Below are positions 1 through 64,000 of a stretch of 64,000 bases of DNA, piece after piece. The position numbers were made by a program, and so were the translations under genes. The notes beneath the pieces were generated by a model. That model saw only the letters and a list, made by a program, of their open reading frames with translations, had not been told where the DNA came from and did no database searches. How positions within the stretch are numbered: position 1 is the first letter of the stretch; every line of letters begins with the position of its first letter. Source of the stretch: Escherichia coli (GTDB taxonomy: Bacteria; Pseudomonadota; Gammaproteobacteria; Enterobacterales; Enterobacteriaceae); NCBI RefSeq assembly GCF_013315695.1, contig NZ_CP054354.1; one strand, written 5' to 3'.

Positions 1-36
1 CCCCGCCGGAGACGGGGCGGCAGCAAGGGAGATACC

Positions 37-474
37 GTGATGAAAACTGAACTGACCCTGAATGCCCTGCAGTCCATGAACGCACAGGAATATGAAGATA
101 TCCGTGCTGCGGGAAGCGATATGCGCCGTAATCTCACTCACGAGGTGATGCGTGAAGTGGACGCACCGGCTAACTGGGTGATGAACGGAGAGTATGGCAG
201 TGAGTTCGGGGGCTTTTTCCCCGTCCAGGTTCGTTTCACGCCAGCCCACGAACGTTTCCACCTGGCATTATGTTCGCCGGGAGACGTCTCTCAGCTCTGG
301 ATGCTGGTTCTGGTGAATGGTGGTGGACAGCCTTTCGCCGTCGTTCAGGTGCAACATATCTTCACGCCTGTCGCGATCAGTCACACGCTGGCGCTTGCCG
401 CGACACTGGATGCGCAGGGATACAGTGTTAACGACATCATCCATATCCTGATGGCAGAAGGAGGTCAGGCATGA
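37..474 (+). CDS. psiB: PsiB-like plasmid SOS-inhibition protein
   Basis: 145 aa; N-terminus MKTELTLN... matches PsiB as I recall it; GGAGG RBS; stop overlaps start of following 239-aa ORF (ATGA), the classic psiB-psiA arrangement; leading-region context. Confidence 0.6.
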
Positions 475-1190
475 GCGCACGTTCACGGGCACTGATCCCC
501 CTCAGCGCAGAACAACAGGCCGCCATGCAGGCGGTGGCTGTCACAGAACAACGTCGTCGTCAGGGACGCACACTTTCAGCATGGCCTTATGCCACCGCTT
601 TCTTTCGCTGCCTGAATGGCAGTCGCCGGATTTCGCTGACCGATCTCCGCTTTTTTGCCCCTGCGCTGACGAAGGAGGAATTTCATGGCAACCGTCTCCT
701 GTGGCTGGCTGCCGTGGATAAACTGATTGAAAGTTTTGGGGAAGTCTGTGTTCTTCCCCTGCCATCCGATGCGGGGCACCGTCTGTTCCCGTCCGTGCCT
801 TTTCGTGAAGGTGAGCGTCGTCGTCAGAAAACCACGCTGACAGAGCAGAAATACAGCCGCCAGCGGGAACGTGAGGCAGAACGACGGGAACTGGAATACC
901 AGACATGTTTTGCTCAGGCGCAGATTGACCTTGCGTTTCATACTCCCGCCACGGTCGGAAGCTGGTTGTCCCGCTGGTCTGGTGTTGTTGAGGAGCATGA
1001 TCTGGAAACGATTTTCTGGGGGTGGTGCGGGCGTTTTCCATCACTGTCATCATTTGACCGGTTTTTCTGGCAGGAGGAACCACTCTGGCGGCTGATTTTT
1101 GAAGCCGGTGAGGCCGGTCGTGGTGCACCGGTACAGGTACGTGCACTTGAGCAGTGGATGATCCCGAACAAGCTGGAGAACGTAATATGA
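471..1190 (+). CDS. psiA: PsiA-like protein
   Basis: 239 aa (same length as F PsiA); translationally coupled to psiB; GGAGG 6 nt upstream of ATG 471. Confidence 0.55.
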
Positions 1191-1783
1191 TGAAATCAGA
1201 CGAAAAATACCAGGTTCCCGCGTGGATGCGACCTCTGTTGCCGTTGCTCTGCAACACCGGGGGGAACGATCCGGAAGAACTGCTGAATGATACAGAAACC
1301 ACTGCCAGTGCGAATGTTGTCCGTTATGTACTGATAGTTGCTGTGCGGTCGCAGGTTGATCTGCTGCAGCTTCTGTACAGGAAAGGGCTGTTGCGCACAG
1401 AGATACCAGGTGGCTTTTCACCGGAAGAAGCGCAGGCACTCCTGGATAATCTGGTGCGCAGCCATATCAGCAAGGCGCTGTCGGGCGAGCGAATGGCAGC
1501 CCGTGACAGAAATGCCGATCTGGCCTGGATTGGACAGCAACTGGTCGATGCCGCCTGGTTTGTCCGTGCCACACTGGAAGCGCATGGGATGAGCGTCGGA
1601 AATGAGAGTCCCCCTGCTCCGCCGGAGACAATGCCGGACATACAGACACGGGAACTGGTGATGTTGATCAAGCGACTGGCATCATCGCTGAAAGCGGTGA
1701 AACCGGACAGTTGTGTGGTGCGTGAAGCGCAGGACTGGCTGCGCGACAGAAAACTTGTGGATATCACAGATATTCTCCGGTGA
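1187..1783 (+). CDS. hypothetical leading-region protein
   Basis: ORF 1154..1783; likely start ATG 1187 (MMKSDEKYQ) after GGAGA; no recognisable motif. Confidence 0.45.
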   Translation: MMKSDEKYQVPAWMRPLLPLLCNTGGNDPEELLNDTETTASANVVRYVLIVAVRSQVDLLQLLYRKGLLRTEIPGGFSPEEAQALLDNLVRSHISKALSGERMAARDRNADLAWIGQQLVDAAWFVRATLEAHGMSVGNESPPAPPETMPDIQTRELVMLIKRLASSLKAVKPDSCVVREAQDWLRDRKLVDITDILR

Positions 1784-2244
1784 ACCAGGCATGTATATTT
1801 TACGCAGGGACATGCCGGTCATGATCGTTTCGTTCCAGGGGTGGTCTGGAGATCATGCGGTGTGCTCCCTGCTCTCGCCGGAATAAGGACGTCGCCGCCG
1901 GCTCCGCTTTTACCCGGCCATGCGGGGCATGGCCTTGTGGGTTTTCAGTTATGTGGCCGCCGTGTCGTGTGCGGGCTGTGCCGTGCCTCCATCGTAGCCG
2001 GGCTTCTGCGGGCGGGATGCAAGGTAAGATGAACCGCTGCGGTCACCCGGTCCCTCCTTCCCGTCTGCCGTGATTTTCCGGTCGTTCACCCGCTCAGATT
2101 TCGCGGTCTCACCCTCCAACTCCCGCCAGCCGTGTGCGTCAGGCTGCGGCTTCCCTTGCGCCCTTGCATCCCTGCAGGCCCGGCAAAGATGGAGGCACGG
2201 CACCGCCCGGTGTCGCAGAACATGTGACTATGGAGGATTCGGGA

Positions 2245-2745
2245 ATGTCTGTTGTTGCACCTGCTGTATACGTTGGAACCTGGCACAAATACAACTGTGG
2301 AAGCATCGCTGGCCGCTGGTTTGACCTGACAACGTTTGATGATGAACGCGACTTTTTCGCCGCCTGCCGTGCCCTTCACCAGGATGAAACCGACCCGGAA
2401 CTGATGTTTCAGGATTATGAGGGATTCCCGGGGAATATGGCCTCTGAATGCCATATCAACTGGGCCTGGGTTGAAGGCTTCCGCCAGGCGCGGGATGAAG
2501 GCTGCGAAGAGGCTTATCGTCTCTGGGTGGATGATACCGGTGAGACGGATTTTGACAGCTTCCGCGATGCCTGGTGGGGCGAGGCTGACAGTGAGGAGGC
2601 TTTTGCGGTTGAGTTCGTCAGTGATACCGGCCTGCTGGCTGACGTGCCGGAGACGGTGGCGCTCTATTTTGACTATGAGGCGTATGCGCGGGATTTATTC
2701 CTGGACTCCTTCACCTTTATTGACGGTCATGTGTTCCGTCGGTGA
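2245..2745 (+). CDS. ardA: ArdA-family antirestriction protein
   Basis: MSVVAPAVYVGTWHKYNCGSIAGRWF... and C-terminal YFDYEAYARDLFLDSFTFI match ArdA hallmark motifs; acidic; start chosen at ATG 2245 after GGAGG (ORF track start 2134 is probably an N-terminal over-extension). Confidence 0.8.
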   Translation: MSVVAPAVYVGTWHKYNCGSIAGRWFDLTTFDDERDFFAACRALHQDETDPELMFQDYEGFPGNMASECHINWAWVEGFRQARDEGCEEAYRLWVDDTGETDFDSFRDAWWGEADSEEAFAVEFVSDTGLLADVPETVALYFDYEAYARDLFLDSFTFIDGHVFRR

Positions 2746-3112
2746 TTTACTCCCCGCTCCGGCGGGGGGATGGCCTGCCAGGCCCCCGGAAAACCCTGGC
2801 AGGCTTACGCCTGCCTGAAATACAGGAGGGCCGCGCCTGCGGCGCTACCCTTCCTGCCTGTCATAGTGTGAGGCATTTTTCTGTTTTGTCGTTTCTGTTG
2901 TTCTGACTCCCGGGGGCGGGGACACCCTTCGGCTCCCGGCTGCCTGGCGGCATCCGGTCGTCAGGCCCGACTCCGACAGGCAGCTGCTGGCGCACCCGCC
3001 AGTCTCCGCCGAACCCGCTGGCGCGGTTTCGGGCTGCCGCTACGGTCCGATGTCTGAAAAACCAGGCTTGCAGCGACCGTTCCGGTCGCGCCGCCTCTGT
3101 CGCGCCGTGACC

Positions 3113-3433
3113 TGCGCTCCCTGCACACCTGACGGTGTGTAAGGAAACTGCGCCTGATGGCGCAGTTGTCTGCCCTTCCGCCGCCCCCCCTGCGGCCTGT
3201 TTCCCCGCTGTGGACTTTCCGGGGGCTGAAGCGGCCACAACACGTTTCAGCCGTCCAGGGGAGAGATGTACCAGCCACAAAACTTTTTGCCGCAAGCGTC
3301 AAAAACTTTTGCGTCTGCCCCCGGACAACTGCCCCGTGCCGTGGCAGTCGCTGCCCCATCGGAAAGGTCCACTGCGGGGAGAAACCCCGAAGAAGTGGAC
3401 GGCAGAAGGGGCTTTCGCCCCTCCGGGGGAGCA
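3113..3433. repeat. copy A of ~320-bp GC-rich noncoding repeat (candidate ssDNA promoter or leader element)
   Basis: High nucleotide identity by eye to 6481..6795; similarity does not respect reading frame (ORFs drawn in the two copies diverge after a shared MYQPQNFLPQASKTFASAPGQLPR); lies directly upstream of a + strand gene. Confidence 0.7.
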
Positions 3434-3477
3434 ACCGGTCGGCCCGGCGACCTGATTCAGCAGAAGGAGACGTTTTC

Positions 3478-3912
3478 ATGACAGTCAGCAGCACGATTTC
3501 CGTTTTTTGCCGCGACGGGGTGTTCCGTACCGTTTACTGCCACCTGCACGGTGAGCCGACCTGGAACGGTCGCATCCTGCATACCCACTATGCCACCGGT
3601 CAGCAGGCCGAAGCCCTGGTTGAACACGGTGATATCCGTTGCCTCGGTCCCCGTTGCGACAAACCCGCCGGGCATACGCTTCAGAACCCGGTGGACGGTG
3701 TGACGGCTTATTACGGACGTGACAGTGGTTTCCGGATGGACAGTGAGGCGCGTGAGTACCGTTCTTTCAGGGAGGCCATCGCCACGGAAAGCACTGAAGA
3801 GGTGCGCTTCCATTATGTGTTCATCGACGGCTACTGGAAGGTGATGTACCGCACGCCGGAAGGCTGGAAGATGAAAGCGCTCGCGCTGGCACTGCGTCGC
3901 TGTCCGGAATGA
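3478..3912 (+). CDS. hypothetical protein, 144 aa, Cys/His-containing
   Basis: Internal ATG 3478 of ORF 3157..3912 (MTVSSTISVF...); upstream part of the track ORF lies in repeat A; followed by a hairpin. Confidence 0.5.
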   Translation: MTVSSTISVFCRDGVFRTVYCHLHGEPTWNGRILHTHYATGQQAEALVEHGDIRCLGPRCDKPAGHTLQNPVDGVTAYYGRDSGFRMDSEAREYRSFREAIATESTEEVRFHYVFIDGYWKVMYRTPEGWKMKALALALRRCPE

Positions 3913-3917
3913 AAAAA

Positions 3918-3945
3918 AGCAGGGCGATAAACCCTGCCTTTCTCC
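3918..3945 (+). terminator. putative hairpin terminator
   Basis: agcaggg-cgataaa-ccctgc stem-loop followed by a T-rich tract, just after the stop at 3910-3912. Confidence 0.35.
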
Positions 3946-4004
3946 GCTGGCGCTTCCCCGTACGGAAGTCCGGCATCTCATTCACTAACTATGGAGATTA
4001 TGCC

Positions 4005-4271
4005 ATGAGACCATCAATTATCTTCGCAACCGCCGAGTATGTAAAGCGTCTGCGAGAAGAGTGCCTGCGGGAGAACAAACCCCTGCACCGCCATACCCGC
4101 TTCAGACGCCAGGAACTGGCACCGGATGAGATTAACCCGGACGTCCTGGCGATGGGCGGTCATATCGCCAGACGCTGCAGTGAGCAGAAGCGGGTACGTA
4201 TCCCCGCCATGAAAGTCAGCGAATGGGGCCACCTGCTCCGCGCGCTTGAAATTGAACGGGTCTGTCACTGA
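4005..4271 (+). CDS. hypothetical protein, 88 aa
   Basis: ATG 4005 with GGAGA 7 nt upstream (MRPSIIFATAEY...); ORF 3909..4271. Confidence 0.4.
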   Translation: MRPSIIFATAEYVKRLREECLRENKPLHRHTRFRRQELAPDEINPDVLAMGGHIARRCSEQKRVRIPAMKVSEWGHLLRALEIERVCH

Positions 4272-4447
4272 TTAACCCCTGCCGTCTGCCTGTGCAGGTG
4301 GCAGGATGTGTTCAGGTACTTTACCAGGAGGAACCGTGAGCAAGATGAAAAACATCACGACGTCTGTGTTGCATGGTGTCTCCACAAAAAACAGAAAAGG
4401 GAAACAGATTCTCTTTCATTCAGGGCCCGGGAGGGCTGGAGATAACA

Positions 4448-4837
4448 ATGAAGTCTTGTTTTGATACTGACAAAGCTTTTCATATGTCTTTTGATGAAGT
4501 CACTTTCAACGCTGACAGAATTCGCTCAAAACTGGAACTATTATCCGAAGAACTAATGCCCCGTTGTGGTCTTGTTTATGAGCTATATCAGCGACGTTTG
4601 AGTGCTGCTATTGATAATTTTGTGGCCACATTGCCGACAGAACAACATCTACTGGTCCTGGAACTGGCCCGTGAGGAGTTTGATTACCTTTCCGCAGAAG
4701 AGATTGCTGAAGAAATACGCCGTGACTCAGAACGCGGCTATTGTTGTCATGGCTTTGAACGCAATTGCTGTCCTCTCGGTTGTGGGGATTTGGGCGATGA
4801 TTGCTGCGATGCTGCTGATTTGATGGAGGAACCGTGA
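4448..4837 (+). CDS. acidic protein with Cys-rich C-terminus, 129 aa
   Basis: ATG 4448 after GGAG (MKSCFDTDKAF...); many D/E; C-terminal CCHGFERNCCPLGCGDLGDDCCDAAD; stop TGA overlaps GTG start of rpn (GTGA). Confidence 0.5.
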   Translation: MKSCFDTDKAFHMSFDEVTFNADRIRSKLELLSEELMPRCGLVYELYQRRLSAAIDNFVATLPTEQHLLVLELAREEFDYLSAEEIAEEIRRDSERGYCCHGFERNCCPLGCGDLGDDCCDAADLMEEP

Positions 4838-5748
4838 GTAAGAAGAAAAACACCACAACGCCCACGCCGCATGATGCCGCGTTCCGGTCGTTCCTGGCGA
4901 ATCCCGACGTCGCCAGAGATTTTCTGGAACTGCATCTTCCTGCGGAGTACCGGCAGTTGTGCGACCTGTCCACGCTGAAGCTGGAACCCGCCACCTTTGT
5001 AGAGCCGGACCTGCATCAGTACGCCAGCGATATCCTCTGGAGCGTGAAAACCACCGGGGGTGAAGACGGCTATGTTTATACGCTCATCGAGCACCAGAGC
5101 ACAGAAAATCTGTACATGCCTTTTCGCATGTTACGCTACAGTGTGGCGGCGATGCAGAGACATCTGGAGCAGCACAAAACGTTGCCACTGGTGATTCCGG
5201 TGCTGTTCTATCACGGTGAGCGCAGCCCGTACCCGTACAGCATGAACTGGCTGGACTGTTTTGAGAATCCGGCACTTGCGGCTAAAATATACACAAAACC
5301 GTTTCCGCTGGTTGATATCACTGTCGTTGATGACAATGAAATCATGAATCATCGCCGGATGGCCGCACTGACGCTGCTGATGAAGCATATCCGCCATCGT
5401 GACATGATGGAGCTGCTGGACAAACTCCCGCAGGTCATGGTGGAAATTTCAGACGAGCAGGTGCGTGTTCTGATTCATTACATCGTTAACGCAGGGGACT
5501 CTGTATCACCGGAATTTATGCGGGCGCTGGCTGAGCGTCTGCCGCAGCATGAGGATAAACTGATGACTATCGCAGAACGTCTTGAGCAAAAAGGTCGCCA
5601 GGAAGGCAGGATGGAAGGACGCATGGAAGGAGCGCTTGAAAAAGCCCTGGCTATTGCGTGCCAGCTTCAGAAAATGGGGATGACGCCGGAGCAGATTAAG
5701 CAGGCTACCGGACTTTCCGATGACGAACTGAAGAAAATCACTCACTGA
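4834..5748 (+). CDS. rpn: Rpn-family recombination-promoting nuclease (YhgA-like, PD-(D/E)xK)
   Basis: 304 aa; N-terminal and core match the Rpn/YhgA-like family; C-terminal tail MTIAERLEQKGRQEGRMEGRMEG...; GTG start after GGAGG. Confidence 0.75.
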   Translation: MSKKKNTTTPTPHDAAFRSFLANPDVARDFLELHLPAEYRQLCDLSTLKLEPATFVEPDLHQYASDILWSVKTTGGEDGYVYTLIEHQSTENLYMPFRMLRYSVAAMQRHLEQHKTLPLVIPVLFYHGERSPYPYSMNWLDCFENPALAAKIYTKPFPLVDITVVDDNEIMNHRRMAALTLLMKHIRHRDMMELLDKLPQVMVEISDEQVRVLIHYIVNAGDSVSPEFMRALAERLPQHEDKLMTIAERLEQKGRQEGRMEGRMEGALEKALAIACQLQKMGMTPEQIKQATGLSDDELKKITH

Positions 5749-5761
5749 TGAGAACCGCAAA

Positions 5762-5786
5762 GCCCGGCAAAATCCCGGGCTTTTTT
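5762..5786 (+). terminator. rho-independent terminator after rpn
   Basis: gcccgg-caaaatc-ccgggc stem-loop followed by TTTTTT. Confidence 0.65.
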
Positions 5787-5810
5787 GCCTGCAGGAGCAG
5801 AGCAAACAGC

Positions 5811-5981
5811 ATGACGATTGCAGAACGTCTTATACAGAAAGGTTTTGAAAAAGGTGCTCTTGAAGTGGCGCGGGAAATAGCCTGCCGGCTGCGGGATATG
5901 GGCTGGACGCCGGAACGGATTCAGGAGGCGACCGGACTTTCCGGTGAAGAACTGAAAAAGCTGTTTCCTGATGAGCAGTAG
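5811..5981 (+). CDS. standalone Rpn C-terminal-tail-like small protein (RpnS-like)
   Basis: 56 aa from ATG 5811: MTIAERLIQKGFEKGALEVAREIACRLRDMGWTPERIQEATGLSGEELKKL closely parallels the last ~60 aa of the upstream Rpn. Confidence 0.55.
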   Translation: MTIAERLIQKGFEKGALEVAREIACRLRDMGWTPERIQEATGLSGEELKKLFPDEQ

Positions 5982-6011
5982 CCTGGCATTCTGCCAGGCT
6001 GTGAATCACGC

Positions 6012-6263
6012 TCACACATCCTCTGCCGTTTCCCCCAGTTCATTTTCCAGTCGCCTGATGATATCTGCCTTACGCATCCCCTGCATGTGAGGCAGCAGGT
6101 CACGGACTGAAAGTGCCTGGGTGGTCCTCCAGACGGTGACATCCACCTGCTCCGCATTTTCCCAGGCGTGCCATGTTCTCTGTGTCACGCCAAATTCTCT
6201 GGCCGCTTTTTCGCGTGACCAGAGCATGCTTTTTCGCCAGATTCGCAGTTCCCAGCCGGTCAT
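6012..6263 (-). CDS. XRE-like helix-turn-helix regulator
   Basis: 83 aa; ...REKAAREFGVTQRTWHAWEN... resembles an HTH DNA-binding motif; AT-rich promoter region with palindromes upstream. Confidence 0.55.
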   Translation of the reverse strand: MTGWELRIWRKSMLWSREKAAREFGVTQRTWHAWENAEQVDVTVWRTTQALSVRDLLPHMQGMRKADIIRRLENELGETAEDV

Positions 6264-6277
6264 AAAATACCTTTTAA

Positions 6278-6298
6278 AAAGTGAAAAAACTTCACTTT
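6278..6298. promoter_or_regulatory. palindromic operator-like site AAAGTGAA-N5-TTCACTTT
   Basis: Perfect 8-bp inverted arms with 5-nt spacer, just upstream of the minus-strand HTH gene start. Confidence 0.4.
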
Positions 6299-6344
6299 AT
6301 TTTATCACCATAATCACCAAATCAGCGCGAAAAATAAATGTGAA

Positions 6345-6365
6345 AAAGTGAAGAAATTTCACTTT
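6345..6365. promoter_or_regulatory. second palindromic operator-like site AAAGTGAA-N5-TTCACTTT
   Basis: Same arms as 6278..6298, 67 bp away. Confidence 0.4.
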
Positions 6366-6480
6366 TTTTAGTTGTAGATGTCGTGCTGTTTTCTCTGTTT
6401 TCACCTGTGCGGGAGTGGGTGTCAGTGACCACCACATGCCATTGTTGTGCCGTCGTTTTTCTTCAGTCGCGCCGGATGCA

Positions 6481-6795
6481 GCGCTCCCTGCACACCTTAC
6501 GGTGTGTAAGGCCACTGCGCCTGATGGCGCAGCTGTCTCTGCCTGTCTGCCGCCGCACTGCGGCCTGTTCTCCGCAGACGGACTTTCCGGGGAACATACA
6601 CGACCACATCCCGTTTCAGTTATCCAGGGGAGAGATGTACCAGCCACAAAACTTTTTGCCGCAGGCGTCAAAAACTTTTGCGTCTGCCCCCGGACAACTG
6701 CCCCGTGACGTGGTGAGCATCCCCCGTCGGAAAGGTCCACTGCGGGGAAATCCCCGAAGACCCGGACGGCAGAAGGAGCTTCGCTCCTCCGGGAA
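6481..6795. repeat. copy B of ~320-bp GC-rich noncoding repeat
   Basis: See copy A; lies directly upstream of the gene starting at 6841. Confidence 0.7.
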
Positions 6796-6840
6796 ATGAC
6801 CTGGCTGACCCGGCAGTCGTGACGATGAGGAGACAATGTG

Positions 6841-7689
6841 ATGAATCAGACTTTACCCACTGCTGACCTGAATACTGCCGGCACGACAGATGTTATTCCG
6901 TCTGTAGCTATCGACCGCATCATCGCGCAGCGTAACGAAGGTATTGCACTGTTCATGCAGGCGATGGAATGCCTGGCGACAGCGCGCAAGATTCTGCTCG
7001 ATGCGTCAGGTGATATTTTTCTTTACGGGTTTGAAGACTGCGTGACTGATTCCGTTCGTCGCATGGATAAGACGGAAGAAGCGAAAAGGAATATCACCCG
7101 TCTTGCCGACCGGAAAATCTGGGACCGCCTGATGACAGATACGGGCATGTACACCTTCATGAGTTCATGCCAGCGTGATGAGTGGAACAGCCAGCTGATG
7201 AGCGACACCTGTCCTGAAATCACCCTGGACAATGTACTGGCAACATTCCGCCATCTTAATGCCAGCAAGATGCAGACGTTTGAACAGGGGCTGATTGATG
7301 TCTACCGGAAATTGTCATGGGATTACAGAACCAATAATCCCTGCCGTCTGGGTAAGAAAATCATTATTGAAAACCTACTGTACCGCTGGAGTAACGGGCG
7401 TGTGACGCTGGACTGCAGCGGACGGGAGGCACTGGATGACCTGGTACGTCCGTTTTATCTGCTGGAGGGGCGCAACGTTCCTGACTTCAGGAACAGCATC
7501 GGGGCGCAGTATGGTGAATTTCTCGGGAACGGTGACAATGTCGGTAAGCTGTTAGAAGGGGAATATTTTACGGTGCGTGGCTACCAGAAAGGGACCGTAC
7601 ACATTGTCTTTAAGCGTTCTGACCTTGTTGAAAAACTGAATGATATTATTGCACGGCATTATCCTGGTGCATTGCCGCCACGAGTCTGA
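6841..7689 (+). CDS. hypothetical leading-region protein, ~282 aa
   Basis: ORF 6838..7689; ATG 6841 with GAGGAG 8 nt upstream; no recognisable motif. Confidence 0.55.
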   Translation: MNQTLPTADLNTAGTTDVIPSVAIDRIIAQRNEGIALFMQAMECLATARKILLDASGDIFLYGFEDCVTDSVRRMDKTEEAKRNITRLADRKIWDRLMTDTGMYTFMSSCQRDEWNSQLMSDTCPEITLDNVLATFRHLNASKMQTFEQGLIDVYRKLSWDYRTNNPCRLGKKIIIENLLYRWSNGRVTLDCSGREALDDLVRPFYLLEGRNVPDFRNSIGAQYGEFLGNGDNVGKLLEGEYFTVRGYQKGTVHIVFKRSDLVEKLNDIIARHYPGALPPRV

Positions 7690-7755
7690 TTAAACAGAAA
7701 AGCCCAGGTATTTATGCCGGGGCTTTTTTTTCTGTAATCATCATAATCTCAGAAC

Positions 7756-7774
7756 ACAATGTGACATTGTCACA
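7756..7774. promoter_or_regulatory. overlapping perfect palindromes ACAATGT-G-ACATTGT / TGTGACA-T-TGTCACA
   Basis: Read directly from sequence between two convergent genes. Confidence 0.3.
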
Positions 7775-8110
7775 TCAATTGTTGTTCATATCGATGCCAT
7801 CTTTCCTGCCTGAATCTGTCTTTTTAGGTGCTGTTTTAGAGGAAGAACGGCGGGATGGTTTTTTCGATTCTGCTTCCCGAATAATGTCACGAAGTGCTTT
7901 CTCTCCTACTTCATATCCTGCATTTTTGAGCGTGTCACGAACATCTGTCAGTGTATAACCCTTTGTCCTTACCAGGATAATGATGTCATCACGAATGGCA
8001 TCAAGAAAATCACGCAATGTTTTCCGTTGAGCGGTGAGGTCTGGCAATTCCGATAAAGCAGCTTTTGCCAGCTGGATGTCATCATCTGAGTAAAATTTTT
8101 TAGACGCCAT
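7775..8110 (-). CDS. hypothetical basic protein next to oriT, possibly DNA-binding
   Basis: ORF 7775..8116; ATG at 8110 with GGAGA upstream; Lys/Arg-rich C-terminus; divergent from nikA. Confidence 0.45.
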   Translation of the reverse strand: MASKKFYSDDDIQLAKAALSELPDLTAQRKTLRDFLDAIRDDIIILVRTKGYTLTDVRDTLKNAGYEVGEKALRDIIREAESKKPSRRSSSKTAPKKTDSGRKDGIDMNNN

Positions 8111-8116
8111 TGGCAC

Positions 8117-8342
8117 TTTCTCTCCGTTTAATGTTGAAGCCTGATTTTATCATCAAAAACTGCCTCCTGGCAGGGCTGCGCCCTGCCTCTGCCGTCTGCA
8201 TAAGACTATGATGCACAAAAATAACAGGCTATAATGGACTGAAAAACGGGACAGGATGTGTAATCGTATAACCGCGCACGCACGGCTATACGATTACCAC
8301 CTGGTCAGGGCTTAGCCCCGACACCCCGGTAAGGAGCAGACC
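8117..8342. other. candidate origin of transfer (oriT)
   Basis: Intergenic region upstream of nikA; perfect 11-bp inverted repeat GTAATCGTATA (8260..8270) / TATACGATTAC (8287..8297); on the minus strand the repeat is followed 2 nt later by ATCCTG (8252..8258), resembling the MobP nick motif ATCCTG|C; second inverted repeat CAGGGC-TGC-GCCCTG nearby. Confidence 0.55.
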
Positions 8343-8675
8343 ATGAGTGAGAAGAAAACCCGAAGTGGCAGTGAGAAACGGCAAAAGAATGTCCTCATTG
8401 CTGTTCGTTTTTCACCAGAAGAGGCTGAGATTGTTAAAGAAAAGGCAGAAAAAAACGGACTGACAGTTTCAACTCTGATAAGAAAAACTGTGCTGGGAAA
8501 ACAGATAAATGCCCGCATTGACGAAGATTTTTTGAAAGAGCTGATGCGTCTTGGTCGCCTGCAGAAGCATCTGTTTGTGGAAGGAAAACGCACGGGAGAT
8601 AAAGAGTATGCAGAGGTTCTCGTTGCTATTACAGAGCTTGCTAATACTCTGCGAAGAAATTTAATGGGACGCTGA
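8343..8675 (+). CDS. nikA: NikA-like relaxosome accessory protein (ribbon-helix-helix)
   Basis: 110 aa, same size as R64 NikA; AGGAG RBS; directly upstream of the relaxase. Confidence 0.65.
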   Translation: MSEKKTRSGSEKRQKNVLIAVRFSPEEAEIVKEKAEKNGLTVSTLIRKTVLGKQINARIDEDFLKELMRLGRLQKHLFVEGKRTGDKEYAEVLVAITELANTLRRNLMGR

Positions 8676-8686
8676 GATAATCGCTG

Positions 8687-11407
8687 ATGAATGCCATCAT
8701 TCCGAAAAAAAGACGTGACGGAAAGTCTTCTTTTGAAGACCTGATTGCGTACACCTCAGTGCGGGATGATGTGCCGGAAGATGAACTCAGGCCTGACACG
8801 GAAATGAAAGCTGAGATTCCGCACCGGAACCGCTTCAGACGTCTTGTTGATTATGCAACACGTCTGCGTAATGAAAAATTTGTTTCCCTGATTGATGTGA
8901 TGAAAGACGGCAGTCAGTGGGTGAATTTCTATGGTGTGACCTGCTTTCATAACTGTTTGTCTCTTGAATCTGCGGCTGAAGAAATGCAGAAAGCAGCAGA
9001 GCTTGCTCATTTTTCCAAAGATGATACAGACCCTGTTTTTCACTATATTCTCTCCTGGCCTGCGCACGAAAGTCCGCGTTCTGAGCAGCTTTTTGACTGT
9101 GTGCGTCACACCCTGAAATCCCTTGAGCTGTCAAAACATCAGTATGTGGCAGCCGTTCATACAGACACGGATAACCTGCATGTACATGTTGCAGTGAATC
9201 GTGTCCACCCTGAAACCGGCTATATCAATTGCCTTCCGTGGAGCCAGGAAAAACTCAGTCGTGCATGCCGTGAACTTGAACTTAAGCACGGATTCGCGCC
9301 GGATAATGGTTGCTTTGTACATGCACCGGGCAATCGTATTGTGCGCAAAACAGCGCTGGTACGTGAGCGCCGTAATGCCTGGCGACGCGGGAAAAAGCAG
9401 ACGTTCAGGGAATATATTGATCAGATGTCGATTGCCGGGCTGCGTGAAGAGCCAGCACAGGACTGGTTATCTTTGCATAAACGGCTGGCCAGTGATGGTC
9501 TGTATATCACGATGCAGGAAGGGGAACTGGTGGTGAAGGATGGCTGGGACAAAGCGCGGGAAGGTATTGCACTCAGTTCGTTCGGACCGTCATGGACAGC
9601 TGAAAAACTGGGGCGGAAACTGGGGGAATATCAGCCTGTACCGACAGATATTTTCAGTCAGGTGGGGACACCCGGTCGTTATGATCCGGAAGCCATAAAC
9701 GTTGATATCCGGCCGGAAAAAGTGGCAGAAACGGAGAGTCTGAAACAGTACGCCTGCCGTCATTTTGCCGAACGCTTACTGGCAATGGCGCGCAATGGTG
9801 AACTGAAAAGCTGCCTGGCTGTACACCGTACTCTGGCAGAGGCGGGATTATGGATGGGGATTCAACACGGGCATCTGGTACTGCATGATGGATTTGATAA
9901 ACAACAGACACCAGTACGTGCAGACAGTGTGTGGCCGTTAATGACGCTGGATTACATGCAGGATCTGGATGGTGGATGGCAGCCTGTACCGAAGGATATT
10001 TTTACTCAGGTCGTTCCCGGAGAACGATTCCGGGGACACAGTATTGGCTCTCAGCCTGTCAGTGATTACGAATGGTATCGCATGAGGATGGGCACAGGTC
10101 CGCAGGGGGCTATAAAGCGTGAACTGTTTTCTGATAAGGAAAGTCTGTGGGGATACGGCCTTATTCAGTGCAGGAGCCTGATTGAAGAGATGATAGCTGA
10201 CGGGGATTTCAGCTGGCAGGCATGTCATGAGATGTTTGCACGTAAAGGGCTTATGCTGCAGAAACAGCATCATGGTCTTGTGATTGTGGATGCGTTTAAT
10301 CATGAGCTGACACCGGTGAAGGCCAGCAGTATCCATCCTGATTTGACGTTATCCCGTGCCGAGCCTCAGGCCGGGCCATTTGAAATTGCGGCTGCAGATA
10401 TTTTCGAACGGGTGAAGCCTGAATGTCGTTACAATCCGGAACTTGCTGCCAGTGATGAAGTGGAACCCGGCTTCCGGCGCGATCCTGAGATTCGTCGTGA
10501 GCGCCGTGAAGCCCGTGCAGCTGCGCGGGAAGATTTGCGTGCGCGTTATCTTGCATGGAAGGAGCACTGGCGTAAACCCGACTTACGTTACGGAGAACGG
10601 TTACGGGAAATTCATGCTGCCTGCCGTCGGCGCAAGGCGTATATCCGTGTGCAGTTCCGGGATCCACAATTGCGTAAGCTGCATTACCATATTGCGGAAG
10701 TGCAGCGTATGCAGGCGCTGATCAGGCTGAAGGAGAGTGTGAAGGAAGAGCGGTTGTCACTGATTGCGGAGGGTAAGTGGTATCCTTTGTCCTACCGGCA
10801 GTGGGTGGAACAACAGGCGGCTCAGGGAGACAGGGCTGCAGTATCGCAGTTACGTGGCTGGGATTATCGTGATCGTCGCTCGCGTAATAAGGATAAAAGA
10901 CGCACAACTAATGTTGATCGTTGTGTCGTACTCTGCGAACCCGGAGGAACGCCACTTTTTAATAATGTTGCAAAACTTGAAGCTCGTCTTCAGAAAAATG
11001 GAAGTGTTCATTTCAGGGATACGCGGACAGGAAAAAATGTCTGTACGGATTACGGAGATCGGGTTGTTTTCTACCATCACACGGACCGAAATGAACTGGC
11101 AGAGAAGCTTGATTTAATTGCGCCAGTTCTGTTCAGCCGCAACGGAAAGCTTGGTTTTGAGCCGGAAGGTTCATACCAGCAGTTTAATGATGTGTTTGCA
11201 GAAATGGTGGCCTGGCACAATGCAGCGGGAATAACCGGAAACGGACACTTCACCATTACTCGTCCGGACGTGGATTTGCACCGTCAACGCAGTGAGCAGT
11301 ATTACCGGGAATATATCAGACAGCAGACCCGTTTATCGGAGAGCCATGATGATAATTATACGTTACGGCAGGAGAAAACATGGGAGCCACCATCACCTGG
11401 AATGTAA
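8687..11407 (+). CDS. nikB: NikB-like MobP-family relaxase
   Basis: 906 aa; HTDTDNLHVHVAVNRV fits the relaxase HxDxxxxHxHxxxN histidine motif; size close to R64 NikB. Confidence 0.75.
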   Translation: MNAIIPKKRRDGKSSFEDLIAYTSVRDDVPEDELRPDTEMKAEIPHRNRFRRLVDYATRLRNEKFVSLIDVMKDGSQWVNFYGVTCFHNCLSLESAAEEMQKAAELAHFSKDDTDPVFHYILSWPAHESPRSEQLFDCVRHTLKSLELSKHQYVAAVHTDTDNLHVHVAVNRVHPETGYINCLPWSQEKLSRACRELELKHGFAPDNGCFVHAPGNRIVRKTALVRERRNAWRRGKKQTFREYIDQMSIAGLREEPAQDWLSLHKRLASDGLYITMQEGELVVKDGWDKAREGIALSSFGPSWTAEKLGRKLGEYQPVPTDIFSQVGTPGRYDPEAINVDIRPEKVAETESLKQYACRHFAERLLAMARNGELKSCLAVHRTLAEAGLWMGIQHGHLVLHDGFDKQQTPVRADSVWPLMTLDYMQDLDGGWQPVPKDIFTQVVPGERFRGHSIGSQPVSDYEWYRMRMGTGPQGAIKRELFSDKESLWGYGLIQCRSLIEEMIADGDFSWQACHEMFARKGLMLQKQHHGLVIVDAFNHELTPVKASSIHPDLTLSRAEPQAGPFEIAAADIFERVKPECRYNPELAASDEVEPGFRRDPEIRRERREARAAAREDLRARYLAWKEHWRKPDLRYGERLREIHAACRRRKAYIRVQFRDPQLRKLHYHIAEVQRMQALIRLKESVKEERLSLIAEGKWYPLSYRQWVEQQAAQGDRAAVSQLRGWDYRDRRSRNKDKRRTTNVDRCVVLCEPGGTPLFNNVAKLEARLQKNGSVHFRDTRTGKNVCTDYGDRVVFYHHTDRNELAEKLDLIAPVLFSRNGKLGFEPEGSYQQFNDVFAEMVAWHNAAGITGNGHFTITRPDVDLHRQRSEQYYREYIRQQTRLSESHDDNYTLRQEKTWEPPSPGM

Positions 11408-11515
11408 GCCCGGATAAGTGATGGTGCAAAGATTCAGCCCAAAAACGGCAGGAATCTTCGTCAATAAGGGCGGGAGTAGTCACTGAATTGAGTTTATACC
11501 CGGTTAACTCTGAAT

Positions 11516-11539
11516 TAAGGGCCGTGTCTGCGGCCCTTA
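11516..11539. terminator. hairpin between convergent nikB and trbC
   Basis: Perfect 9-bp stem TAAGGGCCG / CGGCCCTTA with 6-nt loop. Confidence 0.5.
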
Positions 11540-11627
11540 TCCAGTGCGCCGTAAAACCCCGGACTTAGTGAACAGGGTTTTACAGTCTGATTGACAGATA
11601 TGGTCACCAGAAAATATTTGTATTCCT

Positions 11628-13928
11628 TCAGTATTTTTCGTCAGTTGTTGGTTGTGCTCCACATGATTTCTGGGGATGATCATTATTTATTGTCTTCGAT
11701 TTATTATTTTCAGCGACCGGTAACAGTATCTCCAGGGGGAGCAGGGTATTCAGAATCGCCTTCACTGAAGGTATATCTTCAGGACCGGAGTGTTCCTCTT
11801 CCGGACGATTCAGTGTGATATAACATACCCGGCGTTCTTCCCTGGTTGTGTTATTGATAGTGTGCACAGCCTTTTTCCACAGTTCGTTTGCCCGGGATTC
11901 GATATCTGTATCATATTGCGGAAGCAGATCCAGTGATGTCTGCGCTGTTGCCAACCGGCGCTGGAATGTATCAATGATACGGTAAGGCTCTGTACGGTTT
12001 TTACGACGTTTACGGGATGGTTTTGCTGTCAGTACACCGATGATGCTGCTGACATGCTCCGGTGTGGGGAGCCTGCGCTGCACTGTCCTGGGGACGAGAC
12101 GGCGGAGACGCTCCAGCCGGGGGGCTTCAACGGAAATATAGCGGTTGATGACCACCGGATCACTGTCGCAACTTTTCTCGCTGTCCGGAATATACACAGA
12201 GGCTGACGGCACCACATCCCCCTGGAAAACGGTAAAGAACTCACCGGCATTCAGTCTGATCAAATCCTGCACGTCGATTTTGCTTTCCATCTGGATGGTG
12301 ATCTGGTTACCGTCCACCCAGGACTCACCCATCACACCATCGTGGCGCTGCAGGCTGCCCATTCTGGCCCGTGCCTCTTCACCGGCGGCATTTTTCACCG
12401 TTCTTGCCGTTTTGTCGTCACTGACAATGCGTCCGGCGAATTTGGTGCCGGCGTTCTGCATCAGTGTGGCGGTGTTGGTGGCGGAGGTCTGCCCTTCAAT
12501 TCGCTCCTGATCCTGCGCCATCATTATCAGGGAAAACTCCAGTGAACGTACCTGGGTGGCCTCCACAGCAATGCGGTCTGTGTAGTAGGCACCGACTTCG
12601 TCAAGGATACAGATATAGGGGAAGCTGCCTTTGTATTTTTTGACTTCCAGGGTCTGTGCATCTGTGCCTTCCAGGCGGTAGCCCAGGTCACGGGCGAGGA
12701 GCATGCTCTGCTGGGTGACGAACATACGACCGAGTGCCGACGTGGTATGGGCCGATGTGTCCAGTGCAGGGATCATCACAATCAGAATGCGGTCGCTGTG
12801 AATACTGTCGCGAATATCGATATCGCCGGCATCTGCCGCAAAGACGTCCCCGAAGGTTTCGGCAAAGGTTGTGAACGTTTCCGAGAACTGACCGGAGAGA
12901 TAAGCATGCTGTTTACGGGGCTCCTCAGTCCAGGCTGACGGCGTTCTCACCAGTGACATATCGAATCCCGGGACATCCTGCAGGTAGTTTCGCAGTGGTG
13001 CGATAGCTTCTTCCGGCCACTGGTCATCAAGGCCACGGCAATAGAGTTTTGCCATCCCTTCCAGCGTCATATGTTCCCGTAACATCTGCAGGGACATGGT
13101 TTTACCTTCCCGGACGCACCAGAATTTTGTGCCAAAGACCAGGGCTTTGTTCATGGCTATCGCCCGTGACTGCCATTCACCGCCCTGAACGTTCTGGGGC
13201 AGCATGGACTGCATGGTTTCGGCGGTGAAGGCTTCGGTGCTGAATGCGAACGGGTTCCAGGTGTTTGACTGTGGGCGGGATTTATCGCCACTCTGAATGA
13301 CTTCACTGCGGGATTTTCCGCCGTTCATGAAGTTGATGACTTCGATATCATCCTCCCTGCCAAAACGTCGGGAGAGATACCAGATTGTCCTCGTGGTATC
13401 GTTCTGTGCCTTGCCGTCAACAAAGGTAAAGCCTCTTCCCCAGCAGAGCGGGTTGAGCAGCCAGGCAAAGGTGGTTTCTGTTTTACCGCCACCGGTGGTG
13501 GCAAAAAACATGACATGCCGGGTGAGGTCATCCATGCTCAGCCAGAGTTCGCGACCGATATCGTTGATACGGCGGTAACCGACATAAAAAATCCCCCGGG
13601 CGGGGAATGTTTCATCCGCTTCATACTGAAACAGGGTGGGCCAGAAGCTGAAGAGGCTTCTCCTGACCTTTCTGTCCTGGGAGGGGTCATCAAGGCTGAG
13701 TGTCATGGGCATACGCAGGGGGCATCGCCAGCGTTGCAGCATGAATATCACGGAGGTGACCAGGGTGAACAGCAGGCAGACAGGAAGGGCCAGTGGCCAT
13801 ATCAGCGCCGTAATGATACTGCCGGCCAGACACAGACCAGTGATGTTCAGGTTATGCAGTGCATTCCACAACGGGTTTCCCCAGGCCGTGCGGTGTATGA
13901 GGTCAGGATTAACGTGGTGCTGGCTCAT
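11628..13928 (-). CDS. trbC: TrbC-like type IV coupling protein (DotL/IcmO-like)
   Basis: 766 aa; N-terminal TM segments; Walker A FATTGGGKTE; size and position match R64 TrbC. Confidence 0.75.
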   Translation of the reverse strand: MSQHHVNPDLIHRTAWGNPLWNALHNLNITGLCLAGSIITALIWPLALPVCLLFTLVTSVIFMLQRWRCPLRMPMTLSLDDPSQDRKVRRSLFSFWPTLFQYEADETFPARGIFYVGYRRINDIGRELWLSMDDLTRHVMFFATTGGGKTETTFAWLLNPLCWGRGFTFVDGKAQNDTTRTIWYLSRRFGREDDIEVINFMNGGKSRSEVIQSGDKSRPQSNTWNPFAFSTEAFTAETMQSMLPQNVQGGEWQSRAIAMNKALVFGTKFWCVREGKTMSLQMLREHMTLEGMAKLYCRGLDDQWPEEAIAPLRNYLQDVPGFDMSLVRTPSAWTEEPRKQHAYLSGQFSETFTTFAETFGDVFAADAGDIDIRDSIHSDRILIVMIPALDTSAHTTSALGRMFVTQQSMLLARDLGYRLEGTDAQTLEVKKYKGSFPYICILDEVGAYYTDRIAVEATQVRSLEFSLIMMAQDQERIEGQTSATNTATLMQNAGTKFAGRIVSDDKTARTVKNAAGEEARARMGSLQRHDGVMGESWVDGNQITIQMESKIDVQDLIRLNAGEFFTVFQGDVVPSASVYIPDSEKSCDSDPVVINRYISVEAPRLERLRRLVPRTVQRRLPTPEHVSSIIGVLTAKPSRKRRKNRTEPYRIIDTFQRRLATAQTSLDLLPQYDTDIESRANELWKKAVHTINNTTREERRVCYITLNRPEEEHSGPEDIPSVKAILNTLLPLEILLPVAENNKSKTINNDHPQKSCGAQPTTDEKY

Positions 13929-15033
13929 TGTGATACTCCTCGCTATCTGTTGCTTTCAGGAAGAGGCGAACGGAAGTGGCGTCTTTCAGGATGCCGGACG
14001 GCAGGTGCCAGCCGGTATCTGATAACACCCAGGGGGTTCCGCCAAAACCGAACTGGCGGAAAGCCTGGTTATTGACATCGATGGCAGCACGTGCGGCGGT
14101 CAGACACTGTCCATCCTGTGCGGCCGGTGCATCGCCGGTGGGGGCCATACCACTGTCAGCGGAATACAGCTGATGCCATCCGGTCGCCCGTTTTTGTGAG
14201 TCCGGTTCACACAGCAGCGGAGCAGTCCGCTTTGTACTGGACTCCCCGCCAATCACGGAGACCGGATAAATCACCACGCTGAATTCCCGGGCCAGTTGCT
14301 TAAGCGCGGGTTCCAGCAGACGGCAGTTGATGCATGCGGGGTCAAGGAAGGCGTACAGCGTGCGTTCATGACCAGTGGACAGGTTAATGGTGAACATCCC
14401 CCGGTCTGCGTTGCGTTTAAGTACTGTGGCCAGATTACGGCGGGCCTCAGCGGCCTGAACGTGTTGTTCTTCCGTCACTGCCGTCGGGGCGGGGGCAGAA
14501 GAAGGTTCCTGCTGTGTGGGAGCCGGGCGGACCGGGATGCTGTTAACATGATGTTCCGTATGTGGGCGTGGTGTCTCTGTGTCGGTTACTGGTTCAGCTC
14601 TCCATTCCTGAGATGTAGGGTAAGCCAGCGTGGAAGGGGACTCTGCCTTCATCCAGTGGTAACCTGCAACTGTCGCCGGCAGAGCAATTCCGGCGATAAA
14701 GCCACACATCAGTGTCCGCCAGAAGCCATTTTTCCGGGAGGGATGTTTTCCTTTTCCGGCATATTCGGCATCCAGGCAGGCATCAATCGCTGAGAGCATT
14801 CTGCCGATGTGATGTCCGGGACGTTCTGCATCAACGGTATCAACAAGCACCGTTTCGGTTATTTCGCGAAAAGGGGAACTGAAGGACAGGTGCATCAGCC
14901 TGTTATTACGGTTAATCAGTGCGCCCAGTTCTGTGACTGGCAGGATGGCAATCACCTCCCGATTACCGTCAGGGTACAGGGCGGTCAGGGACAGGTGTTT
15001 ATTATTCAGTGTTGCAGTGTAGTGGATGGTCAT
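13909..15033 (-). CDS. trbB: TrbB-like thioredoxin-fold (DsbC-like) protein
   Basis: 374 aa; CxxC motif in FLDPACINC; start overlaps trbA stop (ATGA). Confidence 0.6.
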   Translation of the reverse strand: MTIHYTATLNNKHLSLTALYPDGNREVIAILPVTELGALINRNNRLMHLSFSSPFREITETVLVDTVDAERPGHHIGRMLSAIDACLDAEYAGKGKHPSRKNGFWRTLMCGFIAGIALPATVAGYHWMKAESPSTLAYPTSQEWRAEPVTDTETPRPHTEHHVNSIPVRPAPTQQEPSSAPAPTAVTEEQHVQAAEARRNLATVLKRNADRGMFTINLSTGHERTLYAFLDPACINCRLLEPALKQLAREFSVVIYPVSVIGGESSTKRTAPLLCEPDSQKRATGWHQLYSADSGMAPTGDAPAAQDGQCLTAARAAIDVNNQAFRQFGFGGTPWVLSDTGWHLPSGILKDATSVRLFLKATDSEEYHNEPAPR

Positions 15034-16373
15034 TGTTCTTTTTCCTTGTCGGCGGGATGCTGTTTTTCGGTGGTTTCGGTGGTTTCGGTGGTTTCGGTGG
15101 TTTCGGTGGTTTCGGTGGTTTCGGTGGTTTCGGTGGTTTCGGTGGTTTCGGTGGTTTCACCAGTGTCAGTGTCTTCGTCGTTATCATGGCGGCGGGGTAT
15201 CACGTCATCCGTGAGTGACCAGCGGGTTCTGATCTGACGTTTACGATCGCGATCTGGCTGAGGTTCGTCCCATATCAGGCCCAGCCCCAGCATGTCCCGT
15301 CGAAGCCCTTCAATGGCCTCTTCCACACAGGGTTCCGGGCAGGGGAGGCCGAGACGGCTGGCTTCATTTTCTGCCCGGGCAACGGCCACCACGCCGGCCC
15401 CTTCGATGAAGCCTTTTGTGGTGTTTGCCCGGTGAAGGGCATAGAAGAGCGTCCGGTCAACGCCCTTGAGCCACAGCCAGTTGGGGGGCGTCAGGCGCAA
15501 ATCATGTGCGTAAAGCCAGACCAGACCGCTGCGAACGTAACGGTGCTGCCTGAGCCACTGTTGTGCACCTTCTGTTTTTATGACCCGGATAAAGGCGTTT
15601 CTGGCCAGTGAATACACTGGCGTGCTGAAACGCCCCTGGTCCCGCTTGCTTTTGAGTCTGCAGGAGAGGTTGAGGTTATTCATCAGGGAAACAGCCGCTT
15701 TCCGGTCCCCGAGGAAGAACTGCAGGCCAAAGACGGCAAAGAGCGCTTTTTCATGTGGAGCCATGTCTTTCCAGGTGGTCAGAGGCTGGCCCAGCTGCGC
15801 CATAAAGCGCTGGCGCGTGGCCGCAACATCGAGCTGCATGTTGCGGATAAGGTTGTTCTGCGCCACAAAGACTTCCGGGGTTAGAGCGACACGGCGCTCG
15901 GGACGTTTTTGTCCGTGGAAGAGTCTGTTGCTGTCTCCGTCAGCCAGAACGGGGGCGATCGCCGGTGACAGTGATGAAAACAGATGTGGCAGCGTGTGGA
16001 TATTCAGTGGTCTGCGGGTGAAGCGGGGCTGGGCCGGATGCTGAAACCACATCCACAGAAAGCCGATCGTCATGGGAAGCAGAATCAGCCAGAGGATCCC
16101 CACGGTCTGTGACATGACATCCAGCCACTGGCTGAAAGTGATCGTTGCAGCGTTGTTGGCGGTGTTGGCCAGCAGGTTATAACGGGGGGCGGCAAAATGG
16201 TGAAAAGGCCCCCAGTCAGTCATCCCCCACATTGTGTGCAGGATCAGGCAGGTGGCAAAGACGATGTCGGGTAAAAAGAGCCAGATGAGAAGCGCAAAGA
16301 GCAGACATATGGTGCCAACGATATACCATATGTTCATCGGGTCTTCTGTTGTGGGGGAGTGTTGGTAAGACAC
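15030..16373 (-). CDS. trbA: TrbA-like protein (DotM/IcmP-like) with C-terminal (TTE)n repeat
   Basis: 447 aa; N-terminal TM segments; gene order trbA-trbB-trbC as in R64. Confidence 0.55.
   Translation of the reverse strand: MSYQHSPTTEDPMNIWYIVGTICLLFALLIWLFLPDIVFATCLILHTMWGMTDWGPFHHFAAPRYNLLANTANNAATITFSQWLDVMSQTVGILWLILLPMTIGFLWMWFQHPAQPRFTRRPLNIHTLPHLFSSLSPAIAPVLADGDSNRLFHGQKRPERRVALTPEVFVAQNNLIRNMQLDVAATRQRFMAQLGQPLTTWKDMAPHEKALFAVFGLQFFLGDRKAAVSLMNNLNLSCRLKSKRDQGRFSTPVYSLARNAFIRVIKTEGAQQWLRQHRYVRSGLVWLYAHDLRLTPPNWLWLKGVDRTLFYALHRANTTKGFIEGAGVVAVARAENEASRLGLPCPEPCVEEAIEGLRRDMLGLGLIWDEPQPDRDRKRQIRTRWSLTDDVIPRRHDNDEDTDTGETTETTETTETTETTETTETTETTETTETTEKQHPADKEKEQ
15063..15160. repeat. 9-bp tandem repeat (GGTTTCGGT unit, about 10 copies) inside the trbA 3' end
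   Basis: Direct tandem array in sequence; in-frame, encodes TETTETTE... on the minus strand. Confidence 0.9.
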
Positions 16374-16515
16374 GAGGATTCCTCCATCGATAAATAGATA
16401 AATTTCGGGATGAGGCTGAGTGGAATTAATGCGAACAATCGCCGGTAATGACCGGGCAGGGCTGAATTCAGCAGGGCATTTTCACAGGAACAACAGAAGG
16501 TGGTGAGAGACAGGC

Positions 16516-16547
16516 ACAAAAAAGCCGACTGGTGAGGCCGGCTTTTT
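16516..16547. terminator. bidirectional terminator-like hairpin flanked by A- and T-runs
   Basis: aaaaaagccgactggtgaggccggctttttt; near-identical copy at 17246..17277. Confidence 0.5.
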
Positions 16548-16909
16548 TGCGATCCCAGGGAGAGTGGGTGGCTCTGGCCCGGAGGAAGTCTCTTTTCAAC
16601 TAACGTTACCAGAATATCGTTATATTCACCTGATCGCAATCTGTTCGTTACAGTCTATTGTTCCGGGAGTAGCGATATCGCCTGAAACAAGTATAATCAG
16701 CAAGTTAGCCTTGTCTGGAGACTTACCTTCGCATCAATCCATCGGGACTATGGATCTGTGCTATTCAAAGACCTGGGCGGACAAACAGGTGGTGCTGCGT
16801 CTGGTGCTCTGGCCGGAGGAAGTCTCTTTTCAGCTAACAATGAAAGAGCTGTTGTGACAGGCAATGTAAGAGTAAACAACAGTGATTTCCTCCATTGATG
16901 GAGAAACGG

Positions 16910-17005
16910 ATGATTAACCTGTTAATCATCGTTCTCAGGGCGGTTGTTGCTGTGGCTAACGCAGTGATAGCTCTCCTGGAACTGATCCGGGAACTGGTTG
17001 ACTGA
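16910..17005 (+). CDS. small hydrophobic peptide, 31 aa; candidate type I toxin (DinQ/TisB-like)
   Basis: MINLLIIVLRAVVAVANAVIALLELIRELVD; GGAG RBS lies inside the palindrome CTCCAT-TG-ATGGAG; strong terminator follows; tandem duplicate at 17594..17689. Confidence 0.4.
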   Translation: MINLLIIVLRAVVAVANAVIALLELIRELVD

Positions 17006-17026
17006 TAATCCCGGAAACGTACTTAA

Positions 17027-17056
17027 GGGCAGAGGGTCACCGCCCTCTGCCCTTTA
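17027..17056 (+). terminator. rho-independent terminator
   Basis: Perfect 10-bp stem GGGCAGAGGG / CCCTCTGCCC, loop TCACCG, then TTT. Confidence 0.65.
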
Positions 17057-17245
17057 ATAATCTACGGACAGATTACTTTCTGTACTTCCAGAGCCTGTTT
17101 CTGTGAGTCAAACATGAGCTGGTTTTTACCGACTACACCCAAGTAAATATATTCGATATCTCCCATTTGCCGTATTTTCGTAAAATTCAACAGGAAATAT
17201 TCAACGGGAGTGAGAGAACTGCTGTCCGGGGAGGAGGTACAGACG

Positions 17246-17277
17246 CAAAAAAACCGACTGGTGAGGCCGGTTTTTTT
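17246..17277. terminator. bidirectional terminator-like hairpin (copy 2)
   Basis: aaaaaaaccgactggtgaggccggttttttt. Confidence 0.5.
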
Positions 17278-17593
17278 GCGATTCCGGATCGAAGTTGGTA
17301 GCCCTGACCGGAAGATAACTGCCTATAACTGACTATGAAATAATACGGCTGAAATAATATTTCTGCAAGCACAGTATAAGTATATACTCGGTGTGTCAGC
17401 TTTGAGGCACGTTCTTTCCGGCATATCGTTCACCGGGATGAACAGGTTGCAAGTCCTGGCCAAAACATCAGGTGGTGCTGGTTTTGGTGCTCTGGCCGGA
17501 GAAGAACTGTCTATAACTGACACTATAGAAAACGTGGCGACAGGCAATGTAAGGGCAAACCACGGTGTTCTTTCTCCATTGATGGAGAAGCGG

Positions 17594-17689
17594 ATGATTA
17601 ACCTGTTAATCATCGTTCTCAGGGCGGTTGTTGCTGTGGCTAACGCAGTGATAGCAATCCTGGAACTGATCCGGGAACTGGTTGACTGA
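17594..17689 (+). CDS. small hydrophobic peptide, 31 aa; candidate type I toxin (copy 2)
   Basis: MINLLIIVLRAVVAVANAVIAILELIRELVD; same RBS palindrome and terminator; the track ORF 17393..17689 is an in-frame upstream extension. Confidence 0.4.
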   Translation: MINLLIIVLRAVVAVANAVIAILELIRELVD

Positions 17690-17710
17690 TAATCCCGGAA
17701 ACGTACTTAA

Positions 17711-17740
17711 GGGCAGAGGGTCACCGCCTTCTGCCCTTTA
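17711..17740 (+). terminator. rho-independent terminator (copy 2)
   Basis: GGGCAGAGGG-TCACCG-CCTTCTGCCC then TTT. Confidence 0.6.
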
Positions 17741-18078
17741 ACAAAATATGCTCAGGTTAAAAATCGAAAACCTTCCTGCACTTCCTGTGCCTGTTCCCGT
17801 GAGTCAAACATGAGCCGGCTTTTACCCGGAACTCCCCAGGAAATATATTCTACATCCACCCACCATTTTCCGTATTCTTCATACGGTCCGGATATCACTT
17901 TAGTGACAAATGCATCAACCAGGTTCATTTTTACACCTTTCTGTTATTCTGCTTATTACGACCAGCAGACAGCAAATATTAAAAATAACGCGGCGGTAAA
18001 AATGGCAATTTTTTTCCATGCTGTATTTTTGCCATTTATTTTCTTTGAAATGGTTTTTTTCTTCATATCAGCAAATAA

Positions 18079-18546
18079 TTATTTCTTATTCTGTTTTCTC
18101 CAGGTCCATGGTGGTACCGGATTTTTATCTGCCCATAATCCCCGCTTCAGGGCGCGGGCATCACGCTGGAGCGGCGGGAGAGTATAGTCATTATTGTAGT
18201 CCGGGTACACCCAGGCAGCGCCGTTACGGACCTGCCAGCGATTTGCTTCTGTGCCGTCAGCGGTATAGACCCGGCCGAGAATACGGCCATACCTGTCTGT
18301 CTGCGCGTATTGCACGGTTACGGGCTTTCCGGCCACCAGGTCCTTCAGCTGAGTGGCTGACCAGCGTCCAAAGGGCTGTTTCTTTTCCGGTGCATCAATA
18401 TTAGCCAGACGGACCCTGACAGGCTTTTTGTCCTGTAATATTTCCAGCGTATCACCATCAAGAACGCGGATGACGTGCCCCTGAATCTGTGCAGCACAGA
18501 GAGAAGCGGAAAAAATAATGGTGAGTGAAAAGATATATTTTATCAT
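18079..18546 (-). CDS. nuc: secreted thermonuclease (staphylococcal nuclease-like)
   Basis: 155 aa; signal peptide MIKYIFSLTIIFSASLCAA; VIRVLDGDTLEI and RLANIDAPE motifs typical of SNase-fold nucleases. Confidence 0.7.
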   Translation of the reverse strand: MIKYIFSLTIIFSASLCAAQIQGHVIRVLDGDTLEILQDKKPVRVRLANIDAPEKKQPFGRWSATQLKDLVAGKPVTVQYAQTDRYGRILGRVYTADGTEANRWQVRNGAAWVYPDYNNDYTLPPLQRDARALKRGLWADKNPVPPWTWRKQNKK

Positions 18547-18648
18547 TTCATCGTCTCCTTTTTATTTATGAAAACAGGTGCAATTAATATTGCGAAATAA
18601 TAACGTTCAGGTGTGTTTTTTTTGGCAGTGTGATACTTCACGCAGGGC

Positions 18649-19329
18649 ATGAATTCCAGTACGCTGATATCCGTGATGATACGGCAACAGATATCCGGTG
18701 ACGGTATGCAGGAACATATTGATTATCAGATTGAGAAATATCAGTTCAGGGCCAGGAATGAGTCACCGCGACTGATGCGCCAGTGGGAAGATGTCATGCG
18801 TGAATGCCGTGATACCGGAGCAGGAGCCAGGGAGCGGCTGCGGATTGCCTTACTTAATGTTGATTATGTGACCAGTTTTGAACTGCCGTTTCGTCTGCTG
18901 TTAACCCGGACACCGCAGATGATTGACAGCGTGCGGCGGGAATGGCAGCTCAGCCAGAAAAAAGTTGTATTCAATGAGCGGCAGCGGGGATGTGTATACA
19001 GTCTGCAGAATGACTTATCCGGCGTGCCGGATAGCTTCAGTTACAGTCTTGCGACGCGAATACGGCGGGCGGACAGCTATGGCATGACGACGCGTTGTTT
19101 CACTGATATAGCCGGGCAGGTTAAAGCCCCGACAGCACGGCTGAAACTGGCGCTGGAAAGCGGGTTAATTGTCACCGCGCTGGATGGTCTGTTCTGGCTT
19201 GGTATTCAACGTATTGCCGCAGATGTGCAGCGGCTGCGTCAGTCCGGAATGACAATCATCACCCGGGATGTTGAGGTCTCAGACTCGCTGACCGGAACCA
19301 CACGGGTTGTTTCCGGGTACAGCCTTTGA
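18649..19329 (+). CDS. hypothetical protein, up to 226 aa
   Basis: ORF only; true start may be internal; no confident motif. Confidence 0.35.
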   Translation: MNSSTLISVMIRQQISGDGMQEHIDYQIEKYQFRARNESPRLMRQWEDVMRECRDTGAGARERLRIALLNVDYVTSFELPFRLLLTRTPQMIDSVRREWQLSQKKVVFNERQRGCVYSLQNDLSGVPDSFSYSLATRIRRADSYGMTTRCFTDIAGQVKAPTARLKLALESGLIVTALDGLFWLGIQRIAADVQRLRQSGMTIITRDVEVSDSLTGTTRVVSGYSL

Positions 19330-19530
19330 TTTATGCAACAAAGTATCGCAGCGTCGAATATGAGCTATGGCCAGATTTTTGTTAATCGTGGTTGTTGCAA
19401 CATGTAAGGCGAATGACCACACTATTCTGGCACGCTCGTAATCATGCTGAAATTCTGCTTCCTGTCCTGCCGTGATGAGTTCCGACCAGGACATACGGCG
19501 AAGTGTATGTCTGTCAGTAATATCCGTCAT
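19279..19530 (-). CDS. hypothetical small protein, 83 aa
   Basis: Last gene of four overlapping minus-strand ORFs (ATGA-type junctions). Confidence 0.35.
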   Translation of the reverse strand: MTDITDRHTLRRMSWSELITAGQEAEFQHDYERARIVWSFALHVATTTINKNLAIAHIRRCDTLLHKSKAVPGNNPCGSGQRV

Positions 19531-19742
19531 GAGCTCTCAGCCTCCTCCTTCGTATTTCCGTCAGAAACACAAACGCCCCGCAGAGAAAATTCGCCAACAT
19601 TCTCCTTTTTAATGGCGCGCAATGCATCGCGGCAGGCCCGTTCGGTATGAAAGGCCTGGCTGTGCACCGCCAGTGTGGGCTGACGGGCATCACCGGAAGA
19701 GACATTAAAGGGCGATGAAAGCCAGAAAATCAGTAGCCACAT
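19527..19742 (-). CDS. hypothetical small protein with hydrophobic N-terminus, 71 aa
   Basis: Overlapping-ORF operon member; MWLLIFWLSSPF... looks like a signal or TM segment. Confidence 0.35.
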   Translation of the reverse strand: MWLLIFWLSSPFNVSSGDARQPTLAVHSQAFHTERACRDALRAIKKENVGEFSLRGVCVSDGNTKEEAESS

Positions 19743-19745
19743 GCG

Positions 19746-20129
19746 TCACACCTCGTCCTTTTTATGCGGGTATCTGGACAGAATATTGAGCGCCTGTAAT
19801 GGCGCTTCATGCATTTCACGGATACAACGGGCATCGGTGATATTTTCCCGGTAATGTGTGGTTTCCAGCATCATATGATGCATATGGAGCATCCGGGCCA
19901 GGGCTGCGCGGAGTTCTTCAATATGTTGTTCATGGGAATGCTGGCGGGGCTGTATCCGGCAGAGAGGGATAACCTCCACATCATCCGGGTGCGCGCGAAG
20001 CCACGCGTCAGTGACTGCAATGTCGTCAGTGTAAAACCATGTGCCGGATGTCCCGTTGGCCAGAAAACGCATTTTCCAGGCTTCTGGGGTGGCGGTTGTG
20101 TTGTTATCTTTCATGGTGCCACCACTCAT
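19746..20129 (-). CDS. hypothetical protein, ~127 aa
   Basis: Overlapping-ORF operon member. Confidence 0.35.
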   Translation of the reverse strand: MSGGTMKDNNTTATPEAWKMRFLANGTSGTWFYTDDIAVTDAWLRAHPDDVEVIPLCRIQPRQHSHEQHIEELRAALARMLHMHHMMLETTHYRENITDARCIREMHEAPLQALNILSRYPHKKDEV

Positions 20130-20317
20130 TCAACAGGCTTAATGCTGTCCAGGCGCAGTCTGCTCAGACTGTCGTGGCTGCCACAGCGGCGTCCAGTGCT
20201 TTTGCTGTAGCACTCCTGCCCCCTGATACACCATGCCGTTGGCGTTTCGTAGAGGCTGACACGTCGGGTTTTATCTTTAATGATGAGAAGCCCGGTGTGA
20301 GTTTTTGTCTTTTTCAT
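20126..20317 (-). CDS. hypothetical small basic protein, 63 aa
   Basis: First gene of the overlapping-ORF operon. Confidence 0.3.
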   Translation of the reverse strand: MKKTKTHTGLLIIKDKTRRVSLYETPTAWCIRGQECYSKSTGRRCGSHDSLSRLRLDSIKPVE

Positions 20318-20413
20318 CGGTGGGGTACAAACGCAGAAATTTTGTTGTCATTACATCATCAGTTTTAGCCTGCAGAGACGCTGAAAAATCAGCGTTTTCA
20401 GACCCTGTTCAGG

Positions 20414-20734
20414 TTAGTGAATATTCTTGCCTGGCCTTTCGGCAATATCAATCCCCTGAAGTTGCATGGATATCCCATGCCCATTGAGCATCTGGCTGTC
20501 CATGGAATGGATACCGCATGTCATCATCAGGTTGTAACAAAGCGTACTCAGCATGGCGAGTGCCTCTTCTGAGGATTTACAATGTGTGTTCATAAGGGCC
20601 AGAAACTGCTCAACAACATCCGGGTTAATGCTGGTACTGTGTATTTCATCCTTCATGATGTGTCCTTGTTTTTTATTATTTTGCATTTCAGAAAATAACA
20701 CGATGCCTGCAGCCCGGAAAACAGATGTGTGCAC
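20414..20734 (-). CDS. hypothetical small protein
   Basis: ORF only; likely start at the internal MKDEIHS. Confidence 0.3.
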   Translation of the reverse strand: MHTSVFRAAGIVLFSEMQNNKKQGHIMKDEIHSTSINPDVVEQFLALMNTHCKSSEEALAMLSTLCYNLMMTCGIHSMDSQMLNGHGISMQLQGIDIAERPGKNIH

Positions 20735-20985
20735 ACGTAGTCACTTTCCGGCTTTATTTCTGTCCCTGACACAAAATACGTGGTGGCATGAAAAGGATTG
20801 TGGCGGACTGGAAAACGATTAGAATAGCGGCGGGCGCTTGAGGCTGTATGCCGAAAGCGTTTTGTGGACGGCATGTAGCAGAAAGCCCCAGGCGATTTTT
20901 TTATCAATCAACCCAGGGCCCACTGTAATGCCTCAACAACATTATAGTAGCCCGATGACGGCCGAAAGGCAATGGAGGGGCTGCG

Positions 20986-21138
20986 ATGCCACAACGAACG
21001 TTTTTAATGATGTTAATCGTCGTCTGTGTGACGATACTGTGTTTTGTCTGGATGGTGAGGGATTCGCTTTGCGGATTTCGTATCGAGCAGGGAAATACGG
21101 TGCTTGTGGCAACGTTAGCCTACGAAGTTAAACGTTAA
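20986..21138 (+). CDS. hok: Hok/Gef-family type I toxin (PndA/Hok-like), 50 aa
   Basis: Not in ORF track (<60 aa). MPQRTFLMMLIVVCVTILCFVWMVRDSLCGFRIEQGNTVLVATLAYEVKR matches the Hok/PndA pattern; overlapped in another frame by ORF 20838..21131 (mok-like). Confidence 0.7.
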   Translation: MPQRTFLMMLIVVCVTILCFVWMVRDSLCGFRIEQGNTVLVATLAYEVKR

Positions 21139-21275
21139 CGGGCAACACGGCGGTAGAGAATCTGCCGCCGGATTGTTGCGAAGGCTGACCTCAATGCGCC
21201 TTGTTTGTCTTTTTTACCGGACGACTGCTGGTTGCTGCTGTCCGGCAGCTATTATTTTTTCCGTCCTGTGCGTCA

Positions 21276-22862
21276 TCAATTATGACAGTCGCTCTCATTT
21301 AGTTGTCTCTGGTTAGATGTATTATTAGATATTTTCGGGGTAATTCGATAAAAGTTATCCACTTCAGCACCAGACTGAATGATATATGCAATAAGATCTA
21401 AACGATGAATCTCGTATCGTGTACGTAACTCCATCATTTCACGCCATGCTAAAATCCTTGATGTTTTCAGTTCAGCCTCTATAAGTTTCCATGTGTTTGT
21501 TGAGATGGCATGTTCTTCCAGCTGACGTAACGAGAACCTATCACTAATGACCAACCATCCCCATCCTCGAGTATGTGCCCATTTGCGACCTGCATTACTT
21601 TTTATTCTCGTGAGACTCAAGGTCATTCGGTCTGTTGGCTTCACTTCCATAAGTAGGCACCGACCATCAACTGTCGCAATGAGTAAATCTGGATAGTATT
21701 TTTTTGATTTGTTTTTAAAACAATATGGAATAGAAAATGGTTGTTCTTGATAGAAAAGAACCTGATCGCAACATTCTAATAGATTCATTATTTTAAACTC
21801 AAGCCCTGATTCGTACTGGACTGTACGACCTAATTTTTGAGAGTAAAAGAATCCAGATATGTCAGTATCATTAACCGCTCTCTGTGAACATAGCTGTTCT
21901 ACGGGGGGAGGAGGTGCGATATATTTTGGCCAATGTGTATTGTCTAGCCATTTACTGAATATGAACTCAACTCTTTCTTTCTTGATTCGGGCTCTTTCCT
22001 GAGCGCGAGCGTGTGCTAATTCTGCTCTTCGTTCACGTAACCTCTGCTTTTGTAATTGTGATATTAATGAGAGCGAACTTTTTATTTCATCTCGTCTTGC
22101 TTTAGGAATGCCTGCGGTAAAAATAATGAATTTGGCGGCTAAGTCAGAGGATGTAACGAAATCCCGATGAACAATACGATAAATCCATACTGCTATATCA
22201 TATGGTGAATTACCTATTGAGTTAATAAGGGCTTTAAGGCAAGCTCCAGGTGTCCCTTCATAGCGAGATTTAGCAGCTAGTAAGCCAAGGGCTCGTTCCT
22301 GAAGTTGTCTTACCCTTTCACGGGAAATTCCTAATTTGACGGCAATATCTGCCAGAGAATGAGGTGAATCATCTGTGCCGAGTCGCATTAGAAGAATATA
22401 TTGATGTCGTTTATTAGATAAACTTTCGATAGCAGAATGAATTAGCATAATGACATCATGTTCATCGGCTATATAATCTTTAAAATCTGTATTGGGTTGG
22501 CAGAGGGGGAGTGGGGTATTTTGTTTAAAACTATTCTTTTGTATTTCAACTTTATCATGAGCAATTGTTTTTGCAGTGCTCAATGATATTAAATTATTGA
22601 TGATACTATTGTGTTCTTGGCGAGGAATCTTGTTGAAGTAATTGCTGAGATCATTCACCGTGTTTATATCGTTGAACTCAAGAAACTCAGAAGGAAGCAG
22701 GCGTTTGATTGCTCCACGTATTCCCCCGGACGATCGTTGATGTGTTTGAGTAAGTTTTTTTAGCGAGACGCCCTCCGCTATGGATACGAGAAGACGCTGT
22801 AACTCTTCAGTATTCCATGGAGTACCATGTCGTGCTGGAAAATTGCTGCGGGATTCAGACAT
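21276..22862 (-). CDS. sigma-70 region-4-like HTH fused to PD-(D/E)xK (TnsA-like) nuclease motif; unknown function
   Basis: 528 aa; HQYILLMRLGTDDSPHSLADIAVKLGISRERVRQLQERALGLL fits sigma-70 region 4.2; C-terminal YYPDLLIATVDGRCLLMEVKP fits PD...EVK; lies in a visibly AT-rich segment. Confidence 0.55.
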   Translation of the reverse strand: MSESRSNFPARHGTPWNTEELQRLLVSIAEGVSLKKLTQTHQRSSGGIRGAIKRLLPSEFLEFNDINTVNDLSNYFNKIPRQEHNSIINNLISLSTAKTIAHDKVEIQKNSFKQNTPLPLCQPNTDFKDYIADEHDVIMLIHSAIESLSNKRHQYILLMRLGTDDSPHSLADIAVKLGISRERVRQLQERALGLLAAKSRYEGTPGACLKALINSIGNSPYDIAVWIYRIVHRDFVTSSDLAAKFIIFTAGIPKARRDEIKSSLSLISQLQKQRLRERRAELAHARAQERARIKKERVEFIFSKWLDNTHWPKYIAPPPPVEQLCSQRAVNDTDISGFFYSQKLGRTVQYESGLEFKIMNLLECCDQVLFYQEQPFSIPYCFKNKSKKYYPDLLIATVDGRCLLMEVKPTDRMTLSLTRIKSNAGRKWAHTRGWGWLVISDRFSLRQLEEHAISTNTWKLIEAELKTSRILAWREMMELRTRYEIHRLDLIAYIIQSGAEVDNFYRITPKISNNTSNQRQLNESDCHN

Positions 22863-23135
22863 GATTTTATCTTTATGTTTTCTAGGTACTGCCTTGAGTG
22901 TGTGGATATGATAATTATTTGTAATGATATTGTTATCTTTTATAGATAACTGATATGCAGAATTGTATTGATTTTGTCTACAGTGGGCAAGACAGTGCTA
23001 AGAATTTGTGGGGAAAACATAGAGACTCCATGCGGCGTCCTGAGATAGACGGCAGACAGGCATTCTGCCTGAAAAGAAAAAGCCGGTTCAGAGAAAACCG
23101 GCTGACGGATTATCGTCTAACAGTTGATAGCTACC

Positions 23136-23789
23136 TCAAAATACTTCTGCAACAGGAACACCGGCAACTTTTTCCCACTCTTTAACCCGATACCGGATCA
23201 TCTGTGGGAAACGTTCCTTGTACTCATATCCACGTGCAGCCATGGTGTGCATGGTGTTGGCCAGCGTCCTTGCTGAGATGCCGGAGATCTCAAGAGGAAT
23301 CATCGGCAGACTCACATAGGTGGTGTGGATTTCCAGCTTGCCGTCTTCAGCAACCGTGCGGGTAAAGTTGTGAATATCCAGACCAATCACATCCATCACA
23401 TTGTTTGGATAAATACGCACATACAGCATGGTGCCGTTTTTAATGTCGATCCCGAAATAACAACTCTTCGAGAATGACAGTTGCTCATAATCGCTGGTCG
23501 GCGCAAAGGGACTGCTTTCTTTTATCTGCTGAACAACCTGCTGGACTTTCTTTTTCTTCGCTCTGGTTTTCATATATAGCCAGAGTGATGGGAGTATTAA
23601 TAGGAGCCAACTGCCATAAGTATATAGATATGCTTGAATATCTGTTTCTATATATGGTTCTGTAAGCATCATACCGGTAAATCCTAGAGAACATAGTAAT
23701 AAAAAAGGAACACCAAATATAAAATAAGCAGTGCGGATAAGGTAATAATATGCCCACCAGGAAGGATATCTGCTTTTTGTTGTGTTCAT
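23136..23789 (-). CDS. excA: ExcA-like entry-exclusion inner-membrane protein
   Basis: 217 aa; N-terminal TM segments; immediately downstream of traY as in R64; AT-rich. Confidence 0.45.
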   Translation of the reverse strand: MNTTKSRYPSWWAYYYLIRTAYFIFGVPFLLLCSLGFTGMMLTEPYIETDIQAYLYTYGSWLLLILPSLWLYMKTRAKKKKVQQVVQQIKESSPFAPTSDYEQLSFSKSCYFGIDIKNGTMLYVRIYPNNVMDVIGLDIHNFTRTVAEDGKLEIHTTYVSLPMIPLEISGISARTLANTMHTMAARGYEYKERFPQMIRYRVKEWEKVAGVPVAEVF

Positions 23790-23800
23790 AATAAACCTCC

Positions 23801-23841
23801 ATATTCACCTGAATGTATTTTAATCTCTTCAGGTGAATATG
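23801..23841 (-). promoter_or_regulatory. perfect 13-bp inverted repeat between traY and excA
   Basis: ATATTCACCTGAA ... TTCAGGTGAATAT with 15-nt loop, just upstream of the excA RBS. Confidence 0.4.
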
Positions 23842-23876
23842 GCAATGGTGTTTTAGTGGTTTTTCGATATTTTCAT

Positions 23877-26042
23877 TTATTGTTTTATTCCGTCTTTATC
23901 ATCTCTATTAATATTTTTCAGTTTTTCTTCACGAACGCCAGGTGTTCTGCGCATATTGGTATTACCTCCGGCAATAATATCTTTGACTGAAGAAACCATA
24001 TTCCCCAGCATATTAACACCGTCACGTCCGCCCAGAAAATTAATTACATGGTCAGGCAGATAAGCCTGAAGCGCAAAAACGGCTGCAACCAGTGTGGTAC
24101 AGGCGCGGGCATAAATCATCAAAAATCCCGCCATGCTGAACACACCCGTCACAGAGTTTATCTGGACATTCATCAGTGCAGCAGCATACAGCGCATTCAG
24201 GATTGTGCCGCCGGCCACGATGGCGACTGATGCAAAAAAGAACCCGAACACCATCAGCAGCGGTCTGATCATGCTGTCTATCAGGTAGATGTAACCGTAA
24301 GCGGCTCGGCTTCCCCGGTCCTGACTTGTTCCCAGATGGGTGGCGGCCCACAGGGGGCCAGCAGCACATCCAATCAGTACGCTGACTATCCAGTTGCCGA
24401 TGCCGGTCATCCAGAAGATAAACGGGATAAACGGCAGGTAAATGGATAACGAAAAACCGGCACAAAACAGCAAAAACAGCAGGAAGTAGAGTGGTGGTGC
24501 GGATGCTTCCAGAAAAGCCTTTGCGGCGTCAGATAATCCGCTGACGGCATTGACCAGTCGACCAAAAACGGAGTTGCTGCCGGCCGTGGAAAGTACCCTG
24601 ACGGTGGTATAACCCGCCCAGATGGTTTCGGTCGTAACCATGGTGTAATCGCCAATGTTTTTCATTTTTATCAACGGATTTAGTTGATTAGTTGTGGTAC
24701 CTGTACCGCTCAGATAAGTGGCTGTCCAGTTAGTCATTCTTGTTAGGTTAAACCCAATCAATTTTAAGATTGCTGATTGAGGGTCTTGAGTTTTAGATGC
24801 GTGGTATTCACTGGCAGAGGTGGCGGTTCCCAGTGCAGGAGTATACGCTGAGTTCTGCAGCTGTGCCTGGTAAGCCCCCTTGACTTCCTTCAGGAATTCC
24901 GTATCCCCGGCTTCGCCCAGTGACGAGACGCCACTCACTGTAGGAGCACGGTCGGCCAGTTCAGCCAGTCGCTGGTTGGCGGTGGCAAAGGTCTGGTACC
25001 AGGCGCCCAGGGCAACCCAGCCGTAGGTGGTCAGGTAGGATTTCAGCTGCTCCCTGCGCTCAGTTTCTGCGTTATCTGCCGGCAACGCCTTCTGCACCGT
25101 TTCTTCATACCGGTTGGCTGCCTTCTGAATACGGCTTTCAATATCCGGCAGGTTGCCGTTACCCGTGTCGCGCCGGGTCCGGTATGCCGACACAAATTCC
25201 TGCGCCGCGCTGTCCAGGTCACGGAGCATGGTATCCATGGCGGAGCGCTGTGCCGTCAGAACCCCCTGATATTCCGTTTCAATGAAGGGATTGAAAAAAT
25301 GGGCCAGCGCGGACTGCTTGTTACTGCCGTTTCCTTTCACGGAGAGACTCACACTCCCGCAGGTGGCGCTGCCATTTGAGACGGTGACGGTATATCTGCC
25401 ATTCTCTGTCCGTGAGGATTCGCTCATGGGCGGCGTTGATGAACGTGCGGTACGGTTAAAGTCATCGAGGCCCGTATTCATGGCGTGTTTGCACAGTTCC
25501 ATCTCCAGAATTCCCCGTGCTGCCGTGCGGGTGGAGACATGTACTGGCTGTACGGTCATTGAATAGCCTTCAGCAATGTTTTCTGCCGCTGTCTGAACCA
25601 TGATATTGGCGGAACCGATGCCCATGATGGATGCGCCCCACAGCATGACCAGTTGCGCCAGACTCCAGCCGGAAGCGGTGGGCACAATCATCAAAAATCC
25701 ACTCACGACACTGAGTATGCCGACGACGTCCCGTCCGTTGTTAAAGACACTGCCCTGGTGTCCCGTGCGGACAGCATGACGGATACCAATAAACAGAAAC
25801 CAGACTATCCCCATCGTGGCGATAATTGCGTTAAACACCATGAACAGGTTGCCAATGATGGTGTTGCTGCTGGCTGTCAGGGGATTTGTGACCACATCAC
25901 CAAAAATGGTGACCAGTGCCTGGCGCGACAGGTCATCCGGATTGGTGGCGGCACTCACAATGTCCTGATAGGTGACGAAAGCCTGTGCAGGTACGGCAGC
26001 CAGCGCCAGACCTGCACTCAGTGCTCTGGGTATGATTTTCAC
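23877..26042 (-). CDS. traY: TraY-like integral membrane protein
   Basis: 721 aa; multiple TM segments; size and position as R64 TraY. Confidence 0.65.
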   Translation of the reverse strand: MKIIPRALSAGLALAAVPAQAFVTYQDIVSAATNPDDLSRQALVTIFGDVVTNPLTASSNTIIGNLFMVFNAIIATMGIVWFLFIGIRHAVRTGHQGSVFNNGRDVVGILSVVSGFLMIVPTASGWSLAQLVMLWGASIMGIGSANIMVQTAAENIAEGYSMTVQPVHVSTRTAARGILEMELCKHAMNTGLDDFNRTARSSTPPMSESSRTENGRYTVTVSNGSATCGSVSLSVKGNGSNKQSALAHFFNPFIETEYQGVLTAQRSAMDTMLRDLDSAAQEFVSAYRTRRDTGNGNLPDIESRIQKAANRYEETVQKALPADNAETERREQLKSYLTTYGWVALGAWYQTFATANQRLAELADRAPTVSGVSSLGEAGDTEFLKEVKGAYQAQLQNSAYTPALGTATSASEYHASKTQDPQSAILKLIGFNLTRMTNWTATYLSGTGTTTNQLNPLIKMKNIGDYTMVTTETIWAGYTTVRVLSTAGSNSVFGRLVNAVSGLSDAAKAFLEASAPPLYFLLFLLFCAGFSLSIYLPFIPFIFWMTGIGNWIVSVLIGCAAGPLWAATHLGTSQDRGSRAAYGYIYLIDSMIRPLLMVFGFFFASVAIVAGGTILNALYAAALMNVQINSVTGVFSMAGFLMIYARACTTLVAAVFALQAYLPDHVINFLGGRDGVNMLGNMVSSVKDIIAGGNTNMRRTPGVREEKLKNINRDDKDGIKQ

Positions 26043-26116
26043 GGTAACTCCGGAACCGAAGGGGATGCCCGGGCATCAGCCCCCGGAATGAGGAAAAGAA
26101 ATTGCAGACCGGACAG

Positions 26117-26686
26117 TCAGTACTGCCGGTGGGTAATGGCCAGCCATGTGGCCTGTTTCCAGCCGTGCCGGGCCTGCAGGTAATCGGGGAATGTGCCCTG
26201 TTCGTCCTCGCTGACCCGACGTTCATTCAGCTGCCAGAGGCGGTATGACGCAATCAGGGCTTTTGAGGCACACAGTGCTGCAATGGTGCTCATCAGTAAC
26301 AGGCAGACCAGGATACGTATCAGGGTGATGACCGGCAGTGCGGTGGCCGCAAGGGCCATACCACACAGCAGAAGTACCGGTATCATCATCAGCCAGAATC
26401 CTGTCCGCCAGAACATCCTGCGACGTCGCAGACGCCGGTCCAGTTCGTCGACCGTCAGTCCGCTGGCCCTGACCGCTTCCTCCCAGGTCATACAGACCGG
26501 ACTCTCCGGTTGCCGGTCGGGCATGAGGCGCTTCAGGCGCGTTTTATGCTGGTCCAGCATATGGCGGCAGCTGCGCAGCATCCAGCGGGTTTCGGCCAGT
26601 GGTGCGAACAGATTTATCCCTATATCACCGATGCGGCGGAGACGGGGGGCCGGTTTTTTTTCGTCGATGCTGTTGTCGTCTTTCAT
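26117..26686 (-). CDS. traX: TraX-like membrane protein
   Basis: 189 aa; TM segments; position in operon. Confidence 0.5.
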   Translation of the reverse strand: MKDDNSIDEKKPAPRLRRIGDIGINLFAPLAETRWMLRSCRHMLDQHKTRLKRLMPDRQPESPVCMTWEEAVRASGLTVDELDRRLRRRRMFWRTGFWLMMIPVLLLCGMALAATALPVITLIRILVCLLLMSTIAALCASKALIASYRLWQLNERRVSEDEQGTFPDYLQARHGWKQATWLAITHRQY

Positions 26687-27888
26687 CTTACGCTCCCCTG
26701 GCTCATGGCCTGTGACAGTTCGCCAAGGCGCTGTCCGTAATACTGCCGTGCGGCCAGCGCAAGTTGCTGCCCGGCGATAACGTTACCCTGACGAATCTGC
26801 TCTTTCAGATCGTTCATCTGCCAGTTCAGCAGGGCGGTGGTGCGCAGCAGCTCACGGAGAAGGTTATCGCCTTCCATGCCCTGCAGATCCTGCTGCCAGT
26901 CGGTGTTGGCATACCGTCTGCCGGCTTCAAAGGCCTCAAACTCCCGCTGGCTCATGTGGCCACGGGTGCGGGCTTCTGATGATGCGGTCCGGTCAAAATA
27001 TGCCGCAGCTGACGGTGACTGCAGGGCTTCAGTCAGTGCCCCACGGGTGGCTTCATTAGGGGTACTGTCAGCAATCAGTGACAGCTGCGGATGAGAGGCG
27101 GCATCGATGATGCCGTTGTATTCATTCTGCAGGCCCACATACGTGCGCCCGGTCTGTGTGCCCACTTCTCCTTTCCCCGGGGCACGACCCGCTGACGGTC
27201 TGGCGGTGTTTTTCATATAAGCCGTCGCGGCATCAATCTGTTTCTGATCCCAGGTGAGAGCGGCCGGGGTATCTGCTGTGCCTGCGCCCTGATAGAGCGA
27301 TCGTACCTGGCTGTCTCCGCCCGGCAGATCGCCCACGGCAGGGCAGACATCAGTTCCGCCAAAGCGGGCATACTCCGCTTCCGTGCAGTAACCGGCGTGG
27401 ATGCCGGCACTGTCATACGCCTCGCGGACCGGGGAGTCCGCAGCCCGGGAGAGACGTTCCCGGATGGGTTTACTGCTGACCCCTCCCCCCTGACTCAGAC
27501 GTGCCGCTGCAGACGCTGCTGCCCGGCGGCTTTCTGCTGCAATGCCGGACGCGGATTCACTGCAGATGGAGTCCGGCACGCTGAAGCTTTTCCTGGCCTC
27601 CTCGAGGCGGTGTGTTTCATTACTGAATATCATCTGCTGACGGGTGGCCTGCCCGTCCTGGGCAATGACGGTGGCCAGTTTTTCTGAGTTCTGGGTGATG
27701 GCTGTGCCGGTGGCCGTCTGCATACGGACCATTTCCTCCATGATGCCCTGTATGGTGGCCAGCTCCGGCATGATCTGTCGGGTGACGGGCTGACTGGACA
27801 CAACATTCACAGAGTAGGCATGGGTGGCAGGGATAACCGCACAGCCTACAAGGAGTGCAAGCAGTGTGGTTGCAGATTGTCTTTGCAT
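26683..27888 (-). CDS. traW: TraW-like lipoprotein
   Basis: Start moved to internal ATG 27888 giving MQRQSATTLLALLVGC (lipobox); ~401 aa; ORF track 26683..27993. Confidence 0.55.
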   Translation of the reverse strand: MQRQSATTLLALLVGCAVIPATHAYSVNVVSSQPVTRQIMPELATIQGIMEEMVRMQTATGTAITQNSEKLATVIAQDGQATRQQMIFSNETHRLEEARKSFSVPDSICSESASGIAAESRRAAASAAARLSQGGGVSSKPIRERLSRAADSPVREAYDSAGIHAGYCTEAEYARFGGTDVCPAVGDLPGGDSQVRSLYQGAGTADTPAALTWDQKQIDAATAYMKNTARPSAGRAPGKGEVGTQTGRTYVGLQNEYNGIIDAASHPQLSLIADSTPNEATRGALTEALQSPSAAAYFDRTASSEARTRGHMSQREFEAFEAGRRYANTDWQQDLQGMEGDNLLRELLRTTALLNWQMNDLKEQIRQGNVIAGQQLALAARQYYGQRLGELSQAMSQGSVR

Positions 27889-28466
27889 TCTTTTTTCTCC
27901 GTTTTCGGGGGATACAGGATGTCTGGTACGCGATGACTGAGTGATTCCGGCAGCGGAGCCAGCGGGAAACACTGGAAGCGGCGCGTGATCCATCCCTGAC
28001 GGTTACGGTTATCGATGAGCGTGAAGGTACGACGCTTCACGCGTTTCAGTGTCGGGGTGTCGCTTTCCATGACCGGCCAGTCTCCGGCTGTGAGTGCCGG
28101 TGTGCCGGGGACATCCGGCCACAGCCAGGTGTTGTCAGACATCAGCGCAGTGAGTGGTGCGGGCAGAAGCCAGTGAATGACATGCTGTATATCAAAAGGC
28201 GGTCGCTCCGGCACGTTAACCTGCCAGGTGGCCGTTGTTATCAGCGTGCCTGTCTCTCCGGGCAGGGCCAGGCGAATACCACTCATCTCCCCGTCAGCCC
28301 GTCTGTCACTGGCAAAAATGACCCGGGGATTAGGGGACGGTCGCAGTGTGAAGCAGGCGGACGGCAGGGTGAAGCTGAAACTGTCACCGTCCACGCGCAG
28401 TGTTTTCAGGAAGACCTGTCCCCGGGCAGGACGCCGGCAGCGGGGGGTGATATGAATGCTGTACAT
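27846..28466 (-). CDS. traV: TraV-like protein
   Basis: 206 aa; position in operon. Confidence 0.45.
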   Translation of the reverse strand: MYSIHITPRCRRPARGQVFLKTLRVDGDSFSFTLPSACFTLRPSPNPRVIFASDRRADGEMSGIRLALPGETGTLITTATWQVNVPERPPFDIQHVIHWLLPAPLTALMSDNTWLWPDVPGTPALTAGDWPVMESDTPTLKRVKRRTFTLIDNRNRQGWITRRFQCFPLAPLPESLSHRVPDILYPPKTEKKECKDNLQPHCLHSL

Positions 28467-31400
28467 CAGAGGTTATATCCCTGCTTACGGATGAGTTCTG
28501 CTGCCAGCTCATGGATGACGTTTTCACTGTCATGTGTACGGGCGCGGTGTTCTATCAGTGAGGTGGCTGAACCCCGGGGAAAGTGTTCGGCCAGGATCTG
28601 GCGTGCCCGCAGTGACCCCACCTCCTGCGTCAGCGCACGTCGCAGGGCGCTGTCTTTAGGAGAGGAGTTCAGTGCCCACAGCTCCAGTGGACCGAGGGTG
28701 AATTTCAGGATCCGGGCCAGCGTGCCGTTTTTTACACGGAACACAGCCAGTACCGGGACACCACTGCCGTCCGGTGCGGCCCCTTCCGGCATTTTCAGGA
28801 AGCGCCGCAGTGTGACTTCCGGGACGCCAAAGTTATCCCGCAGGAACGGAATTTCGTCAGGGCGGTAACGCAGCAGCCACAGGGTGTTGGCGGATTTGAG
28901 CACGGCCGGAGGATAATGCTGCAGCAGCTGGGTGCTCAGCACCGTGCGTATCCCGAACTTACGCTGCTCCAGCTCCTGGGTGTCCAGGGCTTCCCAGATG
29001 AAGTTGATCCCTTTTGCATTGTGCAGTTCGTCATAGACTTTGGTCTTGACCTCCTGATCAAGCTGTTCAATGCGGCGGAAAATCACCTCATGGTAGCGTG
29101 GGTCGAGATTTTTCCGTATTTCCTCCTGATACTGCGGCAGGACAAAATCCCCGCCGGCGATCTGCCCGGCCAGCAGATACATGATACCGGTGCGCAGACG
29201 TCCGGCAGGTGTCTTGTCCCCGGCCACATTGTTCAGATCAACGGCGACCACGCGGGTGTCGGGGCTGAGCATAAACCGGGTACAGCCGGACATCATCGGG
29301 TAGTCACTGTGTCCCTGATCGAGGGCACGGCGGATGTAGTCCAGCAACCGCTCTTCCGAGTTATCACGCTGAACGGTGCCGAACACATCCCGGATGGACG
29401 GCTGTCCCAGCAGGGCGGACATTTCAGCCAGCAGGGGCATGGCCTGGTAGTGTGCCCGCTGGGCGGCGGGGATATTCCCTGCAATATGCAGCATGTCCCT
29501 GATTTCAAACCAGGTGGCGGCATTCCACCATCCGGCATCATGTTGTTCAGCGATGCCGCTCTCTTCCAGGGCGAGATCCACCAGGGGTTCCGTACCTGCG
29601 CGGTAAAGTCTGGGGTTATTCTCGCCATATTCCCGGAAGGCCAGGTCCACCAGGCTGCTGATGATTTGCCGGGTGTCGCCGGGATTACAGGGCTGACCGG
29701 TGCCGGTATCCACACACAATGCACAGAGGACGGAGACCATGAAGTTCTTTTCCGGTGTGACGGGTTTTCTGGCCCCGTACATCACATCAAACAGGTTGCG
29801 GGTGTGGTCCGGGTCATTACTCAGAATGATCCCCACGGCTTCGTCCTTTCTCTGCTCAGGCAGGCTGTCACGGATAAGCTGTACCAGTCCCTGTGCACTG
29901 AATCCCTTGTCGATATAGGCAATGAAAGGGAGATTCTTCTGGGCTGAGGCTATCTGGATCTCCGACAGTGCGTTGATGAGTACCGATTTGCCCAGACCGG
30001 GTGCGCCGGGTGTCAGCTCCGTGTGCTTGTTCTGTTGTGATGACGCCAGCGCCACCTCCCATGCAGAGCCGTCTTCGGTGTGCATCATCAGATTTCCCTG
30101 TCCCCGCCAGACAGAGCCTGCCCTGTTCAGGGGAAACAGGGAAAGGGCGTGTGAAAGGGGCGGGTAAAGGGGGATCGGGCCGGAGCTGTGGGAGGCTGCC
30201 AGAACCGTGTTCACCCAGGCACGTCTCGGATCACCGAAGGTTGTGGTGGTGCCGCATACCCCCCAGCCTTCCAGCGCAGATTTCAGGAGAGCCTGGTTAC
30301 GGGTACAGACTTCCCGGCTGTTTCCCCATGTGGTGGCAACAATGGTCATGATACAGACCGGATCATGCTTGTTGATGTCATTCAGCATCATTACCGAGTC
30401 ATACATGGGCCGGAGAGGAGGAATAAAGCTGCTGTAGGTCAGCAGGGTTTTCTTGACCCCCAGCGCCTTCATGCCGTCGGGCATCAGATCCATCCGGATA
30501 CGCCAGGGGATTGCACGGGGCACATCCCTGACCAGCTGGTTGAATGTCCGCAGATTCTGAGGGGGCAGGGTAATGGCGACCATACCGTGCCAGAGCTCAC
30601 CGGCCTGAATCAGGCTGCCGTGTGTTTCAGGCTGTGTGGTGAATAACTGCAGATTCAGCGACGGTGCGTGGAATACAGAGGTATCCCCGCCCTGTCGCCA
30701 GCCGGCAGGACGGGCATCTTCAGGCAGATGAGGCTGCCATACTGCCGGTGTACTGTTGCGCTCCAGCTGGCGGCGGATTTCCCGTCCCACTTCATGGATA
30801 TCCATCAGGCGAATCAGCAGGCCATCAGAATCATGTGTCAGGGCCTGCTCCAGCGTGTCCAGTAAGGCGTCATGCCGTATTTTGAGGGCGGAAAGTGTCC
30901 AGCGCCAGGGATCCTGCGCAAAACGGGCTGGCGGAGCGTGTTCAGCGAGTTTCCTGACACGGGTCTGATGGTCCTTGCGATCGGTCCGGCTCAGCAGTTC
31001 TTCAGAGCTCCAGACGGTCAGCCAGCAGCGCTCCCGGACAAGCCAGGGGGTGAGTGTGGTGACTTTTTCATCCAGGACGTCCTGAAGCAGGATCCCCGTG
31101 CGTGCGATGGATTTTCGCTGGGGTAAGAGCATGGCTTCGATTTCATCCCTTCCACGCTCCGGATCGCGTTCGAAAACAAAACTGATTTTGTGGCCGGAAT
31201 TTTTCCAGGCCGTGTTCATTCGCTCAGCCAGTGCTGCAATCAGTGACTCCAGTGTCCCGGGGGCCGTCTGGTCCGGGTTTTCATCCATTTCTTTCAGGGC
31301 ACCGCTGATTTCAAAGACGGAAAGGTAATACCCCTGTTTTGTGGTGGCAATGTAGGGGGCTTTCAGCCAGGGGCGGCGTTCGCGGTCCTGCTGGTCCAGA

Positions 31401-31522
31401 CCGATGACGGTGTGCAGATCACAGTAATCGGGGAAGAATGCGGAAACGGAATACCGTGACAGGGTACTGATACAGTCTTCAATGGCAAAAATAATGCGGT
31501 TGATATTCATGGCATGGGGCAC
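28466..31522 (-). CDS. traU: TraU-like ATPase (DotO/IcmB-like)
   Basis: 1018 aa (R64 TraU is of similar size); Walker A GAPGLGKS. Confidence 0.75.
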   Translation of the reverse strand: MPHAMNINRIIFAIEDCISTLSRYSVSAFFPDYCDLHTVIGLDQQDRERRPWLKAPYIATTKQGYYLSVFEISGALKEMDENPDQTAPGTLESLIAALAERMNTAWKNSGHKISFVFERDPERGRDEIEAMLLPQRKSIARTGILLQDVLDEKVTTLTPWLVRERCWLTVWSSEELLSRTDRKDHQTRVRKLAEHAPPARFAQDPWRWTLSALKIRHDALLDTLEQALTHDSDGLLIRLMDIHEVGREIRRQLERNSTPAVWQPHLPEDARPAGWRQGGDTSVFHAPSLNLQLFTTQPETHGSLIQAGELWHGMVAITLPPQNLRTFNQLVRDVPRAIPWRIRMDLMPDGMKALGVKKTLLTYSSFIPPLRPMYDSVMMLNDINKHDPVCIMTIVATTWGNSREVCTRNQALLKSALEGWGVCGTTTTFGDPRRAWVNTVLAASHSSGPIPLYPPLSHALSLFPLNRAGSVWRGQGNLMMHTEDGSAWEVALASSQQNKHTELTPGAPGLGKSVLINALSEIQIASAQKNLPFIAYIDKGFSAQGLVQLIRDSLPEQRKDEAVGIILSNDPDHTRNLFDVMYGARKPVTPEKNFMVSVLCALCVDTGTGQPCNPGDTRQIISSLVDLAFREYGENNPRLYRAGTEPLVDLALEESGIAEQHDAGWWNAATWFEIRDMLHIAGNIPAAQRAHYQAMPLLAEMSALLGQPSIRDVFGTVQRDNSEERLLDYIRRALDQGHSDYPMMSGCTRFMLSPDTRVVAVDLNNVAGDKTPAGRLRTGIMYLLAGQIAGGDFVLPQYQEEIRKNLDPRYHEVIFRRIEQLDQEVKTKVYDELHNAKGINFIWEALDTQELEQRKFGIRTVLSTQLLQHYPPAVLKSANTLWLLRYRPDEIPFLRDNFGVPEVTLRRFLKMPEGAAPDGSGVPVLAVFRVKNGTLARILKFTLGPLELWALNSSPKDSALRRALTQEVGSLRARQILAEHFPRGSATSLIEHRARTHDSENVIHELAAELIRKQGYNL

Positions 31523-31804
31523 TCCGGTAAGGATGAATCATCACGGTCTTATATTTTTTGATGCCACAGCAGGGGATGTGGCATGAAAAAACAGCAGAGA
31601 AGATAAATAATCTGTTGAGGGGCAGGGGCGTATTTCTGTGTGATTACACCCGGATAAATAAACTGCTGGCGGCGAATGAACCGGGCAATCTCTTTTTCAT
31701 CTCCGTCAGGCGGAATATCGTCAGTCAGCGACCGGATAATAAAGTGCCGGAATGCATCTGCGGAGAACTGATATCCGGCAGAACGTCACCGGCACCGGTG
31801 TGTG

Positions 31805-32623
31805 TCACATGACGTACTTTTTGTCAGGAAACGAATCCGGCAGCAGAATGAGCGCCACCCCGTCCATTTTCTCCCTCAACGTTTTACGCTGTGCCGGCGG
31901 CCAGCGGCGCAGGGCATCAGCAAAATCCGCCGGACGCCAGGTGCGGAATTTCTCCTCAACGGCCAGACGGTTCTGTACCAGGGCATTCAGGACTGCCCGT
32001 CCCTGCCTGACCCGCTGACGGTTATCGCTGAAAATCTCCTGCAGTGCCCGCGCATTGAGGGCAACCACCGAGGCCGGATGCAAATCGGGGAGCCAGACCA
32101 TCACTCCCTGTGCGGCAGCGTAGCCGTTCAGACAGTGCCAGGCGTGGCAGAAGGCACAGAGATGAAAGGGCGGGCCTTCCGGCTGCAGCAGGTCACTTTC
32201 ATTTTCGCTGAGTGCATCCGTTGTGACGATTTGCGACTTTTCCACATGACGCAGGGCCAGTCGCCTGGCCGACAGGCGGGCCTGTGCCAGGGACCGCTCC
32301 GCATCCTGCAGGGTTCGGGTGTGTTTCTTTTTTTCGTCAGCGTTTTCCGGTACCGGACGTTTTTTCAGGCGCATCACCCGGGTGAGGTTTTTTTCCAGCA
32401 GGACGATCGTATCCCGGCAGGTGTCAGCCATCTGCTGTAATGGCCATGAATCTTCCAGAATGAAGCGGTGAGTGACGGTTCTGCGACAGCAGGGGCAGCG
32501 TCCCTCTGTTGAGAGCACTGGCGGTGGTAACAGGGCTTCACCGCTGAATACCGTGTCCGGTTGCGGGAGCGGGAAAAGCCATCGTTCCCGGACCGGGGCG
32601 ATGAGTGGCGGGGTCTTTTTCAT
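31805..32623 (-). CDS. traT: TraT-like protein (DotN/IcmJ-like, Cys-rich)
   Basis: 272 aa; CPCC and CAFCHAWHC cysteine clusters; position in operon. Confidence 0.5.
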   Translation of the reverse strand: MKKTPPLIAPVRERWLFPLPQPDTVFSGEALLPPPVLSTEGRCPCCRRTVTHRFILEDSWPLQQMADTCRDTIVLLEKNLTRVMRLKKRPVPENADEKKKHTRTLQDAERSLAQARLSARRLALRHVEKSQIVTTDALSENESDLLQPEGPPFHLCAFCHAWHCLNGYAAAQGVMVWLPDLHPASVVALNARALQEIFSDNRQRVRQGRAVLNALVQNRLAVEEKFRTWRPADFADALRRWPPAQRKTLREKMDGVALILLPDSFPDKKYVM

Positions 32624-32822
32624 ACGCTTTTCTCTCTGTATACAGGGTGACGGCAGCCAGAATCAGTGCTGCTATAGCGGTGGAGTAACACTCTGCAAAC
32701 ACAAACTCCTGATTATCCCGGTTGTCGCGGGCAATCACGTTGCCGTGCTCTGTTCTGAGCAGGGTGAAAGGGGGTAGCTCACAGGACATGGTCTGGTCCT
32801 CCTCATTGTGTGAAGACGGCAC
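32538..32822 (-). CDS. possible TraS-position small ORF
   Basis: 94-aa ORF overlapping the traT 5' end by ~86 nt; may be spurious. Confidence 0.2.
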   Translation of the reverse strand: MPSSHNEEDQTMSCELPPFTLLRTEHGNVIARDNRDNQEFVFAECYSTAIAALILAAVTLYTERKAYEKDPATHRPGPGTMAFPAPATGHGIQR

Positions 32823-32845
32823 CGGTTTCCCGGTGCCTTTGCGGA

Positions 32846-33244
32846 TTAACTGATTGAAACCGGAGAAAGACCGAGCGTTTTCTGTCCGCTGCCCATCAGT
32901 TCCGGTACGACGGCAAGGCAGACGCCGACCAGAATTGACAGCAGGCAGGCCAGCCCTGCACCGGGTTTTTTACCGATTTGTTTGAGGCCAAGCAGTCCGC
33001 CGATAAAGAGCACCAGGCCAATAACCTGACCGATAGCCACAAACGAACTGCTGGAGCCTCTGGCACCATCGCCAACGGTTTTAATCATATCGAAGAGGGT
33101 ATTTGCCATTGCGGTGTGGGGCAGCAGCATCACGGGAAGCAGCAGTAACAGGCGTACCAGCCGGTCACGGCAGGCCATCAGGCATAACTGAACATAAACA
33201 GATGCAGCGCGCAGACGCGCCGCCATGGCACGAAGTCGTGACAT
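32846..33244 (-). CDS. traR: TraR-like small membrane protein
   Basis: ORF 32846..33397; start placed at internal MSRLRAMA to limit overlap with traQ; hydrophobic. Confidence 0.4.
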   Translation of the reverse strand: MSRLRAMAARLRAASVYVQLCLMACRDRLVRLLLLLPVMLLPHTAMANTLFDMIKTVGDGARGSSSSFVAIGQVIGLVLFIGGLLGLKQIGKKPGAGLACLLSILVGVCLAVVPELMGSGQKTLGLSPVSIS

Positions 33245-33290
33245 AGTGTCTCCTTTATTAACAGATTGATTTACTGAAAAAATACAGGGG

Positions 33291-33821
33291 TCAGAAGGCG
33301 ATACCGAGGCTTGCCAGAGTGGCATCGATAACCCGGTCGTTGAAAACCAGCAGAACGCCGGCCACAAACTTGACGTTCCCTTTACTGATGGATTCACTGG
33401 CGCTCAGGGCGGTGTGCCCGTCCAGCAGTGATTTGCGCCAGATGGATATGCCGTTCATGACAAAACCGACGCCGGCCAGTTTTGCCAGTGAGAGAATGGC
33501 ATTGACGGCACCGGCAGCGGCACCAAAGGAGCCCGGCTGCACGTATGCGATGGGGGCGAAAGAATCTGCCCTGAAGCCCATCTGGGTACCACCGGCATTG
33601 ATCATTGAGGGCAGACTGACCAGCATGCCGCAGATGAAGATACCGGCAATAAATTTTCCCGGTCCCATACTGTGACGTCCTTCTGCCCGGGCGCGCATCA
33701 GATGACCGATAAGGCCGATAATCCCCAGCAGCTCTCCCCAGGTAAAGAGAAACTCCATGCCTGCACTGAAAATACCGCTGGCAAAGTTCTCTATGGCTGT
33801 CAGGGCATCAATGCTCATCAT
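33291..33821 (-). CDS. traQ: TraQ-like membrane protein
   Basis: 176 aa; TM-rich; position in operon. Confidence 0.5.
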   Translation of the reverse strand: MMSIDALTAIENFASGIFSAGMEFLFTWGELLGIIGLIGHLMRARAEGRHSMGPGKFIAGIFICGMLVSLPSMINAGGTQMGFRADSFAPIAYVQPGSFGAAAGAVNAILSLAKLAGVGFVMNGISIWRKSLLDGHTALSASESISKGNVKFVAGVLLVFNDRVIDATLASLGIAF

Positions 33822-34531
33822 CGTAATGTACCGGCAGAGGTGATGACTGCCCGGCTGGACGGGTCAATCCGAGTGATGGTGATGTTTCCCAGACTGTCGC
33901 CTTCCCGTACTGCCCAGGCACTGCCCTGCCAGCGGATCCAGGCCATGCCTTTCTCCACCGACATGATTTTCATGCCCTGCAGAGGTGAAGGCAGGGTTTT
34001 CGCAGGCTGTCTGTTATTCCCGGTCGGGGCTGGCAGTGCTCCCTGCATCTGCAGGGTATGCACCTGCTTACGGGTCTCCTCAAGCAACTGACGGGTTTCC
34101 TGTGCCCAGGCCTCATCCTTCTGAATGGCGTTACTGAGGGTGGTGATACTGTCCTTCAGCATGGTCAGGGTGCGCCGGATTTCCTCATCCCGTCTGTCCA
34201 GCTCTGCTTTCAGATCACGGGCAAGTTGCTGCATGTCTGCCTGTGGGGTAACCGGCGGTGCGGGCATGTTGTTTCCGCTCCCGGACTCCGTCATGGTCAT
34301 GGGCTCTGCCCAGCTCTCAGCAGCGGGCGGTGTGACAGCAAAGCCTGCATCTGCAGGGGGCTCTGAGGGTGTCCGCAGAAACTTGTACCAGATGGCGACC
34401 AGGATGATGAGGGCACAGCCGGCCCAGACCGGCAGGCTGTATCCCATATACTGGCGTTTCAGGAAGGATTTGCCGGATGCCGGTGCCGTCGTTTCGCCAA
34501 AGCTGCCGGGATCTTCATGTTCGTTTTTCAT
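33818..34531 (-). CDS. traP: TraP-like protein (DotF/IcmG-like)
   Basis: 237 aa; single TM then coiled-coil-like region; position. Confidence 0.5.
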   Translation of the reverse strand: MKNEHEDPGSFGETTAPASGKSFLKRQYMGYSLPVWAGCALIILVAIWYKFLRTPSEPPADAGFAVTPPAAESWAEPMTMTESGSGNNMPAPPVTPQADMQQLARDLKAELDRRDEEIRRTLTMLKDSITTLSNAIQKDEAWAQETRQLLEETRKQVHTLQMQGALPAPTGNNRQPAKTLPSPLQGMKIMSVEKGMAWIRWQGSAWAVREGDSLGNITITRIDPSSRAVITSAGTLR

Positions 34532-35865
34532 GGATAACTTTCCTGTTGTATGCCGTAGCGTTGCTGCATTTCATTCTGTTTACGGAGGACCGCCGCCCGG
34601 ATCCTGTCAGAGGCCTGGTGCTCTGCCTCCGCCTGGGTGAGCGGACGTCCGGAGGAGGGGGACTCAGAAGGGGCAGTGCCGGAGGACGGCGTACTGATAT
34701 CGTTGCTCATGACCGGCTCAACAAACAGAATGGAGACGACCTCGCCCCGTGATACTGTCACCTGACGGTAAGGTTCGCTCTCTGCCTGGCGGGTCAGCAG
34801 CTGGCTGCCCCGTTCGGCCATGCCACCTGCAATGACGCCGGCCAGCGCCTCTCCATCAGGCATTCCCACCCTGCCGGTAATACTGCCGTAGTTTCCCTGA
34901 AGGATCTGTGTGTTGGCGTCTTTGTAAAGACTTCCGACATTGCCCACCCCGCCAAGTACGGACGGCAGAACGATGTGCTTAAACCAGCGGTGGTTCACGT
35001 CGCTGGCCACGGTTGACATTCCTGTTCGTTCATTCAGGGCATATGCATTCACCTTCAGAAACATGCCCCTCCACATCATCCGGTCAAAGTGGATATCCAT
35101 TCCCTGACCTGCGAGTCTGGCGTCCTGGCTGTAGAGGACGGCCCCGGCCCATGGGCCGGCAGGTACGGAGGCCACCACACGGGAGACCGCATTGTCAGAG
35201 TCCACTTCGGTATCAATGTAGGCCGGTACGCGGGTCAGTGCCGGTATCAGCTGGATCCCCGGACGTGCTGCCGGGGTTGCCAGACTCGTCTCCTGCAGAC
35301 GGGGATGTTGTGATGTAACGGTACCGGGCGGTGACGCATGTGGGGCTGTCCCGGGAGTGCCGGTGGTGCTCCACATGGCTGCTGCCACTACCGGTGGCCG
35401 GGCATCCTGATGCTGTGTATTGATACGGGCAAGCAGTTTCTGTAATGCCTCACGCCGTTTTTCCCGGGCAGTCTGATCTTCCTGAGGGGGGGATGCGTTT
35501 TGCCCGGAAGTGCCTGACTGATCATCGGGGGGATTATCCCTTTTCTGATCGTTTCCGGTATCGGTATCCAGTCCCCGGGGCAGACTGGCGATAAACGTCT
35601 CGTTATTACGTAACGCTTCTGCAGCACCACGTTCATTGTCAGCCCGCAGTAAATCCCGGTAGTGCTGTGTCTCCATCACGTTCCGTCCGCCGCCGGACGT
35701 TGTGCTGTTGATATTGACTGACGAGAGCGATGCAGCGTTTTCGGGGGACAGCCAGGTGAGCAGCAGGTATCCGCCCCCGATGATAATCACGCCCCCCATA
35801 ACCAGCAGGGCTGACAGCTTTTTGCCGGATTTTGCGGCTGTGTCCTGTTCTTGTTCTGCGCTCAT
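34528..35865 (-). CDS. traO: TraO-like protein (DotG/IcmE-like)
   Basis: 445 aa; N-terminal TM, Pro/Thr-rich linker; position. Confidence 0.6.
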   Translation of the reverse strand: MSAEQEQDTAAKSGKKLSALLVMGGVIIIGGGYLLLTWLSPENAASLSSVNINSTTSGGGRNVMETQHYRDLLRADNERGAAEALRNNETFIASLPRGLDTDTGNDQKRDNPPDDQSGTSGQNASPPQEDQTAREKRREALQKLLARINTQHQDARPPVVAAAMWSTTGTPGTAPHASPPGTVTSQHPRLQETSLATPAARPGIQLIPALTRVPAYIDTEVDSDNAVSRVVASVPAGPWAGAVLYSQDARLAGQGMDIHFDRMMWRGMFLKVNAYALNERTGMSTVASDVNHRWFKHIVLPSVLGGVGNVGSLYKDANTQILQGNYGSITGRVGMPDGEALAGVIAGGMAERGSQLLTRQAESEPYRQVTVSRGEVVSILFVEPVMSNDISTPSSGTAPSESPSSGRPLTQAEAEHQASDRIRAAVLRKQNEMQQRYGIQQESYP

Positions 35866-35868
35866 GAT

Positions 35869-36843
35869 TTACTCCAGTTCCGGGGTGACGTGAACGGACT
35901 GACCATTCACGGAGAAGGTGAGTAAGGGGGTCACCGGCAGTTTCCACAGCCGCGTACCATCAGCCGATGCCAGCGTCTGTTCAAATTCATCCCGCAGCAT
36001 GGCCCGTGAGCGCACGAGAAGATCATCGCCGTGTTGCCAGATGGTGGTGTCCGGGACGTTACCGGAGAATTTCAGGCGGCGGATGGCGGGATCATCCGGT
36101 GGCACACCGTCCAGAAAGGCCTGCAGAGTGGCGTCATGCAGGGCAATTTTTTCTGACGGTATGGACACCACCGGGCTGGCAGGTCCCTGCCGGGGAATGC
36201 GCAGATCCAGACGACTGTCGATTTCCTGACTCAGGGTAGTGGTGTCCGTTTCACCACTGGTGATATTCAGGATGACCGGTACAGACAATCCTTTGAGATA
36301 GACCGTCACATTCCCGGCAGCCCAGGCGCGCAGGGGGGTGACGGACACCATATTGCCGTTGAACTGCACGTCAAAGTGACCGGGCGCAGCGTTATAGGGC
36401 GGATCCGACTGTGGCCACGGACTGCCGTTGACGTCCGTGAAGGTCACCACGCTGACGTTATGCAGAGCGGTACGGACAAGGGGCAGGCTGGCCCCCGGAG
36501 ACAGATTCACCGTGAGGGAACTGATACGGGGCACCACACTGGTGAGCGGGGCACTGATGGCCCGTTCGTTATCGGCCATTATCCCACGGAGTTCACGAAT
36601 TTCACTGGCATTCAGGGGAGAATCCAGCGATGCGCCTTCCTGTACAAGAGCAGCGCCGGGAGGCGGCAGGTTTCCCGGGAGTTGTGCGGCTGGCGGGGGA
36701 CCGCCTGCCGGGGTGTTCCCGGTTGCCTGTGCGGTCTTTCCGCCGGTCTGCGGGCTTCGTGCATTTTTCCAGCCCGGGTTATCTGCAGCTGTGACAGTGC
36801 CGCACACAATAAGCAGTGCGCCAATAAGATGATGTATGTGCAT
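35869..36843 (-). CDS. traN: TraN-like secreted protein (DotH/IcmK-like)
   Basis: Start moved to ATG 36843 giving signal peptide MHIHHLIGALLIVCGTVTAA; ~325 aa. Confidence 0.55.
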   Translation of the reverse strand: MHIHHLIGALLIVCGTVTAADNPGWKNARSPQTGGKTAQATGNTPAGGPPPAAQLPGNLPPPGAALVQEGASLDSPLNASEIRELRGIMADNERAISAPLTSVVPRISSLTVNLSPGASLPLVRTALHNVSVVTFTDVNGSPWPQSDPPYNAAPGHFDVQFNGNMVSVTPLRAWAAGNVTVYLKGLSVPVILNITSGETDTTTLSQEIDSRLDLRIPRQGPASPVVSIPSEKIALHDATLQAFLDGVPPDDPAIRRLKFSGNVPDTTIWQHGDDLLVRSRAMLRDEFEQTLASADGTRLWKLPVTPLLTFSVNGQSVHVTPELE

Positions 36844-36853
36844 GATATGAGTC

Positions 36854-37549
36854 TCAGATTCCTGCTGCGGCGTTACGGGAAACCATCTGGCTGATTTCCA
36901 TGCCGCCGGGTTTGATGCGGGGGTCAACGCGCCGGACAGTGATTTCAAAGGTGAAGGCCTGTTCGGGGCGGGTGCTGGTCTGACCGACCAGGCGCATCCT
37001 GACCGGATACTGGAATTTCCAGAACCAGACGCCGTTCTCCATCTGTCCCTGGTTGACCAGGGTACCTGCCCCGATAGTGGTTGTGAGGTTAAATTTCTCC
37101 TTTTTAATAGTGTCGAGAATGTTCGAGGCCTGAAGGGCATTCACATAGCCGGCAAAGCCGGCTTCGGAAAAGCGGGGGGCCTGTGTCGTGATTTGTTTTC
37201 GGTAGTGGACAAAATCGAGATTGAAGGCTTCGCTCAGCGTCATGCTGCCAAAGTTCATGACGTCGCTCTGACTCCAGGCCGGCTGGCTGGTTGGTGCCAG
37301 ACGGACCAGTCGGCCATTGTCAGTGGCAAAGTATTCGCGCGTCACGCCGGTGGCATGCCAGTACTGTATGCCATTAGCCACCAGGCTGATGCAGAGTGCT
37401 GCGCCGCTGTACAGCAACGCCCTGACCAGACCGGGTACCAGCGCGGCCCGTTGTTCTGACTGTGCGATGGTTCTGAGCACGGGGTTATAAATATCTCCGC
37501 TGTTATCCGCTTCCGGTGAGACAGGGGAGGTGGGTTGTGCTTCGCTCAT
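36854..37549 (-). CDS. traM: TraM-like protein (DotI/IcmL-like)
   Basis: 231 aa; one TM segment; position. Confidence 0.55.
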   Translation of the reverse strand: MSEAQPTSPVSPEADNSGDIYNPVLRTIAQSEQRAALVPGLVRALLYSGAALCISLVANGIQYWHATGVTREYFATDNGRLVRLAPTSQPAWSQSDVMNFGSMTLSEAFNLDFVHYRKQITTQAPRFSEAGFAGYVNALQASNILDTIKKEKFNLTTTIGAGTLVNQGQMENGVWFWKFQYPVRMRLVGQTSTRPEQAFTFEITVRRVDPRIKPGGMEISQMVSRNAAAGI

Positions 37550-37560
37550 GGTGCTCCTGT

Positions 37561-37911
37561 TCAGAGGTTGTAGTCTTTCCAGGGGTCGATATTCCCCGGA
37601 AGATGGTCATTCACCCGATCCACGACGGCATCACAGACCTGGTTTTCCAGGTCGCGGAGGAGCTTGTCCAGGCTGGGGAACTGCGGAAGAGTGATACTGA
37701 TGTCCTTGATGCGGGACAGGCAGGACTGCAGGGAGGAGGCGACGTCATTCTCCCGCTGTGACCATGCCTGGCTGGCTGTGCGCGCCCGCTCCCAGGCGGC
37801 TCTGCTGCCGGCTTCGGCAGCGGCCCCCGCCCGGCAGGTGGCGGCACCTGCCACCGGTGATGCCAGGGTGATGCCGGTCAGTATGACCAGCAGCGTTTTT
37901 TTCATGTTCAT
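37561..37911 (-). CDS. traL: TraL-like small secreted protein
   Basis: Start moved to internal MNMKKTLLVILTGITLASPVAGA (signal peptide); ORF track 37561..38082. Confidence 0.45.
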   Translation of the reverse strand: MNMKKTLLVILTGITLASPVAGAATCRAGAAAEAGSRAAWERARTASQAWSQRENDVASSLQSCLSRIKDISITLPQFPSLDKLLRDLENQVCDAVVDRVNDHLPGNIDPWKDYNL

Positions 37912-37927
37912 GGTCGTCCTTACCGGC

Positions 37928-47464: not shown

Positions 47465-48850
47465 CTAGCTGGCTTTAACAATGTAGTTGAATGCAATGTT
47501 TTTGGGACGCATTTCTGTGGTACTCCCCTGTGCCCAGTATGGCATACCACTATGATGCCCTTTCAGCCATCCGCCACGTTCGTGATAGACGCCTGATTGA
47601 TCGGCCTGATAACTCAGGAGCTGTCTGTTCCGATCACCATCAAGTCCCTTCCCGTTATCCCAGCCACGGATAAAAACACCGCGCAGATCGGGTAACTTAC
47701 AGCTAGGATAAGCACGGGCAAGCTGAGGATACCGGGAACAGGAAAACGACTGGCCGTTCATCAACAGATAGCCTTGTGGAGGAGTGGCAGATGGCCACGG
47801 GATAGGGCTTCCCACAGGGTAGGATTCAAAGCCAACCCACACACCGGATTGGCACGAAAGTATTGCCCCTTTGCTGTCGCGGCCTACAAGTCCATCTGGT
47901 GAACACTTTGTATTTGCTACGGCTGTTTTATCCAGCTGTAAATACTCACCTGTGGAAAGGCGACCGTCAGACCGGACTGTCCCCCCACTGACTTTTCCTC
48001 CTTTGATTTCCCCTGTGGTTATAATTCCTTTACCACCGACTGCGCGTATCCACTGGCTGTCTGTCATCGTAAAACCGCCACCATAGGTGATGTTCTTCCA
48101 GCCTTTATCATTTTTGGTGATTAACCAGCCGTTTTCGCTTGTAACATCACCTTTCAGTGTTGCACTTTGTCCATTGACGTTTCCTGCATTGTTCAGGTTG
48201 TTCCCTCCCATATTGATGGCCGTGTTCATCTGGTTCAGCTCCGGTCGTCCCGGTACCTGAAAGCGATACAGGCGATCGCTTTCCTGCAGGTCATCCCCCA
48301 TCATTACGATGGCGATGTGCCCGCCATTGCAGCTGAGTCCATAGTCGCCGGGTTTATCTGTCCATCCACCAAAAACACCGGTTGCTGTGCCATTTTTTCC
48401 TATAAATCCGCCCAGACCGGGGAGCAGGCTGGCGATACTGCGCAGGGCATCGTCTTTGATATTCTCCCCTCCGGTGGAGCAGGTCAGGGCCTCCAGACGA
48501 CCGGTACTCGTGTTACGACGGATGCCGGTGGTATAACTCTGCCCAAAGGGCGAGCGGTTAAGACCCTTCAGATATCCTTTCCGGATTAACTCATCCGCCG
48601 TGAAGGTGGCAGGAAGCGTTCCGCTATGCAGGCGGGCATTGTTATCGGCGATGTAGGTCCTGGCTGCAGTATTGTAGGCATCTGCATGAAATGCGGCGCT
48701 CTGGTTGCGCATTTCATTCAGGTAGTCTTCAATGTAAGACCAGAACAGCGGCATGAGCAGGCTGATGACAACCAGTCCTCCCAGAATTTCAAGAAGTGCA
48801 AAACCTTTATCGTTGTCTTTTTGCATAGTCGTTCCCTCCGGTATTACCAA
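47465..48850 (-). CDS. pilV: PilV-like minor pilin / tip adhesin
   Basis: 461 aa; prepilin-like KG|FALLEILGG with Glu at +5; Gly-rich; C-terminal region resembles a phage tail-collar/fibre-type domain. Confidence 0.7.
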   Translation of the reverse strand: MVIPEGTTMQKDNDKGFALLEILGGLVVISLLMPLFWSYIEDYLNEMRNQSAAFHADAYNTAARTYIADNNARLHSGTLPATFTADELIRKGYLKGLNRSPFGQSYTTGIRRNTSTGRLEALTCSTGGENIKDDALRSIASLLPGLGGFIGKNGTATGVFGGWTDKPGDYGLSCNGGHIAIVMMGDDLQESDRLYRFQVPGRPELNQMNTAINMGGNNLNNAGNVNGQSATLKGDVTSENGWLITKNDKGWKNITYGGGFTMTDSQWIRAVGGKGIITTGEIKGGKVSGGTVRSDGRLSTGEYLQLDKTAVANTKCSPDGLVGRDSKGAILSCQSGVWVGFESYPVGSPIPWPSATPPQGYLLMNGQSFSCSRYPQLARAYPSCKLPDLRGVFIRGWDNGKGLDGDRNRQLLSYQADQSGVYHERGGWLKGHHSGMPYWAQGSTTEMRPKNIAFNYIVKAS

Positions 48851-49470
48851 AGGCCACCGGGATAAAAAGTAAATGCGTACTGTGACGCGCAGAGAAACGG
48901 CCCAAAGGGAAGTTCTCTGGTAATGCGTCGTTGTCTGTTACACCACAGATAAAGTAAGGCTCCGCCTGCTGCCGTTGCGACAATCCAGGGGATGTCTCCC
49001 GGCGGGGACCAGATGGCAATACCGGCAATCAGAAAAACATCGCCCAGGCCTATGGTTTCTGTTTTCCTGCGGTAAGAGGTGTATTGCCTGAACAGAAGCA
49101 ACAGCAGGAACCAGAACCCTGCACTGCACAGGCCTGTCAGCCAGTCTCCCTGCCAGAGACGAAATGCGCTGCCGCTTATCAGATACATGATGGTGAAGGG
49201 CCGGGGAAGACGGCAGGATGCAGCATCCGTCAGGGTCATCAGTGTCATACATCCGGTCATTATCGTCATAAACAGCACCCCGACAGCGCTGTCATTCTGA
49301 TAAAGACGCAGGATAATGGCGGCAGCTGCAAGCATCCCGCTCATCAGCGCCAGCCCATGGTGAGGGGGGCGGGCATTCATCCGGGAGAGTCGATAGCGAC
49401 TCATCTGAACGGCCAGACACTGTATTACCACGGTTATGGCGACCAGCAGTGCCGGGATTATCTGGAGCAT
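48844..49470 (-). CDS. pilU: PilU-like prepilin peptidase
   Basis: 208 aa; polytopic membrane protein; position after pilT. Confidence 0.7.
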   Translation of the reverse strand: MLQIIPALLVAITVVIQCLAVQMSRYRLSRMNARPPHHGLALMSGMLAAAAIILRLYQNDSAVGVLFMTIMTGCMTLMTLTDAASCRLPRPFTIMYLISGSAFRLWQGDWLTGLCSAGFWFLLLLLFRQYTSYRRKTETIGLGDVFLIAGIAIWSPPGDIPWIVATAAGGALLYLWCNRQRRITRELPFGPFLCASQYAFTFYPGGLW

Positions 49471-49485
49471 GGCAGTTCTCCCGGA

Positions 49486-49971
49486 CTAACGTCCCTGCAT
49501 GTAAGCGCTGTAAATCTGCCGGGCGTATTTCATCCGGCGGTGAGTGTTACTTTTACTGAAGCCGGCGTTATAACTGCCGAGGCATTCCCAGTTTACGCCG
49601 CATCGCTGAAAATGCCGGGCGAGGATCCATGCTCCGGTCTGAATATTCAGGCAGACATTATTCAACAGATCTTTCTCACTCCGGATAATGCCCATTTTTT
49701 TCAGCCCGGGAATATGTGTGGAGTTAATCTGCATTATCCCGTAATCGGTACTGATAATTTTCCCACTGTCATTCCTGTTATGATTAATGGCCCGGGGATT
49801 CAGACTGCTTTCCCTGCGGGCAATAATTTTGAGTAATCCTGGATCAATGGAATAACGTTTTCCGGCGGTAATAAAACAACGATCATATTGTTTGTCCTGT
49901 GGGGATGCCTGTGCGGAAGGAAGTGAGCATAACAGTGAAAAAATCACTGTCAGGATAAATAACCTGTTCAT
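49486..49971 (-). CDS. pilT: PilT-like lytic transglycosylase
   Basis: 161 aa; signal peptide; SLT-like ...ARRESSLNPRAIN... and GIMQIN. Confidence 0.75.
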   Translation of the reverse strand: MNRLFILTVIFSLLCSLPSAQASPQDKQYDRCFITAGKRYSIDPGLLKIIARRESSLNPRAINHNRNDSGKIISTDYGIMQINSTHIPGLKKMGIIRSEKDLLNNVCLNIQTGAWILARHFQRCGVNWECLGSYNAGFSKSNTHRRMKYARQIYSAYMQGR

Positions 49972-50015
49972 ACAGTGACCTTAAATAAAGCGCCCGGGCG
50001 GGCGCTGATGAATGA

Positions 50016-50552
50016 TTAACTGTTGGTTTCCAGTTTGATAGTAGTTTTATCTGCGTTACATACTGTAGACGGGTCAACTTTATTCGTCACATTGCCGTTG
50101 ATTTTTGTAAACATGGATGAACTGCGCAGGCTGGTGACCAGATCAATACAGTTTTTCTTCGGCACATTGCTGGATTCAATAACGTAGGAGTATTTATCTG
50201 AACTGACTTTGATGGTTACCGCACCACCCCAGGCATTTTTCGCCTTATTACCACCGGCGATCATATCGGCAGGCAGGCCACCACTTTCGGTCAGGATTTT
50301 GACGTAGTCAGTACCTGTATACTGCCCCTGGAATTTTTGGGCTTTCATTTTGGTGGCGATTGTCTGCAGGTTTTTGAGTTCCTTCTGGTTGTCTGAAGAG
50401 GACAGGGTATCGGACATCAGTCCCATCACGGCACCAATAACAATGGCAGCGACGACCAGAACACCGAGAACTTCCAGCAGGGTCATGCCTTTATCATCGT
50501 TCTGAAGGTGACGAATATTATGTTCTGAATACGAAGAGGTTATGACGCTCAT
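50016..50552 (-). CDS. pilS: PilS-like type IVb major prepilin
   Basis: 178 aa; long leader then G|MTLLEVLGVLVV with Glu at +5. Confidence 0.8.
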   Translation of the reverse strand: MSVITSSYSEHNIRHLQNDDKGMTLLEVLGVLVVAAIVIGAVMGLMSDTLSSSDNQKELKNLQTIATKMKAQKFQGQYTGTDYVKILTESGGLPADMIAGGNKAKNAWGGAVTIKVSSDKYSYVIESSNVPKKNCIDLVTSLRSSSMFTKINGNVTNKVDPSTVCNADKTTIKLETNS

Positions 50553-50613
50553 ATTAGCTCCTGAGATTGGTAAAACAGAATTTGGATCGAGGGGAATATA
50601 AAGGATGCTGTGT

Positions 50614-51708
50614 TTACTGCTTCAGCATGTCACTGATGCCGTAAATGGCACTGACCATATTGATGATGAAGAGAAATACCAGCAGACCTGATATAGCAGT
50701 AATAATAATGCCGCTTTTTCTGACATTCTTTTTTGCTTCTTCCAGCCAGCGGTCTGCATAAAGCGCCATACTGGCAACACTGTCCTCCCTTTCTGAATTT
50801 AAAAGAAGATTATTCACACAGGATTTTGACGGAAAGTCATAACCACAGTTTTTCATGGCCAGTGCCAGTGACTGACCGGATAAGACATTTTTTCTGATAG
50901 CACTTATTCGTGATTTTAACCATCGGTTATGTTCTGCATGTTTTTCTATTCTGGTAAGGGCATGAGATAAAGGAATATTTATCTGCAGCATGGATGAAAT
51001 ATTAAAAAGGTAATTCACGCCATGGAAAGTCTGATACAGGGACCATGGCGGGATGCGATCAAGATACCGTCGTCGGGGACCGGTATACAGACTGAATGAC
51101 ATCCTGATGAGAATTGCCAGCAGCAGCAGTCCTGCCAGCAGCCACAAACCATAACCGATAACCAGTCCGGAGGATTTGGCCAGAATGACCATCTGTACTG
51201 ACCAGCGTTCTTCCGGTGCAAAGGCGCTGATCATCGGAATAACCCGGGTATGAACGTTATACATATTCACCACACAGAGTGTCAGCAGGATGAGCGGATA
51301 GAGGCAGACACTCACCAGACTGCTAATCATCTCCTGTCGTCCTTTTGCCGTTTTGACGACCTGAAACATGGCTTCAGCGATATCACCTCGTTCTTCACCG
51401 TTACGGATCAGGGCAATTTCATCTTTGGGTACCCAGTCCTTCAGGGCCGGAGAGAGCTGACCACTGCTGCGTATGCTGGCGATACAGTCTGTCGCCAGAA
51501 AATACAGGCCGGACTGCCCTTTCTTTTTACCAAAATCCGTTTCCACATCGCAGATGAACTCCAGTGCCCGCATAACCGGTGTGCCGTCCCGGATCATGCC
51601 TGCAAGGGACTCGTAAAACGTAGTCCGCCTGAACGTCTTTTTGCCCAGCCAGCGGTTAAGGCCGGACAGTTCCAGTTCCGTATTGTTGAGTCTTTCCAGA
51701 ATTTTCAT
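50614..51708 (-). CDS. pilR: PilR-like inner-membrane platform protein (GspF/PilC family)
   Basis: 364 aa; polytopic; follows the ATPase gene. Confidence 0.75.
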   Translation of the reverse strand: MKILERLNNTELELSGLNRWLGKKTFRRTTFYESLAGMIRDGTPVMRALEFICDVETDFGKKKGQSGLYFLATDCIASIRSSGQLSPALKDWVPKDEIALIRNGEERGDIAEAMFQVVKTAKGRQEMISSLVSVCLYPLILLTLCVVNMYNVHTRVIPMISAFAPEERWSVQMVILAKSSGLVIGYGLWLLAGLLLLAILIRMSFSLYTGPRRRYLDRIPPWSLYQTFHGVNYLFNISSMLQINIPLSHALTRIEKHAEHNRWLKSRISAIRKNVLSGQSLALAMKNCGYDFPSKSCVNNLLLNSEREDSVASMALYADRWLEEAKKNVRKSGIIITAISGLLVFLFIINMVSAIYGISDMLKQ

Positions 51709-51709
51709 A

Positions 51710-53218
51710 TCAGTGCAGCAGCGTATAGCTGTCCTCGTCTACAGGGGATATGTAATGCGCAGCCAGCGGATCGACCTGACCACTGTTGATTTTGCCCAGC
51801 AGGTGCTGATTTCGTGTCATACCGCCGAGCTCCCGGTGCCAGTAGGTTTTTGCCTCAATCCGGCCTTTTTCCCGGTAAATCTGGAAAAACTTCGCATCCG
51901 GGGAAATCACTTCTGCAATGACGGTCCGGCCGTTCACTCCACGCCAGCAGTGTGGGCAGCCGTTATGGTTACGAAGATACACGGCATCGGGCTGGCAGAA
52001 GTTTTCCACCAGGCGTCGTTCTTCATCCGTCCGGGAGCTCTCCACCTCATGCCAGGGGAGGCGGCAGTGGGGACATATCACCTGAACCAGACGCTGGCTG
52101 AGCAGGCCGATAAATAACTGCGGATCTGCAATCATCCTTGCCTGAACGCCCTCCATTTCCAGACGCTCAAGAATATTTATCGGGTCGTTAGCATGAAGGG
52201 TGGTCAGCATCAGGTGACCGGTCATGGCGGCTTTTATCGCCGTGATGGCGGAGGCATGGTCACGTATCTCCCCGTTCAGGATAGCGTCAGGATCAAGGCG
52301 CAGGGCGGACTTAACAGAATCGACCCAGCCCTGAGCGGTATCCATAACGGCCGTCTGAATTGCACCGGGGATACGCCCCTCTGGTGGTGATTCTATTGTG
52401 AACAGACGTCGCCGGGGGAGCAGGATCCCTCCGGTATCGTTGAAGCCATACTGTTCCAGATAGGCGGCAGAAGCCGTCCTCAGCGTGGTGGATTTTCCGG
52501 AACCGGTGGGGCCAGAGAGGATCACGATGCCCTCCGGTCGCTGCAGCATCCTTCGGACAGCGCGCTCCTGCTCAGGGTGATACCCCAGCATACTGAATGT
52601 CGGTATATGCTGACTGTCATCCTTGATCAGACGCAGTACGGCATAGAGTCCGCCCACACACGGATAGTGGGAGTAGCGCGCACCAAACAGTCCGGCCAGT
52701 TTCAGGAATCTTTCAGCCAGACGGGCATCCTGGGGGACACCGGGATCAAACTGTGTTCCCTTTATGACGTCAGTCATTCCGGAATAGGTGGCCCCCAGTA
52801 ATTCCAGCCCCTCATCTTTTCTGACGATATCGAGCAGCTCCAGCTCTCCGTGGACACGGGCCTCCAGATACGTGAAATCCGTACTGTCACGCCCCGGCGT
52901 GATGTGAAGATCTGAGGCGCTGAGGGTGGCCGCATGGCTGATATACCCGAGCATTTTTTGCTGTACGGGGTTAATTCCGTTTTCCACCCCGGAAATGACC
53001 GTCTCCTGCCTGAGTCGGGCGATCACATCAAGTGTGGTGAACTCAAACGGGGATACTTTACCCGGATAACGGGAGCACAGGCGGGTCAGATAATCCTGGA
53101 CGGCACGAAGGTGTTTTTTTCCTTCCACCACTCTGACATGAATTTGTCCTGTTTTATCTGTATCAACAACCACGTATTCCAGAATGTCATCAGGTGGCTG
53201 GTCTGCAGGTGCCAGCAT
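51710..53218 (-). CDS. pilQ: PilQ-like pilus assembly ATPase (GspE family)
   Basis: 502 aa; Walker A SGPTGSGKST; tetracysteine CPHC...CPHC. Confidence 0.85.
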   Translation of the reverse strand: MLAPADQPPDDILEYVVVDTDKTGQIHVRVVEGKKHLRAVQDYLTRLCSRYPGKVSPFEFTTLDVIARLRQETVISGVENGINPVQQKMLGYISHAATLSASDLHITPGRDSTDFTYLEARVHGELELLDIVRKDEGLELLGATYSGMTDVIKGTQFDPGVPQDARLAERFLKLAGLFGARYSHYPCVGGLYAVLRLIKDDSQHIPTFSMLGYHPEQERAVRRMLQRPEGIVILSGPTGSGKSTTLRTASAAYLEQYGFNDTGGILLPRRRLFTIESPPEGRIPGAIQTAVMDTAQGWVDSVKSALRLDPDAILNGEIRDHASAITAIKAAMTGHLMLTTLHANDPINILERLEMEGVQARMIADPQLFIGLLSQRLVQVICPHCRLPWHEVESSRTDEERRLVENFCQPDAVYLRNHNGCPHCWRGVNGRTVIAEVISPDAKFFQIYREKGRIEAKTYWHRELGGMTRNQHLLGKINSGQVDPLAAHYISPVDEDSYTLLH

Positions 53219-53320
53219 AAAATCTCCTTACGGGCAGCGGTACCCGGAAACGTTTTTTTTGTGATTAAGGGCCGGGGGAATAATCTGTTCCGACAGCCGG
53301 CTGTAAATGGCGGCACTGAG

Positions 53321-53779
53321 TCAGGGTTGTAGTGTTGTTCTGATACCATTTTGTTCAAGGACAACACTGTCAGTGGTGATCTTTTCCACGCGGAATGTGG
53401 TGCCGGGAATGTGTTGCCCTTCTTTTACATCAGCAGTTTGTCCGCCCGGCAGTTGTATCCTGGCGGTTATCTGGGGGTGAACTCCGGATATCTCTGTCAG
53501 CCGGGGAATACCGGTAATGGGGGCAGGGGTATCTGTCGTGACGGCTGAACTGCTTTCCTGTGAATGCACAGGCTCAGCTGGTTCTCCCTGCTCCAGGGTT
53601 CTGAGTTCATGTCGCACCTTTTCTCTTGCCAGCATGGCTTCATACAGTGCAGTTTCTTCCTGAATCTGTTCCACCTGGAGTTGCCGGTTATTCTGTTGCA
53701 TGTTGCTGATGGTGCTGGCCGCGACCGTTGTCGGCAGGATCAGGACGGAAAGCAGAAGAGCTTTTGTTTTACTGGACAT
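53321..53779 (-). CDS. pilP: PilP-like protein
   Basis: 152 aa; signal peptide; position. Confidence 0.55.
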   Translation of the reverse strand: MSSKTKALLLSVLILPTTVAASTISNMQQNNRQLQVEQIQEETALYEAMLAREKVRHELRTLEQGEPAEPVHSQESSSAVTTDTPAPITGIPRLTEISGVHPQITARIQLPGGQTADVKEGQHIPGTTFRVEKITTDSVVLEQNGIRTTLQP

Positions 53780-55064
53780 AATATTTACCTGTGAATTGAT
53801 AACGGAAACGACCCTCTTCCAGTTGCCTTGTTACGGAGATAAAACGGACGGAGGGTTCACTGAAATGCTCTGCCACCTGGTGCGCCGGAAGTGTCGTCAG
53901 TATCTGCAGGTCATACTCCTTCCAGGGGGGCTGGATGGTATTTCCGTCTTCATCGGTGAAGCTGTTGCTGACTTCCTGCCAGTCCATTTTCAGCTGCATC
54001 GACCGGGCGAGTGTGGTCAGCCGTTCCTGCAGGAGGGTGTTTTCCGGTAATGCCTCAACGGCAACGGGAGTTTCAGGCATACTGAAGGTGACCGGCAGGG
54101 CAAAACCACCGCTATTCCCGTCCGGCATAACCATAAACGGCCGGATGCTGAAAATTTCCCTGACCCGCTGGCTGAATGCGGTCACTGTCGTCCCGGCGAT
54201 GTTTGTATATGATGCACGCAGATTGCCGCTGTTCCCGGTGGCAGCACACTCGGCGAGTGAATATCGCCAGCCGGCGACCGACACCGGCAGGCGTGACCAT
54301 ACGTCACTGCATCCCCGGATAAAATCTCCGGTTTCCGGCATACTCAGCCACGGTGGTGTGATCCGTTCCTCTGCGGCTTTTTGTGCCGCTTCAGCAAGTG
54401 CTGCTTTTTCTGCCTTCAGGCGTTCATAGTACTGCCAGCCATACCATGCAGTACCCAGAAGGGTGAGTATGAGTAATACCGGAATAAGCTGTGGCCCACG
54501 GGATACGGGGTGAAGGCGTGCTTCTGCCGGATATTTCCCTGCACCTGTCAGGGTTTCCAGTGGCAGGGGACCTCTGCCGTCAGGCCCGTTAAACGAGGGC
54601 GGTTCATAACATGTCCAGCCGTGTTCAGGCGCGCTGTTAATGGTGAGGAATATTTCCCGGGCCTCCCTGATTTCCTCCCGGGTTCCCACCAGGTCACTGA
54701 CCAGGATGCCGTCAACAGCAGAAACAAAACCATAAAGTTCTGTATCGTTTGCCTGTGACAGTTCAACGATAGCGTATCCTCCTGGCTCGAGCAGAGGCAG
54801 GATAAGCATGGCGAGAGAGAAATACCTGCGGCTGCCTTTGGGGAGTGTATTCTGGCTGACGGCTGCAACCATGATGTGACGATCGGTATCTTCCGTACTG
54901 AGATACTCACAGGAAATATAGCGTACTGCCCCCAGACTGCGGGCAAACGTCCGGGGGTTTTTATGGCTTGCGGGCAGTGTTTTCCAGTCCATTCCGGCAA
55001 GAAATACATTCCGTCCTGCCGTCAGCGGAAACACCTGTCGCTCTGTCGGTGAAATATCTGTCAC
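53769..55064 (-). CDS. pilO: PilO-like protein
   Basis: 431 aa; position between secretin gene and pilP. Confidence 0.6.
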   Translation of the reverse strand: MTDISPTERQVFPLTAGRNVFLAGMDWKTLPASHKNPRTFARSLGAVRYISCEYLSTEDTDRHIMVAAVSQNTLPKGSRRYFSLAMLILPLLEPGGYAIVELSQANDTELYGFVSAVDGILVSDLVGTREEIREAREIFLTINSAPEHGWTCYEPPSFNGPDGRGPLPLETLTGAGKYPAEARLHPVSRGPQLIPVLLILTLLGTAWYGWQYYERLKAEKAALAEAAQKAAEERITPPWLSMPETGDFIRGCSDVWSRLPVSVAGWRYSLAECAATGNSGNLRASYTNIAGTTVTAFSQRVREIFSIRPFMVMPDGNSGGFALPVTFSMPETPVAVEALPENTLLQERLTTLARSMQLKMDWQEVSNSFTDEDGNTIQPPWKEYDLQILTTLPAHQVAEHFSEPSVRFISVTRQLEEGRFRYQFTGKYYVQ

Positions 55065-55084
55065 GATAGTCCTCCTTCTGCAAA

Positions 55085-56704
55085 TCAGATGATATTGGGC
55101 GTGATCAGCACCACGAGAATGGTGTCGTCGTTTTCACTGTTGATCCCACCGCCAAGACCGAAGAATCCCGGTGTGCCGACACCCTGTTTTCCACTGCGAC
55201 GCCCTGACTGCTGGAAGCCACTGATAATGACTGTCTGCCCGGATTTCAGGTCCACTGTCTGGTTGATGGTTTTCAGATCCACATTCGGCAGCTGGGCTTT
55301 GCTTCCACCACTCTCGTAATTCTCAATAACCGGTTTGTCGGAGAGACTCATGGAATAGAGCAGCTGCAGTGTCTGTGAGTCCGGGAGAATGAACGGCAGA
55401 AGGGTCATATTAAAACCGGTGGTGATGGTGGCCGCATTCAGGGAGGTGGATGAGCCGACATTGGCGGTGGTATCCGTCGTCACACTCTCAATGTAGCTCT
55501 GCTGATTGGCAATCTGCATCGGTACCGGGGTCAGGTTTTTGGTCACGGCGGAATTCCGGGTTACCACACTGACATCTCCCTGGGAAGAGAGTGCTTTCAG
55601 GAAGGCTTTTGAACCGGTGAGTTTCCCGTTCACAATGGAAACACCACCAGTGACGGTATCGCTGGCTGCACTGGTGAATGTGCTGCCGAGGCTCAGTCCC
55701 AGCGTTCTGTCGCTGAAGACTGCGTTCCAGTCGATACCTGCCTGCTCATTACGGGTTTTCCGGATACTCAGAATTTCCACATTCAGCACCACCTGGCGCT
55801 TCATTTCTTCATTGCGTTTTTCAATGAACGTCCGGACCGTTTCCAGTACCTGTGGGGTGTCCGTGACGGTGATAAAGCCCGTCGACATGAACATGCGACC
55901 AATACCCGGCGTCAGCATTGATGAGACAGCATTTTTCACATCCTGATACAGCGCAGATTTCATATCCACGGTGGTGGTCTGGGTATTACTGGCATCACCG
56001 GAAATGGCATCCGATGCTGTTCCACCTGATGAGCCATTTGATGACATGGTACCGCTGACCACGGTGGCATTATAGGCAACCTGGCTGTCCATATAGGTCA
56101 CCGGGAAGGTCCGGGTATCAAGATAATAGAACGTGATATGTGAACCATCATAACGCCAGGAAATCCCGAGACGGGAAGCGACCGCATTCAGCAGTGATGT
56201 CAGTCCTGAAGCCTTCAGTTCAGGAAGTGACGCCGTATTTCCCTGCAGGCGGGGAAGTGTCGTGTCAGAACTGCCTATGGCGGCCAGTGGAACCATACCG
56301 CCGGTATCCGGCGGTGGTACTGTGCCCTGGATTTGCTGCGTACTGCCGGAGGTGGTCACGCTCAGATACGCCTGTACATCAGGGGTGATCCTTACAGGAA
56401 TATGACAGTTTTGCGAGATCCGCTGGGCCACCTGCTGAAGGGTGATGCTCTGCCGGGTGTTAATGATAATCGGACAGCCGGGCACCGCATTACCGGGGTT
56501 TTTATCCGTGACCGGACGGGGATTGATCCACTGACGTGGGGATTCCTTTACAACCGGTGTCCGGTTTCGCAGCTCAGCGATCATTTCCCGGGCCCGTTGT
56601 TGTTCAGCAACGGCGTCTTTTCTGGTGTTCTCTGCCTGTCGGAAACTGGTACAGCCCTGCAGCAGAGTGGCTGCAATCATAATAGCAAGAAGTTTTTTGT
56701 TCAT
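55085..56704 (-). CDS. pilN: PilN-like secretin lipoprotein
   Basis: 539 aa; lipobox LLQGC; C-terminal secretin-like domain. Confidence 0.75.
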   Translation of the reverse strand: MNKKLLAIMIAATLLQGCTSFRQAENTRKDAVAEQQRAREMIAELRNRTPVVKESPRQWINPRPVTDKNPGNAVPGCPIIINTRQSITLQQVAQRISQNCHIPVRITPDVQAYLSVTTSGSTQQIQGTVPPPDTGGMVPLAAIGSSDTTLPRLQGNTASLPELKASGLTSLLNAVASRLGISWRYDGSHITFYYLDTRTFPVTYMDSQVAYNATVVSGTMSSNGSSGGTASDAISGDASNTQTTTVDMKSALYQDVKNAVSSMLTPGIGRMFMSTGFITVTDTPQVLETVRTFIEKRNEEMKRQVVLNVEILSIRKTRNEQAGIDWNAVFSDRTLGLSLGSTFTSAASDTVTGGVSIVNGKLTGSKAFLKALSSQGDVSVVTRNSAVTKNLTPVPMQIANQQSYIESVTTDTTANVGSSTSLNAATITTGFNMTLLPFILPDSQTLQLLYSMSLSDKPVIENYESGGSKAQLPNVDLKTINQTVDLKSGQTVIISGFQQSGRRSGKQGVGTPGFFGLGGGINSENDDTILVVLITPNII

Positions 56705-56735
56705 AGATAAATCCGTGAGTTATTCAGAGTCCGGC

Positions 56736-57173
56736 CTAATTCATCCAGATGATGACCTGATCGGGGATCACAGCAGGGAGCGTGATGGAAATACGCCGCC
56801 CACGGGTGTCCAGGAGGCGACCGTTTTCCACTCTGGCAAGCAGGGCCGAATCACCACTTTGTTCCAGGAGGGCACCCATAAGGCCGGGTTTTTCTTTTGC
56901 CCAGACAAAAACGCGCTGCTGACTGATGAGGTGGCTGACGTTTTTCGTGGCGGGCAGACCGAGCTGTGCTGACGTGAGCTGACCACCGGCAGCACGTCGT
57001 TCAGGGTGCTGATACAGGTAATCGTTGATGGCATTCATATAACGAATAAAGTCTGCAGCCTGCTGTGTGATTTCAGCGGTCTGCTGATGGTGCACAGTAC
57101 GGCTGAGGTGACTGTGGAACCAGAAATTACCAATGGCCATAATGACCATAATGAAACCCGTAACCCATCCCAT
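56736..57173 (-). CDS. pilM: PilM-like inner-membrane protein
   Basis: 145 aa; single N-terminal TM segment. Confidence 0.55.
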   Translation of the reverse strand: MGWVTGFIMVIMAIGNFWFHSHLSRTVHHQQTAEITQQAADFIRYMNAINDYLYQHPERRAAGGQLTSAQLGLPATKNVSHLISQQRVFVWAKEKPGLMGALLEQSGDSALLARVENGRLLDTRGRRISITLPAVIPDQVIIWMN

Positions 57174-57176
57174 AGG

Positions 57177-58247
57177 TTATTCCTGCGGGCGGTCTGTCAC
57201 ACGGAGCAGGCATTGTGCAGTGCTGGTCCGGGCATACAGCGGTTTTTCAGCCGGGGTATAGAGTGCAAAGAGCTGCTCCAGCGCCTGGCGGAAACTGCCG
57301 GTGAAAACCAGAGGGGCATCGATGCTGTAGTTGACAGGTGTTTCCCAGCGCAGTGTCCATGTGCCGTGCGGGCATTTTTCGGATGATGTCCAGCGGGCCA
57401 GTCCGTCTTTCAGGGTGGTCCCCTTTTCCATTTTCCACTGCCGTGGCGGTATGACCTTCTGCTGTGGTGGCACTACCGGTTTCGTGGCCACCGGGGCTGG
57501 CGTGGTTGTTCTGCTCTCTGGAGTTCCGGATCTCCCGGTGGTGGTCTGAGCCCGGGAAACGCTGACGGCAGGTGTCACTGGTGTCGGGCCTGCCGGCGTT
57601 GCGGCGCTGCCCCTGAACGGATTACGCGGTGTATCAGCAGCTTTCTGTGAACCCTGCGGTGCCGTGACGTCGACCGGCGGTGTTGCAGAGGTCGTGACAG
57701 TCAGTATTTTCCTGTTCCAGTCCATATGTCCGTAAAGCTGCTGGCCGGCCAGCAGCGCATTCAGTGCCCGGTGCCACTGGTCATTAACGGACCAGACGGG
57801 GAGGCGTTTGTTCAGTGCCGGTATGGCAGCGTTCTGTTGCCGGAACTGCCAGCCGGGTGGTAGCAACTGGCGTATCCAGTCACTGACGGAGCGCTGATGT
57901 GCCTCACGTAAATAAACGACGGATGACTGACCGGGTTTACCGGTCATAACCAGTGCGGGCAGCTGTGTGGCCTGAAGGAGCGGACGGGGAGGCAGTGCGG
58001 TACTCTGGCTGCTGACTGCGGTTGTGGGCGTCGCTGTTGTTGTCGGGCGGGGCGGCGTCACAGGGCGGGTCACCGGTGGCGGAAGCAGACGTTTTTGCGT
58101 ATGGGCGATAATGGCAGCGCTTTCGCGAATTTGTCCGTCGACGAACACCAGAGCCGGAGGCGTGGTGTCAGGAACAGGCGTGGCATTAAATGCCGTACAG
58201 CCGCTGAGTAATGACGGCAGAAGGAGTGTAAGTGATTTCTTTTTCAT
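57177..58247 (-). CDS. pilL: PilL-like lipoprotein (TcpQ-like C-terminal domain)
   Basis: 356 aa; lipobox LLSGC; Pro/Thr-rich linker; first gene of pil operon. Confidence 0.7.
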   Translation of the reverse strand: MKKKSLTLLLPSLLSGCTAFNATPVPDTTPPALVFVDGQIRESAAIIAHTQKRLLPPPVTRPVTPPRPTTTATPTTAVSSQSTALPPRPLLQATQLPALVMTGKPGQSSVVYLREAHQRSVSDWIRQLLPPGWQFRQQNAAIPALNKRLPVWSVNDQWHRALNALLAGQQLYGHMDWNRKILTVTTSATPPVDVTAPQGSQKAADTPRNPFRGSAATPAGPTPVTPAVSVSRAQTTTGRSGTPESRTTTPAPVATKPVVPPQQKVIPPRQWKMEKGTTLKDGLARWTSSEKCPHGTWTLRWETPVNYSIDAPLVFTGSFRQALEQLFALYTPAEKPLYARTSTAQCLLRVTDRPQE

Positions 58248-58473
58248 AGAATAAATCCGGTATGTATCGGGTTACGGTATAAGACAGGTGGCTGGTAACA
58301 GGTCTTCAGATAAATATAATTTCATCAGGATATTGATGATGAACATTCATGTTCGGGGTGATTATGAAAACTAAAATATTCCGGTTCCGGAAATATAAAA
58401 AGAAAAACGTCCTGCTGCAAATGATAGTTTCCAGAAAACAAGTGATATTGTTTTTCAGAACTGGAACATTATT

Positions 58474-58809
58474 TTATTTCTTGCCTGTTATTGAAACATG
58501 TCCGGTTATGATCTCCGAATGGCAGGTATCAATAAAATCACTTTTCCCCGATTGTGTGTCAAAGTCAACGTGGGTGAATCTGTGTACATCCTGCCATATG
58601 GTGAAACAGACAGGACAGGTAACAGGTAGTTTACCTTCAGCTATTTTTTCGCAGCTTTCAACCAGTTGCTGCGCCTTGTTGTATCTGACGTTATAGCCAT
58701 TTGTGCAAAGCGTTTCATACCCATGAGCTCCTGTAACTATATGTGTGGCGATTCTTTCGTGGACTCTCCCATTAATTAATAATTGTTCACGTGTTGTGAT
58801 TGTTCTCAT
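58474..58809 (-). CDS. hypothetical protein with CxxC motif, 111 aa
   Basis: ORF in AT-rich stretch; ...CPVCFTIW... Confidence 0.35.
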   Translation of the reverse strand: MRTITTREQLLINGRVHERIATHIVTGAHGYETLCTNGYNVRYNKAQQLVESCEKIAEGKLPVTCPVCFTIWQDVHRFTHVDFDTQSGKSDFIDTCHSEIITGHVSITGKK

Positions 58810-58924
58810 GCCTGTTTCTCAATTGGTCATAACAGAAAATAATCTGCATTCCTGAAAAATATCGCGGTTGTGAAATATTTAATTTTTACCCCCTTTTATG
58901 GGGGATGAAAAGCAGGCTGTCAGG

Positions 58925-59167
58925 CTATAACTGAACGCGGTTTCTGGATTTTGGTGCTAATGTCACATCTTTCCATTCACAGCTGCTTCCGGGAATACGC
59001 TCTTTGCGTCGTATTATACGGGAGTTCTGACACACAATAATTAAGCCATTGTCTGCCGTCTGAAATGGCATTATAGCGATGTTTATATCTTCTGTTGCAG
59101 GAATATAACTGACTTTCTTTTCACATGTATTGGTGTATATGACAACTCTGAATTTTTCTGCGGACAT
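58925..59167 (-). CDS. hypothetical small protein
   Basis: Internal start MSAEKFRVVIY... of ORF 58925..59242; AT-rich stretch. Confidence 0.3.
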   Translation of the reverse strand: MSAEKFRVVIYTNTCEKKVSYIPATEDINIAIMPFQTADNGLIIVCQNSRIIRRKERIPGSSCEWKDVTLAPKSRNRVQL

Positions 59168-59247
59168 TTTCAATCCTCTTTTAAACCAGAATATCCCGTG
59201 AGGGCATTCTTTGTGAAAAAGATGCCGGAAAAATTCCGGCACGGGGA

Positions 59248-60942
59248 TTAAACCTGTTGTGGTTCTGAGTTATCCGGAGCGGTTACCGGTTCGCTGACAT
59301 CCGGAACCTTTTCCGGGGCAGGCATGACCAGTGGACGTGTCAGGGCTGTAAGTCCTTCACCGGATAAACCCACCTCTTTCAGCAGGGAGTCGATGAGCGG
59401 AGCCTGTGTACGGTAAGCCAGAGCGGCGGTTACTGCCTGTTCAGCGAGATTTCCGCCACTTATGTCGGTTGTTGCTGTTTTACCGCGGGTAACACCGCCA
59501 TTCAGACCATCCACCTGAATGATTTTAATACCGTCAATGGATTTCATTGGTTCTGTGGACTTCTCTATGACGGCAGGTAATGCATCCAGCAGGGCAAGAC
59601 GGAAGCGGAGGCTGGTCTGCTCATCCGAAAGCACGTTAATGGCATCGTTCAGTGCGCGCTGTGCTTCTGCTTCTGCCAGACCTTTCTGACGGGTGGCCTC
59701 CGCCAGTTCAATAATTGCTGCTGCCTGGAGTTCGGCTGCTTCTTTTTCAGCCTGTGCGCGAACCGTCAGTTCAACCGCTTTCGTTTCAGCTTCCTGAGCA
59801 GCAGCAATCAGGGCAACCTGTTTGGTACGGTCGGCCTCCGCAGTCTGGCGGGTGGTTTCCACATCCTGCTGGGCCTGTACGGCCTCAGCCAGTGCTTTAC
59901 TTGCCCGGGCTTCTGCCTGTGACTGCTCTTCCGATTTTGCCGCCACGGCAATGGCTCTGGCCTGGCTGGCGATTTCGGTTGCCTGCTGTTGCTCAATTTC
60001 CCGTATGGCCACTTCCCGTTCGGCTTCGACCTGGCGGGTACGCACTATCTGCTGTCGTTCGATTTCGGCTTCCTCTATCTTACGTTCAGCCAGAATTCGC
60101 GCGGATTCTGCTTCACGACGTCGTTCAGCTTCAATAGCAGCAATACTGGCACTCTGCTCTGCCGTACGGGTTTTTACCCGTTGTTGTTGCTCCAGAGTCA
60201 TGAAGGCTTCCTGCTGTTCAATCTCCAGACGTCGGGAGAGTGCATCCCGGTTTTTTTCCCTGATGGCCACTTCAACATCCTGCTCAACTTCGTTGCGTTC
60301 GCGACGACGACGTTCTGTTTCCTGGGTCAGAAGGGTCAGGCCTTCAGCATCAAAGGCATTGTCAGGATTAAAATGTACCCGTGCAGTCTGGTTGAAACTT
60401 GTCAGCGACACACTTTCAAGCTCCAGACCGTTTTTGGATAAGTCTTCCGCAACGGTGTTCTGCACACCCTGAACAAAGTTCTCGCGGGCATCCTGTAAAT
60501 CCTGCATGCTCATTCTGGCCGCCGTGGCCCGTAGGGCATCAACAAATTTATCCTCGACCAGACTACGCAGATCTTCAGGTGTGAGCGTGCGTTGTCCCAG
60601 CGTCTGGGCTGCAGTGGATATTCCTTCGGCTGATGGTTTTACCCGAAGAAAAAAGGCAACGGCAACATCAACACGCATGCGGTCGCGGGTTATGAGACTT
60701 TCAGCCGCTGCACGACTGACTTCCAGCTTCAGGGTGTTCATGTTGACGGGAATTGTTTCGTGAAAAATGGGCATAACAATTGCACCGCCACTCATTACCA
60801 CTTTTTGGCCTCCCAGACCTGTGCGGACAAAGGCCTGCTCTGCCGATGCCCGGCGGTACAGGCGGGCAAATATCAGCCCGATAACGAACAGGGTGAGGAC
60901 CAGCGCTATAACGGTAAACAACCATCCCGGAAGATTAAACAT
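59248..60942 (-). CDS. yqiK: flotillin-like SPFH-domain protein (YqiK-like)
   Basis: 564 aa; N-terminal TM, SPFH region, long Ala/Glu/Gln/Arg coiled coil. Confidence 0.7.
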   Translation of the reverse strand: MFNLPGWLFTVIALVLTLFVIGLIFARLYRRASAEQAFVRTGLGGQKVVMSGGAIVMPIFHETIPVNMNTLKLEVSRAAAESLITRDRMRVDVAVAFFLRVKPSAEGISTAAQTLGQRTLTPEDLRSLVEDKFVDALRATAARMSMQDLQDARENFVQGVQNTVAEDLSKNGLELESVSLTSFNQTARVHFNPDNAFDAEGLTLLTQETERRRRERNEVEQDVEVAIREKNRDALSRRLEIEQQEAFMTLEQQQRVKTRTAEQSASIAAIEAERRREAESARILAERKIEEAEIERQQIVRTRQVEAEREVAIREIEQQQATEIASQARAIAVAAKSEEQSQAEARASKALAEAVQAQQDVETTRQTAEADRTKQVALIAAAQEAETKAVELTVRAQAEKEAAELQAAAIIELAEATRQKGLAEAEAQRALNDAINVLSDEQTSLRFRLALLDALPAVIEKSTEPMKSIDGIKIIQVDGLNGGVTRGKTATTDISGGNLAEQAVTAALAYRTQAPLIDSLLKEVGLSGEGLTALTRPLVMPAPEKVPDVSEPVTAPDNSEPQQV

Positions 60943-60968
60943 AGTGAGAACCTCTGTATATGTCGGGA

Positions 60969-61589
60969 TTAAAGAACATCCGGCCAGGGATTCAGTTCGC
61001 CCAGCCAGCGGGAACCGGAAAGACGGCAGACAATAATCACTTTGTCTCCTCGTCTGAATTCTTTCCCGGCCTCCGGCTCCAGCAACAGGTAATGAACCTG
61101 CCCGAAGCGGTCTGTGAAGCGACCTTCACAGGGGGAACCCGCCACTGCGTGATAACCAGTGATGGTGGCCATACAGCCGATGAATGCCTCCTCGGTGAGC
61201 GCCGTTGTTTCATCACGGGGTAACCAGGGGGCAATCAGTCTGCCGGTGCGGTGTACGAGAGGACATGTCAGCAGCAGGCAAAGTGGTGCAAGGAGAATGT
61301 TCGGAGCAGGAGCCTGCAGCAGATGAATAATAAGACCCTGCAGGAGAATGCCGGATATACCAAAAAAACCTGCCAGCATACAGAGGACGATCAGCAGGGG
61401 GATCCGTCCGATGTTCAGCCAGTCCAGCGCCTCTCCTGTCAGACCCTCCGGTAAATCAGGTGTATCCATAGCTGAAGAGAGGGAGTGTCCGCAGAGCAGG
61501 GCGATAAGTTCAGCGATACCAGTAAGCAGAACAAAAGTCAGGGCTGCCAGATAGGGTGCGTTATACGCGGTAAGTAACGTCAGTGTCAT
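60969..61589 (-). CDS. yqiJ: NfeD-like membrane protein (YqiJ-like)
   Basis: 206 aa; multiple TM segments; immediately upstream of the flotillin gene, the conserved NfeD-SPFH pairing. Confidence 0.6.
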   Translation of the reverse strand: MTLTLLTAYNAPYLAALTFVLLTGIAELIALLCGHSLSSAMDTPDLPEGLTGEALDWLNIGRIPLLIVLCMLAGFFGISGILLQGLIIHLLQAPAPNILLAPLCLLLTCPLVHRTGRLIAPWLPRDETTALTEEAFIGCMATITGYHAVAGSPCEGRFTDRFGQVHYLLLEPEAGKEFRRGDKVIIVCRLSGSRWLGELNPWPDVL

Positions 61590-61855
61590 TTTTCCTCCTG
61601 TGGCAGGTCAGTCAAACAACATTATGGCGTGAAGCTTCCGCTTCTTTAATTGTCAGAAGAAGCATATCGTCAGTCATCAGAAGACAAGGGGATGTCTGCA
61701 GGAGGGGATGATAACAACAGAAGCCTCACGCCGGAATGCGCTTTATGACAACCGGAGAGGACGGATAATCAAAAATGGGACATCCACATCAGCAAACCGC
61801 GATTTGCGAAAAAAAGTCAGCGGAGAGTGGCTGCCGTTGTGGCTGTCCCGGTATT

Positions 61856-62518
61856 TCAGTGTAAAAGCAGACTGTTGTCCATGCCCCATTCCTCTTCCGC
61901 TAAACCTGAATGGCCCACATGAAGAATGCGTGACAGCATATTTCTGCCGCTGCCGTTCAGACTGCATTCGCGCCCGTGTGCGAGCATAAAACCTTCATCC
62001 CGGAATATCTCTTCAACCTCAGACGTGTTGATGGTGGCCGGATGGATTAATGAAAATGCCACCGGTCTGATCATTCTGCCCGTGGTGGAAAAGGTGTCCC
62101 CGGTGCTGTTCAGCTGCAGGATATGACGTTTCCCGGTCTGTGCGCGGGAAAGTGTCTCACTCAGTAACTGGTCATTCCATGCGCACGTGCCAATCTGCCA
62201 TCCCAGACTCCTGCACGTGGCAAGAGCCGAGCGGAAGCGGTACAGGTCGTATAATGCTGCGTTATTGCCACTTTCCAGCAGTGATTTCAGGGTGTTTGCT
62301 ACCGGTATGTCTGAATTGGTGGCCAGCAGTTTTCGCAGGGTAGTGAACTCTTCAGCCATTCCTCTGAACTCGCGCATCTGACGGGCAGTGTCAAGCCAGT
62401 TCAGCAGGTAACGCCGGCGACGCCGTTCGTTGTTTATGTTGTCCGGGGCGGTGGAGAGTGCTTCGAGCATATTCTCCAGTAACAGAATGACAGGGTTTTC
62501 CTGGGATAGAATGGTCAT
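61856..62518 (-). CDS. hypothetical protein, 220 aa
   Basis: ORF only. Confidence 0.4.
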   Translation of the reverse strand: MTILSQENPVILLLENMLEALSTAPDNINNERRRRRYLLNWLDTARQMREFRGMAEEFTTLRKLLATNSDIPVANTLKSLLESGNNAALYDLYRFRSALATCRSLGWQIGTCAWNDQLLSETLSRAQTGKRHILQLNSTGDTFSTTGRMIRPVAFSLIHPATINTSEVEEIFRDEGFMLAHGRECSLNGSGRNMLSRILHVGHSGLAEEEWGMDNSLLLH

Positions 62519-62658
62519 AAAGGCGTCCTGAAAAAATGCCCGACAGCCGCTCTCCGTACACCCTCAGGTGTCACCGGTGCCGGGCATTGTGGAAACAGAA
62601 GGGAAAAAAATCCCGGCCATAAAGGCCGGGAAAAGTCGTCAAATTAAGACAGCAATTT

Positions 62659-63300
62659 TCATGTCAACGCTCCGTCATCAGATACCAGGTGCAGGAGCAG
62701 GGCGATCCTCGACTCCGGCAGAGGCTGTGCATCAAGCCGGAGGAGGTACTGGTAACGCGCTTTTGTCAGCCAGAGGGTGGAGGCAGCATCCAGCTCCTCC
62801 CTGGCTGCCGGATTGAGCGCAGGATCCGGGTACACTTTCATCAAAGACTGAACGATATCCTCCCTGACGGTTTTGATTTCACCGGCCATTTTCACGAAGT
62901 CCAGAAAGGCACTGTGACGGCGAAGGTGAGTGAAGCTGTGGCTTTCGGGGTCTGCTTTCAGGAAAAAGTAACCGGGAAACACGGCGTGTATATGTCGACG
63001 GTAACCACAGACTTTATCCGTGCGGCGGACCTTTTTCAGTATCAGGGGTGTCCAGGGAAGGACGTGTTGTTCGGAAAGCCAGGAAAAGAGATGTTCGCGG
63101 TTTTTGCCGGCAGGGATGTACTGTGCCAGATACCAGTTGCGTTGATGTAATTCACTGATATTCAAAATCCGGAACGCTCCGCGAAAATCGATCCCCGCAG
63201 GGGGGCTTCGATGTTGTTGTGAACGGCGAATACATAAAGCATGTGTCGGAAACAGCGGCTGACCCACGTTCAGCCTGGCCTGCAGTTCTGACAGGCACAT
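62659..63300 (-). CDS. NusG/RfaH-family (NGN-domain) protein, ActX-like candidate
   Basis: 213 aa; WYLAQYIPAGKNREHLFSWLSEQ...HAVFPGYFFLKADPE resembles the NGN domain; lies at the head of the long minus-strand transfer block. Confidence 0.45.
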   Translation of the reverse strand: MCLSELQARLNVGQPLFPTHALCIRRSQQHRSPPAGIDFRGAFRILNISELHQRNWYLAQYIPAGKNREHLFSWLSEQHVLPWTPLILKKVRRTDKVCGYRRHIHAVFPGYFFLKADPESHSFTHLRRHSAFLDFVKMAGEIKTVREDIVQSLMKVYPDPALNPAAREELDAASTLWLTKARYQYLLRLDAQPLPESRIALLLHLVSDDGALT

Positions 63301-63437
63301 GATTTACGCACTCTTGTAAGCCTTGTGGACGGTTTCGAGGCGGGCGAAAACCGACAACTCCTGCAAACAGGATTAATGGCTGGAAAATATATCACATAAG
63401 GATGTATCTGTGGCAAGAGCGAAGATAAGCAGTTGAA

Positions 63438-63700
63438 TAGATCGTTATATTTGATAAGACAGAATATTATTCTGTATTTGATGTTGTGTGCGGGATATTA
63501 GATCGTTTAAAAAAATTCGGCGATCTCTTCTACTGGAAAAGAAGAAAAAAGCAGCATAAAAGATCGTTTGTGAAATTGTTCATTTTTTTGACAGAGTTCA
63601 AAAAAACGACGCTTTTTAGGGGGTTAAAGAGGGCAACTGTAACTCTGAGAAATCGTGTCGGCTTTTCAAAGCGGTGGAAAAGGGGTATATTGCGGATCGT
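63438..63700. promoter_or_regulatory. four (A/G)GATCGTT motifs, the first three spaced 60-61 bp apart
   Basis: GATC at 63440, 63501, 63561 and 63695 each followed by GTT; AT-rich region upstream of the NusG-like gene. Confidence 0.3.
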
Positions 63701-64000
63701 TATTCAGTGGCTTTTGGGATCCTCGCGGTCCGGAAAGCCAGAAAACGGCAGAATGCGCCATAAGGCATTCAGGACGTATGGCAGAAACGACGGCAGTTTG
63801 CCGGTGCCGGAAGGCTGAAAAAAGTTTCAGAAGACCATAAAGGAAAACCCCCACTATTTTTCCTCGAACTTGGCGGAACGCAGAAAAATAATGGGGGCCT
63901 CACAGAATACGGGATAAGTATATATGAAACCGTACCAGAGATTCAACCCTGTGCAGTGTATAAATACACGGCACAATCGCTCCGCCATAAGCGACAGCTT

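Follow-up and report, generated by a model that had tools for sequence, protein, structure and literature searches.

The question raised by this locus is why a conjugation gene should carry, close to its 3' end, a perfect tandem array of a nine-nucleotide unit, and whether the number of units matters to the plasmid. We analysed a 64 kb stretch of Escherichia coli DNA (the window), in which Tandem Repeats Finder identifies one array with a period of 9, 10.4 copies, 100% matches, no indels and a score of 188, and no second tandem repeat scoring 50 or more. Ten perfect 9-mers cannot be a product of chance. The array and the gene that contains it are:

15065..15158, minus strand: variable-number tandem repeat (VNTR) of 10 full units plus 4 nt, with the unit TTTCGGTGG on the plus strand (as reported by Tandem Repeats Finder) and CCACCGAAA on the coding strand
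15030..16373, minus strand: trbA coding sequence, 447 aa from a GTG start (open reading frame, Pfam, PDB matches to DotM, RefSeq annotation of relatives)

Within the open reading frame 15030..16373 the array is read from the minus strand as the codons GAA-ACC-ACC, each unit amounting in the trbA frame to exactly three codons preferred by E. coli, and its product E(TTE)10 occupies residues ~406-436 of TrbA, which ends ...IPRRHDNDEDTDTG-E(TTE)10-KQHPADKEKEQ*. The sequence-only reading of this DNA had described about ten tandem copies of a 9 bp unit, lying within 15063..15160 and coding for Thr-Thr-Glu repeats at the C-terminus of TrbA. The copy count and the coding assignment agree with the repeat finder and the translation, and the interval correctly encloses the array; the location holds insofar as the repeat is near the C-terminus, but it is not at the very end, as 11 residues follow. 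That reading also requires a correction of strand, trbA being on the reverse strand. Open reading frames that cross the array on the plus strand, with products (VVS)n, (GGF)n and (RWF)n, are treated as spurious because they run antisense within the conserved trbA and trbB genes and are annotated in no relative examined.

The identification of the gene as trbA, made initially from its letters, is borne out by RefSeq names in relatives, by a match to Pfam DotM_C (PF23127, E=1.9e-46, residues 185-358, profile positions 2-171 of 172) and by the fold of the DotM cytoplasmic domain, described below. A second possible start, the ATG at 16337, would give a protein of 435 aa, and RefSeq uses GTG and ATG starts alike. 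The exact 447 aa protein has no match in a collection of 15 billion proteins; its 90% identity cluster holds 2525 members, of varying length. Two further transfer genes follow on the same strand:

13909..15033, minus strand: trbB, 374 aa, DsbC/thioredoxin-like (open reading frame; weak Pfam match to Thioredoxin_2; RefSeq 'DsbC family protein')
11628..13928, minus strand: trbC, 766 aa, DotL-like coupling ATPase (NCBIfam TrbC_conju, E=3e-303; open reading frame)

The three genes trbA-trbB-trbC lie in order with their ends overlapping (trbC overlaps trbB by 20 nt), which is the synteny of I-type transfer regions with a DotL-like ATPase. BLAST finds near-identical DNA in ~470 PLSDB plasmids, annotated there as 'IncI1-type conjugal transfer protein TrbA' followed by 'DsbC family protein'; these relatives are typed as IncK2/Z, IncI1/B/O or IncI-gamma/K1, with MOBP relaxases and MPF_I mating-pair systems. 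The first 25 kb of the window shares 98.6-99.3% identity with ~86 kb plasmids of E. coli and Shigella sonnei, and a PK-repZ pseudoknot at 63840..63988 is in line with an I-complex replicon. Judged from these matches, the carrier of the array is an I-complex conjugative plasmid (IncB/O/K/Z or I-gamma type). The locus is present in 380 of 5426 complete E. coli genomes (~7%).

The gene itself is reported as required for transfer in related plasmids: a trbA::Cm mutant of the IncB/O/K/Z plasmid pMS7163B does not transfer and is complemented in trans, and a requirement for trbA has also been reported for R64 (PMC10286972). The function of TrbA was stated to be unknown by Meir et al. (2018) (PMC5802825). 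On sequence criteria the product is a DotM/IcmP-family subunit of the type IVB coupling complex. Legionella DotM chains in the PDB match TrbA at E values of about 1e-7 using phmmer; the NCBIfam DotM_IcmP equivalog model scores 69 bits against a cutoff of 230, and TrbA is therefore a member of the family and not a DotM equivalog. We modelled TrbA with AlphaFold2 from a 33-sequence family alignment, and a Foldseek search with this model returned Legionella DotM as all of the top 13 PDB matches (6EXB, 5X1U, 6SZ9), with target-normalised TM-scores of 0.66-0.86 and an rmsd mostly of 2.4-3.6 Å (6.0 Å for the 6SZ9 cryo-EM chain). Hydrophobic windows begin at residues 12-30 and 86-93, and residues 12-111 are modelled as helices. 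These features fit membrane segments at the N-terminus with the cytoplasmic domain after them, the orientation of the C-terminus being inferred from DotM. The parts of the protein relevant to the array are:

15300..15821, minus strand: DotM_C-like cytoplasmic domain, residues 185-358 (Pfam; Foldseek, TM-score 0.74-0.86 normalised to the DotM chain, rmsd ~2.5 Å), net charge +11, pI 10.1
15033..15245, minus strand: predicted disordered C-terminal tail, residues 377-447 (AlphaFold2 pLDDT below 50, no secondary structure)

The helical DotM-like domain is modelled confidently up to residue ~364, and residues 377-447 are modelled as coil with pLDDT blocks of 27-39. The tail is also strongly acidic, the calculated net charge of the last 55 residues being -14 at ten units, with one further Glu for each unit added.

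An acidic C-terminus is general in the TrbA family. We compared 40 cluster representatives, these being the family clusters that retain the C-terminal region, and 38 of them end in an acidic stretch with a terminal Phe (PF in 19, LF in 7, EF in 5 and other endings in 7), for example ...RPGDGDDDSPF, or ...ATDHEF and ...ATDNEF in IncI1. The two representatives that end without Phe are the lineage of the window, which ends ...ADKEKEQ, and a truncated entry. Other lineages have unrelated low-complexity insertions at the position of the array (clusters P0004, P0046 and P0048). For comparison with the terminal motif of the family we also searched the 64 kb window for an ssb gene ending in DDDIPF, and found none.

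How the window lineage came to differ is suggested by the junction of trbA with trbB, which we aligned with that of the IncI1 plasmid pC59-112, our reference for repeat-free trbA:

15030..15033, minus strand: ATGA overlap of the trbB start and the trbA stop (sequence; the identical overlap is annotated in relatives)
15043..15047, minus strand: AAGGA Shine-Dalgarno of trbB, 9 nt upstream of the ATG and within the trbA coding sequence
15033..15065, minus strand: last 11 codons, KQHPADKEKEQ, corresponding to the 18 nt trbA-trbB spacer and Shine-Dalgarno region of IncI1 (junction alignment)
15159..15188, minus strand: acidic pre-array segment HDNDEDTDTG, homologous to the ancestral acidic tail, ..TDNEF in IncI1 (junction alignment)

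In IncI1, trbA stops after ...DNEF and is followed by an 18 nt spacer with its own Shine-Dalgarno. In the window lineage this Phe and stop are absent, the array stands after the homologous DNDED segment, and the old spacer and Shine-Dalgarno region is translated up to the ATGA, giving KQHPADKEKEQ. The trbB ATG is at 15033..15031 and the trbA TGA at 15032..15030, so the placement of the array directly upstream of the trbB start, as described initially, is accurate; RefSeq annotations of relatives have the same 4 nt overlap. The overlap and the internal Shine-Dalgarno suggest translational coupling of trbA and trbB, in an arrangement particular to this lineage since IncI1 has the 18 nt spacer.

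The proximity of the array to trbB raises an explanation at the level of RNA, in which (GAAACCACC)n, a U-free and unstructured stretch upstream of the trbB ribosome-binding site, would serve as a standby site or spacer, with copy number adjusting the translation of trbB (and trbC). In its favour, 31 nt separate the end of the array from the trbB ATG, folding of the junction mRNA predicts the array to be ~80% unpaired, and in a related IncB/O/K/Z plasmid the efficiency of conjugation depends in part on trbB (PMC10286972). However, varying the array from 0 to 20 units in predicted mRNA folding leaves accessibility unchanged, at 0.61 for the Shine-Dalgarno and 0.80 for the initiation region, and ribosomes translating trbA must in any case traverse the array before terminating at the ATGA; nor is an internal promoter predicted. 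We consider this explanation very improbable and reject it as unsupported, the predicted accessibility of trbB being the same across this range. A search for promoter-like sites near the array found none, and the terminator-like matches (3, compared to a mean of 1.2 and a standard deviation of 1.0 in shuffled sequence) are near the chance level and all lie on the strand antisense to the genes.

The number of units varies widely among relatives. Direct counts in 19 related plasmids gave 1, 1, 2, 3, 4, 4, 5, 6, 7, 7, 8, 8, 9, 10, 10, 12, 12, 13 and 16 units, all in frame, and the reference plasmid pECOED (NC_011754) has 12. We also drew two samples evenly spaced along the BLAST rankings, neither random nor phylogenetically corrected, comprising 60 of 470 plasmid records and 60 of 392 E. 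coli records (the latter derived from the 380 complete genomes with the locus). In both samples, records that depart in length from the query do so by multiples of 9 without exception, implying 1-16 units in the plasmid sample and 1-12 in the E. coli sample with no sharp mode. The prediction that changes in copy number would alter protein length in frame is thus upheld, and copy number is clearly far from invariant across related sequences, which was the comparison proposed for the locus. Alleles with a single unit make up ~10-15% of the samples; their plasmids are typed as conjugative and come from E. coli and Klebsiella. Repeat-free trbA of the IncI1 (R64) type served as a control: we sampled 15 intact records of at least 98.5% identity, and the gene spans exactly 1206 nt in each of them.

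The array changes fast relative to point mutation. Among plasmids whose 2.2 kb flanks have zero differences, we found arrays of 6 and 5 units; 10, 7 and 3; 9 and 8; and 16, 12 and 10. The 85 kb plasmids p510016_84 and p503458_84, from one Indian study, differ over an end-to-end alignment by one mismatch and one 9 nt gap, such that the array has changed as often as all of the other 85,000 positions combined; this argument for fast mutation is based on few plasmid pairs. In one sub-lineage the arrays consist of TTTCAGTGG, a synonymous variant of the unit (ACT for ACC), plus one terminal TTTCGGTGG; the presence of the variant throughout these arrays indicates concerted evolution by slippage. Two arrays have non-synonymous interruptions (TTEPPE and TEITE), and the constraint on the sequence of the repeat peptide is therefore weak. 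We found no description of the trbA repeat, and no use of the locus in published MLVA or other typing schemes, in the searchable open-access literature.

Variation in a tandem repeat may reflect errors in resolving the repeat during sequencing or assembly, and there is one sign of such difficulty here: in cluster P0002, 96 TrbA proteins labelled 'partial' terminate precisely where the array begins, which suggests that assembly may fail at this point in some drafts. As a source of the differences in copy number this can be practically discounted, since the length differences among the 120 complete records sampled are all exact multiples of 9, the arrays themselves are perfect, the 90 bp array is shorter than a typical read, and the variation is found in sequences from many laboratories, produced on many platforms and over many years, with the reference pECOED among them.

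The repeat might instead act as a DNA element in cis, with its coding capacity incidental, providing reiterated protein-binding sites, a G-quadruplex on the G-rich plus strand or some other structure. Tracts of the form GG-N-GG-NNNN-GG-N-GG are present on the plus strand and two-tetrad quadruplexes are possible in principle, but folding is no better than in shuffled controls (z = 0.07 and -0.15 for the two strands). The composition of the unit as three preferred codons in frame, the restriction of sub-lineage differences to a synonymous position and the frequency of single-unit arrays also count against such an element, which we regard as highly improbable.

We propose that the array is a hypermutable VNTR, changing in frame the length of a disordered acidic tail in a DotM-family protein and most likely tolerated rather than functional, and assign this explanation a probability of about 0.7. 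Its identical 9 bp units would misalign during replication, and slipped-strand mispairing would gain or drop whole units, each of three codons (Thr-Thr-Glu). Extrapolated crudely from the single pair of 85 kb plasmids, with typical bacterial substitution rates assumed, slippage on this model would occur at about 1e-5 to 1e-4 per generation. The array lies within a tail that is acidic, predicted to be disordered and cytoplasmic by homology, behind the folded basic DotM-like domain. Changes in length would be tolerated there because a gain or loss of units disturbs neither the frame nor the 11 residues at the C-terminus, and leaves the trbB Shine-Dalgarno and the ATGA overlap intact. It probably expanded where the lineage lost the short acidic tail ending in Phe and began to read through the old trbA-trbB spacer. 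Copy number would then be mostly neutral or nearly so, shifting on epidemiological time scales. The broad distribution of copy number, the common single-unit alleles and the disorder of the tail suggest that any effect of copy number on conjugation is small.

The principal alternative is that the acidic tail acts as a tuning knob or pseudo-substrate, docking in cis or in trans on the basic DotM-like domain or on a partner in the coupling complex or relaxosome. Each TTE unit adds three residues and one negative charge, and copy number might on this account tune the efficiency of conjugation or the choice of substrate, with slippage supplying variation on which selection could act. Some function for the charge or length of the tail is plausible, since the tail is acidic across the family and adjoins a basic domain, and since the Legionella homologue binds Glu-rich peptides. 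The opposite charges of domain (+11) and tail (-14 at ten units) would suit such docking, and the retention of an acidic tail with terminal Phe in 38 of 40 representatives indicates that the tail is not junk in the TrbA family. Legionella DotM binds the Glu-rich C-terminal tails of effectors via Arg patches (R196/R197, R217 and R314/R315); a contact between Glu and Phe forms part of the published docking model (PMC5802825). The only one of these residues to be highly conserved, R314, aligns with the invariant R307 of TrbA; however R315 aligns with T308 and R217 with D203 (K202 being adjacent), R196/R197 lie beyond the aligned region, and none of these four appears to be conserved in TrbA. With R307 alone apparently conserved, an electrostatic interaction between tail and domain is possible but unsupported.

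A variable repeat beside a docking tail is also found in F-like TraD, which lends the tuning interpretation some support by analogy. Against it stand the loss of the terminal Phe in the window lineage and the spread of copy number from 1 to 16, without a preferred value and with differences between plasmids that have identical flanks. In addition, a pair of enterotoxigenic E. coli virulence plasmids that have no trbC and are typed as non-mobilizable still differ by one unit, and no selection on conjugation can therefore act in this case. Taken as a whole we consider tuning by the tail, including its proposed effects on transfer and the supply of selectable variation by slippage, to be unlikely. 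A more specific form, which we offer as decidedly speculative, casts (TTE)n as a 'charge ruler' that can evolve. On this view TrbA would carry its own Glu-rich pseudo-substrate or docking arm, directed at the DotM-like domain or at a partner in the coupling complex or relaxosome. The array may in that event make up for the lost acidic-plus-Phe terminal motif of the family, and a few hundred to a few thousand generations would suffice for slippage to readjust how efficiently an I-complex plasmid conjugates or which substrates it selects.

IncB/O/K/Z plasmids and their relatives in the I-complex are vehicles for the spread of ESBL, AmpC and virulence genes in E. coli and Shigella. For such plasmids the array would provide a cheap, high-resolution marker with which to trace transmission in outbreaks. 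Conversely, comparisons based on gene length or allele identity, such as protein clustering or plasmid schemes of the cgMLST kind, will split otherwise identical plasmids at this locus. For TrbA itself, a hypermutable but tolerated repeat would single out the C-terminal tail as a disordered, acidic extension of the DotM-like subunit in which change is tolerated, and the array, together with the acidic-Phe ending conserved elsewhere in the family, offers a handle on the part played by TrbA in I-type conjugation.

The closest analogue of the array is the variable Gln-Gln-Pro (QQP) repeat in the C-terminal extension of F-like TraD, in which the residues of the repeat number 5 in TraD of F and 23 in TraD of R1 (PMC3245843). 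Both are in-frame, low-complexity, variable tandem repeats in an unstructured cytoplasmic C-terminal extension of a coupling-complex protein, with an acidic tail nearby. The tail of TraD ends in Phe717, which docks into TraM (PMC7555446). Most TrbA lineages likewise end in an acidic stretch and Phe, whereas the lineage of the window has no terminal Phe. The two systems also differ in that TraD is a VirD4-type ATPase of F-type transfer with a QQP repeat, whereas TrbA is a DotM-like protein of a type IVB (MPF_I) system with an acidic TTE repeat. Legionella DotM offers a different kind of comparison, since TrbA shares its cytoplasmic fold and basic charge and (TTE)n resembles the Glu-rich 'E-block' tails that DotM binds; but only one of the five binding arginines appears to be conserved, and the Glu-rich peptide is part of TrbA itself and not of a substrate.

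In its behaviour the array resembles the coding VNTRs used in MLVA, with short perfect units, stepwise change by whole units, many alleles in close isolates and a unit length divisible by 3; it differs from them in lying inside an essential conjugation gene. The MLVA VNTRs of enterobacteria include plasmid-borne examples such as STTR10pl of the Salmonella virulence plasmid. With simple-sequence contingency loci the array shares high, reversible mutability and, probably, a mechanism of slipped-strand mispairing. Unlike phase-variable loci it provides no ON/OFF switch, because a 9 bp unit never shifts the frame, and no promoter is predicted nearby. The usual rationale for in-frame VNTRs in bacteria is variation of surface antigens and evasion of immunity or phage, which is inapplicable here since the tail, by homology to DotM, is cytoplasmic. 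The trbA array is most likely an addition to a known type rather than a new mechanism.

An acidic stretch with a terminal Phe closes the protein in 38 of the 40 representatives of the TrbA family clusters (P0003-P0042), for example as ...DGDDDSPF or ...DNEF. Residues 393-447 of the window's TrbA, compared with the same representatives, have no such ending; it has been lost in the window's lineage.

The trbA-trbB junction is also unlike between lineages, as seen when window positions 15030-15065 are aligned with positions 2690-2730 of the IncI1 comparison locus (L020). In IncI1 the trbA stop codon is followed by an 18-nt spacer carrying a GGAG Shine-Dalgarno motif, whereas in the window's lineage trbA continues through this spacer region as KQHPADKEKEQ, up to an ATGA overlap with trbB; the last 11 residues of TrbA are therefore also the trbB ribosome-binding region. 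The ORF coordinates place a further overlap downstream, which is the same in the annotation of related plasmids:

13909-13928, minus strand, 20-nt overlap of trbB and trbC

The three trb genes are thus densely packed on the minus strand. In related plasmids matching window positions 1-25000, this stretch includes a gene annotated as 'TnsA endonuclease N-terminal domain-containing protein', near the trb/nik transfer genes.

Two ETEC virulence plasmids encoding the CS4 pilus and heat-stable toxin ST (NZ_CP025855.1 and CP025878.1) retain trbA-trbB, but both have an IS66-family element in the place expected for trbC, and both are typed as non-mobilizable. A single SNP and a single repeat unit separate the two over 85 kb; the array therefore still slips in a defunct transfer region. 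The 'partial' TrbA proteins of cluster P0002 (405 aa, 96 members) end in ...DNDESTDTG, the exact point at which the repeat starts, which suggests that the contigs of some draft assemblies may break off at the array.

Rfam matches in the window include three RNA elements:

17245-17332, minus strand, AgrB antisense RNA (RF02891), 47.7 bits (gathering score 40)
20832-20988, plus strand, sok-family antisense RNA (RF01794), 124.7 bits
63840-63988, plus strand, PK-repZ regulatory pseudoknot (RF01087), 188.9 bits

The AgrB match lies approximately 0.9 kb upstream of trbA, where the corresponding region of related plasmids is annotated with the DinQ-like type I toxin DqlB. The sok-family RNA implies a Hok/Gef (pnd-like) post-segregational killing module, and a Hok/Gef protein is annotated in the corresponding neighbourhood of relatives. 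The PK-repZ match places the I-complex replication-control region at the right-hand edge of the window.

The TrbA tail is not known to have a described partner. Its acidic ending with terminal Phe, as found across the TrbA family, resembles the C-terminal tip of SSB, which reads ...DDDIPF. It likewise resembles the docking tail of F TraD, in which the terminal Phe717 docks into TraM (PMC7555446).

What the first reader, a model, noticed from the sequence alone, without database searches (positions are those of the whole stretch)
16500..17740. Tandem pair of 31-aa hydrophobic-peptide genes with sequestered RBS, resembling DinQ/TisB-type type I toxins
Two near-identical small ORFs (16910..17005 and 17594..17689; MINLLIIVLRAVVAVANAVIA[L/I]LELIRELVD) each have GGAG inside the palindrome CTCCAT-TG-ATGGAG, which would occlude ribosome binding in a folded mRNA, and each is followed by a perfect 10-bp-stem terminator. 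Each copy is preceded by related structured DNA (a CTCTGGCCGGAGGAAGTCTCTTTTCA block and an A-run/hairpin/T-run element). The peptide shares an ALLELIR stretch with E. coli DinQ as I remember it. The locus occupies the trbA-proximal end of the accessory stretch; in R64 the pnd killer gene lies in the trbABC region.
Basis: partly seen in the sequence, partly recalled or inferred. Interest (0 to 1): 0.6.

Follow-up and report, generated by a model that had tools for sequence, protein, structure and literature searches.

The report
Two DqlB/AgrB plasmid toxin–antitoxin modules

Summary
Two 31-aa ORFs (16910..17005, 17594..17689) differ at one residue. Both score far above the curated cut-off of NCBIfam NF041473, 'DinQ-like type I toxin DqlB'. 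RefSeq copies of this IncI1 region, 99.7% identical, already annotate both as dqlB.

The 'upstream structured DNA' is a pair of divergently transcribed AgrB-like small RNA genes on the minus strand (16516..16603, 17245..17332). The 5' tail of each is complementary to about 37 nt of the neighbouring dqlB leader.

The leaders are homologous at nucleotide level to E. coli dinQ. They carry its elements, including the hairpin that buries GGAG.

The family was defined in 2016. It was shown to be a toxic, agrB-rescued, plasmid-stabilising module on pOXA-48 and pOXA-484 in 2025.

Three modest extras came out:
- The two modules belong to different predicted antitoxin specificity classes (cognate duplexes -63.5 and -54.4 kcal/mol, crossed -37.6 and -41.2).
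- Their coding parts are nearly identical although their leaders are only 71% alike.
- A common natural variant has lost toxin 1 but kept its antitoxin.

No LexA box is present, unlike chromosomal dinQ.

The parts
16516..16603 (-). AgrB-like sRNA gene 1 (antitoxin of module 1). It has a 5' single-stranded tail, a stem-loop and a terminator hairpin (16518-16548).
   Evidence: Rfam RF02891 AgrB, 37.4 bits (gathering score 40), E=0.0011, full model 1-84. Close class-A relatives score 52.8 and 55.3 bits. Fold.
16611..16639 (-). Putative promoter of AgrB-like 1: -35 TTGCGA (16634-16639), 17-nt spacer, -10 TATTCT (16611-16616), 7 nt to the 5' U at 16603.
   Evidence: Read from the sequence. It has the same architecture as E. 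coli agrB (TTGCAA-17-TAGTAT-7-UUAG). It was not called by the consensus scan because it matches only 8 of 12 positions.
16692..16704 (+). dqlB-1 -10 box TATAAT (16692-16697) and inferred +1 G (16704).
   Evidence: Nucleotide alignment with dinQ +1 GUUAGC and Kristiansen 2016 numbering. The transcription start is inferred, not measured.
16717..16730 (+). Leader element 1 of dqlB-1 (GGAGACUUACCUUC), which pairs with element 2 in the full-length mRNA.
   Evidence: The MFE of the full-length leader shows the 1:2 duplex.
16802..16838 (+). Leader element 2 and AgrB-like 1 target site of dqlB-1 (-108..-72 from the ATG).
   Evidence: RNAduplex -63.5 kcal/mol, 37 nt. Direct repeat D6 at 96%. Intermolecular covariation.
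16884..16903 (+). Elements 3 and 4 of dqlB-1: the anti-SD GAUUUCCUCCAU and AUGGAG carrying the SD GGAG (16900-16903).
   Evidence: Closed hairpin in the full-length leader (P unpaired 0-0.01). It opens to about 0.3-0.4 after 5' truncation at +41 to +61, and recloses when the target is blocked. The hairpin is conserved in all 14 loci.
16910..17005 (+). dqlB-1 CDS, 31 aa.
   Evidence: NF041473 63.7 bits. dN/dS about 0.08 across 12 homologues.
17027..17056 (+). dqlB-1 terminator hairpin: 10-bp stem, 6-nt loop, then UUUAA.
   Evidence: I4. Homologous to the dinQ terminator.
17077..17160 (-). Remnant of a second copy of the 58-aa ORF. It is part of the repeated unit and marks the junction between the two modules.
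   Evidence: tblastn 64% identity over 28 aa. Repeat D3 at 80%.
17245..17332 (-). AgrB-like sRNA gene 2 (antitoxin of module 2). Terminator hairpin at 17247-17277.
   Evidence: Rfam RF02891 47.7 bits, above the gathering score of 40, E=5.9e-06.
17340..17368 (-). Putative promoter of AgrB-like 2: -35 TTGCAG (17363-17368), 17-nt spacer, -10 TATTAT (17340-17345), 7 nt to the 5' U at 17332.
   Evidence: Read from the sequence, by analogy with E. coli agrB.
17383..17395 (+). dqlB-2 -10 box TATACT (17383-17388) and inferred +1 G (17395).
   Evidence: Alignment with dinQ +1. Inferred.
17411..17422 (+). Leader element 1 of dqlB-2 (GUUCUUUCCGGC).
   Evidence: 1:2 duplex in the MFE of the full-length leader. 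It co-varies with element 2 between win_2 and L008.
17483..17521 (+). Leader element 2 and AgrB-like 2 target of dqlB-2 (-111..-73).
   Evidence: RNAduplex -54.4 kcal/mol. Within the 23 nt nearest the sRNA 5' end, 21 positions pair and 2 do not.
17572..17589 (+). SD hairpin of dqlB-2 (UUCUCCA-UUGA-UGGAGAA; SD GGAG at 17584-17587).
   Evidence: -11.1 kcal/mol for the 33-nt stretch around it.
17594..17689 (+). dqlB-2 CDS, 31 aa (L22I relative to copy 1).
   Evidence: NF041473 66.2 bits.
17711..17741 (+). dqlB-2 terminator hairpin (10-bp stem with one G.U).

Best explanation
The region holds two complete, adjacent type I toxin-antitoxin modules of the DqlB/AgrB (DinQ-like) family on an IncI1 plasmid.

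In each module a sigma-70 promoter makes an mRNA of about 350 nt with a leader of about 200 nt. In the primary transcript, leader element 1 pairs with element 2. That leaves element 3 free to pair with element 4, so the Shine-Dalgarno GGAG sits in a closed hairpin and the mRNA is not translated.

Removal of the 5' end frees element 2, which captures element 3. This opens the SD and allows synthesis of a 31-aa single-helix peptide that damages the inner membrane.

A divergently transcribed AgrB-like RNA of about 88 nt pairs through its 5' tail with element 2 (about -110 to -72 from the ATG). This forces the SD hairpin shut again and probably exposes the duplex to RNase III.

If the plasmid is lost, the sRNA is no longer replenished and the toxin is made. 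That is post-segregational killing.

The two modules use different sRNA/target sequences, so each antitoxin is predicted to control only its own toxin.

What is shown here: homology, anatomy, complementarity, covariation, purifying selection, and folding predictions.

What is inferred from work on relatives (dinQ in vitro, pOXA-48 and pOXA-484 in vivo): toxicity, processing, RNase III cleavage, relative RNA stability and killing on plasmid loss.
For: Peptides:
- NF041473 at 63.7 and 66.2 bits against a cut-off of 35.
- RefSeq annotation of 99.7%-identical DNA as dqlB x2, in pHUSEC41-1 and many others.
- dN/dS about 0.08 over 63 pairwise comparisons of 12 homologous ORFs.

sRNAs:
- Rfam AgrB full-length matches on the minus strand upstream of each ORF.
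- The same arrangement occurs in 8 other plasmid or ICE loci.

Leader:
- Base-level alignment with E. coli dinQ from +1 through element 2, the GACAGGCAAUG box, the SD hairpin, the start of the CDS and the terminator.

Interaction:
- Cognate duplexes are -63.5 and -54.4 kcal/mol, against -62.7 for the experimentally active agrB:dinQ pair.
- In an 11x11 matrix, cognate pairs average -60.6 and non-cognate -42.1. None of 20000 permutations reached the observed value.
- Across 9 loci, 97.1% of 207 intermolecular cells pair, against 44-48% in slid controls. Fourteen of 23 pairs show double changes.

Switch:
- For copy 1, the folds reproduce closed (full-length), open (5'-truncated) and closed again (target blocked).
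- All 14 homologues have GGAG in a hairpin arm, with a U-A to G-C swap at the sixth pair.

Function of the family:
- Toxicity with ghost cells, rescue by agrB in trans, Tn-seq essentiality of agrB and killing on plasmid loss on pOXA-48; 67.4% of IncI1 plasmids carry dqlB (PMC12365149).
- Toxicity and stabilisation on pOXA-484 (PMC12317039).
- The four-element model and agrB action (PMC5066626).

Natural genetics:
- A deletion variant lost toxin 1 but kept AgrB-like 1.
- A Tn3 insertion separates the sRNA and toxin genes by 5 kb with both retained.
- Both fit a trans-acting antitoxin that must persist.
Against: - No experiment exists for these IncI1 alleles. Transcription starts, processing and toxicity are all inferred.
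- AgrB-like 1 is below Rfam's gathering score (37.4 against 40).
- The promoters have weak -35 boxes and were not called by the consensus scan. The dqlB terminators have only three U.
- For copy 2 the SD hairpin stays closed in every in-silico truncation. The same holds for several relatives, including IncX alleles, so the test has little power.
- AgrB-like 2 has two true mismatches to its target within the 23 nt nearest its 5' end. Its duplex (-54.4) is weaker than the one the L008 sRNA would form with the same target (-59).
- Toxin 1 is absent from the deletion variant, seen in one sequenced plasmid and probably many more, so it is dispensable.
Confidence: 0.88

Rival explanations
1. The family assignment is right, but one module is a decaying or silent copy. 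Only one of the two would work as an addiction module. The other would be kept by hitch-hiking or gene conversion.
For: - Toxin 1 and most of its leader are deleted in the L016-type variant. Hit patterns suggest roughly 130 such records.
- AgrB-like 2 has two mismatches in its pairing region, and the copy-2 SD hairpin is extra stable (-11.1 kcal/mol). It never opens in silico.
- AgrB-like 1 is below the Rfam gathering score.
Against: - Both ORFs are intact and under the same constraint.
- Both leaders keep all four elements. Both sRNAs keep promoter, tail and terminator.
- The tandem is 99.7% conserved in many plasmids from several genera.
- Class-B relatives have the same strong hairpin, so that is a class trait and not decay.
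- The in-silico opening test also fails for IncX-type alleles, relatives of which were shown to be toxic.
Confidence: 0.2
2. The modules are not primarily addiction systems. The peptides would serve another purpose, such as stress-induced membrane or nucleoid modulation like chromosomal DinQ, abortive infection against phage, or competition between related plasmids.
For: - Chromosomal DinQ modulates nucleoid compaction and conjugal recombination (PMC5066626 introduction).
- The specificity determinant is hypervariable and falls into discrete classes. That hints at conflict between elements rather than simple stabilisation.
- A separate hok/sok-type module already sits 3 kb away.
Against: - Neither promoter has a LexA box. 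The only CTG-N10-CAG matches (16773, 17456) are G+C-rich and lie inside the leaders. SOS control as in dinQ is therefore unlikely.
- Direct experiments on two plasmid relatives showed stabilisation and killing on plasmid loss.
Confidence: 0.1
3. The real genes are the longer ORFs that overlap the region: the 97-aa ORF 16564..16857, annotated 'hypothetical protein' in RefSeq, and the 98-aa in-frame extension 17393..17689. The short ORFs would be only parts of them.
For: Both long ORFs exist. RefSeq annotates the first in pHUSEC41-1.
Against: - The 97-aa ORF spans the 5' end of AgrB-like 1, both promoters and the leader.
- No equivalent CDS is annotated in the other fetched relatives, including the 92.6%-identical L003 unit, and no equivalent long ORF was listed for copy 2.
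- The 98-aa extension has no counterpart in copy 1.
- Kristiansen 2016 notes that Dql peptides are often mis-annotated with long N-termini.
- SD spacing and conservation begin at the 31-aa start.
Confidence: 0.02
4. The repeats are termini or remnants of a mobile element, and the small ORFs are incidental.
For: Direct and inverted repeats are dense in the region. The region lies in a variable part of the plasmid.
Against: - Every repeat is accounted for as sRNA/target, SD hairpin, terminator, or module duplication.
- There is no transposase here.
- The same module sits in IncX, IncL/M and ICE backbones with different flanks.
Confidence: 0.01

Closest known systems
Plasmid DqlB-agrB type I toxin-antitoxin system (dql family of Kristiansen et al. 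2016, PMC5066626; validated on IncL pOXA-48, PMC12365149, and IncX3 pOXA-484, PMC12317039; NCBIfam NF041473)
   Same: - A 31-aa peptide with the same consensus (MINLLI.VLRAV...LELIR...D).
- A divergent upstream AgrB-like sRNA.
- About 35 nt of sRNA/leader complementarity at the same distance from the start codon.
- An SD hairpin and a plasmid location.
- RefSeq already labels this exact DNA as dqlB.
   Different: - Here there are two modules in tandem, of different predicted specificity.
- These IncI1 alleles have not been tested.
- The pOXA-48 sRNA lacks the Rfam-type middle stem. It was not detected by Rfam and was found only by complementarity.
E. coli chromosomal dinQ-agrB/agrA (arsR-gor intergenic region)
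   Same: - Homologous leader, SD hairpin, start of the CDS, terminator, and sRNA promoter/terminator architecture.
- An sRNA gene duplicated nearby (agrA and agrB), in which sequence differences in the 5' tail decide activity.
   Different: - DinQ is 27 aa with a GUG start. The peptides here fail the DinQ HMM cut-off (22.2 and 19.1 against 30).
- dinQ has a LexA box over its promoter and these do not.
- In E. coli one toxin faces two sRNAs. Here there are two toxin+sRNA pairs.
- Predicted cross-pairing with the chromosomal system is weak (-32 to -40 kcal/mol).
zorO-orzO / zorP-orzP tandem type I modules of E. coli O157:H7 (from my own knowledge of Wen et al. 2014; not checked here)
   Same: - Two homologous toxin+sRNA pairs sit side by side.
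- The sRNA is divergent and non-overlapping and pairs with the long 5' leader.
- Specificity is set by a short variable stretch.
   Different: - The peptide family is unrelated.
- Rfam OrzO-P matches here only through the terminator hairpin, at 28.7-30.8 bits against a gathering score of 60.
hok/sok (pnd) of R1 and IncI plasmids
   Same: A plasmid-borne type I addiction module with a processed, structurally locked mRNA. One lies 3 kb away in the same window (20832..20988).
   Different: In hok/sok the antisense RNA overlaps the toxin mRNA in cis and acts through a leader ORF (mok). There is no sequence or Rfam similarity at this locus.

Membership tests
DqlB/AgrB (DinQ-like) type I TA | Peptide matches the curated DqlB model above its cut-off | tested here: met
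   NF041473: 63.7 and 66.2 bits, cut-off 35, full length 1-31
DqlB/AgrB (DinQ-like) type I TA | AgrB-type sRNA gene upstream, divergent, not overlapping the toxin gene (module 2) | tested here: met
   RF02891 47.7 bits, above the gathering score of 40, at 17245..17332 on the minus strand
DqlB/AgrB (DinQ-like) type I TA | AgrB-type sRNA gene upstream, divergent, not overlapping the toxin gene (module 1) | tested here: inconclusive
   RF02891 37.4 bits, below the gathering score of 40, but E=0.0011 and a full-length model match at 16516..16603. Near-identical class-A sRNAs in L003 and L004 pass at 52.8 and 55.3 bits
DqlB/AgrB (DinQ-like) type I TA | About 30-35 nt complementarity between the sRNA 5' tail and the leader upstream of the RBS | tested here: met
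   37-39 nt duplexes of -63.5 and -54.4 kcal/mol at -108..-72 and -111..-73. Covariation in 14 of 23 pairs
DqlB/AgrB (DinQ-like) type I TA | Leader homologous to dinQ with four elements able to pair 1:2, 2:3 and 3:4, and the SD in hairpin 3:4 | tested here: met
   Alignment. In copy 1 all three states are predicted. In copy 2 the 1:2 and 3:4 pairings are predicted, while 2:3 is possible on paper but not favoured in silico. The hairpin is conserved
DqlB/AgrB (DinQ-like) type I TA | Sigma-70 promoter, correctly spaced SD, Rho-independent terminator | tested here: inconclusive
   -10 boxes TATAAT and TATACT, GGAG 6 nt before the ATG, and the terminator hairpins are visible and align with dinQ. 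The consensus scan did not call these promoters or terminators
DqlB/AgrB (DinQ-like) type I TA | Peptide is toxic, the sRNA in trans rescues, and plasmid loss kills | not testable with these tools
   Shown only for the pOXA-48 and pOXA-484 alleles
DinQ proper (chromosomal, SOS-regulated) | Peptide matches the DinQ equivalog model above its cut-off | tested here: not met
   NF041472: 22.2 and 19.1 bits, cut-off 30
DinQ proper (chromosomal, SOS-regulated) | LexA box overlapping the promoter | tested here: not met
   No CTG-N10-CAG at either promoter. The only matches nearby (16773, 17456) lie inside the leaders and are G+C-rich. The dinQ box TACTGTATGATTATCCAGTT is seen
Hok/Sok (pnd) | sok-type antisense RNA overlapping the toxin mRNA | tested here: not met
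   The Rfam sok match is elsewhere (20832..20988). There is none at 16500-17740
ZorO/OrzO | OrzO-P sRNA model | tested here: not met
   28.7-30.8 bits against a gathering score of 60, covering the terminator hairpin only

The most novel reading that the evidence does not exclude
The tandem may not be a redundant duplication. It may combine two orthogonal 'addiction specificities' that otherwise occur singly at the same site of related IncI-complex plasmids (class A: L003, L004; class B: L008).

The sRNA tail and its leader target would form a fast-evolving, recombining specificity cassette that is exchanged independently of the toxin coding part. The two window CDSs have dS 0.04 although their leaders are 71% identical. 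L004 and L008 share a CDS but differ in class.

A plasmid carrying both classes would resist displacement by competitors of either class. The common variant that keeps AgrB-like 1 but has lost toxin 1 would carry an orphan 'anti-addiction' antitoxin, which would let it displace class-A plasmids without killing the host.

If so, type I TA specificity would be part of plasmid-plasmid competition, much like incompatibility or exclusion types.
Probability: 0.3. Interest if true: 0.5.

Novelty: already known. Interest (0 to 1): 0.2.

Why it matters
The practical value is in annotation. Many GenBank copies of this DNA carry only 'hypothetical protein' or nothing over it, and the AgrB-like antitoxin genes are not annotated in any record examined here. 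A long spurious ORF is annotated over one of them.

Recognising the region as two DqlB/AgrB modules, plus a hok/sok-type module 3 kb away, explains part of the stability of IncI1 resistance plasmids. It is also relevant to plasmid-curing strategies, which must supply every antitoxin class to avoid killing the host.

The one open point of wider interest is whether the two sRNA specificity classes are truly orthogonal, and whether orphan antitoxins act in competition between plasmids.

Tried and rejected
- LexA/SOS control: a CTG-N10-CAG search found no box at either promoter. Rejected as a feature of these modules.
- TisB, Zor and Hok kinship: NCBIfam returned only DqlB and DinQ models. Rfam OrzO-P matched only the terminator hairpin, far below threshold. 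sok matched elsewhere.
- Consensus promoter/terminator scan: it did not recover the homology-inferred signals and instead listed unrelated candidates. I relied on alignment to dinQ/agrB.
- SD-hairpin covariation with RNAalifold on a MAFFT alignment: the alignment slipped because loop lengths differ, so the result was uninformative. I replaced it with individual folds.
- In-silico 'opening' of the SD on 5' truncation as a test of copy 2's functionality: it fails for several family members, including IncX alleles, so it is not discriminating.
- First intermolecular alignment, including the IncL locus: MAFFT gapped it. I redid it without that locus.
- Apparent orphan toxin in pAMSC5 (L010): resolved as a Tn3 insertion between the sRNA and toxin genes.
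- The 58-aa neighbouring ORF: there was no significant Pfam or NCBIfam hit, only PHROG 8110 of unknown function.
- Literature search for agrB + IncI1: it gave no IncI1-specific experimental data. The other hits concerned the Staphylococcus agr system.
Full report
**Observation.**
- Two 31-aa ORFs lie at 16910..17005 and 17594..17689 on the plus strand. They encode MINLLIIVLRAVVAVANAVIA(L/I)LELIRELVD.
- The stretch from just before the Shine-Dalgarno sequence to beyond the terminator is repeated at 94% identity over 189 nt, with a 684-nt period. The leaders upstream are only 71% identical.
- CTCCAT-TG-ATGGAG, with GGAG in the 3' arm, is present 7 nt upstream of each ATG.
- A G+C-rich 10-bp hairpin follows each stop codon. 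It is perfect in copy 1 and has one G.U in copy 2, and only three U follow.
- There are exactly two copies in the 64-kb window.

**Identity.** Both peptides match the curated NCBIfam model NF041473, 'DinQ-like type I toxin DqlB', over their whole length. They score 63.7 and 66.2 bits against a cut-off of 35. They fall below the cut-off of the DinQ model itself.
- A megablast against PLSDB finds the same 1.55 kb at 99.7% identity in many conjugative IncI1-type plasmids of Escherichia, Shigella, Klebsiella and Citrobacter.
- RefSeq versions of these plasmids already carry two 'dqlB: DinQ-like type I toxin DqlB' features at the corresponding positions.
- The window itself is IncI1. trbA lies immediately upstream, a repZ pseudoknot is at 63840, and a sok-type RNA is at 20832.

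**The upstream 'structured DNA' is the antitoxin.** Rfam's AgrB model (RF02891) matches the minus strand at 17245..17332 (47.7 bits, gathering score 40) and at 16516..16603 (37.4 bits, E=0.0011). Both matches span the whole model.
- Each gene is preceded on the minus strand by TTGC(G/A)(A/G)-17 nt-TATT(C/A)T-7 nt. This is the same layout as E. coli agrB, TTGCAA-17-TAGTAT-7.
- The repeated block is the part of the sRNA that is antisense to the toxin leader. It is CCGGAGGAAGTCTCTTTTCA in module 1 and a diverged equivalent in module 2. Because the sRNA gene is divergent, a direct DNA repeat yields complementary RNAs.

**Homology to dinQ.** The MG1655 dinQ mRNA aligns base by base with both leaders.
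- The alignment runs from the inferred +1 (GUUAGC), through GGUGGUGC...GCUCUGGCCGGAG and GACAGGCAAUG, to the SD hairpin, AUGAUU...AUCAUCGUUCU, CUGGAACUGAUCCG and the terminator.
- DinQ translated from that record shares IALLELIR with copy 1.

**Mechanism tests.** Kristiansen et al. (PMC5066626) showed the following for dinQ.
- Four leader elements pair alternatively as 1:2, 2:3 and 3:4.
- The primary transcript has 1:2 plus a closed SD hairpin (3:4).
- 5' processing allows 2:3 and opens the SD.
- agrB binding to element 2 recloses it and allows RNase III cleavage.

In copy 1 the same elements are recognisable: 16717-16730, 16802-16838, 16884-16895 and 16898-16903. Partition-function folding reproduces all three states.
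- In the full-length RNA the unpaired probability of GGAG is 0-0.01.
- After removing 40-60 nt it is mostly 0.2-0.5, about 0.3-0.4 on average, with 2:3 formed.
- When the sRNA target is blocked it is at most 0.01.

In copy 2 the elements exist and 1:2 plus 3:4 are predicted, but the longer SD stem stays closed in every truncation. I do not read this as decay. The class-B relative L008 has the same stem, and several other family members, including IncX alleles, behave the same way in silico. All 14 homologues examined place GGAG in a hairpin arm, and the sixth pair switches between U-A and G-C.

**sRNA-target pairing.**
- RNAduplex of the first 40 nt of each sRNA against each leader gives -63.5 and -54.4 kcal/mol for the cognate pairs and -37.6 and -41.2 for the crossed pairs.
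- For calibration, the active E. coli agrB:dinQ pair gives -62.7. The inactive agrA:dinQ pair gives -47.2 (inactivity from PMC5066626).
- Over 11 loci (IncI1, IncI-gamma/K, IncX1/3/4/5, an ICE-like element and E. coli), cognate pairs average -60.6 and non-cognate -42.1. No permutation among 20000 reached the observed sum.
- On a gap-free alignment of the 23 target nucleotides and 23 sRNA nucleotides from 9 loci, 97.1% of cells pair, against 44-48% when the partner is slid. Fourteen of 23 pairs show changes on both sides.
- A caveat applies. The two DNA blocks are direct repeats, so gene conversion could in principle keep them matched without selection. The loci are also related.

**The ORF is a gene.** Across 12 homologues most codon differences are synonymous (mean dN 0.074, mean dS 0.915, ratio 0.08). 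The longer overlapping ORFs have no annotated equivalent in the other fetched relatives. These are the 97-aa ORF that RefSeq annotates across AgrB-like 1 and the leader, and the 98-aa in-frame extension of copy 2.

**What is known.**
- The dql family (dqlA, dqlB) was defined in 2016 on chromosomes and plasmids.
- In 2025 DqlB-agrB of pOXA-48 was shown to be toxic, producing ghost cells. It was rescued by agrB in trans, agrB was essential in Tn-seq, and the module caused killing on plasmid loss.
- The same paper found dqlB in 67.4% of IncI1 plasmids and noted that it is often unannotated.
- The IncX3 pOXA-484 locus was shown to be toxic and stabilising.

The present locus is therefore a member of a described, partly characterised family. 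It differs from chromosomal dinQ in peptide length and start codon, and in the absence of a LexA box at either promoter. That fits constitutive addiction rather than SOS control.

**What may be new, modestly.**
1. *Two specificity classes.* Module 1 groups with L003 and L004 (tail UUAGUUGAAAAGAGA...). Module 2 groups with L008 (UCAGUUAUAG.CAGUU...). Each class occurs singly at the same backbone site in other IncI-complex plasmids.
2. *Mosaic structure.* The two window CDSs are almost identical (dS 0.04). Each is dS 0.6-0.7 from the CDS of its single-copy class relative (L004 for class A, L008 for class B). L004 and L008, of different classes, share a nearly identical CDS. This points to recombination or gene conversion somewhere between the target site and the SD hairpin.
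3. *Deletion variant.* One variant joins 16742 to 17163. It removes toxin 1, most of its leader and the ORF remnant, but keeps AgrB-like 1 and all of module 2 (L016). Partial-hit patterns suggest about 130 PLSDB records of this type, against about 126 with the intact junction. These counts are approximate.
4. *Trans action.* In pAMSC5 a Tn3 lies between the sRNA and toxin genes and both are retained, which fits action in trans.

None of these points was found in the papers I read, but I did not search exhaustively.

**Verdict.** The system is already known and already named in RefSeq, so overall interest is low. There is a moderate-probability side question about orthogonal antitoxin specificities and orphan antitoxins in competition between plasmids.

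Noticed in passing
window 16743-17162 (absent in L016 = NZ_CP151335.1 58768-61954): A natural deletion variant joins 16742 directly to 17163. It loses dqlB-1, most of its leader and the ORF remnant, but keeps AgrB-like 1 and all of module 2. Hit patterns suggest about 130 plasmid records share it.
   Followed up: partly
window 16910-17005 and 17594-17689, compared with L004:1846-1938 and L008:1044-1136: The two window CDSs are nearly identical (dS 0.04) although their leaders and sRNAs belong to different classes. L004 (class A) and L008 (class B) also share one CDS type. The specificity cassette and the toxin CDS seem to recombine independently, or are homogenised by gene conversion.
   Followed up: partly
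window 17752-17928 (-) and remnant 17077-17160 (-): A 58-aa ORF convergent with dqlB is part of the repeated unit. It accompanies dqlB in IncI1 and IncI-gamma/K plasmids (WP_001054907 and WP_001054897). It matches only PHROG 8110 of unknown function, with no significant Pfam or NCBIfam hit. The copy after module 1 has lost its N-terminal part.
   Followed up: partly
L017 (NZ_CP031110.1, pAMSC5) about 9094 (-) and 14374-14469 (+): A Tn3 carrying blaTEM-1 is inserted between the AgrB-like gene and the dqlB promoter. The -35 region is replaced by the Tn3 end. Both genes are kept 5 kb apart.
   Followed up: yes
window 16564-16857 (+): The 97-aa ORF annotated 'hypothetical protein' (WP_023636565) in RefSeq relatives spans the 5' end of AgrB-like 1, both promoters and the dqlB-1 leader. 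No equivalent CDS is annotated in the other fetched relatives. It is probably not a gene.
   Followed up: partly
window 15065-15158 (within trbA, minus strand): There are 10.4 perfect copies of a 9-nt unit, which encode the (TET)n run near the TrbA C-terminus. L016 aligns to this stretch with a 36-nt length difference, so the copy number may vary between plasmids.
   Followed up: no
window 20832-20988 (+): An Rfam sok antitoxin match (124.7 bits) lies next to a Hok/Gef gene in the reference annotation.
   Followed up: no
L012, L014, L015 (IncL/M, pOXA-48-like), minus strand upstream of dqlB: The IncL/M antitoxin RNA was not detected by Rfam AgrB at E<=0.1. It was found only by complementarity (-63.5 to -65.4 kcal/mol). 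It keeps the terminator with the CUCACCAG loop but lacks the Rfam-type middle stem, so the Rfam model under-covers the family.
   Followed up: partly
window 17956-18066 (-): A 36-aa ORF with a signal/lipoprotein-like sequence (MKKKTISKKINGKNTAWKKIAIFTAALFLIFAVCWS) lies just upstream of the thermonuclease-family gene (18079-18546). It is not annotated in the reference.
   Followed up: no

Follow-up and report, generated by a model that had tools for sequence, protein, structure and literature searches.

The window analysed here is a 64,000-nucleotide stretch of contig NZ_CP054354.1 from Escherichia coli, and plasmid pMB9108_2 matches the part of it described below at 99.9% identity; the plasmid is conjugative and of the I-complex (IncB/O/K/Z-type). 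Positions 16374-23876, together with the flanking transfer genes, carry the following features:

15030-16373, minus strand: trbA, which heads the trbABC transfer operon; left backbone flank (annotated in pMB9108_2)
16474-17183, plus strand: dqlB/agrB type I toxin-antitoxin unit 1 (NCBIfam DinQ_rel, Rfam AgrB, repeats D1-D6)
16516-16603, minus strand: agrB-like antisense RNA of unit 1 (Rfam AgrB, 37.4 bits, slightly below the gathering score of 40)
16813-16838: antisense target repeat in the dqlB leader of unit 1
16910-17005, plus strand: DqlB toxin ORF of unit 1 (NCBIfam NF041473, DinQ_rel, 63 bits, cutoff 35)
17062-17190, minus strand: truncated 42-aa copy, in unit 1, of the downstream small ORF
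17184-17935, plus strand: dqlB/agrB unit 2 (Rfam AgrB, 47.7 bits, not below the gathering score of 40)
17245-17332, minus strand: agrB of unit 2, with its target at 17489-17521
17594-17689, plus strand: DqlB of unit 2, one residue different from copy 1
17752-17928, minus strand: conserved 58-aa ORF of unit 2 (83% identical to the R64 protein; matches phrog_8110)
18079-18546, minus strand: nuc, a staphylococcal-nuclease-type gene (thermonuclease, SNase family; Pfam SNase, 78.5 bits)
18706-19329 (open from 18649), plus strand: ECs1377-family winged-helix DNA-binding protein (NCBIfam NF052300, 299.6 bits, cutoff 190; Pfam HTH_39)
19279-20656, minus strand: five-gene block of small ORFs
20414-20656, minus strand: 80-aa gene (hyp80), first of the block in transcription order
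20126-20317, minus strand: 63-aa gene, second
19746-20114 or 20129, minus strand: 122/127-aa gene, third
19527-19742, minus strand: 71-aa gene, fourth
19279-19530, minus strand: 83-aa gene, fifth
20832-21206, plus strand: pnd/hok-sok type I toxin-antitoxin locus, ending at its own terminator
20986-21138, plus strand: hok ORF, 50-aa toxin (Pfam HOK_GEF, PF01848, 47.5 bits, cutoff 22)
21207-23047, minus strand: AT-rich one-gene module (CDS 21276-22862) encoding a 528-aa protein
23048-23135 and 23136-23789, minus strand: excA terminator hairpins and the annotated entry-exclusion gene excA (217 aa)
23877-26042, minus strand: traY (DotA/TraY family, by annotation), right backbone flank

A preliminary description of this DNA had placed accessory cargo between trbA and excA. 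The features it named are present, but its range contained excA, which is backbone and not cargo; the true trbA-excA interval is 16374-23135 (6.76 kb). From 23048 onward the sequence is common to all B/O/K/Z variants, with a terminator-like hairpin 3' of excA at 23103-23081 on the minus strand, and the N-terminal third of excA (23554-23753) is hypervariable at 65-70% identity. On the right, traY is 90-100% identical among B/O/K/Z plasmids and 67-69% identical to that of R64, and on the left trbA shares 72-94% DNA identity with its counterparts in relatives. Within trbA, TRF also reports a perfect 9-bp tandem repeat of 10.4 copies (15065-15158).

The mean GC of 500-bp windows is 0.460 inside 16374-23876 versus 0.544 outside, with greater unevenness inside, and no other 2-kb bin in the 64 kb is as low as 22001-24000 (GC 0.402). 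The uneven GC described earlier is therefore real, but part of the AT-rich zone is excA (GC 0.43), which holds the lowest-GC 500-bp window and, because it is backbone, gives no evidence for acquisition. GC differences are modest except for the gene of the 528-aa protein, the compositional extreme, with a GC of 0.394 and a GC3 of 0.304; GC3 is 0.47-0.67 in all other window ORFs of at least 250 aa and 0.44-0.59 in the other interval genes. The low GC of excA is what would be expected if composition followed not from foreign origin but from what is encoded, namely small hydrophobic peptides, antisense RNAs and a membrane exclusion protein that evolves fast, as is the GC of 0.47 in the toxin-antitoxin units, which are mostly non-coding RNA and leader and are ancestral to the I-complex. 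We regard this explanation as very improbable, as it accounts neither for a GC3 of 0.304 in a 1.6-kb gene for a soluble protein, nor for the presence or absence of that gene at fixed junctions, nor for the close match, described below, between the small-gene block and chromosomal islands.

The two tandem small-peptide genes noted previously are both dqlB, and the units that contain them form a tandem duplication with a spacing of 684-729 bp. Cognate complementarity between agrB and leader extends over about 36 nt in unit 1, while in unit 2 it spans about 45 nt and includes mismatches; the antisense recognition segments of the two units have diverged and cross-pairing is weak, whereas the toxins are nearly identical. 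DqlB/agrB has been validated as an addiction module on pOXA-48 and is present in 83% of IncB/O/K/Z plasmids (PMC12365149). As putative addiction modules the units resemble the pOXA-48 system and chromosomal dinQ-agrAB in their 31-aa DqlB, divergent AgrB-type antisense RNA and leader complementarity of about 35 nt, and differ from both in being two in tandem with diverged recognition segments. The hok-like locus was likewise confirmed, with a full-length match of the sok/hok leader (20832-20988) to Rfam RF01794 (124.7 bits versus a gathering score of 59) in addition to the Pfam match; against the NCBIfam HokA equivalog the hok ORF reached 66.7 bits, under the cutoff of 89. Its DNA is 90% identical to R64 pnd, and in toxin and leader it shows no notable difference from pnd/hok-sok of R64, R483 and R1. 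In R64 we found pnd/hok, dqlB/agrB, the 58-aa gene and a hyp80-type gene, with the order of pnd and dqlB reversed relative to the present plasmid. Within the interval these loci thus make up an ancestral core rather than the cargo first supposed.

The product of nuc has an N-terminal hydrophobic, signal-like leader; the earlier assignment as a thermonuclease holds, and secretion is predicted from this leader. The alleles of nuc fall into at least three classes (99%, 87% and 74% identity) found in otherwise near-identical contexts, and R64 lacks an SNase gene in this interval and carries a PLD-type nuclease elsewhere. Homologues of the neighbouring ECs1377-family gene are found in chromosomal integrative islands adjoining YagK/YfjJ genes. 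The small ORFs beside it had been described as a four-gene overlapping run from 20317 down to 19279; the run exists, but it is better taken as five genes, since the 80-aa gene travels with it, and the overlap is partial. The 63-aa and 127-aa genes share a 4-nt ATGA overlap only if the latter starts at the ATG at 20129, the start at 20114 used in RefSeq and in island copies leaving an 11-nt gap; the 71-aa and 83-aa genes may share another 4-nt ATGA overlap, and one junction in the run is a 3-nt gap. The block proteins had no Pfam match even at E=5 and PHROG matches only to families without known function, and the 83-aa protein gave a weak ANR match (20.6 bits versus a cutoff of 32). The sequence from 19069 or 19204 to 20815 is 93-95% identical to a block that chromosomal islands of UPEC (ST131 and others) carry next to iha and sat; it holds, in the same order, the five small genes and the 3' end of the ECs1377-family gene. 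The chromosomal copies differ in being bounded by IS fragments, in the truncation of the DNA-binding gene, which is intact on the plasmid, and in the C-terminus of the last small ORF (90 aa in the island, 83 aa on the plasmid). None of the other modules is matched in the UPEC islands.

The 528-aa protein comprises an N-terminal helical part, a sigma-70 region-4 helix-turn-helix (the -35 recognition element; residues ~134-198), a long helix, a TnsA-like PD-(D/E)xK nuclease domain (~337-440) with the catalytic residues of a TnsA-type endonuclease (E...D...ExK), and a C-terminal helical part. NCBIfam sigma models match at ~130-200 only, far under their cutoffs, there is no Sigma70_r2 match for region 2, and NCBIfam TnsA_like scores 46.8 bits versus a cutoff of 110. 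Like Tn7 TnsA (PDB 1t0f), the protein has a restriction-enzyme-like catalytic fold followed by a C-terminal helical domain of DNA-binding type; unlike it, it has about 330 extra N-terminal residues that include sigma region 4, lacks TnsB/TnsC partners and transposon ends, and is encoded in variable islands. In sum, a sigma region-4 helix-turn-helix is joined here to a solo nuclease of the TnsA-like PD-(D/E)xK type. That the module is a Tn7-like remnant with TnsA left over, the hotspot reflecting site-specific transposition beside excA, is scarcely credible: TnsB, TnsC and a targeting gene were absent from the interval and from the surroundings of all six homologues examined, terminal repeats or a target duplication were not found around 21207-23047, the TnsA_like score falls well below its cutoff, and the gene is kept as a stand-alone gene of 520-650 aa, sigma region-4 fusion included, from Enterobacterales to Streptomyces. 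Searches of PADLOC-DB 2.0 gave no significant match for the protein, only a partial one to SspB (17.4 bits). Three of the six homologues adjoin Gabija, BREX or Lamassu, with neighbours matching GajA/GajB and LmuB in PADLOC-DB 2.0.

To set these features in their family context, we compared about a dozen hand-picked relatives and took BLAST counts, a sample from which the number of independent events is not derivable. At least 80% of the arrangement at 16374-23876 is covered by 232 PLSDB records; it is thus not peculiar to this plasmid but shared by about 230 database plasmids, and within this sublineage the stretch behaves as stable, vertically inherited sequence. Across the wider family neither gene content nor gene order is conserved, so that the condition named in the earlier description as refuting it does not hold, and the trbA-excA distance is 1.5-7.8 kb in the seven relatives with both ends read. 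R64 (IncI1; 2.3 kb) carries pnd, an 83-aa gene, dqlB, the 58-aa gene and a HEAT-repeat gene; pSA20075157.1 (1.5 kb) an mqsA-type pair, hok and HEAT; p172-CMY-104k (7.8 kb) finQ and ISEcp1-blaCMY-2-blc-sugE; and p1095_scFOS (3.3 kb) a single dqlB, no small-gene block (the whole of 19296-20864 being absent) and GNAT/DUF1778 replacing the 528-aa nuclease. The distance is 4.7 kb in pAPEC-O2-MS1266-2 and 5.3 kb in pEC013. Genes for a DUF2569 protein and a PEtN transferase replace four of the small genes in pSTEC405_1 and in the 00-3076 plasmid, and in pSTEC405_1 hok-vapBC-hok precedes the 528-aa nuclease gene. Two hok copies also occur in another relative, and such duplicates flanking other cassettes suggest that hok may serve as a recombination anchor.

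The scars that the earlier description suggested looking for at 16.4 and 23.8 kb are absent. The actual junctions are internal, at ~19295/20865 and 21206/23048, and coincide with transcription-unit ends (terminators of hok at 21206 and of excA at 23048); right after the T-run of the hok terminator all variants diverge, and three alternative fillings use the same 21206/23048 junctions. Around the junctions, repeat searches and alignments revealed neither inverted nor direct repeats, and there were no IS ends, integrase genes or target duplications; in 16374-23876 there is no transposase or integrase ORF and repeats are limited to the dqlB duplication. A promoter/terminator scan did not rise above chance (15 sites versus 13.7 expected; 9 versus 6.9). 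Identity falls abruptly to 63-92% at nuc (18030-18650) and hyp80 (20430-20830) between flanks near 100%, so that alleles change at gene borders, whereas 302 of 314 records carry the 528-aa gene at 99% identity or more, even though their backbones differ by up to 10%. Acquisition of the whole 7.5 kb as one composite island, followed by deletion in relatives, would accommodate the shared order in the PLSDB records and the existence of deletion derivatives, among them p1095_scFOS and p69-3818, whose nuclease gene has lost 1365 bp in frame from its interior. We nevertheless consider it improbable, since the same junctions hold different genes and not merely gaps (GNAT/DUF1778, vapBC, HEAT-repeat, PEtN transferase, finQ, blaCMY-2), the nuclease module has a GC3 of 0.30 versus ~0.55 and is nearly invariant while nuc and hyp80 alleles are 74-87% identical, the UPEC islands match the small-gene block alone, and R64 already has pnd, dqlB and the 58-aa gene.

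Taken together, our analysis favours, with a probability of roughly 0.85, a permissive mosaic interval between two transfer transcription units, in which an old core and added modules are reshaped by module swapping and allele recombination. The earlier proposal of several acquisitions at one site broadly stands, given the mosaic relatives and distinct histories, although much of the heterogeneity stems from homologous recombination that exchanges alleles, and not from insertion. One transcription unit is the last part of the long minus-strand tra operon (...traW-traX-traY-excA), which stops at the excA terminator at ~23.05-23.1 kb, and the other trbABC, starting at 16373. The old core, also in IncI1 R64, comprises pnd/hok-sok, dqlB/agrB with its 58-aa neighbour and the 80-aa gene; lineage additions are the second dqlB/agrB unit with diverged antisense recognition, the SNase-type nuclease, the ECs1377-family gene with the small genes shared with UPEC iha-sat islands, and the AT-rich sigma4-TnsA-like nuclease module. 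In this reading modules come, go or are replaced whole at transcription-unit ends, and homologous recombination between anchors (hok, excA, trbA, HTH) swaps divergent alleles. Insertions would persist there because no operon is broken, and the toxin-antitoxin loci may favour retention of adjoining DNA.

The region from trbA to traY in IncI1 has been called 'a very variable region', with FinQ (RD1) and IS609 (RD2) inserts (PMC8004404). The interval described here agrees with it in position, in core (pndCA and small ORFs), in inserts between trbA and pnd, and in multiple excA and traY variants with recombination between lineages; it differs in belonging to the B/O/K/Z branch and in its second dqlB unit, SNase gene, ECs1377-family gene with small-gene block and sigma4-TnsA nuclease, additions absent from the account in that paper. 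The stretch is thus ordinary and largely known, its variability having already been published for IncI1. Its sole unstudied part is the AT-rich nuclease gene, an uncharacterised gene whose relatives adjoin phage-defence systems and which may serve in defence or competition.

An ORF list together with profile and Rfam searches recovered, at 16374-23876, every feature that a preliminary description had named between trbA and excA-traY, a stretch it read as accessory cargo of uneven GC content gained in several acquisitions at one hotspot.

Principal features of the stretch between trbA and excA
16910-17005, plus strand: dqlB copy 1 (NCBIfam DqlB, 63 bits, cutoff 35)
17594-17689, plus strand: dqlB copy 2 (one residue different from copy 1)
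18079-18546, minus strand: SNase-family nuclease gene, nuc (Pfam SNase, 78.5 bits)
20317 down to 19279, minus strand: run of small ORFs (ORF list)
20832-21206, plus strand: hok/pnd locus (Rfam, 124.7 bits; Pfam HOK_GEF, 47.5 bits)
21276-22862, minus strand: 528-aa ORF (ORF list)

The compositional contrast is real, with a mean GC of 0.460 in this range versus 0.544 outside it (500-bp windows). The lowest 2-kb bin of all 64 kb is 22001-24000 (GC 0.402), GC is 0.57-0.60 in trbB/trbA and in traX/traW, and the 528-aa gene has a GC3 of 0.304 versus 0.47-0.67 for all other window ORFs of at least 250 aa. As 23136-23789 is excA (a 217-aa ORF) and the ORF beginning at 23877 is traY, the true trbA-excA interval is 16374-23135; the borders originally drawn had enclosed excA, a backbone gene whose GC of 0.43 adds to the AT-rich zone.

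The E. coli plasmid pMB9108_2, typed as IncI1/B/O, MOBP and MPF_I, matches the full length of the 7.5-kb query at 99.9% identity. By megablast the query matched 3,211 PLSDB records, 232 of them with at least 80% coverage. R64 and similar IncI1 plasmids gave a megablast-level match only at the pnd locus (plus dqlB in some), and we therefore place the plasmid in the B/O/K/Z branch of the I-complex. At the window's right end, the I-complex replicon is marked by a repZ regulatory pseudoknot matched over the full length of its Rfam model (PK-repZ, 63840-63988, plus strand, 188.9 bits).

Comparison with relatives revealed that gene set and order are clearly not conserved across the family, and that content varies from one plasmid to the next.

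Content of the trbA-excA interval in relatives
R64, 2.3 kb: pnd, 83-aa gene, dqlB, 58-aa gene, HEAT-repeat gene
pSA20075157.1, 1.5 kb: mqsA-type pair, hok, HEAT
p172-CMY-104k, 7.8 kb: R64-type set plus finQ and ISEcp1-blaCMY-2-blc-sugE
p1095_scFOS, 3.3 kb: one dqlB; small-gene block absent; GNAT/DUF1778 pair replaces the 528-aa gene
pAPEC-O2-MS1266-2, 4.7 kb: one dqlB, nuc, HTH gene, small-gene block, hok, HEAT-repeat gene, duplicated excA 3'-end remnant
pEC013, 5.3 kb: nuc, HTH gene, small-gene block, two hok, HEAT-repeat gene, excA 3' remnant as in pAPEC-O2-MS1266-2
pSTEC405_1 and the 00-3076 plasmid, left end outside the locus: DUF2569 and phosphoethanolamine (PEtN)-transferase genes in place of four small genes

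Common to R64 and the window are hok (90% DNA identity), dqlB with the 58-aa gene (58-aa protein, 83% identity) and, as a distant homologue, an 80-aa-type gene; hok, dqlB with the 58-aa gene and the 80-aa-type gene are an ancestral core rather than cargo. Several acquisitions at one site thus holds as the main thrust of the earlier reading, given the mosaic seen across relatives, while its treatment of the whole stretch as cargo does not, excA being backbone and the core ancestral.

In pSTEC405_1 the 528-aa gene is preceded by hok-vapBC-hok. The DUF2569 and 511-aa PEtN-transferase genes fill the slot of the small-gene operon in this plasmid (2999-5189) and in the 00-3076 plasmid (1866-4057). 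The best NCBIfam match of the transferase, CptA at 107.6 bits, lies far under its cutoff, and the relationship to CptA/EptA is distant. Identity of the pSTEC405_1 gene with mcr-1 was rejected, there being no MCR model among the NCBIfam matches; the 00-3076 copy carries no PLSDB resistance flag. In the relatives L004 (5876-6078) and L007 (11905-12107), the HEAT-repeat gene and a functional excA are preceded by an excA 3'-end remnant that includes the terminator and is homologous to window 23048-23250; this remnant looks like the scar of an excA allele replacement. R64 (13431-13982) carries a phospholipase-D-family nuclease gene between sogL-like and traK-type genes, whereas pMB9108_2 has no gene at this position (44918-44982) and instead has an unrelated SNase-type nuclease in the trbA-excA interval, which may represent non-orthologous replacement of a plasmid nuclease between R64 and a B/O/K/Z plasmid.

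The variants share sharply defined junctions. All are alike as far as the hok terminator's T-run (window 21206) and differ directly beyond it; common sequence resumes at 23048 with the hairpins of the excA terminator. Three fillings fit this slot exactly: the 1,841-bp nuclease module, a GNAT/DUF1778 module of 861 bp and a filler of 157 bp. p1095_scFOS lacks the small-gene block, with a gap from ~19295 to ~20865. None of the junctions is flanked by inverted or direct repeats, IS ends or recombinase genes, and the repeats detected were the dqlB duplication and short chance-level pairs only. Recombination scars had been suggested at 16.4 kb and 23.8 kb; neither position is a junction, and the 87-bp excA-traY spacer is conserved. 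In a promoter and terminator scan, site counts were not above shuffled expectation, and from it we used the excA terminator hairpin alone, as the junction alignment backs it independently.

Against colinear relatives, sliding identity fell to 73-92% across nuc (18030-18650; flanks ~100%), 63-83% in the 80-aa gene region (20430-20830), 65-70% in the N-terminal third of excA (23554-23753) and 60-64% in traY (24654-24853). The four downstream small genes are 99-100% identical among plasmids whose trbA and traY differ by 4-10%. Such abrupt allele blocks beside near-identical small genes and a near-identical 528-aa gene are the signature of recombinational mosaicism. The excA and traY blocks are hypervariable versus pSTEC405_1 (60-70%) in genes otherwise 90-98% identical, the pattern expected of putative paired ExcA/TraY entry-exclusion specificity determinants. 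Next to the interval, trbA (minus strand) contains a perfect 9-bp tandem repeat of 10.4 copies at 15065-15158 (TTTCGGTGG on the plus strand), encoding a (TET)n run near the TrbA C-terminus. Copy number of the repeat appears to vary, since trbA measures 1344 nt in the window but 1317 nt in pMB9108_2, which is otherwise near-identical, and ranges over 1263-1371 nt among further relatives.

What had been described as tandem small-peptide genes is a complete predicted dqlB/agrB type I toxin-antitoxin locus duplicated in tandem, the copies being spaced 684-729 bp apart. Both units possess a minus-strand AgrB-like antisense RNA (unit 1, 16516-16603, Rfam 37.4 bits; unit 2, 17245-17332, 47.7 bits) and a toxin leader holding a direct repeat of part of the antisense RNA gene, and unit 1 ends in a 42-aa truncated copy of the 58-aa ORF found after unit 2. 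Cognate antisense/leader complementarity spans ~36 nt in unit 1 and, with mismatches, ~45 nt in unit 2; pairing across units is far weaker, scoring 24 and 18 in alignments where the cognate pairs score 57 and 43. This diverged recognition may yield two non-cross-protecting addiction modules. In 253 PLSDB records, coverage of the unit 1/unit 2 junction reaches at least 80%. A RefSeq 48-aa hypothetical protein at 16711-16857 (plus strand), lying in the unit 1 leader and overlapping the agrB target repeat, is probably not a real gene. Addiction-module function of DqlB/agrB has been demonstrated on pOXA-48, and the reported frequency of the system is 83.2% among IncB/O/K/Z plasmids and 67.4% among IncI1 plasmids (PMC12365149).

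The run of small ORFs is present as described, although five genes (80, 63, 122/127, 71 and 83 aa) fit better than the four originally counted. Window 19069/19204-20815 is 93-95% identical to a block adjoining iha and sat in uropathogenic E. coli (UPEC) chromosomal islands, where, unlike here, IS fragments lie at its borders and the upstream DNA-binding gene is reduced to its 3' end. In the window that gene (18706-19329, plus strand) belongs to the ECs1377 family (299.6 bits), homologues of which were found in integrative islands adjoining YagK/YfjJ genes. Its 3' end overlaps convergently by 51 nt (19279-19329) with the minus-strand 83-aa ORF, which RefSeq does not call on the plasmid; a 90-aa homologue is called in the UPEC islands. 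None of the five small proteins had a Pfam match, even at E=5, and a PADLOC search of the small ORFs found nothing. For the 83-aa ORF, an ANR match stayed under its cutoff (20.6 versus 32 bits) and serves as a lead only, and homology to the R64 83-aa gene was rejected (27% identity, poor alignment); that R64 gene is instead distantly homologous to the window's 80-aa gene (33% identity, E=1e-8). Derivation of nuc, the HTH gene and the small genes from a phage was also rejected, as a phage collection gave no DNA match and their PHROG matches are families of unknown function.

By Pfam, the 528-aa protein combines a Sigma70_r4 domain (residues 150-193) with a Tn7_TnsA-like_N domain (residues 366-440). 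The first might suggest a sigma factor; as region 2 is absent, it is not one. The second might suggest part or a remnant of a Tn7-like transposon, which we rejected, as neither tnsB nor tnsC occurs here or beside six homologues and no transposon ends are present. In an alignment of 25 homologues with identity down to 23%, the nuclease residues E351, D392 and E406-x-K408 and the HTH residues R183, R185 and Q186 are invariant, and homologues with intact catalytic residues span Enterobacterales to Streptomyces, stand-alone examples coming from Pectobacterium, Dickeya, Salmonella, Providencia, Xanthomonas, Stenotrophomonas, Streptomyces and a Mycobacterium prophage. Of the six homologue contexts examined, three directly adjoin known defence systems: one Gabija (GajA, 892 bits; GajB, 765 bits), one BREX, recognised by its Brx Pfam families, and one a Lamassu-like LmuB accompanied by a SIR2 gene. 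One more homologue lies in an integrase-bounded island at ssrA. Among 314 records, 302 carry the gene at 99% identity or higher. In p69-3818 (4183-4188), from S. dysenteriae 1 of 1969, it has an in-frame 1,365-bp deletion (window 21449-22813) with ~6 nt of overlap at the junction, so the nuclease module is older than 1969 and can be lost. A defence reading is drawn from association: the intact catalytic residues and the defence neighbours, together with the lack of any matching PADLOC model and of any relevant paper in the library searched. Tentatively, and with the odds leaning against it, the gene may define a new, uncharacterised family of nucleases acting on their own in defence or against mobile elements, in which a DNA-binding module of sigma region-4 type would direct a TnsA-like PD-(D/E)xK nuclease; I-complex plasmids would carry it in a swappable slot beside excA that holds toxin-antitoxin pairs in relatives.

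The interval is bordered on one side by the tra...traY-excA terminator and on the other by the beginning of trbABC, and it holds self-contained transcription units, with module exchange at unit ends and allele exchange at gene borders. Insertions would be tolerated here because no operon is disrupted. Addiction modules, of which two type I families are found here and vapBC, GNAT/DUF1778 and mqsA-type pairs in relatives, would promote retention of themselves and their neighbours, and the conserved anchors hok (sometimes duplicated), excA and trbA could supply homology for exchange among co-resident I-complex plasmids. The trbA-to-traY sequence of IncI1 plasmids has been termed "a very variable region", with a FinQ insert between trbA and pndA accompanied by a 173-bp duplication, an IS609 insert nearby, and six excA and nine traY variants (PMC8004404). 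As this variability is published, the pnd and dqlB systems are already characterised, and RefSeq annotates the interval genes (the 83-aa ORF excepted) on plasmids numbering in the hundreds, we regard the finding as real but ordinary.

Taken together, the trbA-excA interval is a site of cargo uptake and exchange in I-complex plasmids, including blaCMY-2, finQ and several toxin-antitoxin pairs. Its fixed junctions at 21206/23048 and ~19295/20865 are useful for typing and tracking these plasmids, with modest practical value, and the block common to plasmids and UPEC virulence islands is a smaller point of interest. Real potential for novelty is confined to the solo sigma4-TnsA-like nuclease, which may reasonably be considered a candidate for a function in defence or plasmid competition.

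What the first reader, a model, noticed from the sequence alone, without database searches (positions are those of the whole stretch)
17956..18546. Secreted thermonuclease followed by a possible 36-aa membrane peptide ORF
The SNase-like nuclease gene (signal peptide, so periplasmic or secreted) is followed 12 nt downstream on the minus strand by a short ORF (18066 down to 17956) encoding MKKKTISKKINGKNTAWKKIAIFTAALFLIFAVCWS, which has a basic N-terminus and one hydrophobic helix. No good RBS is evident, so this is tentative.
Basis: partly seen in the sequence, partly recalled or inferred. Interest (0 to 1): 0.3.

Follow-up and report, generated by a model that had tools for sequence, protein, structure and literature searches.

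The report
Plasmid nuclease beside conserved small membrane-peptide gene
An ordinary exported nuclease gene on an IncI-complex resistance plasmid is followed by a 36-codon reading frame that is very likely a real small membrane-protein gene of unknown function, one that belongs with the genes downstream of it rather than with the nuclease.

Summary
The window is an IncK/B/O/Z (I-complex) conjugative plasmid, in the excA-trbA interval.

**Nuclease.** 18546-18079(-) encodes a 155-aa staphylococcal-nuclease-fold enzyme with a signal-peptide-like N-terminus and all catalytic residues. RefSeq already names it "thermonuclease family protein".

**Small ORF.** Twelve nt downstream, 18066-17956(-) encodes the 36-aa peptide exactly as written. 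It has no Shine-Dalgarno sequence.
- An ORF of this size is not beyond chance on its own. Comparison across relatives shows it is a gene.
- Relatives occur in IncI1/I-gamma plasmids, where pESBL annotates it as "Hp28" (O3K_26007), and in four more distant lineages.
- All 15 pairwise comparisons of the 23-codon core give pS 0.65-1.1 against pN 0.17-0.44, in this frame only.
- Start, stop and 36-codon length are conserved in three lineages.
- The family shares a W-E-K/R/Q motif followed by one transmembrane helix.

**No link to the nuclease.**
- Relatives of the small ORF occur in other contexts without the nuclease, and the nuclease occurs without it.
- Homology to those relatives breaks inside the 12-nt spacer.
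- The constant neighbours are the 58-aa gene and a convergent dqlB/agrB type I toxin locus.

**Caveats.**
- 203 of 375 sister plasmids carry a 1-nt deletion that frameshifts the ORF.
- Recent variation in the ORF looks neutral.
- Translation is untested and the function is unknown.

The parts
18079..18546 (-). nuc: 155-aa SNase/thermonuclease-family nuclease (WP_000598962.1).
   Evidence: Pfam PF00565, E = 6.5e-22. RefSeq annotation "thermonuclease family protein". Alignment to S. aureus nuclease conserves D32, R46, D51, E54 and the Y-G-R arginine, which match SNase D21, R35, D40, E43 and R87.
18490..18546 (-). Signal-peptide-like N-terminus of nuc (MIKYIFSLTIIFSASLCAA, likely cleaved before QIQ).
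   Evidence: Read from the sequence: a short basic n-region, a 13-residue hydrophobic core, then C-A-A. The SNase fold alignment only starts at residue 25. The segment is conserved in diverged homologues. No signal-peptide predictor was available.
18067..18078 (-). 12-nt spacer: the joint between the nuclease module and the small-ORF module.
   Evidence: Homology to the pO113 nuc ends at the nuc stop codon (query position 620 = window 18081, H31). Protein-level homology to the IncI1/I-gamma module starts at the ATG of the small ORF, and upstream sequence is unrelated. Detectable DNA homology to that module starts further in, at about window 18030 (H44-H54).
17956..18066 (-). Small ORF of 36 aa: K-type member of the Hp28 (O3K_26007) small-membrane-peptide family.
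   Evidence: ORF frame against IncI1-type: pS 0.91, pN 0.33, Fisher p = 1.7e-6. The other five frames give ratios of 0.66-1.5. All 15 pairwise core comparisons among six lineages show pS well above pN in this frame only. 18 related protein clusters found. The exact peptide is OSL05395.1, seen on 173 contigs.
18009..18015 (-). A7 run inside the small ORF (codons 18-20), an indel hotspot.
   Evidence: Alleles seen: A6 (28-aa frameshifted product; internal ATG gives MEKIAIFTAALFLIFAVCWS), A7 (this window, intact), A8 (50-aa product) and GGGA6 (intact). The A6 allele is in 203 plasmid records, including pMS7163B.
17959..18018 (-). Conserved core of the small ORF: W-(E/K/G)-K interfacial motif plus a 17-residue transmembrane helix.
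   Evidence: Invariant or near-invariant columns W17, K19, I20, A21, I22, T24, A25, F28, I30, F31, A32, V33 and W35 across K- and I1-type sequences. The motif persists in the distant relatives P0095-P0098.
17752..17928 (-). 58-aa ORF (WP_001054907.1; Hp27 of pESBL), downstream partner of the small ORF in K- and I1-type plasmids.
   Evidence: Annotated CDS. dN/dS 0.05 against IncI1. Matches phrog_8110, E = 2.2e-18. AlphaFold model of three strands plus a helix, pLDDT 79.5. In pESBL-type plasmids the small ORF's stop overlaps its ATG.
17704..17738 (.). Hairpin (GGGCAGAGGG...CTTCTGCCC) between the convergent 58-aa ORF and dqlB; likely a bidirectional terminator.
   Evidence: Arms of inverted repeats I1 and I4. 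The same hairpin directly follows the small ORF in L026 and L027-L029. The terminator role is inferred from position and shape; the terminator scan did not list it.
17594..17689 (+). dqlB (DinQ-like type I toxin), convergent neighbour; context only, not part of the finding.
   Evidence: RefSeq annotation. AgrB-like RNA at 17245-17332(-), Rfam 47.7 bits. It pairs with the dqlB 5' UTR, z = -5.2.
18706..19329 (+). Divergent winged-HTH gene (ECs1377 family) that travels with nuc.
   Evidence: NCBIfam NF052300, E = 7.1e-90; Pfam HTH_39. The same divergent pair is present in pO113 and in L028/L029.

Best explanation
Two unrelated modules abut here.

**1. The nuclease.** nuc encodes a staphylococcal-nuclease-fold enzyme. 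I infer that it is exported across the inner membrane by a Sec-type signal peptide and acts as a Ca2+-dependent, sequence-nonspecific nuclease in the periplasm or outside the cell. With its divergent winged-HTH gene it forms a cargo module; nuclease homologues are widespread on conjugative plasmids.

**2. The small ORF.** It is a genuine protein-coding gene, the K-type member of a small-protein family that includes "Hp28" of the IncI1 plasmid pESBL.
- Its product has a Lys-rich N-terminal segment (+8), which I infer stays in the cytoplasm.
- It then has a conserved W-(E/K)-K motif, inferred to lie at the membrane interface.
- It ends in one transmembrane helix that runs to the C-terminus, so the peptide would be tail-anchored in the inner membrane with its N-terminus inside.
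- It belongs with the downstream 58-aa gene and the convergent dqlB/agrB addiction locus in the excA-trbA accessory islet, not with the nuclease.
- The 12-nt spacer is the recombination joint between the two modules.

**Translation (inferred).** There is no Shine-Dalgarno sequence. Initiation would rely on an unstructured, 81% A+U start region, and in this plasmid also on re-initiation by ribosomes that terminate at the nuc stop 12 nt upstream.

**Function (inferred, weakest step).**
- A low-abundance membrane peptide that acts in the plasmid-carrying cell, probably by binding or modulating another membrane component, as most characterised enterobacterial small membrane proteins do.
- It would affect plasmid carriage rather than DNA transfer.
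- It is at least partly dispensable in the K lineage.

**Shown:** gene identities, conservation, modular independence.
**Inferred:** export, topology, mode of translation, function.
For: **Nuclease**
- SNase domain at 78.5 bits.
- Catalytic residues and side-chain Ca-ligand residues conserved.
- At least 5000 plasmid records match the 1-kb query, 4798 of them conjugative. Most listed weak hits fall on "thermonuclease family protein" genes.

**Small ORF is coding**
- Against IncI1-type, the ORF frame gives pS 0.91 and pN 0.33 (p = 1.7e-6). The two other sense frames give ratios of 0.77-1.16. The third-position-coincident antisense frame gives only 0.66 (p = 0.06).
- In six lineages, all 15 pairwise comparisons of the core have pS 0.65-1.1 against pN 0.17-0.44 in this frame only.
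- ATG, stop position and 36-codon length are conserved in the K-type, I1-type and P0098 lineages.
- An exhaustive profile search finds only small proteins with the same motif plus helix.
- In IncI1 plasmids, 42 of 43 sampled records show no net indel in this stretch.

**Modularity**
- Contexts without nuc.
- nuc without the ORF.
- Homology breakpoints.
- The small ORF lies directly convergent with dqlB in two further lineages.

**Translation**
- No SD sequence, and a start-region MFE of -2.9 kcal/mol at 81% A+U.

**Literature**
- The same group later suggested that a TnSeq-"essential" gene might be an antitoxin (PMC7602700).
Against: - No direct evidence of translation exists. No Shine-Dalgarno sequence is present in most lineages.
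- RefSeq/PGAP does not annotate the ORF in any of the K-type RefSeq records examined. One RefSeq record annotates only the 50-aa frameshifted form.
- 203 of 375 K-type plasmid records carry the A6 frameshift allele. Other shifted alleles exist, and two of them (L006, L008) leave no ATG in frame with the helix.
- Variation within the K and I1 lineages is almost all non-synonymous: window against L007 has 5 non-synonymous and 0 synonymous changes. Recent evolution therefore looks neutral.
- In pMS7163B, which carries the A6 allele, TraDIS found only the replicon and parAB to be required for maintenance, and did not list this region among the conjugation genes (PMC10286972).
- About 5% of IncI1-type records have a 26-nt deletion that replaces the C-terminus.
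- The "essential" call in pESBL rests on very few TA sites. The authors themselves said the region may not be protein-coding.
- The pairwise comparisons are not phylogenetically independent.
Confidence: 0.75

Rival explanations
1. The family is real, but in K-type plasmids the gene is a decaying relic. It is under relaxed selection, dispensable, and on its way to becoming a pseudogene. On this view the intact A7 allele in the window has no present function.
For: - 54% of sister plasmids carry the A6 frameshift allele. Further shifted alleles (L004, L006, L008) were found.
- Within-lineage changes are nearly all non-synonymous.
- pMS7163B carries the A6 allele, yet it is stable and conjugative, and TraDIS did not flag this region.
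- A clearly decayed copy of the small ORF plus the 58-aa ORF lies next to an SNase gene in L028/L029.
Against: - The 3' half, which encodes the helix, is DNA-invariant among the 9 K-type sequences aligned, apart from 2 changes in L010.
- The A6 and A8 alleles each keep an ATG in frame with the whole conserved core, giving 20-aa and 26-aa products. A double-frameshift variant that restores the helix frame also exists (P0013).
- 42 of 43 sampled IncI1-type records show no net indel in this stretch.
Confidence: 0.3
2. The peptide is a membrane-active toxin of a type I-like toxin-antitoxin or addiction module. It would resemble its neighbours Hok and DqlB, and be kept silent by poor translation signals.
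For: - It is small, with one hydrophobic helix and no Shine-Dalgarno sequence.
- It sits in an islet with hok/sok and two dqlB/agrB modules.
- It is convergent with dqlB in four lineages.
- Frequent frameshift alleles are what one would expect if a toxin were being lost.
Against: - No match to any toxin family in Pfam, NCBIfam or PADLOC.
- No Rfam RNA overlaps it. The AgrB-like RNA does not pair with its mRNA (z = 0.0, against -5.2 for dqlB).
- Conservation starts at the ATG, so there is no conserved 5' UTR. The ORF lies 12 nt behind nuc, 42 nt behind hha, or overlapping an upstream ORF, so it is embedded in operons rather than forming its own unit.
- In pESBL, insertions in it were depleted rather than tolerated.
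Confidence: 0.1
3. The ORF is an upstream or leader ORF. Its translation, rather than its product, controls expression of the 58-aa gene through coupling.
For: - In pESBL-type IncI1 plasmids its stop overlaps the ATG of the 58-aa gene (ATGA).
- Phage homologues of the 58-aa gene overlap the preceding gene by 4 nt in all three phage loci examined.
Against: - Amino-acid-level conservation of the helix and the W-E-K motif.
- In the window the 58-aa gene has its own RBS, 27 nt after the stop.
- The small ORF occurs without any 58-aa gene in L026 and L027-L029.
Confidence: 0.08
4. The ORF is a chance reading frame in A+T-rich non-coding DNA. On this view, the conservation reflects a DNA or RNA element, or an antisense gene.
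For: - ORFs of this size are common here (99 of at least 25 aa in 6.5 kb).
- No RBS.
- PGAP omits it.
- A 125-aa antisense ORF at 17810-18187(+) shares third positions with it.
- The pESBL authors raised the possibility that the region may not be protein-coding.
Against: - The synonymous excess is frame-specific: ratio 0.36 for the ORF frame against 0.66 for the antisense shadow frame and about 1 for the rest. It is reproduced in 15 of 15 lineage pairs.
- Start, stop and length are conserved, while the antisense ORF has no conserved boundaries.
- The 7-9-bp hairpin in the K-type sequence, seen by eye, is not conserved in the I1-type.
Confidence: 0.06
5. The peptide is a functional partner of the nuclease, for example a membrane anchor, export helper or immunity factor.
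For: - Adjacency, with a 12-nt gap on the same strand.
- A decayed nuc / small ORF / 58-aa arrangement in L028/L029 shows that the juxtaposition is not unique to this plasmid group.
Against: - The two genes occur independently of each other.
- The homology blocks break in the spacer.
- SNase homologues on other plasmid types lack the ORF: pO113 and the other plasmid types listed.
Confidence: 0.03

Closest known systems
Staphylococcal nuclease (SNase/thermonuclease, Pfam PF00565) and plasmid-borne homologues
   Same: - Same fold family (78.5 bits).
- Conserved D, R, D, E and R active-site and Ca-ligand residues.
- An N-terminal export signal.
- RP4/RK2 ParB is also reported to be an SNase-like Ca2+-dependent nuclease; that is from my own knowledge and was not checked here.
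   Different: - About 30% identical to S. aureus nuclease (estimated by eye from the alignment).
- T41 is replaced by Ala; that position binds Ca through a backbone ligand.
- Below the NCBIfam cut-offs for the NucI and EcnA equivalogs.
- No biochemical data exist for this plasmid protein.
IncI1/IncL-M "Nuc" (EDTA-resistant nuclease of R64 and pESBL; phospholipase-D-family Nuc of pOXA-48)
   Same: A plasmid-borne accessory nuclease that is dispensable for transfer (PMC4288162; PMC12365149).
   Different: - A different protein family: PLD in pOXA-48 against SNase here.
- A different location: between sogL and traK in IncI1 plasmids, and in the par operon in IncL/M plasmids.
Hp28 (O3K_26007) / Hp27 (O3K_26002) of IncI1 plasmid pESBL
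   Same: - The small ORF is the K-type counterpart of Hp28, and the 58-aa gene is the counterpart of Hp27.
- Same order, same position next to dqlB in the excA-trbA interval, and the same W-E-K plus helix core.
   Different: - Only 33-44% identical overall, with an unrelated N-terminal half.
- The pESBL form has a 26-nt deletion that gives a basic C-terminal tail and an ATGA overlap with Hp27.
- It lies after hha there and after nuc here.
- Hp28 itself has never been characterised.
Characterised enterobacterial small inner-membrane proteins (for example MgrB, AcrZ, MgtS, CydX)
   Same: Under 50 aa, with a single transmembrane helix, and often missed by annotation. This comparison is from my own knowledge and concerns how the peptide may work, not family membership.
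   Different: - No sequence similarity to any of them (no Pfam or NCBIfam hit).
- Plasmid-borne.
- No Shine-Dalgarno sequence.
- The partner protein is unknown.
Type I toxins (Hok/Gef, DinQ/DqlB)
   Same: A small hydrophobic peptide lying among such loci.
   Different: - No cognate antisense RNA.
- No conserved 5' UTR.
- No family match.
- Opposite charge layout: a basic N-terminus with a C-terminal helix, whereas DqlB has an N-terminal helix and an acidic tail.

Membership tests
SNase / thermonuclease (PF00565) | Match to the SNase domain model above the curated cut-off. | tested here: met
   78.5 bits against a cut-off of 21, E = 6.5e-22, covering model positions 1-107 of 107.
SNase / thermonuclease (PF00565) | Catalytic and Ca2+-binding residues (SNase D21, R35, D40, T41, E43, R87). 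| tested here: met
   D32, R46, D51, E54 and the R of Y-G-R align to D21, R35, D40, E43 and R87. T41 aligns to A52, a position that binds Ca through the backbone. SNase residue numbering is from my own knowledge.
SNase / thermonuclease (PF00565) | Export signal, giving a secreted or periplasmic enzyme. | tested here: inconclusive
   The N-terminal 19-23 residues have the n-h-c layout of a signal peptide, lie outside the fold alignment, and are conserved in homologues. No predictor or experiment was available.
SNase / thermonuclease (PF00565) | Ca2+-dependent nuclease activity. | not testable with these tools
   Needs an enzyme assay.
NCBIfam equivalogs NucI (NF047694) and EcnA (NF047969) | Score above the equivalog cut-off. 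| tested here: not met
   45.4 bits against 250, and 38.9 bits against 180.
IncI1 Nuc (EDTA-resistant, PLD-type nuclease) | Phospholipase-D (HKD) family membership, and a position between sogL and traK. | tested here: not met
   The protein is SNase-fold, not PLD, and lies between excA and trbA.
Hp28-type small membrane peptide family (unnamed) | W-(E/K/G)-(K/R/Q) motif followed by a hydrophobic helix of about 17 residues at the C-terminus; total length 36-61 aa. | tested here: met
   Alignment A7. The family profile recovers family members at 36-84 bits. The window peptide itself is listed in a protein cluster of this family.
Hp28-type small membrane peptide family (unnamed) | Purifying selection in the ORF frame. 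| tested here: met
   Searches show it between lineages. It is not seen within lineages.
Hp28-type small membrane peptide family (unnamed) | Position upstream of the 58-aa gene and/or convergent with dqlB, in the excA-trbA interval of MPF_I plasmids. | tested here: met
Hp28-type small membrane peptide family (unnamed) | The peptide is made and inserted in the inner membrane. | not testable with these tools
   No proteomic or Ribo-seq evidence was found.
Type I toxin-antitoxin toxin | Match to a known toxin family. | tested here: not met
   No hit in Pfam, NCBIfam or PADLOC at E up to 0.1.
Type I toxin-antitoxin toxin | A cognate antisense or trans-acting RNA antitoxin. | tested here: not met
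   No Rfam hit overlaps 17930-18110. AgrB-like RNA against the small-ORF mRNA gives z = 0.0, against -5.2 for the dqlB control. An undescribed RNA is not excluded.
Type I toxin-antitoxin toxin | Toxicity on expression. | not testable with these tools
   Needs an induction experiment.
Bacterial lipoprotein signal peptide | A lipobox L-[AS]-[GA]-C followed by a mature protein. | tested here: not met
   F-A-V-C is not a lipobox, and only two residues follow the Cys (read from the sequence).

The most novel reading that the evidence does not exclude
The peptide is the missing protein-level component of the plasmid's addiction islet. It would be a membrane peptide that counteracts or tunes a membrane toxin such as the convergent DqlB.

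- That would explain why Hp28 scored as "essential" in the pESBL TnSeq.
- The homopolymer indels (A6, A7, A8) would then switch between 20-, 36- and 26-aa isoforms rather than inactivate the gene. Each of the three keeps the conserved core in frame behind a different ATG.
Probability: 0.08. Interest if true: 0.6.

Novelty: new member of a known kind. Interest (0 to 1): 0.33.

Why it matters
I-complex plasmids (IncI1, IncK, IncB/O, IncZ) are major carriers of ESBL and AmpC genes in E. coli, Shigella and Salmonella.

- The nuclease adds nothing new.
- The small ORF belongs to an unnamed small-membrane-protein family that is present in roughly 2000 sequenced plasmids. RefSeq largely omits it, and its IncI1 member is one of the TnSeq-"essential" genes of pESBL that I found no explanation for (hp7, flagged with it, proved to be ParB).
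- Showing that it evolves as a protein, and that it belongs with the 58-aa gene and the dqlB islet rather than with nuc, gives a defined target for a simple experiment on plasmid carriage.
- It also shows how homopolymer frameshifts and a missing RBS make annotation pipelines drop real small genes.

The practical consequence is modest unless a function in plasmid maintenance is found.

Tried and rejected
1. **tblastn of the 36-aa peptide against plasmids:** no match, not even to itself. A 34-nt A7 query also gave no match. I attribute both to the low-complexity filter, so exact counts for the A7 allele could not be obtained; about 5% is estimated.
2. **First working conclusion, \"not a gene because frameshifted in most relatives\":** reversed once the IncI1 homologues were aligned.
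3. **Distant 58-aa homologues P0082 and P0090:** these turned out to be error-ridden metagenome assemblies of the same plasmid type and were not informative.
4. **AlphaFold model of the 58-aa protein plus Foldseek against PDB:** no match better than E = 0.2.
5. **Phage homologues of the 58-aa gene (phrog_8110):** they sit among small early or accessory genes, once after an endolysin and once after an unrelated 43-aa membrane peptide. No function followed.
6. **Residual homology of the small-ORF region to the AgrB part of the tandem dqlB modules:** not convincing.
7. **Promoter and terminator scans:** nothing above shuffled expectation near the ORF. The K-type hairpin AAATGGCAA...TTGCCATTT, seen by eye, is not conserved in the I1-type.
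8. **AgrB pairing with the small-ORF mRNA:** none.
9. **pOXA-48:** its dqlB locus has no such ORF, so the association with dqlB is not obligatory.
10. **Search for a PLD-type nuc in the window by the HKD motif:** none found.
11. **Salmonella small-protein census (PMC10117436):** no trace of the peptide in the text or in the supplements held.
12. **PADLOC:** no defence-system match for the small ORF, the 58-aa ORF or the HTH gene. The nuclease matches only a generic SNase-domain model.
Full report
**What the window is.** The 1-kb stretch around the finding is 99.7-100% identical to dozens of Escherichia and Shigella conjugative plasmids typed IncK2/Z, IncB/O or I-gamma/K1, with MPF_I transfer systems. 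In RefSeq records it lies in the accessory islet between excA and trbA. The gene order, read on the window's minus strand, is:
- Hok/Gef
- four hypothetical genes
- a helix-turn-helix gene on the opposite strand
- "thermonuclease family protein"
- a 58-aa hypothetical gene
- two copies of the type I toxin dqlB on the opposite strand
- trbA

**Check of the observation.**
- nuc is 18546-18079(-), 155 aa.
- A 12-nt spacer follows.
- The ORF 18066-17956(-) translates to exactly the quoted 36-aa peptide.
- There is no Shine-Dalgarno sequence. The best anti-SD duplex is 0.0 kcal/mol, against -8.7 for nuc and -3.9 for the 58-aa gene.
- The peptide has +8 net charge in residues 1-19 and a mean hydropathy of 2.41 in residues 20-36. 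Only 4 of 238 ORFs of 30-60 aa in the window are as hydrophobic.
- An ORF of this length is not itself unusual: there are 99 ORFs of at least 25 aa in the surrounding 6.5 kb.

**The nuclease.**
- It matches Pfam SNase over the whole model (78.5 bits). It aligns with S. aureus nuclease so that D32, R46, D51, E54 and the arginine of Y-G-R fall on SNase D21, R35, D40, E43 and R87 (SNase numbering from my own knowledge).
- The first 19 or so residues (MIKYIFSLTIIFSASLCAA) lie outside the fold and look like a Sec signal peptide. No predictor was available, so export is inferred.
- It scores below the NCBIfam cut-offs for the named equivalogs NucI and EcnA.
- Homologues are widespread. At least 5000 plasmid records match the 1-kb query, 4798 of them conjugative, mostly at 60-80% identity over the nuclease gene.
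- It is not the "Nuc" of the IncI1 literature. That gene is the EDTA-resistant nuclease between sogL and traK and is dispensable for transfer (PMC4288162). It is also not the phospholipase-D-family Nuc of pOXA-48.
- The nuclease travels with a divergent winged-HTH gene of the ECs1377 family.
- This part of the finding is ordinary and already annotated.

**The small ORF: first impression.** Among nine K-type sequences the ORF carries single-base indels in its two A-runs.
- The commonest allele has A6 instead of the window's A7 at 18009-18015. It reads MKKKTISKKINGKNTAWKKLPFLPPRYF and loses the helix.
- This allele is in 203 of the 375 plasmid records that match the stretch, including pMS7163B.
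- An A8 allele gives a 50-aa product, which PGAP annotated once.
- Two other alleles (L006, L008) are shifted elsewhere.
- The intact alleles differ from the window only by non-synonymous changes in the N-terminal half, while the 3' half is nearly DNA-invariant.
- Taken alone, this pattern suggested non-coding DNA.

**The small ORF: the reversal.**
- IncI1 and I-gamma plasmids match the window at DNA level only from about position 18030 downstream. Aligning them showed a homologous ORF immediately upstream of their copy of the 58-aa gene:
  - MNTGISMRRNNLRRIPHEKNIIWEKIAIITASAFIIFAVFWH in L011
  - ...IIWEKIAIITASALIIFNTKRKKQ in L012
- From the second ATG this ORF is again exactly 36 codons long, with the stop at the same place.
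- Over those 36 codons the window and L011 differ at 48 of 108 nucleotides. The proportion of synonymous sites changed is 0.91 and of non-synonymous sites 0.33 (Fisher p = 1.7e-6).
- The other two sense frames give ratios of 0.77-1.16.
- The antisense frame whose third positions coincide gives 0.66 (p = 0.06). That frame carries a 125-aa shadow ORF at 17810-18187(+). The remaining antisense frames give 1.1-1.5.
- The 58-aa gene, used as a positive control, has dN/dS 0.05.

**Wider family.**
- A word-indexed search found 14 protein clusters. An exhaustive profile search of 1.8 billion representatives found four more distant relatives:

| Relative | Length | Sequence |
|---|---|---|
| P0095 | 38 aa | MMKNLKFHAEPPENNTFWERVAIVTAAAFILFAVFWRT |
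| P0096 | 98-aa ORF call; only the C-terminal 28 residues match | ...RNTRWEQIAIITAALFFIFAVLIHG |
| P0097 | 61 aa | MGKYKQQSKNFNGKHIVWEKLAILVAVLFILCALLWPELHRR... |
| P0098 | 36 aa | MRKRKQKRGEGEKPLVWEKLAMLTAGAFLILAILGE |

- With DNA from their contigs, all 15 pairwise comparisons of the 23-codon core among six lineages show pS 0.65-1.1 against pN 0.17-0.44 in the ORF frame. No such excess appears in the other two frames.
- The pairs are not independent, but the direction never varies.
- I conclude that this is a protein-coding gene family: a variable basic N-terminus, a W-(E/K/G)-(K/R/Q) motif, and one transmembrane helix that ends the protein.
- It has no Pfam, NCBIfam, PHROG or PADLOC family.
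- The exact window peptide exists in GenBank as a "hypothetical protein" (OSL05395.1, seen on 173 contigs). The IncI1 form is O3K_26007, "Hp28", of pESBL.

**What it belongs with.** It does not belong with the nuclease.
- In IncI1 and I-gamma plasmids the ORF follows hha or a HEAT-repeat gene.
- In an IncI-like plasmid (L026) it lies between a tacAT module and trbA.
- In L027-L029 it overlaps the end of a 107-aa gene, 1.5 kb from an SNase gene.
- Conversely, pO113 has the HTH-nuc module, with homology ending exactly at the nuc stop codon and no small ORF.
- The 12-nt spacer is therefore a module joint.
- The recurring neighbours are the 58-aa gene and a convergent dqlB. In pESBL-type plasmids the small ORF overlaps the 58-aa gene's start by ATGA.
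- In L026 and L027-L029 the small ORF is followed directly by the GGGCAGA...TCTGCCC hairpin and dqlB, with no 58-aa gene between them.
- The link to dqlB is not obligatory. pOXA-48, where DqlB/agrB was validated experimentally (PMC12365149), has no such ORF. In addition, dqlB is far better conserved between lineages (87-100% at the amino-acid level) than the small ORF, so the two are not co-evolving tightly.
- A decayed copy of the small ORF plus the 58-aa ORF lies right after the SNase gene in L028/L029. The juxtaposition with nuc is therefore older than the K-type plasmids, yet it can be lost.

**How it may be expressed.**
- The start region (-30 to +33) is 81% A+U and essentially unstructured: MFE -2.9 kcal/mol, with shuffles at -1.9 ± 1.6.
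- In three of four contexts an upstream same-strand ORF ends within 42 nt of the start or overlaps it.
- I infer SD-independent initiation, helped in this plasmid by termination and re-initiation after nuc. This is inference from established knowledge of E. coli translation, not a result.

**Function.** It is unknown, and I can only rank possibilities.
- The pESBL TnSeq classed Hp28 as "essential" for replication or maintenance and irrelevant to transfer (0.22/0.76/0.02). The authors noted that it had no homologue of known function and might not be coding (PMC4288162).
- The same group later showed that hp7, flagged alongside it, is ParB. They also suggested that a remaining "essential" gene might be an antitoxin (PMC7602700).
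- Against a strong role:
  - The K-type plasmid pMS7163B carries the frameshift allele.
  - In its TraDIS, only the replicon and parAB were needed for maintenance (PMC10286972).
  - Recent variation in both lineages looks neutral.
- Three observations keep open the possibility that the shifted alleles still make the conserved core:
  - The A6 allele retains an ATG in frame with the whole core, giving MEKIAIF... (20 aa).
  - The A8 allele does the same, giving MAKIQHGKKIAIF... (26 aa).
  - A double-frameshift variant restores the helix frame (P0013).
- A type I toxin reading is unlikely, for four reasons:
  - There is no family match.
  - There is no antisense RNA in Rfam.
  - The AgrB-like RNA does not pair with its mRNA (z = 0.0, against -5.2 for the dqlB control).
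  - There is no conserved 5' UTR.
- My best guess is a low-abundance, tail-anchored inner-membrane peptide that modulates another membrane component in the plasmid-bearing cell.

**The 58-aa gene.**
- It is strongly conserved and matches phrog_8110.
- It has phage homologues in Aeromonas, Pseudomonas and crAss-like phages. In the three phage loci examined they overlap the preceding gene by 4 nt.
- In Pseudomonas phage AH02 that preceding gene is an unrelated 43-aa membrane peptide.
- Its model is three strands plus a helix (pLDDT 79.5), with no significant PDB neighbour. No function follows.

**Verdict.**
- The nuclease is ordinary and already annotated.
- The small ORF is very probably a real, evolutionarily conserved but uncharacterised small membrane-protein gene. 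It sits next to the nuclease by module juxtaposition.
- It is intact in this window but frameshifted in most of its closest relatives.
- Interest is modest: a well-supported unannotated small gene on an important plasmid family, with one unexplained TnSeq phenotype and no known function.

Noticed in passing
window 16465-17160 and 17184-17856: Two tandem modules of about 690 bp. Each holds the 3' part of a 58-aa ORF(-), a GC-rich hairpin, a dqlB type I toxin gene(+) (16910-17005 and 17594-17689), and an AgrB-like RNA(-) (16516-16603 at 37.4 bits, below the gathering score of 40; 17245-17332 at 47.7 bits). The AgrB-like RNA of copy B pairs with the dqlB-B 5' UTR (dG -74 kcal/mol, z = -5.2). The system is known from pOXA-48 (PMC12365149); here it is duplicated.
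   Followed up: partly
window 20832-21138: A hok/sok-type (pnd) addiction locus: the sok RNA matches Rfam RF01794 at 124.7 bits at 20832-20988(+), and the 50-aa Hok/Gef ORF lies at 20986-21138(+).
   Followed up: no
window 15065-15158 (inside trbA, 15030-16373, minus strand): A perfect 9-nt tandem repeat of 10.4 copies (TTTCGGTGG on the plus strand) encodes a (T-E-T)n tail at the C-terminus of TrbA. Annotated trbA lengths differ between sister plasmids (1263-1326 nt), so the repeat number probably varies.
   Followed up: no
window 17810-18187 (+): A 125-aa antisense ORF runs across the start of the 58-aa gene, the whole small ORF and the 3' end of nuc. Its third codon positions coincide with those of the small ORF. 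It shows only a weak echo of the selection signal (ratio 0.66) and has no conserved boundaries, so it is a shadow ORF.
   Followed up: yes
window 17752-17928 (-); L022-L024: The 58-aa hypothetical protein belongs to phrog_8110 and has homologues at 38-53% identity in Aeromonas, Pseudomonas, Bacteroides and crAss-like phages. In the three phage loci examined, the start overlaps the preceding gene by 4 nt. In Pseudomonas phage AH02 the preceding gene is a 43-aa membrane peptide.
   Followed up: partly
L028/L029 3437-3700 and 5001-5111: An E. coli plasmid contig has a decayed small ORF plus 58-aa ORF right after its SNase gene. A second, intact but diverged small ORF (P0098) lies 1.5 kb downstream, directly convergent with dqlB.
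   Followed up: partly
window 21276-22862 (-): A 528-aa ORF, annotated in pO26-Vir as a TnsA-endonuclease-N-terminal-domain protein, lies between excA and the hok locus. It is absent from the otherwise identical stretch of NZ_CP026770.1.
   Followed up: no
window 18054-18060 and 18009-18015 (-): Two A7 runs lie inside a 111-nt ORF. Both are sites of 1-nt indels among sister plasmids. Whether these are inherited alleles, recurrent slippage or homopolymer sequencing errors was not resolved.
   Followed up: partly

Follow-up and report, generated by a model that had tools for sequence, protein, structure and literature searches.

The 64,000-nucleotide stretch of Escherichia coli DNA analysed here (NZ_CP054354.1; hereafter the window) carries a compact set of features built around a gene for a 50-residue peptide, pndA, which are listed together with their neighbours in Table 1. 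An earlier note on this DNA had proposed an open reading frame of this length at 20986..21138 with a clear Hok/Gef-family pattern, and both parts of the proposal hold. The translation is exactly the sequence quoted there, and residues 7-46 match Pfam HOK_GEF (PF01848) with an E value of 1.5e-12. The peptide has the family-defining size, N-terminal hydrophobic helix and conserved cysteine and LAYE signature, with C14, R25, L28, C29 and L44-A45-Y46-E47, which are invariant among five diverse Hok relatives, all present. The best NCBIfam match is to the HokA model (NF007290, equivalog) at 66.7 bits against a curated cut-off of 89, followed by the Hok subfamily model NF007279 at 41.5 bits against a cut-off of 73. 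As these scores lie below their cut-offs we rejected HokA as the identity of the gene, which shares its Pfam family with the chromosomal E. coli hokA-E genes. The sub-cut-off scores do not take it out of the Hok family, membership of which rests on the Pfam and Rfam matches and on identity to pnd. A PADLOC search gave no match for the PndA toxin.

Table 1. Positions of the pnd elements and of neighbouring features, counted from the first base of the window
Feature	Position	Strand	Details
dqlB copies	16910..17005, 17594..17689	+	DqlB MINLLIIVLRAVVAVANAVIALLELIRELVD; second copy with L22I
AgrB antisense RNA	17245..17332	-	Rfam, 47.7 bits against a gathering score of 40; between the dqlB copies
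pnd mRNA promoter	20798..20825	+	-35 TTGTGG 20798-20803, 16-nt spacer, -10 TAGAAT 20820-20825; read from sequence
Full-length pnd mRNA (predicted)	20832..21201	+	5' end placed at Rfam model position 1, 3' end at last fold-back base
hok-type mRNA leader	20832..20988	+	Rfam RF01794, full length 1-157, ends at toxin ATG
5' element GGGCGCUUGAGG (tac equivalent)	20832..20843	+	Predicted to pair with 21190-21201, P 0.91; invariant in pnd copies
PndB antisense RNA (predicted)	20880..20937	-	~58-61 nt; ends approximate, uncertain by ~3 nt
Antisense target hairpin in mRNA	20922..20948	+	9-bp stem, 9-nt loop CCUCAACAA at 20931-20939
pndC, mok-like frame	20928..21131	+	67 codons from conserved ATG; mechanically open from 20838
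Antisense (pndB) promoter	20944..20972	-	-35 TTGCCT 20972-20967, 17-nt spacer, -10 TACTAT 20949-20944
pndA Shine-Dalgarno GGAGG	20974..20978	+	7 nt 5' of ATG; read from sequence; invariant in pnd copies
pndA toxin gene	20986..21138	+	50 aa; ORF listing, Pfam HOK_GEF
GC-rich 10-bp hairpin	21148..21170	+	Just past pndA stop; fold prediction
3' element CCUCAAUGCGCCU (fbi equivalent)	21189..21201	+	3' partner of the fold-back; U-rich tract after
Convergent 528-aa protein	21276..22862	-	Sigma-70 region-4-like helix-turn-helix ~aa 132-200; TnsA-endonuclease-N-like domain aa 332-440

Exact-sequence look-up identified the toxin as UniProt PNDA1_ECOLX ("Protein PndA"); the same peptide is also named "Hok/Gef family protein" and occurs on at least 1000 contigs. 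The gene had been called unannotated, which is true of the ORF track then in use but not of public plasmid records, where it appears as 'Hok/Gef family protein' or 'protein PndA'. The literature refers to the locus as pndACB or pndBCA. The alignment to Hok and PndA sequences that had been suggested as a check also identified the coding sequence as R16 pndA. In this comparison, which covers the toxin coding sequence, 153/153 bases are identical to the 'PndA_R16' coding sequence in the supplement of bioRxiv 10.1101/2025.08.07.668861, and R16 (IncB) has a plasmid background likewise of the IncI1/B/O type. By its coding sequence the allele is of R16 (IncB) type and not of R64/R483 type, because the R483/R64 (IncI1) toxin differs from that of the window at four residues (V13I, F31L, I33L, E34Q).

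The complete cassette is contained in 20791..21201. Homology between the window and R64 runs over exactly 20791..21200 (24805..25215 of the R64 locus, L002) at 89.8% DNA identity, and similarity with most other pnd copies also begins at 20791 and stops at 21200. With these common borders the cassette behaves as a discrete module of ~410 bp; between plasmid backbones, similarity ends right past the 3' element. The two loci share the same architecture, with the sense -10 box, the antisense promoter, the pndC ATG and the fold-back described below all common to both. No IS insertion and no frameshift interrupt the cassette in the window, and more than 100 plasmids carry it at 100% identity. The surrounding 601 bp (20700..21300) are 100% identical in many conjugative plasmids of E. 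coli and Shigella, in which the coding sequence is annotated Hok/Gef. A partial pnd-like fragment with 78% identity and no annotated gene was also observed on the IncF plasmid NZ_CP062813.1 (L003, 1501..1721), where it adjoins a match to the ALIL pseudoknot (Rfam RF01497); it is probably a decayed pnd copy.

The 24 kb around the locus are 99.5% identical to pMB9108_2, a plasmid typed as IncI1/B/O. In order, the genes are nikB, trbC, trbB, trbA, two dqlB copies, nuc, several hypothetical genes, pndA, the 528-residue gene, excA and traY, which places the cassette in the trbA-excA interval of an IncI-type transfer region, the location characteristic of the pnd subfamily. The statement in the earlier note that R64 carries pnd in the equivalent region proved correct, a Hok/Gef gene lying between trbA and excA in that plasmid. 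The position within this interval varies, however: the R64 cassette abuts trbA, whereas that of the window lies ~4.6 kb away, beside the 528-residue gene. At the end of the window we observed a PK-repZ pseudoknot (RF01087, 188.9 bits; 63840..63988, plus strand), which confirms an IncI-complex replicon through its replication control region.

Two of the neighbours deserve comment. About 3.5 kb upstream of pnd lies a second type I toxin system, consisting of two copies of the DinQ-like, 31-residue DqlB within a direct repeat of 82-83% identity (~16786-17179 and 17451-17880). Downstream, the convergent 528-residue protein scored far under the cut-off with every NCBIfam model and gave only a weak SspB match in PADLOC (E 5.6e-4). 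[quoted passage not shown]

Both promoters of the cassette were located by eye and by positional conservation, as a consensus promoter scan with a threshold of 9/12 finds neither the sense nor the antisense one. The sense -10 box is invariant in pnd copies and the TTGT of the -35 box is kept in four of five; in the IncF and IncHI2 relatives a TATTAT or TATAAT box lies equally far from the start of the leader. That the sense promoter falls under the scan threshold fits a weak promoter. Seven nucleotides past the TAGAAT box, at position 1 of the Rfam model, begins a match to RF01794 of 124.7 bits (gathering score 59, E = 2.4e-29), the only one in the 64-kb window. It places a hok-type leader upstream of the toxin and on the toxin strand, as in other members of the family. 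RF01794 is named 'sok' antitoxin, yet its matches in the window and in 6/9 other loci lie on the toxin strand and end at or close to the toxin start codon, the remaining 3/9 scanned giving no match. What the model describes is therefore the mRNA leader of hok, and a match to it points to the wrong strand for the antitoxin RNA. Three substitutions distinguish the leader hairpin 20843-20879 of the window from that of R64 copies (GGCAUGUAGC versus GGUAUACAGC, facing the invariant GCUGUAUGCC), and pairing is kept at all of them. This agrees with what a covariation analysis of hok-family mRNAs, attributed to Gultyaev, Franch and Gerdes in 1997, is said to have found.

In hok mRNAs the 5' end folds back on the 3' end, and partial complementarity of this kind had been claimed for the window. 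The minimum free energy (MFE) fold of 20832..21204 bears this out, pairing 20832-20842 with 21201-21190, some 50 nt beyond the toxin stop, through 11 predicted pairs interrupted by one bulged U (21195), at a mean pairing probability of 0.91. Both strings quoted in support are present, displaced by 2-3 nt: GGCGCTTGAGGCTG lies at 20833..20846 instead of about 20831..20844, and GCTGACCTCAATGCGCC at 21184..21200 instead of about 21181..21197. The whole molecule folds with a z-score of -5.7 against dinucleotide shuffles. To compare the helix between loci we read the pairs from duplex predictions for four distinct sequence types. In the window GGGCGCUUGAGG faces CCUCAA(U)GCGCCU, in the IncF srnB-like locus (L007) GGGUGUCUG faces CAGACACCC, and in the IncHI2 locus (L009) GGUGCUGG faces UCGGCACC. 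The pnd pairs C4-G, C6-G and U7-A become U-A, U-A and C-G in the IncF locus, both-sided changes that keep the helix, and the pairing is also kept in the IncHI2 relative. The tac-fbi long-range pairing typical of the family is thus also predicted here. The idea that a small ORF and a few complementarities arose by chance in an intergenic region draws on the small size of the ORF and on nothing else, and is refuted by the Pfam and Rfam E values, the fold z-score and the exact identity to a described gene; we consider its probability negligible.

In the predicted full-length mRNA G20978-G20980, at the end of and just past the Shine-Dalgarno sequence, are paired with 21119-21121. When 21173-21204 is removed, the 5' end and the target region are predicted to fold differently: in the 3'-shortened mRNA, or in the leader alone, nucleotides 20833-20861 at the 5' end form a local hairpin, and 20862-20881 become the partner of the target region. 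This local hairpin may be the equivalent of the metastable 5' hairpin described in the literature. The Rfam consensus structure imposed on the leader has an energy of -41.0 kcal/mol compared to -59.1 for the MFE fold, so that the minimised fold differs from the published active fold. As energy minimisation does not reproduce the latter, the refolding step of the mechanism is taken from the literature. The GC-rich hairpin just past the pndA stop has a comparable counterpart after the stop in the IncF and IncHI2 relatives and, by analogy with R1 hok, would mark where the processed, active mRNA is expected to end; it may act there to halt processing. A strict terminator-like hairpin of nine pairs (21229..21251) followed by a T-run (21229..21261, plus strand) was also observed ~30 nt past the fold-back, beyond the border of the conserved cassette, and pnd transcripts that read through may in fact end there in this backbone.

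A second reading frame overlaps the toxin gene. The earlier note had compared the ORF at 20838..21131 with mok, and a plus-strand frame of 97 residues is indeed open there in another frame than the toxin, but its TTG at 20838 did not stand as the start. This codon is not conserved, and R64-type copies have an in-frame stop just downstream, so we rejected it. The ATG at 20928, in contrast, is conserved and lies inside the antisense target, which is why we place pndC as given in Table 1. In 5/5 pnd copies, of both subtypes, this ATG is found at leader position 97/98, and the frame that follows is open until 7 nt short of the toxin stop. The putative pndC frame would thus begin in the antisense target hairpin and cross the toxin start, as the overlapping frames of the family do. 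A Pfam scan of the 97-residue frame returned no significant family, including no match to DUF5431/Mok, the former being the name given to the overlapping frame in the IncHI2 relative. The case for pndC is therefore made by conservation of the frame and its ATG and not by protein homology.

The antitoxin is expected on the opposite strand. A search for a Sok-like promoter on the minus strand, which had been suggested for 20900..20990, located a site at 20972..20944, and a TTGNNN-17/18-TANNNT arrangement is found at the equal leader position (111-115) in 8/8 loci from three hok subfamilies, although the hexamers differ. The RNA expected from this promoter, PndB, is predicted to consist of a single-stranded 5' tail of 13-15 nt, a 15-bp hairpin and the U-rich GGGGCUUUCU as its 3' end. 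It folds at -24.9 kcal/mol (z -3.3 to -3.7), and the hairpin is terminator-like. A change from G-U to U-A in one stem pair separates the window and R64 copies. It is compensatory for the antisense RNA, whereas the sense strand would have an A·C mismatch at this site in the window copy. The leader thus appears to hold an antisense gene with its own promoter and terminator hairpin. The predicted PndB is complementary to the target hairpin, whose stem includes the pndC ATG and whose loop contains the YUNR motif CUCA (20932-20935). It spans the pndC ATG and stops short of the pndA Shine-Dalgarno sequence and the pndA ATG, which fits indirect control of the toxin through pndC.

The recognition loop of this hairpin (20931..20939) exists in two forms, with CCUCAAC in the window and CUUCGAC in R64. 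The R16-type GCCUCAACAAC and the R64-type GCUUCGACAAC differ at two bases (alignment A1, columns 150-158), and both keep the YUNR motif. It is possible that the difference affects cross-neutralisation between alleles. The Klebsiella michiganensis plasmid pPIMR (L004) has an R16-type loop in an otherwise R64-type cassette. This plasmid also shows three matches to the hok leader within 1.3 kb (1542..1663, 1669..1826 and 2652..2800), with one shortened leader copy directly upstream of the functional pnd leader, in place of the usual -35 region, and two AgrB matches nearby.

We conclude that the locus is almost certainly pnd (pndA/pndB/pndC), a type I toxin-antitoxin cassette of the Hok/Sok family, represented here by its R16 (IncB) allele and located between trbA and excA on an IncB/O-type conjugative plasmid. 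Its logic is that of R1 hok/sok/mok and of the hok loci of IncF and IncHI2 plasmids, which likewise encode a membrane toxin of ~50 residues behind a leader matching the same Rfam model and share the leader position of the antisense promoter, the covarying fold-back and the GC hairpin past the stop. Their toxins, however, are only 38-48% identical to PndA of the window, and between the overlapping frame of the window and Mok/DUF5431 no similarity was detectable at the protein level. We found no separate long overlapping frame in the IncF srnB-like relative.

For the mechanism we rely on published studies of R1 hok/sok and R483 pnd, and our analysis addressed the presence of the sequence elements it calls for; both promoters, both frames, the antisense hairpin, the target loop and the fold-back are seen at the level of sequence and prediction. 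The weak sense promoter would produce a stable mRNA of ~370 nt, which, with its 5' end paired to its 3' end, would permit neither translation nor binding of the antisense RNA. Slow trimming from the 3' end would take off the 3' partner, whereupon the leader would refold and expose the target hairpin and the pndC start. The stronger promoter on the opposite strand would meanwhile supply the short, unstable PndB RNA, which would pair with the pndC ribosome-binding region and block translation of pndC and hence the coupled translation of pndA, the duplex then being cleaved and degraded. On loss of the plasmid PndB would decay first, the stored mRNA would be translated, and the 50-residue membrane peptide PndA would kill the cell. 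The inert full-length mRNA, its activation by 3' trimming, the block by PndB, the cleavage of the duplex and the faster decay of PndB in plasmid-free cells all follow the R1 hok/sok and R483 pnd literature (Nielsen et al. 1991; Nielsen and Gerdes 1995, as cited in later work).

Published phenotypes bear on this mechanism in both directions. The native pnd locus of R483 brings about post-segregational killing, and R64 was rapidly lost once its pnd had been inactivated, as summarised in PMC4083329 citing Furuya and Komano 1996. Neutralised pndBCA was sufficient for curing an IncI1 plasmid (PMC5330492). The R16 PndA coding sequence, placed in an expression vector, yielded either no clones or mutated ones only, and this failure to clone intact a sequence identical to that of the window suggests that it is toxic. 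Deletion of pndACB from pCT, on the other hand, left stability, conjugation and fitness unchanged (PMC4083329); one of the recombineering primers used for pCT matches 20887..20926 of the window exactly and the other corresponds to 21156..21195 with three end mismatches. Deletion of pnd alone had no effect in pESBL either.

These silent knock-outs in pCT and pESBL could be read as the mark of an inactive relic, recognisable as a member of the family but no longer able to kill, in the manner of many chromosomal hok loci; those of E. coli are described as mostly failing to mediate post-segregational killing. In addition, one earlier study using tagged constructs saw no lysis by R483 PndA. A decayed locus would, however, be hard to reconcile with two promoters, a Shine-Dalgarno sequence, two frames, a fold-back and an antisense hairpin that are all intact and in register, with the lack of insertions and frameshifts, with the complete conservation across more than 100 plasmids or with the seeming toxicity of the identical R16 coding sequence in cloning. 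We therefore regard loss of function as very improbable.

The same deletions, which cost pCT and pESBL no stability, also raise the question of whether the intact cassette is selected mainly for something other than vertical stabilisation, such as abortive infection of phages, displacement of other plasmids or a function linked to transfer. Its constant location inside the transfer region, between trbA and excA and next to a second type I toxin system, could be seen in the same light, as could the exclusion of phage T4 by R1 hok/sok that Pecota and Wood reportedly observed in 1996. Yet pnd of R483 and R64 does stabilise plasmids, and the partition systems and efficient conjugation of pCT and pESBL can hide an effect of post-segregational killing. 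Nor did PADLOC give a match for the toxin, and the sequence offers no sign of a different trigger. We consider such a role unlikely, though less so than a loss of function. Because the pCT and pESBL deletions cost no stability, one may put it more specifically for IncB/O/K plasmids and suppose that they keep the cassette as a phage abortive-infection or plasmid-competition device, which we hold to be equally unlikely. If it were true, the two-base difference in the antisense loop would make the R16-type and R64-type alleles mutually non-neutralising.

With post-segregational killing by a functional pnd cassette as the preferred reading, the locus is real, already known and ordinary, and the earlier reading of this DNA is supported with the corrections given above. 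The pnd genes have been described since the 1980s-90s and are as a rule named as the addiction system of resistance plasmids of the IncI complex. What we add is limited to window coordinates for the unannotated pndB, pndC, tac and fbi elements and to a corrected start for the mok-like frame. The value of these lies in annotation, as gene callers and ORF tracks miss a toxin of 50 codons and never report pndB or pndC, and the coordinates are transferable to hundreds of identical plasmid copies. The cassette is also of relevance where plasmids are to be cured by supplying the antisense RNA (PMC5330492).
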